Assembly: GCA_964187785.1 (NCBI GenBank) | Contig: OZ076409.1 | Location: 67,706,001-67,770,000, forward strand | Length of the DNA: 64,000 nt | From: Amphiscolops sp. MND2022 | Taxonomy: Eukaryota | Direction: 5' to 3' | In this document: one piece after another, positions 1-64,000 of the stretch | How the letters are laid out: each line of letters begins with the position of its first letter | How positions within the stretch are numbered: position 1 is the first letter of the stretch | Notes under the pieces: generated by a model | Told to the model about the DNA's origin: nothing | The model's database searches: none | What the model saw: only the letters and a program-made list of their open reading frames with translations | Program-made: the position numbers and the translations under genes

Positions 1-530
1 GACATGCTGATGCAAGTTAACTACAGTCACGTGTCACGTTATAAACTGCAATCTAGCGTCATCTTCAGAGTTCAATTTGGGAAGTGGTGATTACATCAGA
101 TGAGTGATACACAGTTGAGAAAAATGTGTCAAAACAATTTGATCGTTTCGGCACCGTAGTGTGTAAAATTTTCAAATTTAATTGCAGTAGTGGAAAATAT
201 ATTGTAAATCTACAAGATTTACCGTCAGAAGTTAACTGAATTTTCTAGCTTTTACGAAAATTACCGCGCATGCAAGCCTGCAACATGTAAAAATCAGTCT
301 CAGCTAGGGCTGACTTTCAGTATATACTTAGAAAAGGTACAGAGTCTGCAATTAGCAATACGGTTGTTCTCATATGCTTTCTGGAGGTACTAAGTAAAGA
401 AACATCTTTCGCCTATGTTTTCATGTTCGCGCCTAGACTCTTTGGAAATTTTACAATTGTTGGCTATCTTTTTTAAAAAATCATTTCACACATTTGTTTC
501 GTTCTCCTTCGAGTATCAAACTTTTTTCAG

Positions 531-902
531 CTGATAGACGGACACAACATTAGAGATCTAAACGTTCGCGTATTACGCCACCAAATTTCTGTCGTCAGTC
601 AAGAACCTTGTTTGTTCGATACCTCGATTCTAGACAACATTCGGTATGGGGCTCTGTGTAACGACGGATACTATGATCTCAAAGTCAAAGAAGATGATGT
701 CATGGACGCTGTCAAGAAAGCATTCGTGGATGAGTTCGCGCCAAAAATGCCTCATGGGTATGACACCAGAGTAGGTGAACGGGGAGCTCAGTTGTCAGGA
801 GGACAGAAACAGAGAGTAGCCATTGCCAGAGCCTTGGTGCGAGACCCCAAAATTCTGATTTTAGATGAAGCCACGTCTGCTTTGGATTCGGAAAATGAAA
901 AA
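531..902 (+). CDS. ABCB: ABCB/MDR (P-glycoprotein-like) ABC transporter, penultimate exon, nucleotide-binding domain
   Basis: Acceptor ttttttcag ends at 530; translation [53 protein letters not shown] (Q-loop, ABC signature, Walker B, D-loop); donor gttagt at 903. Upstream exons lie outside the window. Confidence 0.93.
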
Positions 903-1839
903 GTTAGTAATTGTTCGTTTCAGCTAAATATTCCCACCTGGAATCCGGAAACCGTTACTGTTCAAAGTATTTATGACTGAACCTCAGGTTTGCTTTCAGT
1001 TACAATTGCAACCAAAATCGCATAGCTAGTTTCCATTGCTTAACTCATCAAATAACTATTACGATAATAAGTATCGTAATCCAGTATCCTAATTTCACCA
1101 TACGGACATTTATCATTCAGCATATCCTGATGCCTGTCTGAGGGATGTCGTAGTCGCGGGCCACAAGACTACACAAACTAATAGACTAGTGTTAATTCTG
1201 ATCGACAATCTCTGGTCATTCTCTGGGGGTTACAGCCAGTGTTTTGCTTACTCGTTAACTTCATAAATTACCCAAACTCAAACTGCGATGAAGTGGATCA
1301 TGATGGGCGCATGAAACATTTGGACATTCAAGTGACGTTAACTTTTTTATTTCGTCATTTGACAGAAAAACTCGCCACCATCTAATGATATCAGTTGGTC
1401 ACTTTCACAACGGCAATCGCATATTCCACAAACTAACAAGAGCAGTTTCAATGGAACAAGTAACTTAGAGCAGTATCAGTACTTTTATACATAAATATTT
1501 TCACAATTGGTTTATACTTCAATTATTTGGGGCTCAAAAAATTTCATGTTATTCAAGCATTAGATGGTTTTCCTGTTGAAATCATGCAAAACAATACAAT
1601 GTTGTTTTTGTCAATCTCACGACATTTGTTCCAACATTCTGGCAACAAGAAACTATTTGACTTTTGAACGTATAGCATTATAAAATCGTCTAGAATAAGA
1701 TTTTCCAAAAGAACAGACTTTTTTGCGTAGCCAATTTTTCATGGTTATTTTCTCGTTATGAAAGACAAATCCAACAAACCTACACCGCGGAGTAATGCAG
1801 TAGAGTTTGAGCGTTTTTATGATTTTGATTATTTTTAAG

Positions 1840-2046
1840 ATGATCCAAGATGCACTGGAGTTGGCGAGTCACGACAGGACGTGTCTGATGATTGCGCACA
1901 GACTGTCCACAGTGCAGAGGGCTGACGTCATCGTGGTCATGGAGCATGGGAGGATAGTGCAGCAGGGCACCCACGACCAGCTGCTCAACGACCAGAACGG
2001 CCTCTACTACAAACTGTGCCAGGGACAGAGTTTCCGATCTTCATGA
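1840..2046 (+). CDS. ABCB: ABCB/MDR transporter, terminal exon
   Basis: Acceptor atttttaag ends at 1839, phase 0 with the previous exon; IAHRLSTVQRADVIVVMEHGRIVQQGTHDQLL (H-loop); TGA at 2044-2046; AATAAA signals follow near 2135-2210. Confidence 0.92.
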   Translation: MIQDALELASHDRTCLMIAHRLSTVQRADVIVVMEHGRIVQQGTHDQLLNDQNGLYYKLCQGQSFRSS

Positions 2047-3065
2047 CACTTACAAGTGGCACTTTTGGTTTGGACCAAAGGGCAGCTAAAGGATTAGCTG
2101 GAATAAAACTTTGGCATTGTACATGCAAGCTGTAAATAAAAAGAAACTGTAAATATTGAAATATAAGCCTGGTTCTTGTGTACTGGAATAAAATGTTTAA
2201 CGAAATAAATTGCCTGAATTGATTTCTATTTCAAATAACTAATTTGTCCATCGTCTTTTTTCTCATTATCAAGAACTCTTTCATGACAGAGACTGAATGC
2301 ATCCCTTGAAAGGACACTGCAAGTTACTATCCATGACAGCTGTAGTTACATATTTGAAGCCAAGTGGTCAAGCAATTGTCGGTTGTACTTTCAAAGTGAC
2401 TTGCTCAAGGTCACATAAGTCTGACTTCTCACCGCTGTTCTTTTTGCTTTGCTTTTCTCCGCCTACTGCGTTATTGTGCTGTCATGGCCATTCCAAGCTA
2501 GGAATCTAGGAATAAAGGCCCAACAATGGCGAGTTGAGAGCGATTCGAGTCTGATACAGCCCCAGTACAGGCCGAATGATCTGAACAATACACCATACTC
2601 CCCTTCCAAGATCTTGCGAAAACATTCATTTGTTGCAAAAAATCATGACAAGTGATGTTTTCGAACTTGAAACAATTGCTAGGAACAGTCCTGAAAGAAG
2701 TATGCAGGAGTTTCATCATTCTTCGGCAACGTCAATTTATGAGGCTGATGTAAATGCTGTACATTCCCTCTGAAAGCGCAAATGTAGTCCTGCTAAATGA
2801 TATGGAAATACACTAGGTACCAAAAAGCTAAAGATTCGGCTAAAAAACTTTAAAAGTGCGAAATGTATTGATTTATGCATTCTATTAAAAAGTTTCAGAA
2901 ACAAAAGCACTGAAATTGTGTGTTTTTGAATCAAATCAAATACTAAAACGTTATTTCACATCTTTCGAAGAAATTTTCGAACTTTACAAGGCATCATCTA
3001 AGGAACTAATGGTAGGAAGAAAAAGCTATGAGGATAAATTTAATAGCCTTGGCACCGTTGGAAAG

Positions 3066-3534
3066 AAACAAGACGGGAACGTCCCTAGTCGGCGCCATAT
3101 CTAAGGCTCAAAAATATTCAAGGCACAACTATTGGAAACATTTGGAATAGAATACTTCAAAAAAGTATTTGGCTAAAAAAGTAGCACAATGCCGAAAAAC
3201 CCAAAAAGAGGCCATTTAGGCCATTACAAACCTAAAACTTCAAAAAAATGCAAAGGGCTACCCTTTGATAAAATTCAACAATTTTCGAAAAAAGTCACAT
3301 AGTCCCGAAAAAAACCAAAGGGGGTGGGAAGCATACTTTTGGAAGCATGAAAAAATTATGGTTTAGTGCGAGAATCAAACCCACGCTCTCCGGGTTCAGA
3401 AAATTGGTCGAAGTTGAACAAATGAATAAATTGTAAAAAGTGGACCACTCAGAGTGAGATTTTCAACTGAAAAAAAAACAACTTACTGTAATAGTCGGGC
3501 TTTTTACCTTAAGGGAAAAGGCGCCGATTAAAAA
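3066..3534 (-). mobile_element. Non-autonomous Helentron/DINE-1-like element, copy 1
   Basis: Sub-terminal inverted repeat AGTCGGCGCC / GGCGCCGA(C/T)T, hairpin GTCGGGCTTTTT..AAAAGGCGCCGA at one end, short hairpin GGGAACGTCCC and CTTGTTT at the other; similar copies recur six more times in the window. Confidence 0.7.
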
Positions 3535-4649
3535 CAGCCAAAAACATTTGTAATTTCATCGAAACAAACTTTTACGCAGTAGAAATTGAAGCACTCGCAT
3601 TTCGTGATCATTTTGCGGTGGAAATTTTCCAGGGGGCTGTTTTCGAAAACTGGAAAATTTAATAGTTTTGATCTGAATCAAAAGTACAAAGTTTGATCCG
3701 AACAATTTTTATGTCATTGAGAACAGCGTTTCTCGAGATAATGCATGATAGAATTCGAAAAAAAATCTAAAAATTTGCACAGAATTCTGTTAGCTACTTA
3801 CTTTTGTAAATTTTATGTTAGTTTAAAACAAAAACGCCTGTAAATCTGATCGTAATTAGAGAAGGTTTTCACACAATGACATTTGTGCCTTTGGATTGTG
3901 TACGAATTTATTGCGAATTGAGAATTGAAATCAAGTGTCTTGAGCCTTTTGGCACCCTAGTGCAGTACTTGTCATGAGCTATTTGGAATCTTTTTTAAAC
4001 TAAGATCCCCTTAAAACCACAAAATGTTAAACAATTACAATAAGAAGAACGTAGTTAAAACAGTTAAAACTCCGAGAGCTCCGTGGCAACGTCCCACAAC
4101 CACGTAAAAACAATTCCTAACGTATATGCGACTTTCCACATACTTCTGGTCCAGAAACGCGTCGCGGCAACATCTGAGCTGTTTTTGGGCTTTTCCTTCT
4201 TATCGTCGCATAGAAATTCCGAGAATAAAATCAATTTCGTTAAAATCTCTTAATATTCAAAAACTTCATTCATGTTTAAAATATCTTTTCAGAGGTGCTT
4301 GCCCACGCGGCACTCTCGTGGATTAGGTGGAAACGTTGGTGCATTTTTATTGTGTTTTCGTTTTGGACAGACCGGCACCAAGCTGTGGCCTGCCCACCAG
4401 GTGGTAACACAATCACTAACAAACCAGTAAGTAAAAAAGTCCATACTATAACAGCACCAAGAACTATCATTGCCCTTTAGCACCTTAACCTAATATGCTA
4501 TTATTTAAGCTCCAGCATGGGGTTTGTTTTGATGTTATTTAGTTTTCTCAGTTCAATCAACGATGATCCGTTCAAGGACTTCGACAATCATTCTTTTCGT
4601 GGGTCAGCTGGGGCATTACTGATCTGTGTTTCAGCGTTCAAGCTGAGCG

Positions 4650-6990
4650 CTAGTACTTCAGAGGGGCGAATTTTGTTCGTCTAACTTGCAAAGTTCATTT
4701 AGCTCGGTTTCGACAGCCGCGGCCTCCATATGTGGCTGTAACTGGCTCATCTCAGTGTGGGGTTGATTTGCCAGATAGGGTGGGGAATCAGCTGCTGGTG
4801 GGGGATCTGAGGTACTTCCTCAACCATCTCTACATTCATTACTACCTGGGTCTGAGAATGGCCGGCTTTTCTCTGCTTTGGGATTTTTGATGAAGAACTG
4901 GCACCGACAATAACTTTCATTTCGTCAGTCGCTTGTTCCTCATTGGCAGAGTACACAGGTTGTAATTCGGTCAGGCTGTCAGCAAAGTGCTTGTGGCCAT
5001 ACAAAATGAGTATTTCTTTTGCATCGCGACGGTATGGCTTCCACATTTCCGATTGCCTCGTTCTTTCTGTCTACCTATCACGGGTAGGAATACTTCAACA
5101 GGCATCTTTAAGTTGCTAGGTACTTCCTTACTGACGGGGAAAACCTTGTATATATATTCTCGGGCAACCAACGGTTTGGAAGCTTTCAGCTTTTGATTTT
5201 GTTGGTGAATAGTTTGATCTGCCACCGGTGGGTTAGTACAGCAGGTGATAGTTGTCCGAATGGCTCCTGTGTGGGTGCGAGGCTTTTTCCTTGCGCAGTA
5301 CACCCTAGAAGTATCGCTGACAAAAAGACACTCGGGGCCGCTGAGCGTTGGGATTTTCGCTGCCACCCAGACGCTGCACCGCAGCAGCAAGGATCCTCAG
5401 GATTGTATTCACATTCGAGTCTGGGAAATCGTTCGCCGCGCCTGTGTCGGCATACAGAGGAATATGCAGCTATTCAACAGGGTGAAATTCTAAAGACATG
5501 GGAGAGCGCACCGCACTCGGGCTCTGATCAATGCTGTGAAATTGTATTCTACCTGCTTTTTGTCTTTATTTATAGTATATCCCATGAGGGGTCTAAAGTT
5601 AGCAAACGTTCGTCCTAAGGTCTGTAAACTAAAGACCAGTGGGGTGTGGTCGGTGTTCACAAATTGCAAGAGTGAGAGCGTGAAGGTGCTAACAGCAGCC
5701 CGCAGTGGTTGTGTGGGGTACAGCTGATTCAAAGATCGGCCAAGTATTTGGAGCGTTCAGTGTGATCATGTCGTTCGTCTCCACTAGCAGCAGTAAGAAA
5801 AAACCTCGTAAGTCGCTGGCATCGTGTTGTTTTGAAGGAGTATCAACAAGTGGGGCACTACAGCTGATGCATTCATTATCTCATGTGGAATTGATCCAGA
5901 CCAGGTTTGCTTCAAATTTCAGATCCAACTGGGTTCGCATTTTCTGTACACCGGCTGGCTCAAGGTTGTCGATGATTGCGTGTATCCAGCTTCTTTGATT
6001 CTTGGGAATATTCGGGAAGCTGAAAAGTCAGGAGCTTGTCCTACTTAGAACTAGCTTCTGAACGAAGTCGACTGGTCCTGTATAGAAATCAGCCATACCT
6101 GTGACCATTAGGCAGGCCAAAACTTCGCTCCCTGTAGTTCTTTACATAGCCTTCTGATAAACTCTTGCATGATGTTCATTCAAATTGTTTTCGGTTTGTG
6201 TGATCAAAATGGGGAGATGTTTTATTTAAAAATGGGAAACGGAATTGGCAGTCGTTCTGCAACCTGCGGCAAAGTTTCTTCCAAGATCTTGTTCCAAGAT
6301 TTGTAGGTGTGCCCTGTTGTGTTGTTCTTGGCGCGCACAATGTCACGAGCAAGCAGCTCAGTGAGAGTCGACAGCTTGTATGGCAACAGGAAAAATAGTG
6401 ATATCACCACGGGTTTGTTTCATTTCCTCAGTTTTCTAGACGACGATTGCTTCAAGGCTTCAATTTTCAAATCCAACTGGGCCCGTTTTTTTTGTGCCCC
6501 GCAGAGTTGAGGGTGTTGATGATTGCGTGTATCCAGCCTCTTTGAATCTTGGAAAAAATCAAATCCTTAGTGAATTTAGAGTTTGCTCTTCCAGCTTCAT
6601 TGGGTTGATGACACCATTTTCATCAAAGGGTCGGTGAGCCATTTGCATGCCAAAGTAGAAGGCCGTTGCGTTGCCAACTAGCAGTTGTGAGTTGCCTTCG
6701 CATCTGGTGTAGGCCTGCAAGACCTTGGACTCCTCAGCATATAAGGCGGAGTAGGAGGTTTTGCAAGGACGCCAGGTTGCACCCGCCACTGAGTTTGAGA
6801 TCGGGGGACACTATATGGAAGCAGAGGTCACGGGTACCGCGGTGTCTGTTAGAAGGGAGCCTAACGGCCGCGAGAAAAATAACAAAACTAATCCCTCCCA
6901 TACGTTTTTTCTGGATCCGGACTCCGGACTACATGTCCGAAAAGCAGGAAAAATTCCAAGTAAGACGCATTAAGGAAAAAGATCTCTCCG
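4650..6990 (-). pseudogene. Decayed long ORF of unknown family with an internal duplicated domain
   Basis: Chain of minus-strand ORF fragments (6559-6789, 6222-6410, 5490-5732, 4971-5390, 4747-5046) in a GC-richer island; motif QRxWIHAII..L...G..K.R.QLDLK.EA occurs twice about 545 bp apart. Ends approximate. Confidence 0.45.
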
Positions 6991-7720
6991 TGGTCGACTT
7001 AAAAACTATTCTGAATGTAACGTCAAGCTGGCCGCGTACATCCTAGAGTGGGACGATGCCCAGGTTGCTTCGACAGGAGACCATGGTTTTACTACAACCC
7101 TAGATCTTAGTTTTTCTCTCAAAAAGGGGACTCTTCAAACGTGAATGAGTCTCCTCGGTTTGAGCCCCGTGGCGGTATGCCGGCACTCTCAAAGCCCGGA
7201 CATGTCCCACAAGCACGTAAAAACAATTCCAAAGGATTCTGCGGCTTCCTACACATTTCCGCGGTCCGAAAACGGCAATCAGCTAGAAGTCATTCTATTG
7301 ACGATATATCATGTAAAATAGATACCTGGCAGGTCAAACATCACAAAATCTCTGAAATTCTGTACTAACAAGGCAGAATATTCACAAATATAGCACCTGG
7401 AACCAAAATTCAACTAATTACGTATTTTGTACATACATATTCTGTGTGAAAGTTGTAAGTCCTTTCTGGCGCAGTTCGGTATTTTTCTGAGGATTGCCTT
7501 CCGACGGGACGTTTCTTTCGATACAGTGTCGTGAGTATCTTGTGAGCTTTTTTCAGGGTTTTTCTTCGTTTCGACTATGCCCTTTCAGTCGAGGTTGTGT
7601 TGGTGGATGGGTATCTTCTCGTACTGTCTTCTCGACTGAAATTAATGTTTCTGCTAGCTTGAGCTTGTCACACTTCGAAGTTTTCAAACGTTCGAACTGT
7701 TCCACCAAACACTTCTGAGA

Positions 7721-8284
7721 ATTGAGACGGGAACATCTAAGGTCCGCGCTATATCGGAGGCTCAAAAAACAAAAGTTTTCAAAATTGTAAGAAGGGCTCA
7801 GGGTTTTTTGAACATCCAGTTCGTTGCAAAAGATCGAAAAATTTAAGAAGGACCTTCTGTAGACATTAAAAATTTTCGGGAAAAAAACGAAAAACGAGAA
7901 TTTTTAATTAGTCTCATAGTGCCGAAAAATTTAAAGGGGGCCCTTTGAGATTGTATAACTTACATTCTTTTGCAAAATACCAAAAAAATTGAAAGGGGAC
8001 CCTTGAGACACTAAAAAAATTCGAAAAAATGTAAACGTTGCTTAGTGTCTAAATAAAGTGAAAGGGAGACCCTTTAGTCTTGTCCGGTTTTGTATCTTAC
8101 GTTAAAAAATGAAAAGGGGACCGTTTGCACTAAGTTGGCATTGGCCGGATTTGGCCTTAGTGGTTTGTGGTTTCAGGGTCTCTAAAAAGTGAACCGATCA
8201 GGCTGAGGTCTGTGGTGTGAAGAAAAAAAGTTCACCGTCTGAGTCTTGCATTTTTCCTCAAAAGGTAAAAACGGCGACTAAAAA
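7721..8284 (-). mobile_element. Helentron/DINE-1-like element, copy 2 (diverged)
   Basis: gagacgggaacatc..cgcgctatatcggaggctcaaaaa start, internal GCCGAAAA/AAGGGGGACCCTT repeats, ggcgactaaaaa end. Confidence 0.6.
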
Positions 8285-8289
8285 GAGCT

Positions 8290-9853
8290 ACAAATTGGAG
8301 AAAATGCAAACATTTCTTTCATGTTTTCACTTGCTCAGAAAAACCAGAACGAAAACGATTTAGGCGTCACTTTACTTTTTGGCTAAAACGTAGCCTACAG
8401 AAGCGTTAAACTATTTACGCAACCATGGACTCCGTATTTGGTCTCGGTCCCGAGATATGAGAGCCTAAATATGAGAGAACTAAGAAAAACTTGGGAGCAA
8501 ACTTCAGGTATTTTTGGCAGAAAAACGAAGGCGTTCAACATGATAACGGAAACTTTGTTGGATTGTTGATGCAAAAAGTAGCCTACATCCTTGATTTACT
8601 TCGTGAGGAAGAATTGTTTCCATATCTGTTTTCAGTTCGAGAAAGATTAGATACACACAGGCATTTGAAATTGGCCCTTTGTTTGCCCAAGAACAATTGC
8701 ACTCTGGGTTTGGTTTCAGCTAATATATAGGGAAGGAAAGTGAAAAAACTCAAAACTTTCGTTTTTCAAAACTTCTTCGCAAAAAACGATGAAGTGGATT
8801 TCTCGAATTTTACGGCGAAAATGTAGGCTAGGATCTTGCGCAACTTTTTGTGTAAACGTGGCATCCATGTCTATTCTAGGTTTTGAGAAGATGACCTCAC
8901 AATTTTCAAAATTAGTCACATGTCACGAAGTCTGCGAGAAAATCTCGACCATATTAGCATCTCGCAAAACTCGAAGCCCGGAAAACAAAGGGGCTCAAAA
9001 TGTCGCGCTTAACTTCGAGCATAAACGTTCAATGGTCTGCAAAAAGTGCTACAATTTGTGTATTTCCCTGGGCCCAAAACAATTTGACCTATCTAGTTTC
9101 AGATCAAAAATTTCTGATGAGAGAACTTAAAAAATCAAGAAATTGGGAAAAAAACAAAAAAAGTGGCAGTAACACGAAAACGTCAAGCTTAATCACGGGT
9201 ACTTTGATAGCAAAAAAATCAGAAGCAATCATTGCTGTAGTTTGTGATAGAGAATGGTGTCTGCGTCTATTTTGAGTTCTGAGAAAAATCAAATTTTTTC
9301 TACTATTTTGCTTGGAAAAACCAGAACGACAAAGATTGTGACGTCACTTTACTTTTTGGCTAAAACGAAGCCTACAGAACCGTTGTACATTTTAGGCAAC
9401 CTTGGACTCCGCATTCGGTCTCGGTCCTGGGTTATACGAGATTAAGTATAAAAGAACTAAGAAAAAAGTGGGGAAGACATTTTGACAGAAAAACGAAGGC
9501 GTTGAACTGGATGACGGAAACTTGGTTTCTATGTTGATGAAAACACTAGCCTACATCCTTGCTTTACTACGTGAGGAACAATTCTGCCACAGTGTCTATA
9601 TCTATTTTCAGTTTTAAGAAATATGAGCTAGAAATGGGGAAAAATCAGGCATTTTTTTCTTTCTTTTTTGCCCAAAAAAGTTAAGAACGAACTTAAAATA
9701 AACATTAAAAATTCAGGAACAAATTACGAAACCATGGGATCTGGGTATTGTCTCGGTTCAGAGATATAGGGGATCAAAATGGAAAAAATGAAAATGAAGT
9801 AGAAATTTTTTGAAAACTTTTCAAGCGAAATGTTGCCTAGGATCTCGCCCAAC
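8290..9853. repeat. Diverged tandem repeat, unit about 1 kb, interrupted by the Gypsy insertion and resuming at 25646-25900
   Basis: ttggctaaaacg.agcctacagaa..ggactccg.att.ggtctcggtcc at about 8380 and 9357; ctaggatct.gc.caactttttg at about 8828 is reconstituted by joining 9837-9853 to 25651 onward. Confidence 0.75.
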
Positions 9854-11436
9854 TGTCGCAGGCACCCGCCTGCGATGGCAACTTCAATACAATCGACGCA
9901 AGCAGATAAAGCGCCCTACCCGGCACATTGCCATTACAAAAAAACTTTCGATTCAATAACGAGAATTTTGGAACTCTTAGTTATGGTATTTATACTGTTT
10001 GTTATACCAGTAAATATAGTGGTTATTTTGTGTGTTTACTATTTGACAGCAAGCTATACTGACAGACAGAAAGGAAACGAGTTCAAATGCCTGCCTGTTC
10101 ATGCCAAATGTAGCTAACATAACCGCGTACGGCATATTGACCAATCACAGCCGTGTTAGCTTCACTCACAGTTGCTATACGTTATTTATATTTACTCGGA
10201 AAGGACCAGTCCGGCCACTTGGTTAGGCCTGTCCAAGTCATATTGTTGCTGTACTATATTGTTGATTGAATAATAAAGTAAGGACGGACTCGGCTTACGA
10301 ATTAATTAGTCCTATCAAATGGATTAGTGACGCTTTTATATGGTTTGAAATAAGGCCCAATACAGCTATTCGCCAAGATGATCGCTCTTTAACTTTGATC
10401 ATGATATGAAATGATGCTACATATATACACTAATGAATGAAATACAAATAAGGCTTTCTCCCAATGAATGGATATAATTGGGAGGCAAGTGCTGTAATAT
10501 TACCTGAGTGTGATATATTTGAAATATCCCTCATGGCGTTTGGCCATGTAGGTCCCACATGTATTGAATAAGCATGTAATGTTATTCATATTTGCAATTC
10601 GTGAATATATATGAAGCCATTCAAACAACGCGTCCCGCCACGACCTAATTGAGTGCTTTGATCTTGCCGCCCTCACTGGTGCTTAGTGACGTGACAATAC
10701 TATTTATTGCCATGATGCAACTATTTTTAGCCCCCGAGCAATTTATAGCATCATGACCATCGAATTTATGGGTGTCACGTTAACTTATGCAAATTGTACG
10801 AGATTCACTGTTAAACCCAGTTTATATTTTCCACAGAAACAATTCAAACAGTTTTTCATGGAGAAACATTTTCAATGCCTTCCACAAGGAAACAAAAAGC
10901 AAAAGCCAGGAAATTGAGGGAGTTAGATATGTTGTCCGACTGTGGCAACATGGACGTGATGCTAGGTGAAGGAAATTCAAACTCTATAGAAAAAGAATTA
11001 GAAAGCTTAATTATTGTCCCTGAAAGGCAGCAAGACTTTCAGTCATTCCCAAACAGAGAAAATTCATCTCAAGAGAATGAGATCAGGGACATCGATAGAA
11101 GAAATGAGCTTGTCAGAGAGAGTAGACTAATAGAGTCAATCAATATGTTATCTGGAGAGGTGAATGCCAGGATGCCACGTGAAATGGAAACTATGATGGA
11201 TTTGATGCACTCACAAATTAGCAGGGTCATTAGCTCTGCCATAAGCGAGAGAATCATTCCAGAGATACAAAACATGGTGGAAAATTTGCCTTTGAGTCAA
11301 CATGCAGTTGAGCCGTGCACGTCCGCAAATGAGGATGGAATTAGGAATGTATGGAAGAACGCTAATACAAGACTAACAAAAAAGGACTCAAGGTCTGCTT
11401 GTGATCTGAGAGACCACACGGACAATGTTCCTTACA
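9854..11436 (+). repeat. 5' LTR (1583 bp)
   Basis: Direct repeat of 23997-25645; starts TG, ends CA; followed by TGG PBS. Confidence 0.95.
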
Positions 11437-11450
11437 TGGTGACAGGAGCT
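11437..11450 (+). promoter_or_regulatory. Primer-binding site
   Basis: TGGTGACAGGAGCT directly after the LTR CA; resembles the complement of a tRNA-Leu 3' end (TGGTGTCAGGAG); tRNA identity is an inference. Confidence 0.75.
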
Positions 11451-12556
11451 AACGAACTCTAACAGCAGATTCATGGATTCCTCACAGGACGAATTCACTT
11501 TCAGCCAGACCTTCAGAGACAAGAATCTCCGCATGATACAACTCTGGATACAACTCGAAAAGTGGCGGAGCCCGTTATAGACGAACAGCCACAAGATCCC
11601 ATCAACCGATTGGCAGATGTCTTGGTAAATCTCCAGAACAAACCACAATCAATGACAATTCGACCAGTCACGACAAACCCTATGACATTTGATGGGAAAA
11701 CGGAGAAATTCGAACTGTTTGAAGATCTATTTCATACGATGATCAAGATGCAGCCCGCCATGACTGAACAAATGAAAATAAATCATTTTCAATAACTACT
11801 CAGAAAAGGGGCTCTACAAACATTTCGTAATATAAACTCCATAAACCGTCAAACACTGGAAGACGTATTGGTCATCTTTCGCAGAAAATATGTCAAACCC
11901 GAGTCTCAAGCCACAGCCAAACATAAGTGGCACTGACTTATTTTTGATCCCAACACGATGAAACTCCCCGATTTTCTCGAGGAACTCAACCAAGGTGCCG
12001 GGAAGCATTTGGAGAGAATGCTAAAAGCATGATCGACAGCCTGTTATTTGTCAAACTACCGCCCAAACTCAAGCGATCGGTAAATATGACCGGGCTAGAA
12101 AATGGGACATATGAGGAGACCGTTGCACATCTTGAAAGAGAACTTGATTTAAACGCCTTAGAAGAATCTGACGATTTACCCATTGCCACAATGGCTTCAT
12201 CGTCAGGTAAGACGCGAAACTTACTATCCAATGGCATTGATACTGACAAGAAAAACATACTGCAAAGCTGAAGACCATTTCTGGAAAAATTGCCCAAAAC
12301 TGAAAAAGAGAAAAGAAATGGAGGCCAAAAATGGCAAGAAGCCTCAACACCCAACTTATCCAGAACGTCCCACCTGCAGCAAAACTAATCACCCAGCAGA
12401 GAACTGTAGGCGCGGTGCCGGTGCCCATTTTCGTCCCAAACGAAATAGACAGGACTCCAAAGATACAGAGCCCTCTGAAGACGCAGACGCCCGCACCAAA
12501 AACGAAAAATCTACAACATCTACATCAAGCCAGTCCAATTCAAAGACGCCTGATTC

Positions 12557-12563
12557 AAAAAAC
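12557..12563 (+). promoter_or_regulatory. Candidate -1 ribosomal frameshift heptamer A AAA AAC
   Basis: Immediately precedes the gag TAA, in the correct phase; the following ORF (12569 onward) is in the -1 frame. Confidence 0.7.
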
Positions 12564-15500
12564 TAATTTTGCCACGACTCCAAATATGTGACCGAATGTC
12601 GATACGACAATTTGTCATATCTGACACCTCCAACGTAACGTACAAACAATATTACAGTGACATCAATGGAACACCATCAGTTGTCTGGCAGCAACAGATG
12701 CAAAAAGCTTATATTAAAACGTACAAAATGGTCCACAACAACCGCCCAGACCGATACTACGACATGGACTATACTACAGCTTTTGAAACCATTCAGACCA
12801 CTTCAACAAATCGAAGGTTATGACCCTCACTACATTGATCCTGAATATGGAGTAGATCCATACTGGGACAATTCCTTCTATGACCAACGAAGATGGCAAG
12901 TCAAATGTGACGATTATCCACTAACAGATGATGAGAATGACCCCGAAATTCCAGATAACAATCTATCAAGGGCGCTCATCGAATTGTGGCAGCCTAATTC
13001 TGAAATCACCAATGATCAGGAGATAGAAGAACTAATTACTGAAAATGGACTCCAATCCGAATCAGGTCTAATAGACGAATCAGCCTTCTTACATGACCTA
13101 ATAACTAAAGAAGGAGAACCAGCGTATATACCTTTATCCACAAACCTTGGACTCAAATAAAAAAACGGATGCTATATTTCCTGATGGACTTTGGGGAACA
13201 AACAATAGACGGCCTCATAGACACTGGAGCTCTATCTAGTGCAATTCCAGAAGCGGACCTCATGAGAATACGCCTATTGGCGCCCCAATCCATAGTCAAG
13301 GAGGGACCGGCTCCAACATTTCAAATTATGGTCGCAAATGGACAATTGGAAACCCCAAAGAGCACTGTTGAACTCAAGTTCGATGTCAGAGACATTGAAT
13401 TCCATGAAATATTTATAGTAATGGAAAAACTGATTGGCCCTATCATAGGACTAATTTTCCTCCAAAGGAATCATACAGTCCTGGACATGCGACAAGGCAT
13501 ACTTAATTTCTCATACTTCTCCATGAAACTCAAACGGCTGACCATAAATACTCTAACGTCCTGGAACCTATTCTCAATCCAGACGATGTCACACTACCAC
13601 CCAATGACCGTACTCTAGTAGAGATCAAGTCACAAATCTACAATGAAAACACGGTCACAGGGGTGTTACAACCCAGTGATCTCCTCCACGAGGAAAGTGA
13701 TATCACATTTTGCGCCGCGATAGTCACGTTGACCAATGGAACCGTCAACATCCATATCAAAAACATCACAGATCAGCCTTACAAATTTAAGAAAGGTCTA
13801 CACATAGCAAACTTTTCAGTATTAACACCGGAACAAATGAAGCACGTTAAACCAATCGACCCGGTGTCCGCTTGGCCACTCCTCAATGAAAATGAGGAGG
13901 ATGCGATCTACTACGTCAGTAGTCTACTCAAGGCCAACTGAAACAATAATCAATACGAGCAATACTGGTTCCCAACACCAGAAAACCCAGGCGACGAAGA
14001 TTCCCACACACCCATACAACGACAAATTCTACAAGAATTACGAAATCATCAAGAAGCTGAACGATTGAACCCCCAAAATGATGAAGAATCACGCCGTAAA
14101 TTTCTTAGCAATTTCGATTGGAAAGACTACATGCTGCAACAACATGAAATTAAAAAGATCGAATCGCCCCTAGTCGAATACCACGATATATTTGCAAGAC
14201 ACAAATTTGATATCGGGATGAACGAAGAACTCTCGGTCAAACTGACCCCTAAAGACAGTTCGCCTGCTTATTGCCAGTCAATTTAAAGGAGGACATACTT
14301 GTCGAGGTGGCCCTCTTACCAAAATATGGCATTATAACCACACTGCCATTTTCCAAAAATGCCAACCCCATATTCGCACAGAAAAAAAACCGAATGGGAA
14401 GCTAAGACTATTAGTCGATCTGAGGAAAATTAATAACCTCATCTCGGATGATTACATAAATAACAACCACCCAGTTAGCACCCTAACGGACGCTGCGCAA
14501 CTTATGGCAGGAAAGAAACAATTCTGTAAACTTGACTGTTCACAGGCATATCACTGCCTTCCAATGGCGGACCAAAGGTCCATTGAGATGCTTGCGTTCA
14601 AATTTGCAAGCCGTACCTTTGCCTACAGAAGACTCGCCCAGGGCCTCAGCAGAGCATTATCGGCATTTTCCACCTTTATGCAAGAATACCTTGATAAAGT
14701 TATCAAAGCTGACCAATGTGCCCAATACGTGGACGACATAGGCATAGCTGCTAACGATGCCAATCACCTTATAACAAACCTGAAAGCGACATTCGAATGC
14801 ATCAGGAAAGCGGGACTCAAGCTAACAATGCATAAATGCCACTCCGGGGCGACGGAAATTGAATTTCTAGGGAGAACAATTACTCCTGAGGGCGTCAAAC
14901 CACAAAAGGAGAGAATAACAAATTTCCTAGAACAAACCAAATTCCCAAAATCCAAAAAAGCACCGTGTAGTGACTACAGCGATACCTTGCATTCCTGAAT
15001 TATTACAGGAACCACATCCGAAGCTATCTGAAAAACTAGCCCTTTTCTTCCAACTCCTCAAAAAGAACGAAAAGTTCCTAGTGACTACGGAGCTAGTACA
15101 ACAATTTAACGAAATCAATCGAAAACTTGACAAATGTAGCCAATTGGCCCTTAAACAACAACTACCGAACAAGCAACTAGTCCTCATGACTGATGCTAGC
15201 TTCACAGCGGCTGGCTATGCCATACTCACCGAGAACAACCCAAATCAAAAATTATCATCTGTCAAAAAATCATACGCTCCAATTGCATATGGTTCAAAGA
15301 CCTTTACGTCATCGCAACTCAAAATGTCAATATACGCCAAGGAATTCTTAGCGACTTACTATGCATTCAAAGAATTTGGACATATTTTTTGGGGAGCGCC
15401 CAAACCGATCACTATCCTTACCGACAACAAATCGGTCACGAGATTCTTTCAGACGAAAATAATTCCTTCGACGCTCTGGAACGCATGTGACTATGTAATA

Positions 15501-17823
15501 CAATTCAACTTTGTCATAGCACATAATCCAGGGAAAAACAATACAGCAGCCGACTACTTATCCCGCATGAAAATGGACTCCAAAGAGAAACTAGTCCTAA
15601 AAATCCGCGAAGATATAGAGACTAAACCCATTGAGGTAAACGTCCAATCGGCAGGCGTGGCAGAAGAGGAACAGGTTTCCTTCACGGAACACGATGATGA
15701 GACAGCAGCCCAAATTTGGGAACGTAAGAAACAAAGCCGTAATAACCTGATCGACCAGGAAGTCGTAATTCAAATTGACGCAATATCCGAAAACATAGTA
15801 GATGAAATCACAAACTTTACCCAAAAATTGCGCAGAACGAATCAAATTTTGCTCGAACAATCCAAAGACCCTATACTGAGCCAACTCAAAGCCAAAATTC
15901 AGAACGAAGATTATTCTGAAGAAATACTCCAGCAAGATATTCGATACAAACGAACAAACCTTAACAATTTGGACCGAATAGTCCTCAAAGACGGAATAGC
16001 CACACAACAGTACTATGATGAAACTGGTTAAGTCAAATATCACCAAATACTCCTACCAAAGCATCGGCTAAAAGAGCTTTTTACGCATTGCATGGAACCA
16101 ACCGCGCACAAGCATCCTGGCATATCTAACATGTTACAGGAAATTCGCCAGAATTATTACTACCCCGGAGTAGCAAAACATGTCAAAAAATGGGTAGAGG
16201 GATGCGAAACTTGTGCGAAAGACAAACGTGTCCCAAACAACTCAATAACGCCTGAATTGCTAAACTTGCCCGAATGGGACCTCGGACCAGAGGATGCAAG
16301 AGGATGCAATGCAAATTGACTTATTACCAAATCTACCGATAAGTGGAGGCTACCAAACCGTGATGACGGCGATAGATGTTTTCTGTAGATATCTGTTTGC
16401 CTACCCGTTAGTGGAAGCTACCGCTTCGAACACGGCAAAAGTCTTGATCGACATCATGACAAAACACACATATCTGCCAACTACACTCATCGCTGACAAA
16501 GGAACTGCTTTCACGTCAAAAATCTTTGCAGAAATAGAAGAAATCCTCGGAATTACACCGAAATGCGCAAATACTAAACACCCGCAAACGATTGGCAAAC
16601 TTGAAAGGACTCATGCCTCACTCAAAATAAATTTAAAATGGCCTCAGGGGAATATCGCCGACAGCGGCATAAATACTTACCACTGGCTGTACTCAACTAC
16701 AATACTACTTACCACTCTAGTATTGGTTGTGAGCCAAGTAAGGTTTTCCATGGACGGATTCTGTATAACGTCCTAGATAATAAACTTGGAAATAATCCAA
16801 ACAACGATTTCTTGCCTACGACGGAATTCGCGGAAGAATTACAACAGAGAACGCAAATTCTCATTGACAAACCGAAGCATAAAATTATGCAGTCATACCT
16901 GAAATACAAAGAGTATTGCGACAGAAAAGCCAAAGCAGCTCCTCTCAGTGAACAAGATATTTGTTTTATTTTGCAGCCTAAAGCAGATACTCAAGGATCA
17001 AAAAAAACGTTCAGGGAATACCGCTGGATTTCGAATTGAAAAAACTGGTCCTTATCGAATTGAAATAGTATTACCTATTGAAAATTACATTGTTCGTCGG
17101 TTAAAAACGAACAAAACGCAGATATTATACCGAATCCGTCTAAAAAAAATTGTTCCAAATACACCCTTAGAGGACAAATATTCCAAAGAGAAATTGCAAC
17201 CTGATGATGAAATAATCATTCCGCAAGATGATTTATATACCATCGCATGGGAGGCAGACTTTGATTACCAAGTCTCCGAGCCGAGACGGGACGAAAACAC
17301 GAATGAAGAATCACAAATACCAGACAGCGATGCTAGTGATACCACTAGTGATTACGTCATTTATGGCAACGCTGATGACGTCCCGATAAAGCCGGGAACT
17401 GCAACTAGCCGAGACGGCATAGTCACGCGAAACGCAAATGACGTCACCGAAACGAATGAACGAACCAATATGAATGAAAATGAAGCGAGACCACATACGG
17501 CCAATAGCCGAGACGCGCCTATATTGCATGACGACGATGATGTAGACGACAACACTGCAAAGAATACGCAAAGCAGCGAAATCAAAAGACCGAATACGGC
17601 CACTGGCCAACAAGACCAAAATTCTGGCGACACGCCTACCGAATTGCACAATGAAACTGATGAAAGTAAAAATATTCTCCAAAAAAAGGGAGAAAAATCC
17701 CGTGCCCGGAATAGCGAATGATGCAATGAAAGAAAAAATAGAGGAAAACTCTAGCCCTAGAGGAGGGAAAACAACCTTCGACCTAACCCTAACCCCAACT
17801 ATACTGACGAAAACAGATACTAG
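12563..17823 (+). pseudogene. pol: pol: aspartic protease, dUTPase-like fold, RT, RNase H, integrase; multiply disrupted
   Basis: LIDTGALSS (PR), KLDCSQAYH and YVDDIGI (RT), MTDAS/KEFLA/TDNK (RH), H..HPG..CETC, QIDLL, ADKGTAF, KLERTH (IN); many stops and frameshifts; C-terminus NLRPNPNPNYTDENRY*. Confidence 0.93.
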
Positions 17824-18007
17824 TCAGAAATGTAAATTAAGTCCCCTCACTGCTTGGCCTAAGAAGGCATGTTTTTTCAATGGGACTACTCTGACCCCTT
17901 TTACTGGATAGACTAACTACATAAATACATAAACAGAATAAATATAAAGCAAAGAAAACAAATTTACAAAAGACAAGTCTAGAGTGGCAAAAGTACAATA
18001 TGTACAA

Positions 18008-21000
18008 TTAGTCTTTAGCTGAGCCCTCTCGTAGCTCTTGTACTGTTTTCGATAGTTCATCGGCAGGGAGATCGCCGAAATAAGCAAGCTTCTGTGCTTG
18101 GCCTGCAGCCCAATTAGTTTTCCGATTGGCAGTAGTAGATACAGAGGATGAGCGTGACGCAGAACTGACACCAACAACAGGAACACTTTTCAAGCTTTTA
18201 AAAGAACTGGTAAGATTCTTCAAGAATTCAGCACGGCCAAACATGTCAGCATGGACCCAAGGATCCCCAGCGAACTGCCTGGAACTGAACTGTCCCTCTA
18301 ACTCACGATACTGGGCCAAGGCGGACTCTGTTGTACATGTGGCAATAGCATCTGGGCAATTAGACAACTTTGACTGTGCGGGCAAACTCACTGCAGAAAG
18401 TCGACAACTGGAGCTAGAAGTATCGTCATCATGGAACTTGATGGCAGGAAGTTCTTGATGGGCCTCAGTGATGCAGAGACAGCACAACCGGAAGAGATGA
18501 AAAAGTCTTGAACGGCTACGGAATGAAGGCATGGGAATAAGGAAGTCTAGCCTATCAGCAATTGTGTTGGGAGCATTCTTGACTGTACCACAGGTGTTCC
18601 TGAAACTATCGATGAACTCAAAGTACTCTTCCCGGTAGTCAGTTTTGGCAGTTATGTCCACCCAACCACGATGGTGAAAGCTATCATACAAAGCGTTGAA
18701 GCAAAAGAGGTAGCCTGTTCTAAAGGCAAAGAGAGCAACACATGTGGGTCGATGCAACCCATTCCATGTATAATGTCAGCAGTAAAATGTATGTCTTCCA
18801 ACAAGGCCTCCAACAGGGAGACAATGTAGGCGCGTGCTTCTGTTCCAAATTTTTCCCTCTCCTTAGTGACTAACTCTTCTAGGCTAAGAGTAGTGGCCTT
18901 GTCAGCAGGGAAACGCTTCACTTTAGCCTGGCAAGCAGCATCGAGGTCAACAGTCAGTTTAAGTTGGCTCAAGAAATCGCGGCAAGATATCTGTCTCAGG
19001 TCGTCAGAGCACAACTGGAGTAATTTCGTCCACTCAACGTCTCCGGGGTTGTACTTGGGCAAAATAGCTCGGTGGCATTATTTCCTGACGAAACGGCAAT
19101 ATTGTCCGTAAACAAAGAGTGCTGAGTCTCGTGGTTTAGACAGGCTTCGCTCAAAGCATTTCGTATCTAAACAAACGAAGTCAAGAATGGGACGTGACAT
19201 GCGACAACCTAGTAAAGTCTCCTACTTTCTCAATGACTAATAATAGTTACGATCAAGTTCCATTATCGAAGGAAAAGCGACAACTAGGGCATAGCTTTGA
19301 AACGAAAGAAAATGACTAACAATCACGGACTAAAAGAGACAGAAGTTCCAATTTGGCAGTGAACAGATTGTCCTGGATGATTACTCACTCCAGGCTCTGC
19401 GGCTACAAGGAAGAGATTGTATGAGGAGAACTGGGGTGACGAAAAAAACTATCTTATTTGAGAGATGACTTTAAATAAAACTAAATGGACCAACAGGATA
19501 TTTATACCTTATTCCTGACCCCTTGCATCTTGAGTTGGTGCCAATTTCGTCAGATAGTCATGGATGCTCGTCCAGTTCTTTATGAATTCCGCACAAATTG
19601 CAGGAACCTTCTTCAGATCAATGTCGCAAGCTGCTGAAGCCTACAAATGAATAGTCCTTGTAGTCACGTTATATACTAGAAAGCCCGGGGACTTATGGGC
19701 TATAATGTGAGTAAGAAAAATGATATTTAGAAAAAAGACGACCTAATAGAAATCCAACTTGGACTAACCTTGCATAACTCAGGACATTGTGGGGCCCATG
19801 GCTGACTTGGACTACCGCGGGGGAAGACGACTAAGTATTTCAGCAGAGAGAACATGTCAGTGCAACCAAAGACATGACTGGTCTGAAGGGAGTTCGGGTG
19901 CATGAGGTCAGGCATGGAAAACGCTTCAAACCGAAAAGGATACTGGATTCAGTATTCATACAGCTTGGAGGTCTCAAGGGCTTGGAACACCATAGAAGAA
20001 CAGCCAGAAATGGTGACTAAGTTCGGTTTGGAGGAAACGAAGGACAACAGACAAGAAATGGCGGACAAGTAACAATCGGGGTATGCATCAGACTGCTGAT
20101 GTCTGTGAAGTTCTACACGGACGAGTGAGCCCCCTCTCCAAAAGCGGATTGACATACAGCGGTAAGTGTCGACTGTGGTGAACTCAATGGAGTACATGCC
20201 AGTAGCGATGACATGGCTAGAGATGTCAGCAAGTCCCCGAATGAAAAAATGGTGGATGACGTTCTGAAATGAAACCGAATAGTTGAAGAAGTTTAGCGGT
20301 GACCGACAAAACGGGCCTGTTTTCAATTATGTGCTACAATGCTACTTACGGTCAAACTAGCAGATCCCCAGTCGAAAGAGGAGAATAGGGCTTGATGATT
20401 GGTGAACACACCGATTCTTGTCCATAAACTCTGCAAGGGCAAGAGGTTGCCATCTTTTGGCACGAACGTTCCAATCAAGGAAATTAAAGTGCTCGTCCGC
20501 AAGTCACTGGGGTTTGTAATTCCCCCTATGCTGGCCATGTAATCCTCGTAGAATGGATAACGATCTGCGTCGATGAGTGGGGTGTCCCTGACGAAGAAGG
20601 GTTTCTCCCTTTCCAGCTCGAAAGGCGTAAGGACGTTACCGTCCTTCTCCCTAACTTGGTGTGTGACGACTCCAGTGATGCTGTCTGTCTCTTGCAGATG
20701 GACACAGCGCAATTTTTGGTCCTTTCGCAGATGCCCTTCTTTCTTGTAATGGCGTAGAATCTCCCTTGCCCCTTTCGAATAAATGGACACGTTAGTTTCG
20801 CTTAGCATGCAGTAGAACTTGATTTTGTTATGGATTGGGTGTACTGGTCCAGTTACAAAAGTCCGGGTCCATTGGATGCCCTTGAAGTATGCATCCTTCA
20901 TAACTTTCCCTGGCTTGCACAATAACTTTCTTCTTTTTCGCGGAGGACTTGGTTGCGCTGTCTCTGCCTCTCTAGAACGGCCTAGGGTAGACAGTGGTTG

Positions 21001-22067
21001 GTAGTCAGTGCTGCTATATTCACTGCCTGATGTAGAAGTGGCATTATTAGCACGGGACGTGCTGGGCCGAATTCCCAAACTTACTGCTGGCGTGAGCGGT
21101 AAAGGGTCCGTTTCACTAACCACATCAGTACAAGAGATTGATCCAAGTTGATAGGGTCCTCATCAGAATATATGGCCCCGCTCGTATAGCCGTCACTCAC
21201 GTTCCCTGCTTGACTGTCTTCTTCTCCCGAACATTTAGTGAGATGGCGGGCGGGCGTAGGACACGCCTGGGCATTTTCCTTTTTTTTGTCCTGGGAGGTC
21301 CCCGTTAAGGCTTGCAACAGGAGAGATTTCATCATATGATATGAGGAAAGAGCACTTTCATCGGCGACTGTTCTGAGGATGGCTTGCATCTGTTCCTGGT
21401 TGAATGCGACGGTAGGGTGCCCAACTGGTAATCGGATGGGTGTAGCGGCGGTATAAAACTTAAAAATAATGGTCCGTTCTTTGGCCGACAACTGCCTCTC
21501 GTAGGTTTCAAGCTTAGCTCGATAGGCTTCTTGCTCCTCATGGCTGTGGCCAGACTCAAGGTGTAATTCCCACTCAATGTCCGGGAAATTTTCAGGATCC
21601 AAAGTAACAATATGGGAAATGGGAGAAAAAGCCACGACTCCGGAACTGTCCAATAGTTCCTCAGCATCAGTCGTGTCACCATAGAGTGGTGCAGCCTCTT
21701 CCTGGGAGGTGGTCTCTTCCTTGTCATCGAGTCCAGCTGGGCCAATTGATTGACTAGGTGTAATGGTGATGGCTTCTGAGACTGATGCCTTCTGAAAAAT
21801 AAAGGTCATAGTGGACGAATGGGCTATTGCTCCTTCACGAACAGGTAGGACGACAGTAGATTCTGGCTCGGGCAAATTCATTGCTGTGACTGTCCTTTCA
21901 ATAAAAGCAGTGACGCTCTCATCTGTGGATCGGCTACCATTAGAAGCCTGCGAGGTTGGACGAGGAGGGTCTGCAATGTTTGTAGGCTCGACATGCTCAG
22001 TGTTATCTTTATTGGGATTATCGATTGAGGGAATAGTGGATTCTGACAAATCCTTCTTAGACGACAT
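18008..22067 (-). pseudogene. Antisense spliced accessory gene inside the Gypsy element; zinc-finger plus hAT-transposase-like layout
   Basis: Long minus-strand ORFs (21081-22232, 20323-21123, 19949-20326, 19727-19915, 18652-19062, 18008-18757) linked by frameshifts and GT-AG introns (20349-20264, 19768-19641, more sites in 19168-19507); FYCMLSETNVSIYSKGAREILRHYKKEGH finger-like motif. Family assignment is by eye. Confidence 0.65.
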
Positions 22068-23263
22068 TCCTAAACAGAAGGAAAGAAATGTTTGCGGCAA
22101 CTTCCTGAAAATGTGTCCATGAAAACGGCAGTAAAGTCTTCCGGAAGTGAAAAAATGAAAGCAATATTGAAATCGTTTAGTGGAAGGGACAAGAAGTACG
22201 TGAACGAGAGGAAGAGCCTTGATCAAGCTCATTTCCGTTCAAAGGTAAAAGACCAGATACCTTACTTATGATATTTGTCCAATTGGAGATTGAGCGAGAA
22301 TGGAAGATCGTTCCAGCTGGAATGGCAGTTTTTGATGATTCCAAAGAGATCAGAGCACAATGGTAGAGTGTCCGAACAGCTCCGGATCAGGAAAAGGCAG
22401 AGAAGGACGAATACTAAATTTAAGTCCAATCCAAGGGAAGAACCGGTGCTGGCCCAATGGGGAGACAGTAAACTAAGTCGGAAATGACAGAAGAAATTAA
22501 AAGTTCGCTGATGAACTGAGAATAAAGAAATCAAACTAAAAGACTGACTGTAATACTAAATAAACAATGGATAAATACGGAAGCGATTATTGTAACGAAC
22601 TGACATTTTGAAGAATTGAGAAGTGACTGCTGAAGCAAAAGTAGGAGTTCGTGGCAAACTGGATTTGATGTCAAACATTTATACAATTATGGATATTTTT
22701 TTGTGGATGGAATCTGCCAGAGAAATCCACAGAGGTATCTTCGAAAACCTTATTTTATCATGAATTTATTATTTTACAATTATTTTAATTTCTTAAAATC
22801 CCTTATTTGGAATATTAATATTTCGTCCGCCAATGTGGAATGCGGACAGCGTTGGCGATTCTGATTGGCTATCGCGGCGATGAGCCGCGCGTAGCCTTAA
22901 GTCTTGGATATTACCTCTTAAAAGTCTCAAGTGGGTGACGAGTGTTGATAAACACCTGAAGATGTCAATGATGCCTCCTTGCAGCATTAGGCAAATGACT
23001 GAAGTGATGGTGTAAACAAAGCAGGTTATTGGAATCGTCAAAGAATGTTTAGGAGAATTTATCAATGAAACGATCGCCGGGACAGATGAAACCCCGGGAA
23101 AGAATCACGGGGTTTGAAAATATTTCAGACGAACTCAAAAAAGAAAAGTTATCATTCTTTTTCCTAAAACGTTCAAGAACAGTCGACTAACAAAGCTTGA
23201 AAATTCCAAAACCTATTTCAATTTCTTATAAAAATTGCTAAGAAATTCATAAAAGCTAAAGTC

Positions 23264-24085
23264 ATGGCGGCCCTATATCCAGAAGACTTCCAAGGCGCAG
23301 CACCCCTGGGTCACGACATCACTGTTATATCTAGTGACGAAGATGAACCAGTGGACAACTTGAGTCTAACATCAGTGTTTGACTTGCAATTTTCGTCGGA
23401 AGATGAAGCAGAGGACAAGGAAATCAACCTTATGGCCAGATGTGTTGAGATGGAGATGTCAGCGCCCATCCCCATCCCAGGACCGTCTTCGTGATGAAGA
23501 CCAATGAAGAAGTTGTCCCTGTTGGGCTACCCAAACACGAAATACGGACGAGGCCAATTACTAGGAAAAGGAAATGGGCCTATCTCCAGGGACGACAGAC
23601 TCACAAATGGACACCCAATTACCCTAAGCAGAAATTTGGTCCCAATTGTAGATACAATCATGTCCCCTCCGCCGCAAGATAGGCAACCAGCCCAACAATT
23701 TTGCTCAACAATGTATTGTGACGCCCATGGCTATCAACGCCAAAGGCCTCAGCAAAATTTGGATTCGATCACAAAACGTTTTCAAGGAATGGAACTAGCT
23801 GGGACTAACTCCCTATCTGGTTATTCGGACTGTGTGATATGTGGTAAATCTGTTTAACAGATAAAAGACGAAGCAGTCATCGACTATATGCACAAAGCAG
23901 CGATCCCTAATGAGTCTCCACAACAATTCAACGCAAGACGAAGGGCCTTCTTAAAAGGAATGGAAATTGGAGCTTTTCTTTTGCTCCCAGGGGGAGTGTC
24001 GCAGGCTGCCGCTTGCGATGTCAACTTCTATACAATCGACGCAAGCAGACAAAGCGCCCTACTCGGCACAATGCCATTACAATAA
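23264..24085 (+). pseudogene. Sense accessory ORF of the Gypsy element overlapping PPT and U3
   Basis: ATG in gtcATGG context; acidic N-terminus (ISSDEDE, SSEDEAEDKE), CVIC motif; fragments 23264-23494, 23504-23857, 23888-24085, the last two in frame across one TAA; stop lies 89 nt inside the 3' LTR. Confidence 0.6.
23989..23996 (+). promoter_or_regulatory. Polypurine tract
   Basis: AGGGGGAG immediately before the TG of the 3' LTR. Confidence 0.8.
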
Positions 24086-25645
24086 AACTTTCGATTCATT
24101 AACGATAGTTTTGGAACTCTCAGTTATGGTATTTATACTGTTTGTTATACATGTAAATATAGTGGTTATTTTGTGTGTTTAATATTTGACAGCAAGCTAT
24201 ACTGACAGACAGAAAGGAAACGAGTTCAAATACCTGCCTGTTCAGTATAGCTAACATAGCCGCGTACGGCATATTGACCAATCACAGCCGTGCTAGCTTC
24301 ACTTACAGTTGCTATACGTTATTTATATTTACTCGGAAAGGACCGGTCCGGCCACTTGGTTAAGCCGGTCCAAGTCATCTTGTTGCTGTACTATATTGTT
24401 GATTGAATAAATAAAGTAAGGACTGACTCGGCTTACGAGTTAATTAGTCCTATCAAATGGATTAGTGACGCTTTTATATGGTTTGAAATAAGGCCCAATA
24501 CGGCTATTCGCCAAGATGATTGCTACTTAACTTTGATCATGATATGAAATGATGCTATATATATACACTAATGAATGAAATACATATAAGGCTTTCTCCC
24601 AATGAATAGATATAATTGGGAGGCAAGTGCTGTAATATTACCTGAGTGTGAAATATTTGAAATATCCCTCATGGCGTTTGGCCATGTAGGTCCCACATGT
24701 ATTGAATATGCATGTAATGTTATTTATACATGAAATTCGTGAACATATTTGAAGCCATTCAAACAACGCTTCCCGCCATGACCTAATTGAGTGCTTTGAT
24801 CTTGCCGCCTTCACTGGTGCTTAGTGACGTGACAATACTATTTATTGCCATGATGCAACTATTTTTAGCCCCCGAGCAGTTTATAGCATCATGACCATCG
24901 AATTTATGGGTGTCACGTTAACTTAAGTATAAATATGCCCAAGTTGGCCCTGACACACAATATCTTAGTGATACGGTTATTGTTCAGTTACTCTTATGCA
25001 AATTGTACAAGATTCACTGTTAAACCCAGTTTATATTTTCCACAGGAACAATTCAAACATTTTTTCATGGAGAAACCTTTTCAATGCCTTCCACAAGGAA
25101 ACAAAAAGCAAAAGCCAGGAAATTGAGGGAGTTAGATATGTTGTCCAACTGTGGCAACATGGACGTGATGCTAGGTGAAGGAAATTCAAACTCTATAGAA
25201 AAAGAATTAGAAAGCTTAATTAATGTCCCTGAAAGGCAGCAAGACTTTCAGTCATTCCCAAACAGAGAAAATTCATCTCAAGAGAATGAGATCAGGGACA
25301 TCGATAGAAGAAATGAGCTTGTCAGAGAGAGTAGACTAATAGAGTCAATCAATATGTTATCTGGAGAGATGAATGCCAGGATGCCACGTGAAATGGAAAC
25401 TATGAAGGACTTGATGCACTCACAAATTAGCAGGGTCATTAGCTCTGCCATAAGCGAGAGAATCTTTCCAGAGATACAAAACATGGTGGAAAATTTGCCT
25501 TTGAGTCAACATGGAGTTGAGCCGTGCACGTCCGCAAATGAGGATGGAATTAGGAATGTATGGAAGAACGCTAATACAAGATTGACAAAGAAGGACTCAA
25601 GGTCTGCTTGTGATCGGAGAGACGACACGGACAATGTTCCTTACA
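23997..25645 (+). repeat. 3' LTR (1649 bp), with TATAAATA at 24928 and a second copy of the Gag N-terminal ORF from 25084
   Basis: Direct repeat of 9854-11436; ends CCTTACA followed by TSD CCAAC. Confidence 0.95.
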
Positions 25646-27311
25646 CCAACTTTTTGCGAAAACATGGTATCCGTATCTATTGTGGGTTTTGAGAAATTTG
25701 CCTCACAAATTTGAAACGTGGGCACATGTCACCAAATCTGCCAAAAAACTCGAATATATTTGTATTTCGCAAAGCTCGCAGCCCCAAAAACTCGACCATG
25801 TGGTTATCTCACAAAGCTCGACGCCTCAAAAAACACATGTTTTAGTAGGAAAATGATTTGATAGTTTGTAATTTCAACAAGATGCTGGCAAGTGTTGCAA
25901 ATTGCTGTGAAATGAAACAAAATGCTAAATGTTTCTCAAGAAGCGTCCCAATATTGCGCCGTTCAACGTGAAGAGTTTTGGACAAAGATGTTGCTGTTAG
26001 CGTATCATTCAAAAACAAAATCTAGTTGTGAACGGTAGATCATATTTCCTTAGGCTACAGTTGTTCTAGATAACTTTTAACAACACAGTTACTTAGACAC
26101 ACCTTTTCGGATGTGAATATAAAAATTAAATGGGCGCTTCTTCAAAATAAAAATGAAGACAATTACAGTAACTAGTCTCGTTTTTCGTTTTCAGGCTCGG
26201 TAATTGCAATTCTCCCTAAACTATAAATAAGCTTCGGTGTGCAATTTGACTAACGGTGATTACTTAAACTGAGTACTTGGGAAACTATAGTGCGAAGACG
26301 TCATCGAGACTGTTAGGAGAAGAAAATGTTCCGTGCAATAATAAAAATGTACTGTAAAATTGGGCCGTACATTCATAAAAGCAGCATAGAAAAGTTTTCA
26401 GCAGCTTCAACAAGAGCGAATTGAAACAATTTTTTCAGGTTGCAAACAAAACAAGACGCCACTAAGCACCGGGATATTTTCTGCTAAAAATGTAACACAT
26501 CAGCACGGGTTCGAACCCACGACTTCGTATCTGCCAGGCAACTGCGCCATGATGACTAGAAATTACTAAATGGAGTAATAAAGTGGAGATTTGGCAGAAT
26601 TGGTAAAAAAAAACGCAACACAAATTATGATTTTCCTTCCCCCATTATATGTGGGCGGAAAATAACAATGTTTTACAATCACTTTGCTATTAGCAGAGAA
26701 CAAAACAAAGTTTAGCTTGGATACGATAGCTTGGTTGGTACCGTAAATTGCCATCTAATTCCTGCTTTTGATTATCTTCATTCACTTTTGCTAGCAGCTC
26801 CCTCAAAATTCATAGCAAGATCTTGCACGATCAATCCTATTAATGGTGTTCTTGGTATGGTTATCTTCCTTATTGGGTTTCATGAAAGAGACCACCCTAG
26901 TTAAATCTGCAGGAACTTTTTACAGGCTACAGGCCTGCATGCAGGGTAATTTTATAAAACCTAGAAAATTCTGTGAACTTCGGGTGGTGGATAAGGATAA
27001 CTGGGTTATCTTGGAAAAATCTTAGCTAAGATCGTGACAAGATATTGCCAAGAATTGCAAGATGCCATGGTAAGACCCGGGTTGTTATAAACTTCATGTT
27101 GATCTGAGAATGAACCAATCAAACGCAAATACTAAATTCCTGATTATATAAAAGTATTTATAAAAACAACTATTGATTTATTGTTACAACTATAGCACAT
27201 CCAAATTGAAAATAAGACATGGTTGAATCTTTCATCAACTGGAAATTTCCAACTCTTCCACAGTCATTGAACTCTTACATCCGGTGACAGCATAGTGATT
27301 TGATTGGTTGA

Positions 27312-27614
27312 TCAACTCAACTCAATTTGCTGTTTCTTCAAGTCCAACATGCATTTTTCAGCCTTGGCTTCAATCTCCGAGAGCTGGTCTTGAACCGATT
27401 TGAACTCGGCGTCTAAAGCATCGACTTCCTTCTTTTTCAGTTCGATTTTTTCGTGGAGACTCGTTTTCTGATCTCCACAATCTTCCAGGTCAGCTTCCCA
27501 GCTCTCGATGAGTTGTACCTTAGCTTGTTCAGCCAGAATTCCAAAATCTTCCTCAGCTGAGACACAAAAAACCCAAACGCCCACACAAATTGCTACAAAG
27601 TGAACAAGTTTCAT
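27312..27614 (-). CDS. Small secreted coiled-coil protein (100 aa), unknown family
   Basis: MKLVHFVAICVGVWVFCVSA signal-peptide pattern, then E/K-rich heptads; minus-strand AATAAA at about 27177-27182; single exon. Confidence 0.65.
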   Translation of the reverse strand: MKLVHFVAICVGVWVFCVSAEEDFGILAEQAKVQLIESWEADLEDCGDQKTSLHEKIELKKKEVDALDAEFKSVQDQLSEIEAKAEKCMLDLKKQQIELS

Positions 27615-28325
27615 TGTACTTTTTGATTGCTGTATATAAGTAAGTTCATAAAATGTGGTGAGAATATAAAACCGACAGTGTGAAGAAATTCGATTGATTA
27701 ATGCCAAAATCAAAAGTCAGTGATATGCATTTGGATAATCTGCGGCTAAAATTACGCCTAAAACGAAATGCACGCATGTGAACATATCGTTTTGTATTGA
27801 GTTTCATGATTTTATTCTGATGAGGTTTATCATTTTGATACAAGTTATAAAATATGCTCAAATTTGCAATTTGCGAAGCGAACTTGGTTTTATAATTGCT
27901 CGAGACTGTCTACAGACTCCAACAAGCTTAGTAGAGAAGGTTGCAGATGAAATTTGTTGTACGACAAAAACTCAAAGGCTGTAAACTCAAGCAGCTTTCT
28001 TCGAAAAATATCCTCAAACTTATTTCATGTGAAACCGCTTCCTTATCAGATTTATTAGAACACTATCCAGTGTATGTAGGAAAAGACCTTGTTACCATAT
28101 TCGATCGAAAGGCTCGAAACGGGACAAAATTTTTTGCAAGTTCCTAAGTTTTGCAAATTTTCCACACAGAAACATAATAAGGAATCTGCGGAAGAAGTCG
28201 TCTGAGATCGTAGCACTTGTTGAGAATTGTTCAACACTGGTTACTAACTACCTGCTCGAAAGAAAGTCGGGAATGACTATTAGAATCTACCATAGTGTTT
28301 CAGAATACAGTTACAATACAGTATA

Positions 28326-29653
28326 CCGTTGAACCTCGGTATTAAGTACCTCCGCGGAAGAGTGAAATTAACTACGTTATAACGGGAGTTACGCTATAAA
28401 AACTGAAAGATTAGTTGTGAAAATCAATTTTTGGGAAACAAAAAAATTCGGTTATGGAAAGTTGAGTTTTAGACTTCATCGAAGTTTGTTAAGCATATTC
28501 TTGCAGGTGTTCAGCATTTCTTGCTAGTCCTTCTCCGCCATTCTTCAGATAAAAATCTTGCAGTTTCTTCGCCATTTCATGACCTCCTTTACCGAGCATA
28601 TTTCAGTGACCTCTTTGTCTTCTTTCTCTTCACTTTCTTCTATTTCTTCATGCGTTTCTACTTCTGTAAGATTTTCGCTTGTCGGGAGTTCGTCGTCATT
28701 GAAAACTGCAATGACAGCCTCTTCTTCGAGAACTTGGAACACCTTGGGTGTTTCATAAATGAAACCTGCTTTCTGGAAACAGTTTAATGGTAGCTGGTGT
28801 GACTTTGTTTTGCCATACTTGCTTAATTGTAAACAGCCCAATCAGTAATGATAGATTCGCTCACTGAACCACCATGACCGTGAAACCTTCTGAACTGAAT
28901 TCCATAACGTTTCTTACATCAATCCAGTTACCCTTGACTTGCCGAAAAATCGTTCAATTGTTGTTTAGAGGCAATTACCTTCACATGTTGAAGTAACAGG
29001 TCGCCGGATACTTGAAATTTGATTCCACGCATTCGTAGAAACAATTCATATAGTTCTTCATCCAATTCCGGAAAGTTTTCGCCTTTTAACTTTCTTCTTG
29101 TTGAAGAGCAATTGGACTCATAAGCTTTAATAATATCATATTCTTTGAGCAAATTAATGGCACATCAAATTGCTGAACCTTTACACTTTTCGCCCCGCGT
29201 TCCGGTTTAATTGCTTCAAAGGCTTGGTCAATGTTTTATTTTTGAACAATAGTTCTTTGTGTTCTTTTTGAAGACATTTATCCATAAAAGAATCGGAAAG
29301 TATACAGAACAGATGTATATGATGTTAAATTAGTTCGTAAAATTGGTTTGTAATGAAAACACAAGTAACTTGCCGTTTGAATTTAGCTAGCAATCGGTTA
29401 GTAGCTCATTTATAAATTATTCTATCATGTTAGGTGTTGGAAGTTACGCTGTAATCGCTTTAAAACAATGTTTTAGTTCCTTTTGGATATTTGCTTGAAT
29501 TGCTTAAAGCTGAAATTTACTTAATGGCTATGGTACGTAATATTCAGAATTTCATTGCATATTATGCTTGATTCGGTAGTCGGGAATTGTTTTCGAGTGT
29601 TTACGGTTGAGACTTACGTAACACTGCTCGTTCTTAATGCCGCGAGTCAACTG
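28326..29653 (-). mobile_element. pogo/Tigger DNA transposon remnant with internal deletion
   Basis: CENP-B HTH (FPELDEELYELFLRMR..VSGDLL..FSASQG) and acidic C-terminal tail, no DDE domain between them; imperfect TIRs CCGTTGAACCTCGGTATTAAG / CAGTTGACTCGCGGCATTAAG flanked by TA. Confidence 0.8.
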
Positions 29654-31076
29654 TACTCTAAACAAATAGTTTTCCTGCCGAATGCGACAAAATGTCGCTA
29701 CGAACACAAGATGTTACTGTTCCGAGAAAACCAATCATCTCCTGTCACAAAGCTGCGGATACGAAGTCCCAGGGGTGTGATATATGAATGAAATTGTACG
29801 AAGATTCAATGGCGAAGTCACCAATTTCCGTAGAGGAGCTACAAAGAGAATTGCGAAACGATTACTTTTATGTATCAAGCAATTGAGATTGCCGCGTCGA
29901 ACGTAATCGGACTGGACCGAAACCCCAACTAAGATTTACCATACTGTAATGAATGAATTGAACCCCTGATTGTAAAAAAACAATTTGGACTGAAATTAAA
30001 TTAGCTCGAAACCCGAGGTATTTTGGTGGGGTATCCAAAAACGCTTGATCCAGTATCATTGAATTTGTAAAAACATTTCAGAATCAGTTTTGCAAGCAAT
30101 TTCGTAGCTTTGTAATATCACGTTCAACAACTTGTAGTTTCTACTAAATCCTAATCTAGGAGCAAGTTTTTGCAAATTTACATGTCCCATAGACGCAGTT
30201 CTGCAATTTTGTTTTATTGACAGAAACAAATCCATCCACTAGTGACGGTAACATGATTTGTTTACAAAAAAATGAGGAAAAACTATGAGCCTATAAGGTT
30301 TTCTCAAAACTGAATTTTATGTCCTATCTTAATACACTGCATTCAAGTTTCTTCCTCTGAAACATATGTCCTGTTCAAGACGGTTTCTTTTATTTGTTTT
30401 GCAATAAAAATGATTCCAGTGGATATTTTTGTTGAAAAGGCGTCTGAAAGATTGAATACGAGCTTTTTCAACTCTAAAGGCTTTCGAAAGTTGAACTAAA
30501 ATAGGTTTGAAGCGAAATCAGAAGTGAAATGCATTGTTGCTAGGTTTTTGTATTTTGATCACAGAATTTTCCAACAAAAATATTTGTAATTACCATTCAA
30601 ATTTAATATACTTTTAGTTTTACAGTTTTCGAAAATACTTTTTGTTCAGAAGTTTTTGTTCTCCCGGGTTGACCCTCCATGGATATCTTTGTTAGATCTT
30701 GGCAAAGTGTTCATTTTGCCATGGTAAGACACAAGACCATGGAATGCAGAATATGTGGACAAAAACCCCCATCAACTGCACATTTGAAGGTGTTAGGCAA
30801 AGGGAATTGGTTTTCGAAAATTGTCAATGACTGGGAAGCTAGCGAAGATATGTACAACAAAACTCAAAGCAAATGAACAACTAAGAATACAGGCAAATTA
30901 GAGTGATATGGAGTAAAGTAATAATCTAAGTTTCGATTTAGATTCAGGAAAAGTTTGGAGGAAACTAAACTGAAGTAACGTCGCAAACAATTGTACTTTT
31001 AATTTAAAAAATGATATTACTGGAAGCAGATAACAGTTAGTTCGAAACAATTGCCTAAAAGAATGAGAGTATGTAC

Positions 31077-32584
31077 TGTCGCAGCCTAGAGCTTGCGTTG
31101 GGTCCGCGGTGCAGCGATGATGGCAAATGTGTCACCCATCTACATAAAATCCCTTCAGAAACTGATTACTTCAGAAGACTAATTTCACGTAAAGTCATGT
31201 ATAACTTTTGGGTACCAGCAATGTTGAAGCTCATTTATTGTTACTTTTAATGATACTTCTTGGATGATGCTAATTTACATATTAATCATTGTACACTACA
31301 AGTGATTGATATAATTGATGCATAGTACCACTTTAAATGAAATTCTATGAAATGAATAAATTATCCAAGACCCTCACGAAGTTTTAGTGCGTACAAACTT
31401 GACATCTAACTCATCTACTACAAAAAGTTTACAGCATATTGCACTATAATTTCACGCCTTTAAAATCGTTGATTGTGACATTTAGAAGTATGACTCATCA
31501 TTACGATCTGATTGCATGTGCAGTATTATATTGAAGTAATTACTTGTGCTAAATATGACTCAAACTACATGTTACTGCGAATTTCATTAACGTCCACAAA
31601 TTGGTACCGTTAACACGCTGAAAGCGATAGCCCATCAGAATGCAGGATAATGTTGACATGTAAGAATTTATTTATAAGGATGACGTAATATGTAAACCTA
31701 TTTCTATCCTAAACTAATAAAGAGGCGCTATTCTTAGTTATTACGTGTTTATAATGTTAGCATGACACTCCTGAAAATTGTTGTCGTGTTACTAAATTTA
31801 GACCCCAAGAAAAGAAGAGTTAAGAGCCCTTAAAAAATCATTCTATAAAAAACTACTGTAGCGTTCAGACTCACTTTCTCACTTCTCAATCTTTGTCTTA
31901 TCTTGATAATTTGATGTTATGTACACCTTCTTCAACTCTATTTTTAACTCTTATTTCATTTTTCAACTTAATTAAAATTCTTCTCTCCAACAAACAACAT
32001 CTTCACCTAACTGAGATAGAGAATACAAGAAATAGAAGATTCAGACAAGCACAATCACCCTCACTTGAGAGAGAATTGAGCACATCTGAAGTAGGAACAT
32101 CACAAGTAATGAAACTATTATTGAAACTCTTAGTAATTTTGAAAATGTTGGTTCGGTTAGTGAAGGAGAAACAGCATTTGCAAGTGATTCTAAGAACGAG
32201 GACGAAATACAAATATGGACCCAAAAGATAACTGAAAAGAAAAATAAGGTAGTGTCAAACCTGAGGAAAGAAATGAATGAAAAATTGGAGAAAATGTTGA
32301 AAGAGATGAAAAATAGCAGAATCAAAAGAACACAATCTGTGCCAAGTAGAAGGTATCAAGAACAAAACACTCCTCAAGTAGGAACCTCAAAAACACAAAT
32401 AACAGGGGCGATGAAGCAAACGCATCTGAGCCAGGAAACCAAGAAAACGAAATACAGTATAATCCTTTCAAGCCATCGAATATGAATGAACTTAGAACAC
32501 CAATGCAACCTTTAAATATATAAAACTTCGATTTAAATGACTCTGTGGTCATAAATGAGGACCGCACAGGAGAGGATTATCACA
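31077..32584 (+). mobile_element. Solo LTR (1508 bp) of a related Gypsy family
   Basis: Starts TGTCGCAG like element 1, ends TATCACA, 5-bp TSD TGTAC at 31072-31076 and 32585-32589; decayed ORF in its last 570 bp or so. Confidence 0.85.
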
Positions 32585-32990
32585 TGTACTGTCCACAAGA
32601 AAACAATATTGGGATTTAAACATGCGTAACTTGGGGTCTTGACAAACCTTTGGCTATATCGTCCGCTTGCTATACCACAATGTTGGTCGCACCTTGAATC
32701 TTACTAGCTTTGCGGCAAAATTTAGTTTGTAACGATGTAACGAAGAGCCAAGAGGCAACTGATTTGTATGATAGTGTCCTTTAAAAACATTTTCGATCAT
32801 TCAAATGGCCGATGACAGCTCGTTTGTATAGTAGTTCGTTCAAGTGCTCACTTTCAAGACTTTTTAATGAAATCTTTCAATAACTTACATTAACCATACA
32901 AACTTGCTCTCTTGAGGCGCGAAAATCGTCCAGGGAATAACGTCTAATCATGTTTCAAGAATAACATCTAACATCTAAATTTATAACGTG

Positions 32991-33503
32991 TTTTTAGTCG
33001 GCGCTTTTGAAGAAAAGTGCCTGACTTTTACAGTGAGTAGTTTTTCAAGAAAAATTTCAGACGCGTATGGTCCAATTTATTGTTCATTTGTTCAACAACT
33101 TCAACCACGTAGGTTCAAAACACTCGAACCTCAGAAGCTCGTTCAAAACGAAAAGAAAAAATAAATCTGATGTCCAGACCTCGAAAACATACTAAGGACC
33201 CCCTTTGTGTATCTTGGTGTTTTTCATTCAGATTTTTTCGGGACTATGAGACTTTTTTGAAAACTTTTGGATTGCACCAAAAGGTGCCACCTTCATTTGT
33301 TTCGATATTTTGCAACAGAATGGATGCTAAAAAAAATTGTTTTTCGATTTTTTTTCTCCAAATGGTTCCCTTGTCATTTTTTTTCATTTTCCAACAAACT
33401 GGTGTTTCAAAAAGCCCAAAGGGTCCCCTTTTTACAATTTTAAAACTTTCGCGCTTTCTGAGCCTTAGATATAGCGCCGACGTTGGCCGTTACCGGCTTG
33501 TTC
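32991..33503 (+). mobile_element. Helentron/DINE-1-like element, copy 3
   Basis: tttttagtcggcgc..gcctgact 5' hairpin; gagccttagatatagcgccgac..ccggcttgtt 3' end. Confidence 0.7.
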
Positions 33504-34539
33504 AATTTTTCAGTTACGCAGCTAAAGAAATGAATAACTCGTCGAAATGGTATTCAGAAGACACTTATGTTCAGAAGACACGCTGGTATTAAGACAGAAG
33601 ATGATAAGAAAAGAGCCATTAATTTAACTTTTTTCTCAATCACGTAAATAAGAAAAAAATTGAGTGGGGACCATTACAATAGCGTAACGGCAAGCTGGCG
33701 CCCATCAAGTCAATGTTACTAGAAGGGGAAGAACATGAAGGGCAGTCTGTTACTGTTAATAATAACGAGCAGCTTCCTTTCTGTCTCAAAAACAACAGCT
33801 TAGTTGAAAATGTGTTGGTGATAACTAGTAAATTTCTTTTTTACAGGTACAAGAAGAGTAGCTCACGGCAAGAACGAGCTACATTAAACTCATAATTAAG
33901 GCTTCATTACAAAAAGCGAACTAATGCGACATAATATGTACGCTGATCAACACACAGTTGGCGTTGATTTTTTTTGTGTCCATTCATTTGTGTCAGTCTT
34001 TCTCTTGAATTCTTGGCAAGATATTGAGTGTTCTACATATTCTTGGTGCTCTTGATAAGAATCTTGCCAAGATTCTTACCAAGGGTTTCATGAAAATACA
34101 AAATTCTTACGGTTGACGTTACATAGGGGGTGTGCCTTATTTACTGTTTCTTCACTTAATGCGTGAAATGAAATTTATTGTGCTATTTGAAGGCTGAATG
34201 CGCTCGACCCATGCGCTTATGTTTGGAGTGCTGTGTTTAGCTATGACCGAGTAGTGAGACAATCACGTAGCTTTAGCAGGACACAAAATGAACCCTCTTT
34301 CACTGCTTTGAACCCACTAAAAGACAAAACTTTCCTGCCCAATAGTTTTTACCATTCTTTGAAGAAAAGTAATTTCTTGACTCGCAAAGAAAGAACAAGC
34401 AAATCAACAACACTAACAAAATCGTTCAAAAACTCATTTCTCTTGGAAAATGTGATCAACCAGGGAACAAAAGGCTGAGATTAAGGTGTCTGAGATAGTG
34501 TCATTTTTAGAACATACTAACTTTTTGCTGGGAAGATAT

Positions 34540-35873
34540 CAAAGAAATGAGCACAAGATCATTACTTTATCACAGAGGTCAGAGAGAGTTTAAATTCTTT
34601 ATTGGAAGCTCAAGCAGATGAAAAAAAGAAACGCAAATTTAGCTGTAGGTCAAGGCCCTTCTTGCAATTGCTTAAACTTTTTCCATGAAGCTGTTCCTTA
34701 AAGGTGCCAGCAACGTTCGATAGAACTTTCTTCTGAAACTCCTCTGGAAACTTTCATAATGAAATATTTTCCTGATGTATTCGACTTTTGTCAAGCTGCT
34801 TGGAAGAAGCATCAAAACTTTGGCGGCAATTTGAAGCCTCTAAGTTTTGCAGGCTTCTTTGAGAAGCAGTTCTATTTTATAATGCAACTGAGATGATGCC
34901 AATTTCACAGCCCTTTTGATGCGAATTGATTATACTGCCGTTAGAAACTGAAAACTAGCGTCTCCTTCAGCGTGATATTTGGGAAGCGGTAATTAAGGTA
35001 GATGATTAGTTGAGAAATCCCAGTGATCGTGTCGGTAACATAGTGGGAAATACTTTTGATTTCAATTTCAATAGTGGATAATGCAGAGTAAGTCTACATT
35101 ATTCACCGTGGGAAGTTTATCAAATTTTCAAAATTGTTTAAAAAATTACCCTGCATGCAGGCCTGCAGTATAAAAAACGTTCCAGCAGTCTCGACTAGGG
35201 GAATAATGCGGTTGAAAATACAAACCGTGGTTTCGGCAGTGACAGGATGTTGAAGATTATAGCAAAACTCACAACTGACTTGAATCAAAGAACATCCGAA
35301 GACTCAATGAAATAAGAGTTTCCCCTGGTTGGAATTACTTGAACTTTTTACATGTTTTTGTAGGTTACCAAGCTAATTTTCCATGATTTTAAAAAATTCT
35401 CGAAGAAACGTCCATGAATTAAAACTTCACGGAATCAATTAAATTTTATCAAGCTGCCTGTAAGATGCATCCTAAATTTGGCGGCAATTCTGCGCTGCAA
35501 AATTTTGCAGGTTTCATGAAGACGCCGTTCTAATTTTGAAAGCAGCTCAGACCTTCATCAATTTTGCCGCAATTTCATTGCAAATAAACCTCAGTCACCT
35601 TATAAGTTTTAAAGTAGTGTCACATTCAGCGGGCTATTTGACTAACGGTGTTGAGTTAGGTACTTACATGAGAAACTTACGCGTGAAAACAAAGTGATCG
35701 CTGCGGCGAAGAAGTAAAAATGCTTTCAGTTTAATTCAAATAGTGAAGGCTGCATTGTAATCCTACAAAATGTTTCCATGAATGGTGCCAGAATTTTCCA
35801 TGTTTTGTAAAAAAGAATTAGCCTGCATGTTTCCATGCAGCATGTAAAAAGTTCAAGCAATCTCGACTAGGGT
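34540..35873. repeat. Two diverged tandem copies (about 660 bp) of a MITE-like family ending TCTCGACTAGGG
   Basis: tcaagctgc..aagcatc..tttggcggcaatt..ttttgcagg at about 34792 and 35449; ends at 35200 and 35872; related termini at 260-310 and inverted at 26894-26960. Left boundary approximate. Confidence 0.6.
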
Positions 35874-36169
35874 CTAGATGTACATTTCCTGAAGAGCAAT
35901 TGACTTTACAATTTACGGGAGGGTTATTCTTCAGATAGAAGTTCGTACTTGTACGTTGCGAGACACAGCTAACATATGTGGTGACACTAGGTACCTGGGA
36001 CCGGTACAGAACTCCGAGGATGCAAGAAATGTGAATAGTAAAAGGTAGATGTCGTGCTCTATTTTAAAATCTTATCAACCAAACTGAGAGAGCGGGAAAT
36101 TTCTGATGTCATACAAAGTGTCAATAAAATGTTATATAGAACTTCTATTGTTCTACATATAACAACTTC

Positions 36170-37094
36170 TTTTTAGTCGGCGCCATTTCCCTTAAGGAAA
36201 AAAGCCCGACTATTACAGTGGGTATTTTTAGTCGGCGCCTTTTCCCTTAAGGAAAAAAGCCCGACTCTTACAGTGAGTAGTTTTTTTTTTTTTGTTTTTT
36301 TCAGTTGACAATCTCACTCTGAGTGGTCCACTTTTCTTACAATTCTGCAATTCTGCGCAGAAGGCAAACTTTACTCCAAAGGGTCCCCCTTTCAGTTTTT
36401 ACTTTTTCAAGGAAACATACACAACCGGACGTGCCCAAAGGGTCCCCCCTTTGGATTTTTTTCGGCATTTTGCGACTTAAAAAATACTTTTTTTCGAAAA
36501 AAATTTCAAAAATAATTTTTTTGAAAATTTTTTTTCCAAATTTTTACAATAGTTGTTCCTTGAATATTTTTGAGCCTAAGATATGGCGCCGACTTGGGAC
36601 GTTCCCGTCTTGTTTTTCTTTTTCAGCCCACAATCTCACTCTGAATGGTCCACTTTTCTTACAATCTTTGTTCATTTGTTCAACTAAATTTCTGAGACGC
36701 CGGAGATCGTGGGTTCGATTCTCGCTCTAAACCACAAAATTTTATGCTTCAAAAAGTAGATGCGAGACCAAAGGTTTTCTTTCGCTTGATTTTTTTCGTT
36801 TTTTTCGGCAGTATGCGACTTTTTTTCGAAAATTTTCGGATTCTATCAAAGGGTAACCCCTTGCATTTTTTTTGAAGTTTTCGGTTTGTAAAAACGTTTA
36901 ATGAGCCTGAATGGTCTCTTTTTTGAGTTTTTCGGCATTGTGCGCATTTCTAAAAAAAATACTTTTTTTCGGAAAAAAAATTTCAAAAATTTTTTTGAAA
37001 AAAAAAGAATTTTTCCAAATGTTTCCAATAGTTGTTCTTTGAATATTTTTGAGCCTTAGATATGGCGCCGACTTGAGACGATCCCGTCTTGTTT
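36170..37094 (+). mobile_element. Two head-to-tail Helentron/DINE-1-like copies; the first has a duplicated 5' hairpin
   Basis: ttttagtcggcgcc..cccttaaggaaaaaagcccgact twice (36170-36275); 3' end ggcgccgacttg.gacg.tcccgtcttgttt at about 36585-36616 and 37064-37094. Confidence 0.75.
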
Positions 37095-38586
37095 GTGTTT
37101 CGCATTCTTGCAGTTGGGCCTTCAAAAAGCTCCCATTCGTCAAAATAGTGTCCTTTAAGCGTCAAATGGGGGTCACAAACTATGTAACGGCACCCTGTGA
37201 TCAACAAAATTTTGGAAGTTTTGACAAGTTTCTGAAAAATTCGTTCAAAACTGACTTGGCCCTCAAACATGAGTTCACGAGGTACCAGTCCCGCAAAAAT
37301 CATAAAGAGACAGCGCAAGCAAATCCCGCGAGGCGGAAAAAAGAAGCGAAATGTCGAAAAGGTGTGCGAAATGTCACAGAACCGAAAAACTGTAGCCTAT
37401 GCGCTAATTTCCACGGTGCCCATCACAGTTCGCACAGAACCAGTATTTCGGAGTAACCGCAATATCCGGACCCAGGGTTGTGCCAAACCCAAGTACCAGT
37501 GCCATGCCACCTAGACCCAATTCGCCAAACTGGATTTTAACTCTTCTTTGATGTATTTACTCATTTGTTTGATGAATTCTTGATTCGAGAGCTACCCTTG
37601 TTAATGTTGATGTCATTTACGTTAGATTCCCATCTGGATTGTTTAATTTAGTTCTATGCAACTTAGCCCCTTTTTACAGGCTATTTACGCAGTGGATACG
37701 AAGAAAAAGAGTATTTCGTGACTAGTAGCAGTAACAGACCGGAACAGGTTAGAAGGCATCCTTAGAGACGGTTCTCCCTTCTCGGGACCGGCATTCCTTA
37801 GGAGGACAAAATGGACTGGAGTCGTGGTGATTAGTCCCGAATCTCGACCCATGGCACCAGTTCCTCTATCCCTTGTAGCGAATAAACGCTCAGCGCTTTT
37901 CATTACACTAATTCTTTCGACCATAATCTCAATCTCCAACATAATTGTAGAGCATCAATAGTTTGCATCGTTGTGGCAATCTCGGTATGACGAAACTAAG
38001 GAGTTTGGGATTTATTTTCCAAAAGACTTTGTTTTCAGACTAAAAATACGTTCGAGATTTAACACCTGCAGTCACGTGCATCAAGCTCATTTTGTGCAAA
38101 TTTGTATCCAATGATCGAGAAGAAAGCGGTCTTCACAGCAATGGGCAAAACAATTGGTTGGAAAAACTCACGTCAATAAACATGAACGAGTAAAAAGCGC
38201 ATCACCACATTTACATTTGTAACTCCCATGTTCAAATGTAGAAGCCAGTTTTTGGAACCAAACTTGAGAATTCTCAAACCCTTATTCAATAAAATCCAGG
38301 CAGTTAGGGTCATAACATTTTCTTTTGTTGCCTTGATAAAATGGTGTGATCAGTTGATTGTTCTTGGTTTTGTAGATCACAATATTCTTTACGATAAACG
38401 GATTTCATTTGAAAAATGAATTTAAAATGATAAAGCTTCTGATTTTAGACTAAACCGGATAGATTGCATGAGAATAAGAATTAGCAGAAACTCAGTTATA
38501 AACAGATGCTCGAAAATACAGTCTGGTTTTCTCAAAAACGGAAGAAGGGAAAGATTAGAGGTGTTTTTTGTTTTTTTTTTCATTCC

Positions 38587-41500
38587 TCATCTCTCCAGCT
38601 CCATGTTTTCAACTCTGACCGATGGAGTGTGATTAGTAAAAGATCGAAGCAGCATCGTCATCATGTCTTCCGTGCGTCGTCCTCTATCGTCCATTTGTGA
38701 AATGGTCTGCTCCAGTTGCTCCAAGCGGGCATCTAACATTTCCAATCGGCCTGAAAGTGTTCCAAAAATGAGACACAACTACCCAGTATTCGACTTCCAA
38801 ACGTGACAGAATTTCAACAAATTGATCATAAATGAAAGTTGTAAATATCATTATCAGTAATCTTTCAAGTCTAATTGTGAAATAACAATGGCGCCTTTTT
38901 AATAGTCGAAAAGAACTACTCATAAGATCTTCCAAAACAATGCATTATTCTGACGAAATCTTTCGAGCATGTTTTTGCAACGATTAACTGATGTGTCGGA
39001 AACGGCATGTTATTTTTCTGAACTTGCAAGACTCATGCAGAGATGTCAAATATTTTAGATTTCGGTTAATAAAAACAATTTATACCTTCATGAATTAAAA
39101 TGTTGGCCTCCTTTTCCGAGACCTTGAAGAGTGGAATTGAATGAAAAACATTAGTGTTGATTAAAAATTTAAATTTGAATACAAACTTTGAATTTTGACC
39201 GACTTCATGTCAATCTTCCTCACTCTTTCCTCGATATTCTCTTGAAGTCTATGAACTGCTAGCCTCGAGTAGTCTTTGGCTCTGGAAAACCTTTTTGGGG
39301 TAAGTTATCAGTTAATTGAAGAGAAATATTGTTAGAGAGATACCTTTCTAGGTTTTTAAAGTAAAAAGTCAGTGACAAAAAAACTTTTACATTAATGTGT
39401 AACCTGATATCTTCCCATTTCTCAAGTTTGCTCATTTCACTGTCATCAAGCTCTTCTGTCAGTCGTTTCATGCCTGGAATCTTGGTCCTTTTGACACTCA
39501 TCCAAAAAAGGTACAGATCGTGGAAGATCGTAAACGGCGGAGGCATCCAGGGTCTGAAATTTGGACGAGCAAATTAAGAAAAAATTTTCAAAATATGAAC
39601 AAATGGAATGAATGTAAATTGGATATTTAATTTCTTTCATGTTGAGAAATTGAAAAAGAATTTACATCAATATGCTTTCTATCCAAGATTCACCTACTTC
39701 AAAACATGGAACTATAAACTTTTGAAAACTTCTCACCGATTGTAGTATTCCTGGATGAATTTGAATCGATGGAAAGCCCAATATAGATTCGATTGTTCAT
39801 TCACCGCAGCGTAGCGATTGTTGAAAATGGCGATCAATAAATTCAACAGCAGCACATTGGTGAATAACATGTACAAAGCTTTTAAAACGACGACGAACAT
39901 GACCAATAACTTGTTCTCTTCGGGGCACGTTTCGTATGGCCAAACTGCTTCAGAGCCTTGGGTACAGTTCTCAAATTTTGAAGCGCCTACTTCTTCAAAG
40001 TTTGGCTCTCCGAGCATTTCGAAGAAGGGTCTGAAGAAAATACCCCATGGAATTGTAAAGGGCGGCTCTTTCACACCAGGATAAGTGACAGCTTGAACTG
40101 CAATTCCATAGGCAATGATATACACTAAATAGAAAAAATCTTTGAGAATGGAAAGTTGAAAATAATCAGAAACTTTGAGAGTTTATCTGAAAAAGACGTA
40201 TTTCAAGACAAATAACTAAATTTTGCCTAAATTATTTTGACTATTATTAAAAATAACTATAACTTTGAGACTATAACTAACTAAAGATTTCACTTCATTA
40301 AGAGTTGATGAAATGATCATGTTCACCAACAACTGTTGCAAAAATTCAGAAGTGAATTACCATTGATATGGATGTTGCGCAAAAACTCAAAATATTTTTC
40401 AGATATGAAAGAGAGAAAGTCGAAGAACATACCCAGGGCTATGTACATGAAGAAGCTAAGGTCTTTGATCATTTTAGAAATCATCACTATTTTTGGACCC
40501 AAATTGCTGTGCATCGAGAATACACTGGGGAAGCGAATAAAGTATCCCATCAGACACAGAACGTAGAATAGATGAGCGACATTGAGCCAATCTGAAACAA
40601 ATCAATCCGATATAAAGGTCTTTGTTTCAATTCTGCAAGCTTTGCTTCCATAGAGTTGGCAAATCTTCTTTCAGGCAACAGAAAATCAAGATGAGTTAAG
40701 GATGTCTAGGATTTGGTCATGTATTTATTTTTATGTTTATGCTGATCCATGACGTCATGGCTTCCCAGCGATCGAAGACATGGTACGCTTGCCAAGAACC
40801 ATGGTAAATCGCTAGCTAGCCTTGCCAAGATCTTACCATGATCTCATCAAGATCTTGCCAAGGATACCATACCATGATTATGCAAGATCGTGCCAAGCGT
40901 ACCACGTTTTCCCATGTTATTGGTAAGGATGCCAAGATTAACCATGTTCTGGACAAGCATTCCATGGTAGCAAATCCGTTTTTTGATAACTCTCATTTTC
41001 TGATTCTATCTATTTTTATTGCGCTAGTTTCTATTGCATTCTCGAACTTCGGTAATTTCAACACGTTACCTCAATAGGTGATGTATTAGCAAGACTAACA
41101 AGATTAGCTAGAAAAGATGGGTTTTACACCGATATCGCAAACCCGCAAGTTGCAATAACTTGATTTGGAGTTTGTTTTGTATGATAAATTATGATAGTAG
41201 TAACCGTAGTATGCCGTGCTCTCCCTTACCAAAACGGTCAATAGGTGCACATTTTTGAGAAGTGTTGGACACTTTTCAATTAAAAGGCTTTTTTGGACAA
41301 ATAAATGTTTATCACAACGTCTTATTCAGAAATTGGAGACGACAAGAAATTTTTGTAGAAAGATGAAAAGAATGAATTATACAATTAAAAGCAGCTCACA
41401 TGTCTTACCATGTTATCTTGCCAGGATCTTACCAGGATCTTGCCATGATCTTGACAAGCGTTCCATGTATCATGATTTGCCATGATCTTGACAAGGGTAC

Positions 41501-44500
41501 CATGGTTACCCATGATTCAGCAAGATTAACCATGATCTTAGAAAGCGTAGCGTGTCTTCGATCGCTGGGTTTCGATCCCAGATCATCAATGACAACATGG
41601 TTATTTTCCAAGGAATTATTCTCAGAATATGGAACACATTGACCGATGATGAGTCATGGATGGAAAGCCATTACTTTCAGTGAATGAATGTGAAGATTCA
41701 GTCGTAAAATATTTAGCAATGAAATTTATCAAGGCAAACAACAGTTGTCGAGACCTCGATGCAAAATTAGAGAAATATTATGTTGCAAGTATTTATAGAT
41801 TTTTAGCTTTTTATGTAATTTTTAAAAGGTTGACTGAACATTAGATTTTCAAAAATCGGAACTTTTTCCTTTTCCCCCCACACTTTTCAAGATGATGTTT
41901 TTGCATTTAATTATATCTCAATTGCGTTTCCAATGAAACAGTTCAGCTTTAAATTTATTCTTAGTGTGACAGTTTAGGATTCAGATACAAACTTTGTTCA
42001 CACTTTTTTCCTATGTAGTCACTCATTTTTGATGAAGAAATCAACAGCTTCCTGTTTTGAGTCATCAATAAACACTCAATACGAGCATAATTAGTCAAAT
42101 TGTGTGAACAATGTTTTGTTCAAGCGCAAAACTACTCTAGTAGTGTGGAGACAACAAAACAAAGGAAAAGACTTATTCGAAGAAATATTGAATGATATAG
42201 TCAAATATAATCCTTCATGTTGAGTTTGTTTTCTTTAAAAAGTGTGGGGGGAAAAGGAAAAAGAGCCCAAAAATCCAGTAAAGTTATTCTGAACACTTGC
42301 TTGGAGTAGACTTGCTTACCTGACGGTGACAGCAACCGAATTATCAATCCTGGTAGAAACAAAACAATGGCTACCACATCAATGATGTTCCACCGGTCGT
42401 TGAAAAACACTCTAGTTTTCTTCTTCAATGTTGGCTCCAAAATTGTCATGAATTGTCTGAATTCCTCCACGGCCAAAGTGAAGAGCCACAGGAAGACGAC
42501 GTATTCTATACTGGTTGGTGTGTCCTTTAGACCTAACAGGACAATCTTAAATTTAGATACACACTTTGAAGATTTTCGAAGTTTTTGAGAGAACAATGAT
42601 TGCCATTCTACTGACTCGAGTCACTAGAATTACAATCATTGTTCTCTCAAAAATTTTGAGGAGACGAAATGAAAAAAAAATGAACACGACCGTGTGTTTG
42701 ATGTACCAATAATGATGAGCCAGACCTTTTGTCTTGTTTCCAAAATATAGTTCAATTTAATGAACCATTTTTCTTCCAAACTTCAAACTTTGGAACAATG
42801 GTCAATGAATTTGATTCGAATAAGTTCTTTCTTTGACCTACAACTTAACAGGCAAATACCCAGATATAAAATTGAAGGTCAACCAAATTTGAAACATACC
42901 TGCTAGAATTACGTAACTGAATAAAATGATCAAAGCCAGCTTCGAGGCGACATTGAGAATGAAAGTGACGATTGGAGCAGTGTAGAAAAACTTATAACGA
43001 TCAGCCAATGATATTTCTTCACTCAACACAACTTCCACTTGCGCCACTGAATCCACGCTTTCCTTTGGTACCAACGTTTTTTTGTCTACAGAGTTTGTTG
43101 ACCCCTCATTTGACACATAAGCGCTTGACTTCCTGTTAGTTGCATCTATTTGTTGTTTGGAAAGAATCGAACCGTTTCGATCAACATTCAAACTTTTCGA
43201 AATCTTTCTCAACTTTTCAAGCTCTCTATGAGTATCATGAGTGAACCATATTCCATAAACAAAAGCTGGGAAAAAAGTTGCGAGCAAAATTTTCCAAGTT
43301 GAGTTTCTGTCACTGATTTTACCCAGCCAAACTTCTTGAACTAAAGTTTGACATCCACTTTGTGCTATAAACATTTTGGAATCGGCTTGTTCTGCGAGAT
43401 CCAGACATGTTTTTTGACCCCAACAATCATGCTGGATTTTGAGCATGATGTGGGAAGTTTTGGGACTGAATGCATAACATGCGTTGAGCAATCCAATTGC
43501 TTTGCGTTCATAGTCTTTCTGCATTTTCTCTACCAAGTTTTTCAAATTTATGTCAACTTTGACAGCCGACGATTCCAACATTGCTTTTGTCAATAACATG
43601 GCAAAGAGAGCACCGGAAGTTTTGCATGGCATGTCTTCCCAGAAACATAGACTCAGTTGATGCCTCATGAATAACAACGAATAGACGAACAGTTCCCTTT
43701 CAGGGTCGCGACATCGCAGTGACTGGTCATCGTCGATGCTTTCATTAAATTCTTTTGGATTCCAAGTTTTAAAGAAGGCTGTTTTCTCAATATTGGAATA
43801 CTTGGGGACATAGTGTATATCAGCGGTCATCAACAAAGCTCTGTGAATTCTTTCCATTGTTTTCTCAGTTTCAGAGTACTTCCCTTTCAAAGTTTTCAAG
43901 ATTTCTGTCAAGTACTTGTCGTTGTACAATAACATGGTGTCATAATAAAGCGTTTGCACTTTTGACTTGGTCAGGAATATTTTCATTGGGACCATTTCTA
44001 CCAGAAGCTTGACAAATTCCACTTTGTTGTCAACTAAAGCTCGGGTGAGAAATTTCTCCAAATCTCCGTCATCTAGTCGATCGTCATTTTCTTTTCTCTG
44101 ATTTTTTGCCCAGTTATTCTGTGTATACTTTATTTATAATTTATAAGTGTTATTTCTAATTTTGAAAAAAAAGTTCAAATGGAATATGATTGGCCAAAAA
44201 AAGTTCGATTACTAACGCCAACTGGAAAAATGAAAATTTGTTTCATTTATCGTTCGATTGAAATTTTAGTTTTATAATTTAAAATCAAACGTTTGGGCAA
44301 AAATAGCTGCTCTTGGGTAGAGACCAATGATTACATTTTCTGTTTCAGTAGAATCAGGCTCATCCAAATCGTCTACATCCTTTTTGTTGATTTTGGCTAT
44401 CACCTGTACAGCCATATCATCTCTGTCCCATAGAAAAGATAAATGAAACTGCGTTCTCACATCCAAGTTTTGTGTGTCCAGAAGTGTTTGTAGAATAGCT

Positions 44501-46055
44501 TTATCCAGATCTCCGGTTATTTCACTTCGATCTTCATCCAGTTTAAAGATCCGGATACTGCTTTTGTAATTCAAACACTCAACAATCCATTTCACACTCT
44601 TATCAAGAAGTCTTCCCTTCAGTTTTAAAAGAGTTTCAGTCTTTGATCGGATATATTTTTCTAGCTTTTCCCTTTTAATTTGCTCACTTAAGTGGTCAGC
44701 ATGACTGAGTTTCTCAGAAATATAGACTGCGTATGCCAGAACATCAGCTGCTCGACCGGACCCCTCTATAACGACGCAAGGGGTTCCATTTATAAGAGCA
44801 TTTCGTACTGTGTCTATCGTCCCAGGACCCCCCTCGACCATAACACAAACGATAGGGACCCTGGTTCGTTTCTTTGCAACTCCATTCTCGCAAATTACTT
44901 TTTCAAACTTGCCCCGCAGGGCTATTTCTTTTCCGAAGCGGTTGTTTGATCCGTCGTCAACAAATAAAAAATGGGTATGGTTCGGGTCAAGTCCTGTGCT
45001 TTTCAGAGGTTTTTGGTACTGGGCTTCAAAAACAGGGGAAGAAGATGAGTCATGTGTTGGAGGTGGTATCAAAGCTTCTTTTCCCTTAATGGCACCCCAT
45101 GTTGCAATTCCAATTGCAACGACTTGGTGACTGAAAAATCCATTGGATAAAAAATTAAAGAACATTTTCTTAGGTATCTATATTTTGTCAATTACATAAT
45201 TCGGAAAGAGGGGTTATTGAAAATACTTAGAAAGCAAGGGAAATATATACTCCTAAATTAGTTTCTTGGTTTATTAACCCCAAAGATTTCTTCATGGATT
45301 TGCCAGTATTTTGAAACCCAGATATATCACTCTCGAAGTGGCACGTTTTATAAGCTTCAAATGATTTTCTCCAAGATGACATTGTTTTAGCCAAATAAAG
45401 AAATGATTTTGTCACTTCAACTTTACGATTAAACTAACTTGACACTGGAAGAAGGAGCCGACGTTGCAGTTAGTAACTGATCTCTCACAGCCTCCCCACA
45501 AATCTTCATAACACCTGCATTGGTACCCCCTGTAATTATCCAGGCACCTTTCGTTGCTGCAACTCTTTGCAATCCTCGTCGCAATCGATCGTGATCTTTC
45601 TTTTTCATAGCGAAATCGTTCGCACCTCCCGTGACCGAAATAATCAGCGAAGGTTTCGCCAACTTCCAGTGTTCATGAATGTATTCCACAAGTTGCGAAA
45701 CATTTACGTCATCATTAATGCGCATATAAGGTGAGTAACTGGCAATTGTATCTTGGTTTTCGAACACAATGTTCCCAAAACATCTCAGTTTAGTTTTTTT
45801 AGTGGATTTACTGGGGTCCCATGTTTTATTGAACGGTTGAATCACTATATTTTTGGAGTGATCTTCTAATTTCAGTCCACACTGACAATCTTTGGACTCG
45901 GCAAAATGTCGAGGACAGAACTCTTTGCAATGTTTCTGGTAAAATGGGGGATCTTTCGATTTAGAAGTGGTCGAAGTGAAAGCATTTCCAAGTTCCTTGT
46001 CACCACTTACGATACCTTCTCGTGGATGAATCTTGTTTTCTGGATGCTTCTTCAT
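38587..46055 (-). CDS. TRPM: TRPM-family cation channel, about 10 exons, no C-terminal enzyme domain seen
   Basis: MHR motifs PSLIISVTGGA, AWIITGGTNAGVMK, AIGIATWG, LDPNHTHFLFVDDG, VEGGPGT, EGSGRAAD; LGPKIVMISKMIKD, pore PFFEMLGE, S6 NVLLLNLLIAIFN, TRP box, coiled coil. Phase-compatible GT-AG exons: 46055-45439, 45130-44335, 44118-42900, 42532-42320, 40591-40433, 40124-39737, 39553-39404, 39281-about 39200; last two exons (about 39122-39086 and 38750-38587) less certain. Confidence 0.93.
40764..41570. repeat. Two inverted copies of a minisatellite-containing MITE-like repeat in TRPM intron 4
   Basis: CCCAGCGATCGAAGAC at 40764 and its reverse complement ending at 41570; internal (CCATGATCTTGCCAAG)-type units; related pieces near 27030-27080, 30663-30740 and 34010-34085. 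Confidence 0.65.
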
Positions 46056-47094
46056 TGCTATAGGCGGTTTGGAAAGCGTTTTGAGTTTGGTTCAAATTCT
46101 AACCAGATTTGAATGTCCTCAAGATGTTTGATCCGTTATGGTTCAGTTTTGTTGAAGGTATCTGAGTTCAAAGCTTTCGATTGAATGATAAATTGAATGA
46201 TACTTTCCACGCCACTTATAATAATAATGATCAATGTTTTAGTATACACATTCCGAGAGTAAGAAATTTATTTTCAGAAAATAGGCACATGATCGCCTTC
46301 CAGGAAAACCAATTGGATCATTCTCAAATAAGTTTGAGATGAATTCAAAGTACTGATAATAAAAAACTCTTCCATTAAATCATGTCAGCGTTAAAAAGCT
46401 CAAAGTACTTATTACGAATTCTCTTTTTGGAACTTAAGAGTTCGCTGTTCACTAGAAACGACATTTAAGAGCAATGTGACGCACGTTATCAAAATAAACA
46501 CATTGCCCCGCTGTGGTCAGGCTTCCCCGTAAAACTACATGCACATAGAAAAACGATAGAAAGTGTAAACAATTGGAATTCGGATTTAAAAGCAGCAAAA
46601 AGTTGCACCTGCTTTTTAAAATCATATACTCGCTCTGTCTTTGATCGAACGGTGGTGTACGAGAAAAATATTACGTGACAGTGAATATTTAATGCGCAAA
46701 CGCATATCAAACGCAAAACGAGAAGAATTTTTATACATTCAGAGTTCTGTCTAAAAGTTCAAATGAAGAAAATCAAATTTTGAACCGGTGTTCTGAATAA
46801 AATTGCAATATTAGTTTCGCTTCGTTTTCATTCATGGTTGATGATGAGTTTCTTATTTTCCGCCCATATTTCACATGGGAAAGGAAAATATTTAAATCAA
46901 ACGGTTTTTTTTACAAAATTTGCCCAGTATTAATTGTATACGTAATATGAAGAGGTACATTCACAGAATTCACCTGACATAAACTCAGTTTCATGCGATA
47001 TGTATTTATAAAGATTTTCGGACTTTTTTGGGTGAAACTTGCAAATGACCTAGTTTCGAGCTTATACCATTTTCTCAGTGCCAAAAATTACCCC

Positions 47095-47770
47095 AAACAA
47101 GCCGGGACCAGCCCAAGTCGGCGCCATATCCAAGGCTCAAAAATAGCAAAAAGACTTCCAAGTGTCAAGTATTCTTTTACAGAAGTCGAAAATCGAAAAT
47201 TTTTTGAAAAAATTACATACTAAAAAAATTGGACCGAGTGACGCGCCGGGGCTCGCTACCGCGAGCCCCTGGCGCGCTAACGTCTCACAATGCCGAAAAA
47301 CTGAAAGGGGGGACCCTTTGAGGTTTTTCAACATCCATTCTGTCGCAAAGCTTGAAAAAATTGAAGAAAAATTTTTTTTTATTTTCGGGAAAAAATCTCA
47401 CAATGCCGAAAAGAACTGAAAGGAGGAACCCTTTGGGATTTTCCAACATCCATTCTGTTGCAAAACATCAAAAAAATGCAGGGGGGACCCTTTGAGGAAA
47501 AAAAAATTTCGAAAAAAAATTCCGAAAAAAAGGTCTCGCAGTGCCGAAAAAAAATTGAAAGGGGGGACTCTTTGGTCTCTCCCGGTATGGTATGTTACGC
47601 GGAAAAACAGGTAAAACCATTTTGGTCCAGTTCGCTAGGCCAAATGGTGCAATTTGACACCATAATATTTTGTAGAACTTTTAAGAACTATTTTGGTCAG
47701 TTCGTGTGGATAGAAAAAAAAAAGAGTCACTATAATAGTCGCGTTTCACTTCATGAAGCGCCGACTAAAA
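47095..47770 (-). mobile_element. Helentron/DINE-1-like element, copy 6
   Basis: aaacaagccgggaccagcccaagtcggcgccatat start; gtcgcgtttcacttcatgaagcgccgactaaaaa end. Confidence 0.72.
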
Positions 47771-48837
47771 ATACGCCTGAGACTCGGAAACCACTTTTTT
47801 CCAAAAGGAATCTCAGAAAGCCAATTTTTTTCAGTGAAGTACTTTGATGGGGACACAAGGTCACAAACTTTCTCATTCCGAAATCAGTTATGCAATTAAG
47901 GGGACCCTTCGACGAATTGAAAATTTCGGAAAGACGCACAGAGCCGAAAAAAAACTGAAATGAGGTATTTCCCACAATCAATAAGAAACCTCATCATTTC
48001 TACATGATCAAAAGTAACAAAGAGGTCACCTTCAAAACTCGGGAAACTTATTTCCTTTACAGAAAACCTCAAAAACTAGAAATTGCAAAAAATGTTTTTC
48101 GAAAATTGTTTTCGAAAAAAATGAAAACTTTCTTTTACTCGGTAAGTCGCATAGTGCCGAAAAAACGAAAACTGATCAGCTATCGCAGAAATAAAAAACT
48201 AGGTGTTTCTTTTAAAAATGGGCAATGAATAATCAAAACTTTCTTCGAACTTCTCAGCATTTTTATAGAGCATTGGCTATTCTTGAGCCTCAAAATTATG
48301 TAGTTTTAGAACAGTTCGGTGCGGAAAATATCTCGCTGCTCAGCGGGCGTCTTGTTAATCAAACTATGCATATTTAAATTTTCACATAATGCTCTTCTAA
48401 GTAATCATGGTTTATTTTATCTCAACATTTTGTTACCGTTTGAATTCATCTACATGGTACCATTCAAATCATTAGAGGAAAAAATCATACAATCAATACT
48501 TCAATTTGGAGAGCATTATTCTTCTTAACAACATTGCAATGAAACAAAACGGGAACAAATTTCCAAATTTCAAACGTTTTTCCGTTCGTGAAAAAACAAC
48601 AATCAAGCGAAAAAATCTCGGGATAACCCAATGTTACAGTCCAACCGAAACTGCGCTACTGAAACCTTAACAAGAGATTTTAAGAGATTCTGAGAGCCGT
48701 TTTTCGGAAGATATGCTCCAAAATTCATTCAAAATGAATTCTTTTTTCGAAAATTTGCACGTGAACAAAAAAATCTGTAGAAAAATGCGACAGCCTTATG
48801 CATGACTTTGCTCATGCGTCCACTTTATCAAAGTAAT

Positions 48838-49437
48838 AACAAGCCGGGAACGGCCCAAGTCGGCGCCATATCTAAGGCTCAAAAATATTCAAGGAGAAAC
48901 TATTGGAAACATTTGGAAAAAAAAATATTTTTTTTTCAAAAAAAAGTCTTCGGTAAAAAAGTTGCACAATGCCGAAAAACCAAACAAAGACCATTTAGGC
49001 TCATTAAACGTTCTTTTACAAACCGAAAATTTCAAAAAATGCAAGGGGGTACCCTGTGATAGAATTCGAAGGTTTTCGAAAAAAGTTGCCTTGTGCCGAA
49101 AAAAAACAAAGGGGATAGGGATCCTTTGGTCTCACCTTTACTTTTGGAAGCATACAAAATTTGTGGTTTAGTGGGAGAATCGAAGCCACGCTTCCTGCTT
49201 CTCAGAAAATTAGTCGAAGTTGAACAAATTAACAAACATAGATTGTAGGAAAAGTGGACCATTCAGAGTGAGATTGTCAGCTGAAACAAAAACTACTCAC
49301 AGTAATAGTCGGTGTTTTGAACATCCTTAGTTCAAGTTGTTGAACAAATGAACAACAAAGTTGACCTTACGCGTCTAAAAAAACTACCAATTGTAAGAGC
49401 CGGGCACATTATCTACTAAAATGCGCCGACTAAAAAA
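48838..49437 (-). mobile_element. Helentron/DINE-1-like element, copy 7
   Basis: aacaagccgggaacggcccaagtcggcgccatatctaaggctc start; gcgccgactaaaaaa end. Confidence 0.72.
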
Positions 49438-50197
49438 ACGGGAATAACGTCCAAATCTTTAGACGTTATTCCTGAAAAATGAGTAAAATTTAGACGCTAT
49501 TCCTTCAGACCTTATTCCTCAGACGTTATTCCCGCTCATAGATCCTCCCTGGAAAACGGAATAAGATCTAACGCCTAAGATCTAAAACACTTGAAGGGAG
49601 TAGGCTCTAAAGAATAAGATCTAAGAAAATGCGAGACCGCCTAAGATCTAATGGAATAAGATCTGACGGAATAAGATCTAAACAATTGAGTTTTTAAAAA
49701 AGAAAGCAGATAAGACCAAAAAATGTAGGAATGATTTAAAGTATAAAACGTGCCCCGGATATGTCCCCATTTCCTCTAGTGCCCCGATGCCCCTTGGGGC
49801 CGCCTATGTTCCCATCTTGCTAAGCGAGGTCGAACAGAACCAAAGTCCTAGCGGAAACGGAGATCGCGAAGCGATCGTAGTGGGAGCTGGTCTTTGCGAC
49901 GGTGAGGGCGAGCGTGCATACACCGAATATGCCCCACATTATGTGGGAAAAGTAAAAATATTCTGAATGATTCTTGTTCGAATTAAGGGTACCGTAGACA
50001 ATGATACCCTTGCCACCACCCATTTTTGTGCCAGGCATTTTGTGTGGAAACATTGAGAAGTTGATATTTTTACTTCCAGAAAGTTCAATTTTTAAAACAG
50101 GAATAACGTCTAAAAAACGGGAATAAGGTCTAAAAAACGGGGAAAATGATTCAAATTTAGACCTTATTCCCGTTTTAAATTTAGACGTTATTCCCGC
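49438..50197. repeat. Fold-back/MITE-like element with arrays of GGAATAA(C/G)GTCTAA and its inverse
   Basis: cgggaataacgtc at the left end, gacgttattcccg at the right end; many aataagatctaa / ttagacgttattcc units. Confidence 0.6.
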
Positions 50198-51647
50198 CCG
50201 TCATCTTTGTCGTTATTCATTCGCATTTCTGAATCATATGAGTGCAGCTTAGAATCCACCGAGAAACTAATCCATCCACCAGATCTAACGTTTCCATCCC
50301 TGACCTTCTCTTCGGGATCTTCTGTGGCGACTGTATATGCTGCTATTGCATTCAGTGTCACCTTATCTATCATACGTGTTTTCGCGCCATTGGCAATACC
50401 CAGACAAATGTTGCATGATTGCTGGTTGAGCATGTTGTTGCATTGGTTCATCTATCGTGCATCAATGTTGTTCACATCTGCATTGTATTGTCGTGAACAT
50501 ATTGGGCTTCTGAACTTATCCACCCTGCGGCGTTGTATCAGCATCTGTGATTTCGCTGAAGGTTAGTCTGTGGTCGGCATTGGGATAAAATAGCTTTGGA
50601 GCTCCGAGAACATTGGGGTGTTGTCAAGCTGGATTTCATGATCAACGTTTGTATCTACACATTCGCATCGAACCAATTTTTGGTTATCTTGGGAAGGGTT
50701 TTCCGCTAAACTTGTCAAATGGGTTCCAGAGGCGTGAAAGTGCCGGTTAATGCAGGTACATCATATTTTGGGGAGCCGCGGGTTATTGAAAGTATATCAT
50801 CTTCCCCGTTGTCACTACACTCGAGGGAACTATTGAGATACCTGGCACGTCATCAACATGATGTTTAATATTTCTCTCTTTATCTCAGTTCTAGCTATAT
50901 CTTTTGTCATGTTAGTTTCTACAATTACATATTTAACTGCGAAGTCTTGCCACAGTTTCGTCCTTGTGCTTCGTCATGGTATCTCTCGTAGGACCTTAGG
51001 CTCTTCATGATGCTGACTCTTTTTCAAATCACTTGATAAATTGATTAGGTCTGTTGATTAGGTTGATACGGAATTCAATTTCTCGTCATTTGTCAATAGG
51101 CTTGGGATTCGAGATGTTCAATTTTTGAAAACCATACGTGTTTTAGGAAGTTTTGACTTTAGTGTGCAGCTGCTTAATTGTTTGACAACCACAAGAGTGG
51201 TAATTCGTTCCTGCTTCTTTTTCGGTGGAAGTTTTTTTGGGTTATTTTGAGGTAGTTGACCAATAGGTTGTTTGAATAATCCTCGTGGGGATGTCGAAAA
51301 CACTTGCACTTTTACCCAAAATAGCATCACAAGAGTATTGCATAAAACGCATGAATTCTTTTTACGTTTTGTATCATCGCTCTGATCAGACTAAAGTTGA
51401 ATGAAAAACCTTTGAACACTCTAAAAATGAAATGTTATGAATGAAAAAATTGCACGATGTTCAAGGCTATTGTTTCGTTTCAACGTTTTTTACTTTCGAA
51501 ATTACATTTTCCTTTTTAAATATTGAATCTCAAGAAAACGCGATGGAAAGGTGTACTTGTTGATAAACAAGATAATTGGGGTGAGATTTACTTACCTCGA
51601 ATGCAAGTTCATTATATCATGTAAACTTTTAAAGTTAAAAGTATCAT

Positions 51648-51651
<4 letters not shown>

Positions 51652-51680
<29 letters not shown>
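51652..51680. repeat. (CT)n microsatellite
   Basis: Run of ct dinucleotides followed by poly-T. Confidence 0.9.
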
Positions 51681-51689
<9 letters not shown>

Positions 51690-53803
51690 CTTGCTCTTTC
51701 TCTTTTTTCTTATATATTCAGGGTTGCTTTGGAACATTTGTTGACAAATATTTGAAACTATGAAAACTCAAACGTTCAAGGGATCAGTTCAAGCGTTCAG
51801 ATCCATGCTTAGTGGAAGAAAAATCCTGCATTCTAGAAAATTTGCAAAAACTAGCAATTGTAACGAAACTTTTGGACAAAAAAGCTAATTTGAGACTTTC
51901 TAAAGTTTAAGTCCCACGTGATCTAGTACATGCATTACGCTGAGAAAAAAGTCGAAAAATATGAATTAAAATCGGTCAAAAACTACAAAAAAAAACAATG
52001 CATAAATCACTAAATAGAAAACAACGCAAAAAATTATCGAATCATTATAAAAATTTTTGAAACACTTTTTAAGTCCATCAAAAAAGCATGTTGGGATCTA
52101 AAAATTTCCGTTGTTATCTCACGCCCAACTCGATCAGACATCTCCATATGCAGAAGACGTTGATATGGTCTAAAATGGAACATAACTCTACATTTCAATT
52201 GACAAAGCAAAAAGACCGAAAAAATCCGAAAGCATAAAGGCGCATCTGACATCTGATGCAAAACGAATTGTACTAATGGTATTTTGAATAGTTTGGAACT
52301 ACAGACAACATGGAAAGTGTCACGGAACTCGGAAAAAAAGAGAGATCAGAGGACACCTCGTATTATGGAATTCTTCTCTCGGGTTGAGAAAAGAATGATG
52401 CCATTTGAGGAGACGTTGGAAATGGTTGGACGAAACAATTGAAAATGAAAACAGCTCTGGAAACATTGGAAATGGATCAAGTAGGTGATTGAGCAACCTC
52501 AAGTAAGATATTATGAATATGAAATATAAACAAATACTGATAAAAAAAACCGGTAAGCTCTGAAACTACAGCTAAAATTCACGAAAAACGAACGGGACTG
52601 TAACTTATGGCTGAGGGATATTAGCTGATATGCATTCAAGCGTTTAAAGCTATTTATTTCGTAATAGCCATCATAAATGAATTTGGCAACTTCAGAAACT
52701 TGACTTTTTTCCTCGAGTTGGAAGTTCAAAAAAACTCGATGACTGTCTTCACCAAAAATCACAAAATTTTGATGATTCGCTAGTAATTCAAAAAAAATGC
52801 TTGAAAAAAGTATAGTATTTTATTCAGTATTTCAGGTTCATTCATGGATTTCGTGGCTGGAAAATAACTGGTTTTGGTATTCCTCAAAATTATGCCTCCA
52901 AAAAAACTTCATAACAAAAAGTTTTTTTTCTAAATCCGGAAAGTTATATATTTAGAGTTTTCCTAAACTTGCAAGCAACAAAAAGTCCCTCGAAAAAAAC
53001 CCAGTTTTACGAATTGTTTTGGCACACTGGCGCTCGTAGGCAATTTGTTTACCTCTCATTGTAGCGTCTGTTTTTACAAACTCGAGGCATTACCCACAAA
53101 ATTCAACAGAACTTTGCAGGTAATTTGGATTTAATTTCTTGATGTTGCTCTGAAAATCCGTCAATTTGTACACCTTAAATACCTGAACAATTAGTGACTA
53201 TGATGCCATGATGCATGTCCTCAAAGATTCTACAAATCTGAAATACTCTGAACTCTTAACCAAAGCAATTAGTAAATGTAATCTCATTGAAAGCTAATTA
53301 TTCTAGAAGAAACTTCACTTAACATATCCTGTAACAAGCTTCTTAGATTCATCCAGTTGCTGTCACATTGTTAATTGATGAAACCTACCCTAGTTAATAG
53401 AATATATCTACTTGGGGAAATTGAGAATTCATCCCGACGATCGGTCTTCTCTCCAGCACTTCAAGAACTGAGATCTCAGAAATAGATTGTACTTAGAACT
53501 AGCTAGCTACCAGGTATAAAGTAAGACGACTCTGCTGTTAAAATCTTAGACTTCTTATGTCAGTAATAAAACATCTAAAAGAAACAACCACCACACTTTT
53601 CAACAGCTCAATTGGTGCGACGAAGAAAATTCTTCTTTCTCTCCCATTCATTTCACAACTCTACAATTGTTGTACACCTTTTCTCGACTTTCTCATCCGA
53701 TATCTCTTTGTTCGACACACAGTTTCTCCACCTCTCAATATAGTCTACCGTTATTAATTCAACGTTGCAACCAATTTCCACTAGAAATTGATTCGTGTTG
53801 CTA

Positions 53804-53934
53804 TGGTTCTGACTAGGTCCCCTCACGTAATTCCTGTCAGTTACATTTCTTGGTTCTGACTGCGTTTCTCAACGTACTTCCTGTCAGTCATAATTCTTGG
53901 TTCTGACTACGTTTATTCGCGTAATTCCTGTCAA
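53804..53934 (+). repeat. Three 47-bp tandem units in the 5' leader
   Basis: TGGTTCTGACT at 53804, 53851, 53898, each followed by CGTA(A/C)TTCCTGTCA. Confidence 0.85.
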
Positions 53935-54725
53935 TAAAAAATTTTTCGTTCCAACCACCTCTGAGTGAATTCGTGTTGGCTTTCGCTCTCTCTTCCGTTC
54001 CAACCGCAGACGTGCGATACGTGTTGGCCCTTCCACAGTGCTATCCAACGATACCTGCTAGTAAAAAGTTCTTTGGTTCTAGCCGCTAGGATCAACTTTG
54101 AAGTTGGCACACCTGTATAACATATGTTTCTTATATAACACCATTGAAACATCTTTCTTTCTCTCTCTTCTATAGTACAAACATCATACAAAACTCTTTC
54201 AAAACAAGTTTACGGATCCAAATACATAACAATTAAAATATATAACAAATATATTGAACTTCATTTTTCCTACATTCATATAATACCTTTTTATACAACC
54301 TCTTTGACACACTCTTAATAGAACTTCATTGTACATGCCGTCATCAATAGACATTATAGTTAGGCTCAATGTCTGCTTTTGGTTCTTTATTGCTATTGTT
54401 GCCGGTCTTGCACTTTTTCTTGACAAATTTTTAATTTCGTTCATACCAAAATTTTAAAGTACAACCTTTTCCTTCTATGTTAAGAAGTATAGTACTACCT
54501 CTTTTTGGACTGCTTAGTATCTACCATACCTTTTACACACTGATTCAATATATACAAAACCCATTCCTTCTTTTCATAAGTAAAGCACTTACAATCTTCT
54601 TACAAGTTGTATTTATAGACCAAATCTTACCATATAATTCACAATTCAATACAAAATATCTTCTTTTCCAATACATCTATCCTTTATGGCTATCTTATTA
54701 TACTAACTAAATCTTACACCATATA

Positions 54726-57700
54726 ATGCTTCCGACTCCATTTACATTAAATACAGAAAAAAGACAAAATCGATCTCTCATACAAGATGTAACACCTTTT
54801 CTGAATAACATCATTTTTCAGTACACAAATCCACTTCCATTTGGAACAGAACCCCATACAGTCCATACTATTCCATTAACACGAGAACATTGTGATTCCT
54901 ATCTTTATTACATTCGATATAAAACACTTGAAATAACATCATCACAAACCCCTTTCCAAGTTATATTTAACCCAGTTAAAAGAATAAACTCTGGAAGATT
55001 TTATAGAACCATTCACCCACAAAATATTACACTTTCTATACAAGATGTTTTCCACACATATATGCAAAAACTCATCGAATTCAATGAAAACTAAGACATA
55101 CCACTCTATTGTCCTTCTCACCTACAGGAACTAAAACACAGATCTGAATATTTCGAGGTCCCCGATCTTGACACAAAAGTTCAAAGACATAATAACCCTC
55201 ATTATTGGCTACAACGAGATATTTTACAAATAGAAAATTTTCAATACAGATTCTTTAACAACATTATCCTTACAGATGACACTATACCTCAAGTCAAAAT
55301 TTTTACCCAATTCCTATTAAAGTTTCTTAGATTTAATTATCAAATACTTTGGGAACAAAAAGATCAACAAGCTTACATTAACTTCCCTCAAATATTAACT
55401 TATATCGAACTTTTACCTTACCATACATTATCAAAAATGAAAACACACATTTACAATACAGAGATCTTACATCATTCAGTGTTACACATTTTGAACAAAT
55501 AAACTTTGATCACAACTTCTTGCTTGAACATTGTGAAACATCAGATAACAGACCTTTTATTACATCCAATACTTCTCATGAAACAACTTCTGAAGAACAA
55601 ACCTCTAATGTTGAATCTTTATATACGAGACAACAATCAGAACAATCAGAACAAGAAGACCTTGCTAACCTGTTTCAAAATTCTGATCCTCCTCAAGAAC
55701 AACCACTATACCCACCACTATCACAAATCTCAGATATACAACAACCAAATCCTTTTGAAACAACTACAAATCACAATACATCAGAATTCTCTGAAGAAAC
55801 AGTACAAAATACCCAAAGTTTTACAATAACTCATGATTCAAATATTATGATAATTCCTACCCACAATATTACACAAAACGAATTTAACAACCAAAATCAA
55901 GACAACACTTTCACTACAAATCCAGATAATACCTCTGTTTTATCTACATCCAATACTAATATTACACAACCTTCTCAGACACAAGTACCATCTCCTCGAA
56001 ATTATAATCCATCTCATGTTCCACCTCCTGTTCCACCTCAACTCAGATAAACACCCATTATTCTCCTCAACAAAGCTCATCAACTACACACCATATTACA
56101 CAGAACAATAATACAGTACATTTTCAAACACCAACCACCAACCATCACCTGCTGAAATACAAACTTCAACTTATACTCCAGCTCAAACTAACCCAGTACC
56201 AACTAAACAACCTTCATTAAATATTAACACCATTCATTCCAACTCATCCTTTAATTATACCACTGCCAGACATCTTTCTCGACCTCCATTACAAACTATA
56301 TTAACTAATCCATTATCGTACAGTCTTACCAGTACTAATCCAAGTCATACACAACAATCTCAAATAAATTATAACACACCCAATCCATTAAATACTCTTT
56401 CTTCTCAACATACGTCTAATACAATCACACCTACATTACGAAGTTCCCTATTTCAAACACAAAATCCTCCTTCAACAACAATTAGAACCAACCCTCACTT
56501 TCATAACACTTCTACTACTTCCTTAACTAATATTTCAAATAATCCTACTTACAATACAATACCACCATCTACCGTATCTTATAATAATATGTCACAACCA
56601 ACATATATTAACTCTTCTACTTATATATCGGAACCCATTAAACCTTTTGATGGACTAGATTATAATTATACACCTGAAGAATATTTACAACATATTGAGG
56701 CACGTGTTACAATCTCCTTAGGTTTACAACCTACATCAGAACATGAATATAAATTTTGGCACGCTCGTCGCATGGCTTTCATACAATGCTCATTAACAGG
56801 TACAGCACTTTGCTGGTACATTCGTTCAAACGACACCTAAACATGATTGGCACGTTTTTGTACAAGCTTTCAAAAAACAATTTTCCTCACAAAAGAACGC
56901 TTATTATGCTCAAGTTGAAGCCCTTAATTTAATCAAAAAAGATAACGAAACAGTACGTCATTTTGCACTTAAAGTTCAACAGCTGGTTGAAAAGGCTAGT
57001 GCAAGGAGAATGCATCCACTATTAACCTTAAATGTAATGAAATCTTTACAAAAGGACTTCCCAAAAATCTTAAAGACTTTGCAAACAAAAGACAAGTAAA
57101 ACACACTTCTACTGTTTTAGAACCTTCAATCCTTTTTCATACATTAGTAAAACTTGTTGACGCTGAAGATATCGCAAATGACAAAATCAGAACACATGAT
57201 CTTGCACTTGAAATTAATAATATTACAAAACAACTGAACACTCAAACTCTTGACCCTTCATCTCAAGAGCAACTTATGTTTACACAACCCAAAGATCCAA
57301 ATAACAAAAATAAACCTGCATATAAGAAATATTGCTCATACTGTCATAGAACAAATCACTCCATTTCTGCTTGTTTCAAAAAGCAACGAGATGATGAAGA
57401 CAAGCGAGAAGCATATGCTCCATCAAAATCTCCAAAAATATCATTTGTACAATATTTCCGTTCTCCTTCCAATGATAGAACAAAACACTATGATAACCGA
57501 TACCGAAGTCAAAGTACCTCAAGAGACAACTCTTACAATAAAAACTATTCACAAAATCGATACCGTTCTACATCTAGAGATAGAGATAGATTTAGTTATG
57601 ACAAAAGTACTACTCCTCCACACTGCTTTAGATCACGATATGATACATACAAACGTGATTTCCGGTCCTACTGTTCTCCCTACAGATCTTCATACAGATC

Positions 57701-57802
57701 CCCATATCGACACAACTCTCGTCCTAGATACAGATCACGCTCCTATTCCAGAGACAACAAATTCACAAAATATACAAATTCATACAGACCACCTTCAAGA
57801 CC
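54726..57802 (+). pseudogene. gag: gag with long N-terminal extension, capsid-like region, CCHC knuckle and RS-rich tail
   Basis: IKPFDGLDYNYTPEEYLQHIE..SLTGTALCWY (capsid-like), CSYCHRTNHSISAC, SRDRDR/RSPYR repeats; several stops and frameshifts. Confidence 0.8.
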
Positions 57803-60046
57803 AAGAGACTCTAGATTTTCTAGATCTCGCTCACACTCCAATTCCAGAAACAAAATTAATATGATACAACAACAAGACCAATCTGACCCTATAAAATTTG
57901 AAGTACACATGTGTCACCCAACAGCAATGGCATTTGCTGTCACACCTACAAGTTGGTTTTATACATTATATGTACATACACCATCAAGTATAGTACAAAG
58001 AGACAACCCATCTAGATTGGAAATTGCATTCCTTCTAGATAGCGGTGCTTCTATTTCTGTATTAAACTACGCAACATACATAACTCTTACGAAACTTTTA
58101 GATATCAGACCAAATCACATTTCCGATGTTGGACCAACTCGAAAATCCAAAACATTAACTGTTGCAAACCAAACTGAAGTTCCTATTTTACACTATGCAA
58201 ATATAATTCTGAACACTACTATTGATGAGAACTCCCGTTACTTTTCAGTACCTTTTGCAGTAGCTGATATCAAATACAACATTCTTGGCACACCCTTCTT
58301 TGAAGATAATATACAAAACATAAACATACAAGGCTATACACTCGAATTCAAATACCAATCAAAAAGAGACTCTAGATTTTCTAGATCTCGCTTACACTCC
58401 AATTCCAGAAACAAAATTAATATGATACAACAACAAGACCAATCTGACCCTATAAAATTTGAAGTACACATGTATCACCCAACTGCAATGGCAATTGCTG
58501 TCACACCTACAAGTTGGTTTTATACATTATATGTACATACACCATCAAGTGTAGTACAAAGAGACAACCCATCTAGATTGGAAATTGCATTCCTTCTAGA
58601 TAGCGGTGCTTCTATTTCTGTATTAAACTACGCAACATACATAACTCTTACGAAACTTTTAGATATCAGACCAAATCACACTTCCGATGTTGGACCAACT
58701 CGAAAATCCAAAACATTAACTGTTGCAAACCAAACTGAAGTTCCTATTTTACACTATGCAAATATAATTCTGAACACTACTATTGATGAGAACTCCCGTT
58801 ACTTTTCAGTACCTTTTGCAGTAGCTGATATCAAATACAACATTCTTGGCACACCCTTCTTTGAAGATAATATACAAAACATAAACATACAAGGCTATAC
58901 ACTCGAATTCAAATACCAATCAAAAAGAGACTCTAGATTTTCTAGATCTCGCTTACACTCCAATTCCAGAAACAAAATTAATATGATACAACAACAAGAC
59001 CAATCTGACCCTATAAAATTTGAAGTACACATGTATCACCCAACAGCAATGGCAATTGCTGTCACACCTACAAGTTGGTTTTATACATTATATGTACATA
59101 CACCATCAAGTGTAGTACAAAGAGACAACCCATCTAGATTGGAAATTGCATTCCTTCTAGATAGCGGTGCTTCTATTTCTGTATTAAACTACCAAACATA
59201 CATAACTCTTACGAAACTCTTAGATATCAGACCAAATCACACTTCCGATGTTGGACCAACTCGAAATTCCAAAACATTAACCGTTGCAAACCAAACTGAA
59301 GTTCCTATTTTACACTATGCAAATATGATTCTGAACACTACTATTGATGAGAACTCCCGTTACTTTTCAGTACCTTTTGCAGTAGCTGATATCAAATACA
59401 ACATTCTTGGCACACCCTTCTTTGAAGATAATATACAAAACATAAACATACAAGGCTTTACACTCGAATTCAAATACCAATCAAAAAGAGACTCTAGATT
59501 TTCTAGATCTCGCTCACACTCCAATTCCAGAAACAAAATTAATATGATACAACAACAAGACCAATCTGACCCTATAAAAATTGAAGTACACATGTATCAC
59601 CCAACAGCAATGGCAATTGCTGTCACACCTACAAATTGGTTTTATACATTATATGTACATACACCATCAAGTGTAGTACAAAGAGACAACCCATCTAGAT
59701 TGGAAATTGCATTCCTTCTAGATAGCGGTGCTTCTATTTCTGTATTAAACTACCAAACATACATAACTCTTACGAAACTCTTAGATATCAGACCAAATCA
59801 CACTTCCGATGTTGGACCAACTCGAAATTCCAAAACATTAACCGTTGCAAACCAAACTGAAGTTCCTATTTTACACTATGCAAATATAATTCTGAACACT
59901 ACTATTGATGAGAACTCCCGTTACTTTTCAGTACTTTTTGCAGTAGCTGATATCAAATACAACATTCTTGGAACACCCTTCTTTGAAGATAATATACAAA
60001 ACATAAACATACAAGGCTTTACACTCGAATTCAAATACCAATCAAA
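57803..60046 (+). repeat. Four in-frame 561-bp (187-aa) tandem copies of the retroviral-type aspartic protease
   Basis: aagagactctagattttctagatctcg at 57803, 58364, 58925, 59486; each unit has FLLDSGASIS and NILGTPFF. Confidence 0.97.
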
Positions 60047-60571
60047 AACACACCCAAATTATGCAAAGTTCACAACACTCCTATCTAAAGATTATCCATA
60101 TTTCTCTTACATTTATAGAATTAATTCAAAGACTCAAATACGTTTAAAACCCAAGTCTTCAGAAATTGCACACTTTCCAATAAAAACTTATCATAACCTC
60201 CATTTTACAACTACACCACAAAACCACTTCTTCCCTTCAGTACCTCATACCTATTTTGCTACTAAATTTCGTACAAATTTCAAATTTATTGAAGTATTCA
60301 CTGATGACAAACCAGATATCTGTGCAACTATCATCCAAAACACCTCAAAACATGATGCAACACTACCTACAGGACATATTGGATTCATTGAAGTTCCAAT
60401 TACTAATGAAAAACCCAAATTCTTCCAAGTTAATGATATTAACACTTTAATACATAATGTTACTCATACCTACCATCCTGAAATACTGAACCAATTCCAC
60501 AAACTAACTATATCGTACAGTACGATGATCCTACAACCCCTCCTCCTCAATTCTCCTTACATCAAATTTAT

Positions 60572-62134
60572 ATGACAAACGATGACATTCCAAATCAAAC
60601 TTCTCCTTTATATAACGTTCAGCCTACTTCTCATACTCCCGAAAAACGCATTTTTCCTTCTCTACCATACACTTCTGAAAATCTGAAATTTTTATATAAA
60701 TTTCACTGCCAATTTTCTGATCTTACAGACACCGAATACATTACTCTTTGCAATATGTTACTCAAGTATAAAACATGTTATGCAACTCATAAAAACGATG
60801 TTGGAAAAATTTCAACACCCTTCCGTATTCGGCTTAAACCTAATGCTCAACTTATGACACAACGTCCTTCTAAAGTCCCTATTCACTACCGAGACAAACT
60901 GAATGTACTTCTCAAAGAACTCGAAAAATATAACATTAACAAACAAATTGGTTCCTCTCCACAAGACGAACCCGTTTATGGCACCACTTATTTGAACCCT
61001 CTCATTATAATCCCCAAGGGAGAAACTATAAAATGTGTATTAGACGCTCGACATCTCAACTCCAAAACAGAACAATCTGATGAATCTTGGCCTTTTGAAC
61101 CTCTCGCTCCACAATTAGCACGCGCAAACAAAAAGTACAAATCTGCTATTGATCTTATGTATGCCTATGCACATACACCTCTTGATGAAGACACTATTAA
61201 ACTTACCAGTTTCTCCTCAGGTGATAAACTTTCGGCTTTCATCCGAGGCTTTTATGGTCTCAAAGGACTCCCAAACTTCTTTACAAAACAAATGTCTACC
61301 TTCTTTAAAACTCTTATAGAACAAGGTTTTGCTCTTGTCTACATTGACGATATATTACTTTTATCTGACTCTAAAGAACACATGTTCCAACTCATAGAAC
61401 ATCTACACATAATAAGTACAAAAAACAATCTTAAACTAGCCCCTGAAAAATCCTTTTTCATGCTTCTTAAAGTCAAATTTCTTGGACATAAATTTGACTA
61501 CAATACAATTAAACCAATCCATTCGAAAATTGCAGGTATTCATAAAATTCCTTCTCCAACTGGCAAAGTTACCCTGATGAGTTTCATTGGTGCACTCAAT
61601 TTTTACACCAAATTTATTGAAAAACTACATATTAACCTCAAACCATTTTACGATCTTTTACATGAGAACACTCCTTGGAAATGGACAGACGAACACGAAA
61701 GTCTCTTCCAAAAACTTAAAATGTCTCTCACTTCTGAAACAGAACTTACAATACCAAATACAAAACATCCGTTTTTCATTACAGTTGACGCTTCCCTTAT
61801 TGGATTAGGCGCTGTCTTATTCCAATTAAATGAACAAAACAAAAAGAAAGTTATATCGTACAACTCTCGTATACTTAACCCACAAGAACAAAAACTCTCC
61901 ACTTTTGATAGAGAACTTCTTGGTATAGTACATGCCCTCCAAATTCATGAATTTCTTATCATTGGTTCTCCCCATCCAATACACGTTTTTACTGATCACA
62001 AACCTTTATTACATTGTTTTACAAAGAAAGGTAACCTTAGTCCTCATTTCTATAGAGCTCAAATGCACTTAACAAAATTTTCAAAACTCAAAATATTCCA
62101 CACTCCTGGAAAAACTCTGTTGCCGATATGTTGA
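60572..62134 (+). pseudogene. pol: Reverse transcriptase and RNase H of element 2
   Basis: CVLDARHLN, AIDLMYAY, FYGLKGLP, VYIDDILL, TVDASLIGLGAVL, RELLGIV, TDHKPL; frameshifted at both ends. Confidence 0.93.
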
Positions 62135-64000
62135 GTCGCTCTTTTACAAAAGCTGAATTGAAACTCAACCAATTAGAACATAAACAACTTCCACCACAAA
62201 TTGATTTTGCACTTCTACAAGATAACACTCTTAAACCTGTACATTACCTAATTAAACATGAAGAAATATTACCTCATCAAAAACATGTCTCTCACCCAAT
62301 TCTCGCTGATTATGGTACAGACCAATTCTCTATTCGTATCAATGATAAAGGAAATGAAATTGTTGTCAAACCGCTACAATCTTTCTCATTCAAATCTATA
62401 ACTCCTTTTCAAACCAAGTTCAAAACACCTATAAAAAAGAACAATAAAACCCTCCATCAACAATCTCTCTTCCTCAATGATACTGATGTTACAAGCGATG
62501 ACGAAGATCATATATATACCAGAATTCCAAAATCTGACTCTTCTTTCCTACAAGACACAACATTGCAAACAAAAAACTATTCTACTCTTAAACAATTAAC
62601 CCCAAATACTGCACAAAAATCTGTTTCTGCAATAAATGTACAACCTAATCTACCATCTCTCACACATTTTCCACAAAAAATATACCGTTCTATGATACAT
62701 CATTTTTTAAGTAAAAGAAACTATTTTCAAGGTTTTTTCCTCCCAGTTGACTATTCATTAGACATAACAACACTTCAACAACAACAATCCCAAGACCCGG
62801 TTCTCAGAACTGTTTATTCTTGGATCATCAAAAATGAAAAACCTGAGACTCTGACACCACTTATCACTGGCACTCCTTTTCTACATGCTTATTACAAACG
62901 ATTTGCACAACTTTTGATAGATGACTCCACAAATCTTATTCGCCTTTATACTAAACATCCTGCTACTCTAAACCAATCTGCTACTCCAGATTTTATACGC
63001 GCTACTATTCGAATATGTCTTCCATTTCGACTCTTCAAAACTGTTTTTAACAAACTTCATGAACACTCCCATACAGGCATCAAAATTTTATATACCACAT
63101 TCACATAATATTACTACATTCCATTTGTTGAAAATAGGCTTTACATTTTTATACATGACTGTATTGAATGTCAACGCAAAAAACACTTCAACATGAAAAT
63201 TCAAACTGCTCCTACACAATCCTTTTCAGAACATGCTCCATCCTTCAATTACCGCATTTCAATGGACACTAAAGGACCTATTAACCCTTCTTCCCACATT
63301 AAATCATATATACATGTAATGATTGACGCTTTTAGTCACTTTGTTTTTACAGTATCCATCAAATCAAACAACGCAAAGACTGCTATCAAAACTCTTCTAC
63401 ACTATTGGATTGTTAAATTTGGACCACCCATCTATCTTGTCACTGATCGTGGATCAGAATATGTTAATAAAGAAATGGCACACCTTTGTACACTTATGGG
63501 AATTCGTCATTCTCCAAGAACAACTTACTCTCCTTGGACAAATAGCCTTGTCGAAGTACAAAACAGAAATCTTGGTACACACCTACGATTGTTCTTACAT
63601 GACACACCTAAAGATTGGGCAATCCAAGTCCATATGTACGCTTATGCACATAATTCACAACCACTTTTAGAACTCAGTATTTCTCCTCATCAAATTGTTT
63701 TTCACACCAGACCCAGAATCCCCCTAACGTTCGATTTAAAACTTAACAGAGACACCTCTAAAACATGTATTTCACGCTATTACTCTCAACTTCCAGAACA
63801 CTCCCACTATGATAAATCAGATCTTAACCCATTTTTCATAAAACACTTTCAAAACCCATTCCACAATGGTTTCTCGCCGTAGAAGCTGCTATGTTAAAAA
63901 TTTATTCCACCGTATACGAAAACACTTTACGAGAAATCACTTCACACGCATACATTACGAAAACATACCACGAAGGTAAACCCCTTCCTATTGGCACCTT
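62128..64000 (+). pseudogene. pol: RH-IN linker and integrase of element 2
   Basis: QQQSQDPVL, LHEHSHTG..CIEC (HHCC), SMDTKGP, VTDRGSEY, SLVEVQNR (DDE); stop at 63106-63108 and a frameshift near 63840. Confidence 0.9.

What the first reader, a model, noticed from the sequence alone, without database searches (positions are those of the whole stretch)
10875..11800. Gag begins about 560 bp inside the LTR and is translated through the PBS
Seen: ATG at 10875 (MPSTRKQKAKARK..) lies within the 5' LTR; about 187 codons are LTR-encoded, the frame crosses the CA/TGG boundary (..DNVPY-MVTGA..) and, past one TAA at 11460, continues in frame into the capsid region. The same ORF is open in the 3' LTR (25084 onward) and runs out into flanking DNA. 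Knowledge: in canonical Gypsy elements and retroviruses gag starts downstream of the PBS (Ty1 starts only slightly inside the LTR). Inference: U5, the integrase att site and the PBS are all protein-coding, and every 3' or solo LTR is a ready-made promoter + ATG + 187-aa basic/helical N-terminus able to fuse to host sequence.
Basis: partly seen in the sequence, partly recalled or inferred. Interest (0 to 1): 0.74.

Follow-up and report, generated by a model that had tools for sequence, protein, structure and literature searches.

The report
Gag's first third encoded inside LTR
In a large group of animal Gypsy-type jumping genes, the reading frame of the capsid protein starts 390-590 bases before the end of the terminal repeat and runs straight through the integration and primer signals, so the repeat itself likely encodes up to a third of the protein and isolated repeats carry that piece too.

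Summary
Confirmed and extended. The window holds a decayed 15.8-kb Ty3/Gypsy element (LTRs 9854-11436 and 23997-25645, 5-bp TSD). The gag ATG lies 562 bp before the LTR end. The stop at 11460 is decay of this copy: 57 of 533 fetched relatives are full-length Gags open from this start through the capsid. Proteins called from lone LTRs leave Gag exactly at the junction, and the next codon starts with the LTR's terminal A in 100 of 101 cases, and in 98 of 100 in a distant family with an unalignable N-terminus. DNA of that family (L002) shows the same layout: 129 LTR codons, same PBS. The LTR-coded part is a basic leader plus a conserved predicted 59-residue helix; the att/PBS junction falls in a low-confidence linker. 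Expression, transcription start and function are untested. The host-fusion claim has no support: run-out tails look like random flank. Precedents are in copia-type elements (Ty1 about 14 codons, Candida Tca5 about 100), and this scan noted gag starts in tiny microsporidian LTRs on other DNA. My searches found no paper on this depth in Gypsy elements. New variant of a known kind.

The parts
9849..9853 (.). left target-site duplication (5 bp)
   Evidence: same 5-mer at 25646-25650
9854..11436 (+). 5' LTR, 1583 bp, TG...CA
   Evidence: self-BLAST and alignment with the 3' LTR
10783..10784 (+). site where the 5' LTR lacks 71 bp present in the 3' LTR, including its TATA-like motif
10820..10836 (+). 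pyrimidine tract + CAG, splice-acceptor-like, 38 nt before the gag ATG (untested)
   Evidence: read from the sequence
10875..11436 (+). LTR-encoded N-terminal 187 codons of gag
10875..10994 (+). basic leader, codons 1-40 (7 K/R in the first 15 residues of close relatives; mean 61% identity across subfamilies)
11106..11282 (+). predicted long amphipathic helix, codons 78-136 (pLDDT 76-89 in intact relative P0005)
11437..11448 (+). primer-binding site directly abutting the LTR; same 12 nt in L002; read in frame with the LTR's last A as Met-Val-Thr-Gly
11460..11462 (+). premature stop specific to this copy (others at 11793 and 11934; frameshifts near 12000 and 12255)
   Evidence: relatives are open here
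11670..12566 (+). capsid (CA) and zinc-knuckle part of gag, broken in this copy
13109..17721 (+). pol fragments in the order protease, RT, RNase H, integrase
   Evidence: Pfam
18008..22238 (-). antisense ORF fragments inside the element; one has a homolog in L002
23989..23996 (+). polypurine tract
   Evidence: same junction in L002
23997..25645 (+). 3' LTR, 1649 bp
24928..24935 (+). single TATAAATA, 156 nt before the LTR's ATG (197 nt in L002); candidate promoter
25084..25692 (+). 3' LTR copy of the ORF: 187 LTR codons + 15 flank codons
25646..25650 (.). right target-site duplication

Best explanation
This is a decayed copy of a Gypsy-type LTR retrotransposon clade in which the gag frame starts inside the LTR and stays open through the LTR end and the primer site, and in which the LTR likely supplies a translated N-terminal Gag domain from a promoter predicted to lie about 150-200 bases upstream of the ATG. 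Shown: element anatomy; in-frame overlap in families whose LTR-coded part is 126-195 codons; protein-like conservation of a basic leader and a long helix. Inferred: transcription starts just after the late TATA-like site, so U3 is long and the coding stretch is a long U5 (R+U5 about 690 nt, copied from the translated 5' end of the RNA as strong-stop DNA); the ribosome reads through the att CA and the PBS; integrase and the tRNA primer fix the junction word (Y/H/D/N)-M-V-T-G, which is tolerated because it sits in a flexible linker before the capsid; the helix replaces a matrix domain and helps assemble or target particles, as proposed for Cer1 Gag.
For: 57 of 533 fetched proteins are Gags of 540 aa or more, open from the LTR start word through the capsid (examples). 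Of 252 proteins, 211 reach the junction: 110 continue into the internal region and 101 leave there. Of those 101, 100 continue with a residue from an A-starting codon (expected 43%; control at the next position 45 of 94). Distant family P0278: 100 of 120 listed leave at the junction, 98 of 100 with an A-codon residue, control 34 of 100. All 26 junction words, found in 25 of 146 representatives, follow Y/H/D/N, the residues of NAC/NAT codons (background 17%). L002 DNA: PPT, 1792-bp LTR, ATG 388 bp before its end, identical 12-nt PBS, open 541-aa gag. Conservation is blocky: 61% and 41% in codons 1-40 and 82-136, against 20% and 22% in the other two blocks. 93 of 206 mismatches in the helix are conservative, against 23-26% in a neutral null (lineages not independent). 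Between the two LTRs the coding part differs at 12 of 562 sites and the rest at 51 of 1015 (p 0.005). The model has low confidence over 148-241 around the junction, and its best PDB matches are the PNMA2 and dArc capsids.
Against: No RNA, ribosome or protein data. The relatives are unnamed gene calls, so they were found because they are open (ascertainment). No family-level dN/dS: DNA was available for only one informative relative, and the test within this copy is not significant. Two of four LTR-coded blocks show no excess of conservative change (33 of 167; 45 of 252). No canonical AATAAA lies between the TATA-like site and the ATG in the window's LTR, so U3/R/U5 borders are unresolved. The TATA argument rests on two LTRs and was made after the fact. 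L002 has one LTR, so its borders are inferred from the PPT, the PBS. Capsid fold matches are weak (E 0.004).
Confidence: 0.8

Rival explanations
1. Same protein, different RNA route: the promoter lies early in the LTR and the gag mRNA is cis- or trans-spliced onto the acceptor-like site 38 nt before the ATG, while unspliced RNA serves as the genome.
For: Pyrimidine tract + CAG at 10820-10836 in both LTRs. AATAAA occurs only at LTR positions 85, 410 and 414. Many upstream ATGs would need bypassing. [quoted passage not shown]
Against: One TATAAATA at a similar distance from the ATG in two LTRs that do not align (-156, -197; about 1% chance each within a 150-nt window). L002 has AATAAA at -61, fitting a late U3/R border.
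Confidence: 0.2
2. Gag really starts at the ATG formed by the LTR's last A and the PBS TG; the LTR frame is an untranslated or rarely translated extension.
For: Met at the junction in 104 of 110 read-through proteins. 9 of 146 representatives are called from that Met.
Against: That Met is forced by CA|TGG whatever the start. The upstream frame is open, begins with a basic Met-leader and is conserved in blocks across subfamilies at 27-46% identity. A short isoform from this Met alongside the long one is not excluded.
Confidence: 0.07
3. One reading: lone and 3' LTRs act as promoter-plus-N-terminus cassettes that make functional fusions with host sequence.
For: 7,542 short protein clusters match the LTR part of one family and 306 match this family's, so the raw material is abundant.
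Against: Tails after the junction have a median of 15 aa in this family (random expectation: mean about 15). Among 212 run-outs no tail is shared except one pair identical over 20 aa (4 of the 25 long 'tails' were misclassified Gags). The distant family's median of 40 aa is above expectation, probably because long-tailed ORFs become cluster representatives (inference). Spliced chimeras would not be visible in these data.
Confidence: 0.1

Closest known systems
Ty1 of Saccharomyces cerevisiae (Ty1/copia; PMC5454406, passages)
   Same: GAG starts inside the 5' LTR and the PBS lies within coding sequence: RNA starts near nt 241, 5' UTR is 53 nt, and PBS mutations at 335-347 were designed to preserve the GAG sequence.
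   Different: About 14 codons in the LTR against 126-195 here; copia domain order; no LTR-borne structured domain.
Tca5 of Candida albicans (Ty5-like; PMC4139406, passages)
   Same: The ORF begins 382 bp into a 685-bp LTR, about 100 codons before its end; the review calls this an unusually deep inset.
   Different: Copia type; low copy number with few solo LTRs; the in vivo start is stated to be unknown. Here it is a high-copy Gypsy clade with conservation evidence across families.
Cer1 of Caenorhabditis elegans (Ty3/Gypsy; PMC10309623 and PMC3315495, passages)
   Same: Animal Gypsy Gag with a long predicted helical N-terminal domain instead of matrix, then CA and CCHC fingers; PBS directly adjacent to the LTR; extra 3' ORF.
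   Different: Its 5' UTR extends beyond the 492-bp LTR (UTR variants at 957 and 1175), so the N-terminus is not LTR-coded; no sequence relationship was tested.
Microsporidian micro-LTR Gypsy elements
   Same: Gag start inside the LTR; LTR end plus PBS form an in-frame ATG.
   Different: LTRs of 38-120 bp with a few codons, against 1.6-1.8-kb LTRs carrying a whole domain.

Membership tests
Ty3/Gypsy LTR retrotransposons (Metaviridae) | Two direct LTRs with TG...CA ends and a 4-6 bp TSD | tested here: met
Ty3/Gypsy LTR retrotransposons (Metaviridae) | pol order protease-RT-RNase H-integrase | tested here: met
   PF13975, PF00078, PF17917/PF17919, PF00665 in that order
Ty3/Gypsy LTR retrotransposons (Metaviridae) | Gag with retroelement CA fold and CCHC knuckles | tested here: met
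   best Foldseek PDB hits PNMA2 and dArc capsids (E 0.004-0.03, weak); Atlas features 0.95 to Ty3_capsid / Retrotrans_gag / zf-CCHC clusters
Ty3/Gypsy LTR retrotransposons (Metaviridae) | PBS complementary to a host tRNA 3' end | not testable with these tools
   TGG-led 12-mer conserved in two families, but no tRNA in the window and no genome held
Ty3/Gypsy LTR retrotransposons (Metaviridae) | Polypurine tract before the 3' LTR | tested here: met
Ty3/Gypsy LTR retrotransposons (Metaviridae) | RT tree placement in a named Gypsy clade | not tested
   no reference RT set at hand; PDB hits (foamy virus, caulimovirus-type, Ty3) do not resolve a clade
BEL/Pao (Belpaoviridae) | Pao-type gag, peptidase and RNase H profiles | tested here: not met
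   only a marginal DUF1759 hit on Gag (above cut-off in 1 of 3 proteins); protease and RNase H hit Gypsy-type families and no Pao peptidase family was listed
Ty1/copia elements with gag starting in the LTR (Ty1, Tca5) | Integrase before RT | tested here: not met
   it works like them at the LTR/PBS junction but is not a member
Ty1/copia elements with gag starting in the LTR (Ty1, Tca5) | gag ATG inside the LTR with the PBS in coding sequence | tested here: met

The most novel reading that the evidence does not exclude
Because U5 is a coding exon for a basic, helical Gag assembly domain, the thousands of solo and 3' LTRs of this clade express capsid-less Gag N-termini that poison particle assembly of their own family (a copy-number control built into the LTR) or occasionally seed new host proteins. 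The LTR may be coding at both ends, since a 3' sense frame also crosses the PPT into U3 in the same register in two families.
Probability: 0.12. Interest if true: 0.78.

Novelty: new variant of a known kind. Interest (0 to 1): 0.5.

Why it matters
It shows that a Gypsy lineage can keep integrase ends, primer site and up to a third of Gag in the same bases, across families whose LTRs and N-termini no longer align. That is a ready system for measuring how overlapping cis and coding constraints shape LTR evolution. In practice, repeat libraries that split LTR from internal region would truncate these Gags, and solo LTRs produce thousands of apparent orphan genes in gene calls (7,542 clusters for one family). 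If solo LTRs are expressed, every recombination event would leave behind a potential Gag fragment gene.

Tried and rejected
No whole genome held, so no copy-level DNA survey or family dN/dS. Sequencing runs: none was listed. Related DNA: none in viral contigs or prokaryote genomes; 2 loci from metagenome contigs, only L002 informative. Homodimer prediction for residues 76-140: no verdict (score 0.02, alignment not used). Atlas search of the LTR part: best score 0.75, no lead. First structure model was poor (mean pLDDT 44). RNA fold around the junction is no more stable than shuffles (z -0.33). Heptad scan gave no clear canonical repeat (best register 56% hydrophobic). The bacterial promoter scan is not applicable. 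The window's 3' sense frame and that of L002 do not align significantly (best E 0.3). No names or accessions for relatives, so host range is unknown; an acoel host was my recalled guess and is untested (searches gave background only). Literature: phrase searches for a Gypsy gag starting inside the LTR returned 0 papers; one search listed 2 papers, not read; one search listed 19, of which 3 were read as passages (PMC3630058 and PMC3212995 uninformative; PMC4139406 gave Tca5). Supplements were not opened. Repbase/Dfam entries and subscription papers are outside the library and may describe this layout.

Full report
Observation. Self-comparison gives two LTRs, 9854-11436 and 23997-25645, starting TG, ending CA and flanked by the same 5-mer. 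A TGG-led PBS abuts the 5' LTR with no spacer, and a purine tract precedes the 3' LTR. ATG 10875 lies 562 bp before the LTR end. Its frame crosses the junction, meets TAA 11460 and continues into capsid sequence. The 3' LTR frame is open for the same 187 codons and ends 15 codons into the flank. Pol fragments follow in the order protease, RT, RNase H, integrase, so this is a Ty3/Gypsy-type element. The copy is dead: stops at 11460, 11793 and 11934 and two frameshifts in gag. A TRPM-like gene elsewhere in the window points to an animal host; the host was not identified.

Is the stop at 11460 a family trait? No. A search with the LTR-coded part among longer proteins gave 48 hits of 482 candidates, many of 562-575 aa, at 37-86% identity. 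In total 57 of the 533 proteins fetched are 540 aa or longer, begin with the LTR start word and are open through the capsid. All are unnamed gene calls from assemblies, so they were found because they are open.

Is the N-terminus in the LTR in relatives too? With no DNA for most, I used proteins called from lone or 3' LTRs. Among the 120 listed of 306 short hits, 83 lose similarity to Gag within -4 to +12 residues of the junction, 58 exactly at it. Over 252 proteins, 211 reach the junction; 110 continue into the internal region and 101 leave. The LTR ends with one spare A, so the next codon should start with A: 100 of 101 do (expected 43%), while the following position shows 45 of 94. Ten of the 101 belong to the subfamily at 46-48% identity.

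The layout is shared across a clade. A profile search found 2,853 representatives at E up to 0.001, of which 150 were listed. In 25 of the 146 new ones the PBS-coded word Met-Val-Thr-Gly occurs upstream of the capsid, and all 26 occurrences follow Tyr, His, Asp or Asn, as a ...ACA LTR end requires (background 17%). In near-complete Gags it lies 114-223 residues from the start. Four of these N-termini (P0268, P0278, P0313, P0358) do not align with the window's group at E 0.01, although their post-junction parts are 44-59% identical to P0005. For P0278's family, 7,542 short proteins match the N-terminal 126 residues; of the 120 listed, 100 leave at the junction, 98 with an A-codon residue, control 34 of 100. 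Locus L002 gives DNA for that family: purine tract, a 1792-bp LTR with the same first six bases, an ATG 388 bp before its end, the same 12-nt PBS and an open 541-aa gag. For families other than those of the window, P0029, P0254 (one run-out) and P0278, LTR location is inferred from the junction word alone.

Is the LTR part under protein selection? Identity to P0005 is 61% over codons 1-40 and 41% over 82-136, but 20% and 22% in the other two blocks. In the helix block 93 of 206 mismatches are conservative, against 23-26% in a neutral null on random codons. The leader gives 34 of 100, and the two variable blocks show no excess; lineages are not independent. A neutral 187-codon frame at such divergence would stay open about 0.1-0.3% of the time, subject to the ascertainment above. 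Between this copy's two LTRs the coding part differs at 12 of 562 sites and the rest at 51 of 1015 (p 0.005), but the split of 4 synonymous to 8 non-synonymous is not significant (p 0.19). A model of intact relative P0005 shows a confident helix at 78-136, low confidence over 148-241 around the junction, a CA domain at about 270-430 and two knuckles. Best PDB matches are the PNMA2 and dArc capsids, weakly; Atlas features agree. The LTR part has no look-alike.

How it most likely works. The window's 3' LTR and the L002 LTR do not align as DNA, yet each has a single TATAAATA, 156 and 197 nt before the ATG (about 1% chance each; noted after the fact). I infer a late promoter, a short 5' UTR and a coding U5. 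[quoted passage not shown] Integrase needs the terminal CA and the tRNA needs the PBS, which fixes the junction word; it is tolerated in a flexible linker. The basic leader and helix would stand in for a matrix domain, as proposed for the helical N-terminus of Cer1 Gag (PMC10309623, passages). The poly(A) site is unresolved in the window (no AATAAA between TATA and ATG; L002 has one at -61), and an acceptor-like site 38 nt before the ATG keeps a spliced route open. This copy's 5' LTR lacks the TATA-containing 71 bp.

The fusion claim. Tails past the junction have a median of 15 aa in this family, near the random expectation. Across 212 run-outs only one pair shares a tail. The distant family's median of 40 aa is higher, probably a clustering bias. 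Nothing here shows expression or domestication; spliced chimeras could not be seen.

Comparison and novelty. Ty1 GAG starts about 14 codons inside the LTR and its PBS is coding (PMC5454406, passages). Candida Tca5's ORF starts about 300 bp before the LTR end, with the true start unknown (PMC4139406, passages). Both are copia type. Cer1's UTR extends past its LTR. Earlier notes of this scan describe gag starts in tiny microsporidian LTRs (unchecked); sequence and place look-ups found nothing. Phrase searches for a Gypsy case returned nothing, but repeat databases and most subscription papers were not searchable. The principle is known; the depth (a whole domain), the Gypsy context and the persistence across families with unalignable LTRs appear new. 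Interest 0.5.

Noticed in passing
window 18008-22238 (-); L002 905-1759 (-): Antisense ORF fragments between integrase and the PPT; one matches an antisense ORF upstream of the L002 LTR (32% over 167 aa, E 4e-20) with a Cys/His motif that looks BED-finger-like (recalled, no Pfam hit). Probably a conserved antisense accessory gene of this clade.
   Followed up: partly
window 23264-24082 (+); L002 3294-4028 (+): A sense frame (273 codons with 3 stops in the window; 244 open codons in L002) crosses the PPT and ends 25-28 codons inside U3, in the same register in both families. The proteins do not align significantly. The LTR may be coding at its U3 end too.
   Followed up: partly
window 9854-10114 (+): The first 87 codons of the 5' LTR are open and include a hydrophobic, membrane-like stretch; the 3' LTR copy stops earlier. 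May be chance.
   Followed up: no
proteins P0258, P0266, P0361, P0253, P0506: Several Gags carry tandem in-frame repeats of the LTR-end/PBS word, suggesting repeated duplication of the junction without loss of frame.
   Followed up: no
L002 3942-5752: One LTR with a PPT on its left and a PBS on its right: a tandem pair of elements sharing an LTR, or a circle-derived junction.
   Followed up: partly
window 55382-64000 (+), repeat at 57803-60048: A second, unrelated Gypsy-type element whose protease region is repeated in tandem (about four 561-bp units, 97-99% identical, in frame within a 1191-aa ORF); real expansion or assembly artefact.
   Followed up: no
window 9854-10874 vs 10875-11436: The non-coding part of the LTR pair is more than twice as diverged as the coding part (5.0% vs 2.1%), which neutral decay after insertion does not predict; may reflect recombination or conversion between copies.
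   Followed up: partly
window 42838-46091 (-): TRPM-like channel gene pieces (SLOG and TRPM2-like domains).
   Followed up: no

Follow-up and report, generated by a model that had tools for sequence, protein, structure and literature searches.

Real, Probably Neutral: A Tandem Array of Four Putative Aspartic Protease Units in a Dead Ty3/gypsy Retrotransposon

Four head-to-tail units of 561 bp, each with the motifs of an aspartic protease, share one open reading frame within a broken Ty3/gypsy retrotransposon of Amphiscolops sp. MND2022 (contig OZ076409.1; “the window” is the whole stretch of 64,000 nt analyzed here, and all positions are counted from its first nucleotide). The array is confirmed as a genuine sequence feature of the contig. 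It is probably a neutral local duplication, without a selected function, that took place after the element had begun to decay. Feature coordinates are collected in Table 1.

Table 1. The array and the retrotransposon around it, by position in the window.
Feature	Positions	Strand	Remarks
Putative 5′ LTR	53330..54073	+	starts TG; 47-bp tandem at 53804-53944; presumed boundaries; 3′ LTR beyond the window
Primer-binding-site-like stretch	54074..54091	+	starts TGG; role suggested by position
gag region, broken	54726..57802	+	stop 55092; frameshifts about 55414, 56028, 56138, 56838, 56999
Open frame	57000..60575	+	late gag, zinc knuckle, RS-rich linker, four units, start of pre-RT spacer; possible starts Met 57276, Met 57861
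CCHC zinc knuckle (nucleocapsid)	57333..57374	+	single copy outside the repeat; motif read in translation
Unit 1	57803..58363	+	end of RS-rich linker, KINMI junction, aspartic protease (by motifs and position); DSG codons 58038-58046
Short DNA hairpin	57805..57828	.	2 nt inside each unit start
Unit 2	58364..58924	+	mosaic of units 3 and 1
Unit 3	58925..59485	+	from sequence comparison
Unit 4	59486..60046	+	then the usual downstream sequence of the family
Reverse transcriptase and RNase H	60482..62134	+	RVT_1 E 1.8e-13, RT_RNaseH_2 E 2.5e-25
Tether and integrase region, broken	62056..64000	+	frameshifts near 62678, 62712, 63839; stop 63106; leaves the window

Array Structure

In a self-comparison, the array (57803-60046) gives matches at lags of 561, 1122, and 1683 nt and none at 560 or 562, and a repeat search finds four copies from 57803 with spacings of 561/561/561; the units run on in one open frame, with no indels. 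They are 97.5-98.9% identical to one another at the nucleotide level: per 561 nt, units 1 and 2 differ at 6 positions, 1 and 3 at 12, 1 and 4 at 14, 2 and 3 at 8, 2 and 4 at 12, and 3 and 4 at 6, with 17 variable columns across all four. The 29-nt junction between units occurs exactly three times, against none in 100 shuffles. The open frame is 1191 aa long from stop to stop, or 1099 aa from Met 57276.

A first-pass annotation, made from the sequence alone, had described four exact 561-bp units within this 1099-aa frame, each with an intact DSG, an ILG, and an upstream junction. The lag self-comparison and the translated frame bear this out: every unit (4/4) has KINMI at unit residues 18-22, DSG at 80-82, and ILG at 161-163. 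The variants that it listed are also exact (YATY/RKSK/GYT in units 1 and 2, YQTY/RNSK/GFT in units 3 and 4, SRLHS in units 2 and 3).

The ends of the array have a 2-nt microhomology (AA) in common. The hairpin near each unit start, noticed post hoc, hints at most at a fragile site; at -5.3 kcal/mol it is in the lowest 0.7% of 3760 overlapping windows, and is about the fifth-strongest site of the element.

The Host Element and Its Decay

The LTR retrotransposon that holds the array begins near 53330 and extends past the end of the window. Its domain order after gag (protease, reverse transcriptase, RNase H, integrase), read from Pfam profiles and relatives, is that of Ty3/gypsy elements. A TG start, as in the putative 5′ LTR, is a feature of LTRs. 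A Retrotrans_gag match (PF03732, E 6.5e-6) lies at 56797-57096, and an rve match (E 3.5e-18) at 63109-63879.

Frameshift-aware alignment to three natural relatives located 12 breaks in the 7031 nt outside the array, 10 of them frameshifts and two stops, and they fall on both sides of the open frame; a frameshift near 60484 separates the reverse transcriptase from the protease frame, and another near 62112 ends the RT/RNase H frame. Six of the 10 frameshifts, including those flanking the frame of the array, and both stops are away from homopolymers of at least 5 nt. The other four, all toward the 3′ end, coincide with such homopolymers (background 9.6%), so some consensus or sequencing error is possible there. 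In the RT, 22 of 529 conserved columns have a rare residue. This copy of the element is dead, with gag-pol broken, as the first-pass annotation had said; the 10 frameshifts and two stops rule out an autonomous active element.

Some other properties of the element may be recorded here. The gag of the family opens with about 250 aa that match no Pfam family; between these and the capsid domain lies a long stretch rich in Ser/Thr/Asn/Gln/Pro (54726-55500 in this copy). About 145 aa between protease and RT (60047-60480) are conserved in the family and have no Pfam match; some gypsy elements carry a dUTPase between protease and RT, according to PMC5408684. The element has a strong C-over-G skew over 53330-64000 (-0.31 to -0.44), with flanks at about 0.

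Elsewhere in the window, two direct repeats of ~1.2 kb (9854-11083 and 23997-25292; 93-98% alike) lie on either side of a second decayed retroelement (12600-17700) with protease and RT matches. There are also an ABC transporter exon (477-980, forward strand), a TRPM-like channel gene whose open stretches, of 431, 301, and 220 aa, are unusually long (42838-46091, reverse strand), and a dispersed family of short repeats in both orientations (3066-3540, 33055-33509, 36170-37100, and 47094-49380). The ABC transporter and TRPM-like sequences are of host type and would suggest an animal source.

Identity of the Units

Motifs and position mark the units as putative aspartic proteases: each has a DSG and an ILG (D-[TS]-G and ILG motifs as defined in PMC2642776), and they lie between nucleocapsid and RT, as expected for the one-lobe retropepsin type (clan AA). 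Single units score 13-15 bits with PF13650, under the Pfam cut-off of 24.3; the four summed pass it, at 38.9. Atlas features give 0.92-0.95 to aspartyl-protease clusters, with 10 of 10 named matches in one clan. Structure models were of low confidence (mean pLDDT 35.9 and 51.5), and searches with them gave nothing at E 0.001 in Foldseek and nothing above Z 4.0 in VIA-align. A sequence search of the PDB gave no matches for one unit, and one chance match for the profile. Membership of the bilobed pepsin family A1 was considered and rejected, the four units being near-identical and the Pfam matches including no pepsin profile.

Origin and Timing of the Array

The units have some unusual residues in common, and these give a relative date for the first duplication. 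At unit position 45 all four have a residue (I or F) that is rare in the family: of 402 other close relatives, 10 have I there. At position 178 all have a G found in 4 of 348, and the two together occur in none of 322 others. All four also depart from the family at position 91, where A occurs in 0 and Q in 2 of 397 (the protein corresponding to the window's own array, P0569, has been subtracted from these counts). Each unit has six to seven rare residues, two of which predate the first duplication. The duplication therefore came after some private change. Most simply, this change would be decay after insertion; a mutated parent moved in trans is the alternative.

Unit 2 appears to record a later event. 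Over columns 1-188 it has one difference to unit 3 and five to unit 1, while over columns 269-561 it has one to unit 1 and seven to unit 3; all six columns that split units 1 and 2 from units 3 and 4 are at or after column 269. A three-step mosaic model accounts for all 17 variable columns without repeated change, which supports the stepwise unequal recombination proposed in the first-pass annotation.

The history would then be as follows. One member of a Ty3/gypsy family with a very high copy number, in which near-intact elements make a single long Gag-Pol containing one protease, inserted and started to decay. A 561-bp stretch may then have been duplicated head to tail through a join at the 2-nt microhomology, giving units A and B (now 12-14 differences apart); B would have been doubled to make three units (6 differences); and a crossover offset by one unit, between columns 189 and 268, would have produced the mosaic unit 2 and a total of four units (2 differences). 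Gene conversion of the front part of unit 2 is an equivalent alternative to this last crossover. The period would be divisible by three by chance, and the units would since have drifted like the remainder of the dead copy. The order of the steps, their post-insertion timing, and the lack of expression are what we infer from these patterns.

This layering also bears on whether the array, or part of it, could be an assembly artefact with fewer true units, most realistically two three-unit haplotypes merged into four. The last step is young, with unit 2 only 2 nt in all from its two donors, as alleles might be, and the homopolymer frameshifts at the 3′ end make some consensus error possible. The units, however, are 6-14 substitutions apart with no indels, in a pattern free of repeated change, and the junction is identical three times. 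The two rare changes common to all units mean, in addition, that these are not pieces of different family copies. Such layered divergence argues against plain assembly error, and an artefact is considered unlikely, the part of it most open to a haplotype merge being the last step.

Relatives and Survey of Other Copies

The family is very large, with clusters of 2407, 1183, 509, 290, and 285 members, and its long members (e.g., P0123, 2731 aa) read through gag and pol without a change of frame and carry a single protease. A total of 671 proteins was fetched; 587 have a match to the unit, and in 419 the sequence extends from DSG to ILG. This survey, which covers in-frame protein arrays, is a sample: clusters have up to 2407 members, with 15 listed for each, and since direct searches show cluster representatives only, other arrays may exist.

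Within this sample the array occurs at this locus only, the outcome that the first-pass annotation had named as pointing to a neutral duplication after insertion. Two protease cores were found in 0 of the 418 other proteins that cover DSG through ILG, and the unit junction in 0 of the 332 other alignments that read past the unit end; a search of 50% clusters gave no two full protease cores among the 150 of 300 matches listed. The junction pattern had no matches in JGI metagenome contigs, and no related loci were confirmed in metagenome and viral contigs; these collections apparently lack the family, which makes both results uninformative. The sole four-unit protein found, P0569, is letter-for-letter the window frame from Met 57861, and so is probably the same record or locus and not an independent one. 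It sat within a 38-member cluster, and was missed by the direct searches. Among the titles and abstracts covered, none describes a protease array of this tandem kind occurring naturally in an LTR retrotransposon.

A k-mer lag scan, which recovers the window's own array, found in-frame tandem duplications with other breakpoints in 3 of the 670 other fetched proteins. In P0182 (188 aa) a 79-aa duplication doubles the DSG half of the protease; in P0599 (1030 aa) one of 387 aa covers capsid-nucleocapsid; and in P0168 (2244 aa) one of 899 aa covers gag, leaving two almost identical copies, with two zinc knuckles. Two of these duplications stop within the RS-rich region that precedes the protease, the region in which the hairpin at the unit start of the array lies. 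In-frame tandem duplication is thus a background process in the family, though the near-identical cases could also be assembly errors. In-frame internal deletions of the protease, directly after the catalytic motif, were also seen (P0422 and P0458).

As another possibility, the array might belong to a mobile sub-lineage, having been made by template slippage during reverse transcription or carried in a defective copy moved in trans, in which case sister insertions exist. The sample is small for a family with thousands of protein fragments, and its clusters can conceal arrays; the near-identical duplications of P0168 and P0599 look like recent events in little-decayed copies. Set against this are the sampled relatives, none with the junction or with both shared changes, and the three levels of divergence among units (12-14, 6, and 2 differences), which need long residence in DNA. 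By analogy with HIV-1, as described in PMC2974656 and PMC8537868, a linked protease would also harm an active element, which fits the presence of the array only in a dead copy. A mobile sub-lineage thus seems decidedly unlikely.

Selection

Between units there are 13 non-synonymous and four synonymous differences, with 3.9 synonymous expected, giving a dN/dS of 0.97; this value, from 17 sites (95% range 0.30-4.1), is compatible with weak constraint. Rare residues per conserved column number 6/177, 6/176, 6/176, and 7/177 in the four units (3.4-4.0%), and 40/1032 (3.9%) in the dead flanks, the tether and one integrase segment with a possible frame problem being excluded from the latter (Fisher p 1.0). 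The reading of the array as a neutral one in a dead element, put forward in the first-pass annotation as one of two possibilities, is consistent with this unconstrained dN/dS, with decay equal to that of the flanks, and with the lack of a second sampled locus. Purifying selection on a kept frame, as in a domesticated retroelement protease gene, was not detected in the same two comparisons.

Some properties argue mildly against neutrality: the array is unbroken, its period is in frame (a 1-in-3 prior), and its breakpoints enclose a whole protease domain. With no stop or indel in the array, ~2.1-2.2 breaks would be expected over its independent history, for a P of 0.11-0.13 for none, or 0.02 if shared history is ignored. 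If the array is counted once, an open stretch of such length is ordinary (P 0.47), the RT having one of 1628 nt against 1802 nt for the frame of the array so counted; the locus was, moreover, chosen for its open frame. Intact DSG and ILG motifs in the units are expected by chance (P 0.61).

Another possible reading is co-option by the host, with the frame expressed from Met 57276 or Met 57861 as a tethered, assembly-independent protease that cuts the family's Gag-Pol in trans, or as a pepsin-like single-chain enzyme. The frame is open, each unit has a whole domain with all catalytic motifs intact, and expansion has been repeated; an 8-residue linker is enough for a linked HIV-1 protease (PMC2974656), and the spacer here is longer. 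Arguing against co-option are the dN/dS and decay values just given, the chance expectation for the motifs, and near-invariant positions beside the catalytic motif that are changed in all units. There are also 29 ATGs between the primer site and Met 57276, and the linkers appear to keep the presumed upstream cleavage region, so that, if active, the enzyme would probably process itself into monomers. Co-option is, on this evidence, very unlikely.

Possible Function if Expressed

Retropepsins are one-lobed and must dimerise, and pepsins are thought to derive from duplication and fusion (PMC2761423 and PMC2642776). The first-pass annotation had suggested that the polyprotein could form functional intramolecular dimers. 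This is unsupported: purifying selection was not seen between the units, they decay like the flanks of the dead copy, and the sampled relatives include no second locus. A tethered dimer within the array chain is nonetheless plausible by analogy, the spacer between units (24 aa after ILG, plus the N-terminal part of the next unit) being longer than the 8-residue HIV-1 linker, which would allow pairing within a chain. Since this spacer keeps the presumed cleavage region, release of monomers would be likelier than a tethered enzyme, and translation of the frame would need internal initiation past the 29 ATGs.

It might be imagined that a four-lobed tethered retropepsin, translated from an internal Met and independent of assembly, poisons the assembly of its own very abundant family in trans, as a natural parallel to the engineered linked HIV protease, and represents a living intermediate on the way to pepsin-like enzymes by duplication and fusion; this is very unlikely. 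If it were expressed and active, the array would amount to a novel way for a host to control a retrotransposon. If it is neutral, as preferred here, it offers a clean, small example of a dead transposon in which a repeat was seeded and then grew through unequal crossover, and shows that in-frame multi-lobe aspartic proteases, the proposed raw material for pepsins, arise by accident in high-copy families. The array also supplies a natural construct with which to ask whether tethered lobes that are nearly identical pair with each other inside a single chain.

Comparison with Known Systems

The pepsins of family A1, like the array, have more than one Asp-bearing lobe per chain by tandem duplication; their lobes are anciently diverged, with one active site under selection (PMC2761423 and PMC2642776). 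The array, in contrast, has four units with 94-97% protein identity to unit 4, and no sign of selection. A second comparison is with 2PR, an engineered linked dimer of the HIV-1 protease, in which complete monomers also stand head to tail in one polyprotein; two monomers linked by 8 residues in Gag-Pol lead to premature processing, with no particle formation (PMC2974656 and PMC8537868). The array differs from 2PR in being natural, in having four putative protease units with long linkers that keep the upstream junction, and in being separated by breaks from RT and from the gag sequence upstream.

Within the family, the duplications of P0168, P0599, and P0182 resemble the array in being head-to-tail and in frame, with private breakpoints, and differ in that they double gag or half a protease, and do so once only. 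The near-intact relatives P0123, P0124, and P0111 have the same order of gag, zinc knuckle, protease, RT, RNase H, and integrase, with 94% identity across protease and RT (P0123 has Retrotrans_gag, RVT_1, RT_RNaseH, Integrase_H2C2, and rve, and SH3_Tf2-1 under the cut-off). The array is a structural variant of this known element, real and probably neutral: the window copy departs from these relatives in having four protease units instead of one, and 12 disabling breaks.
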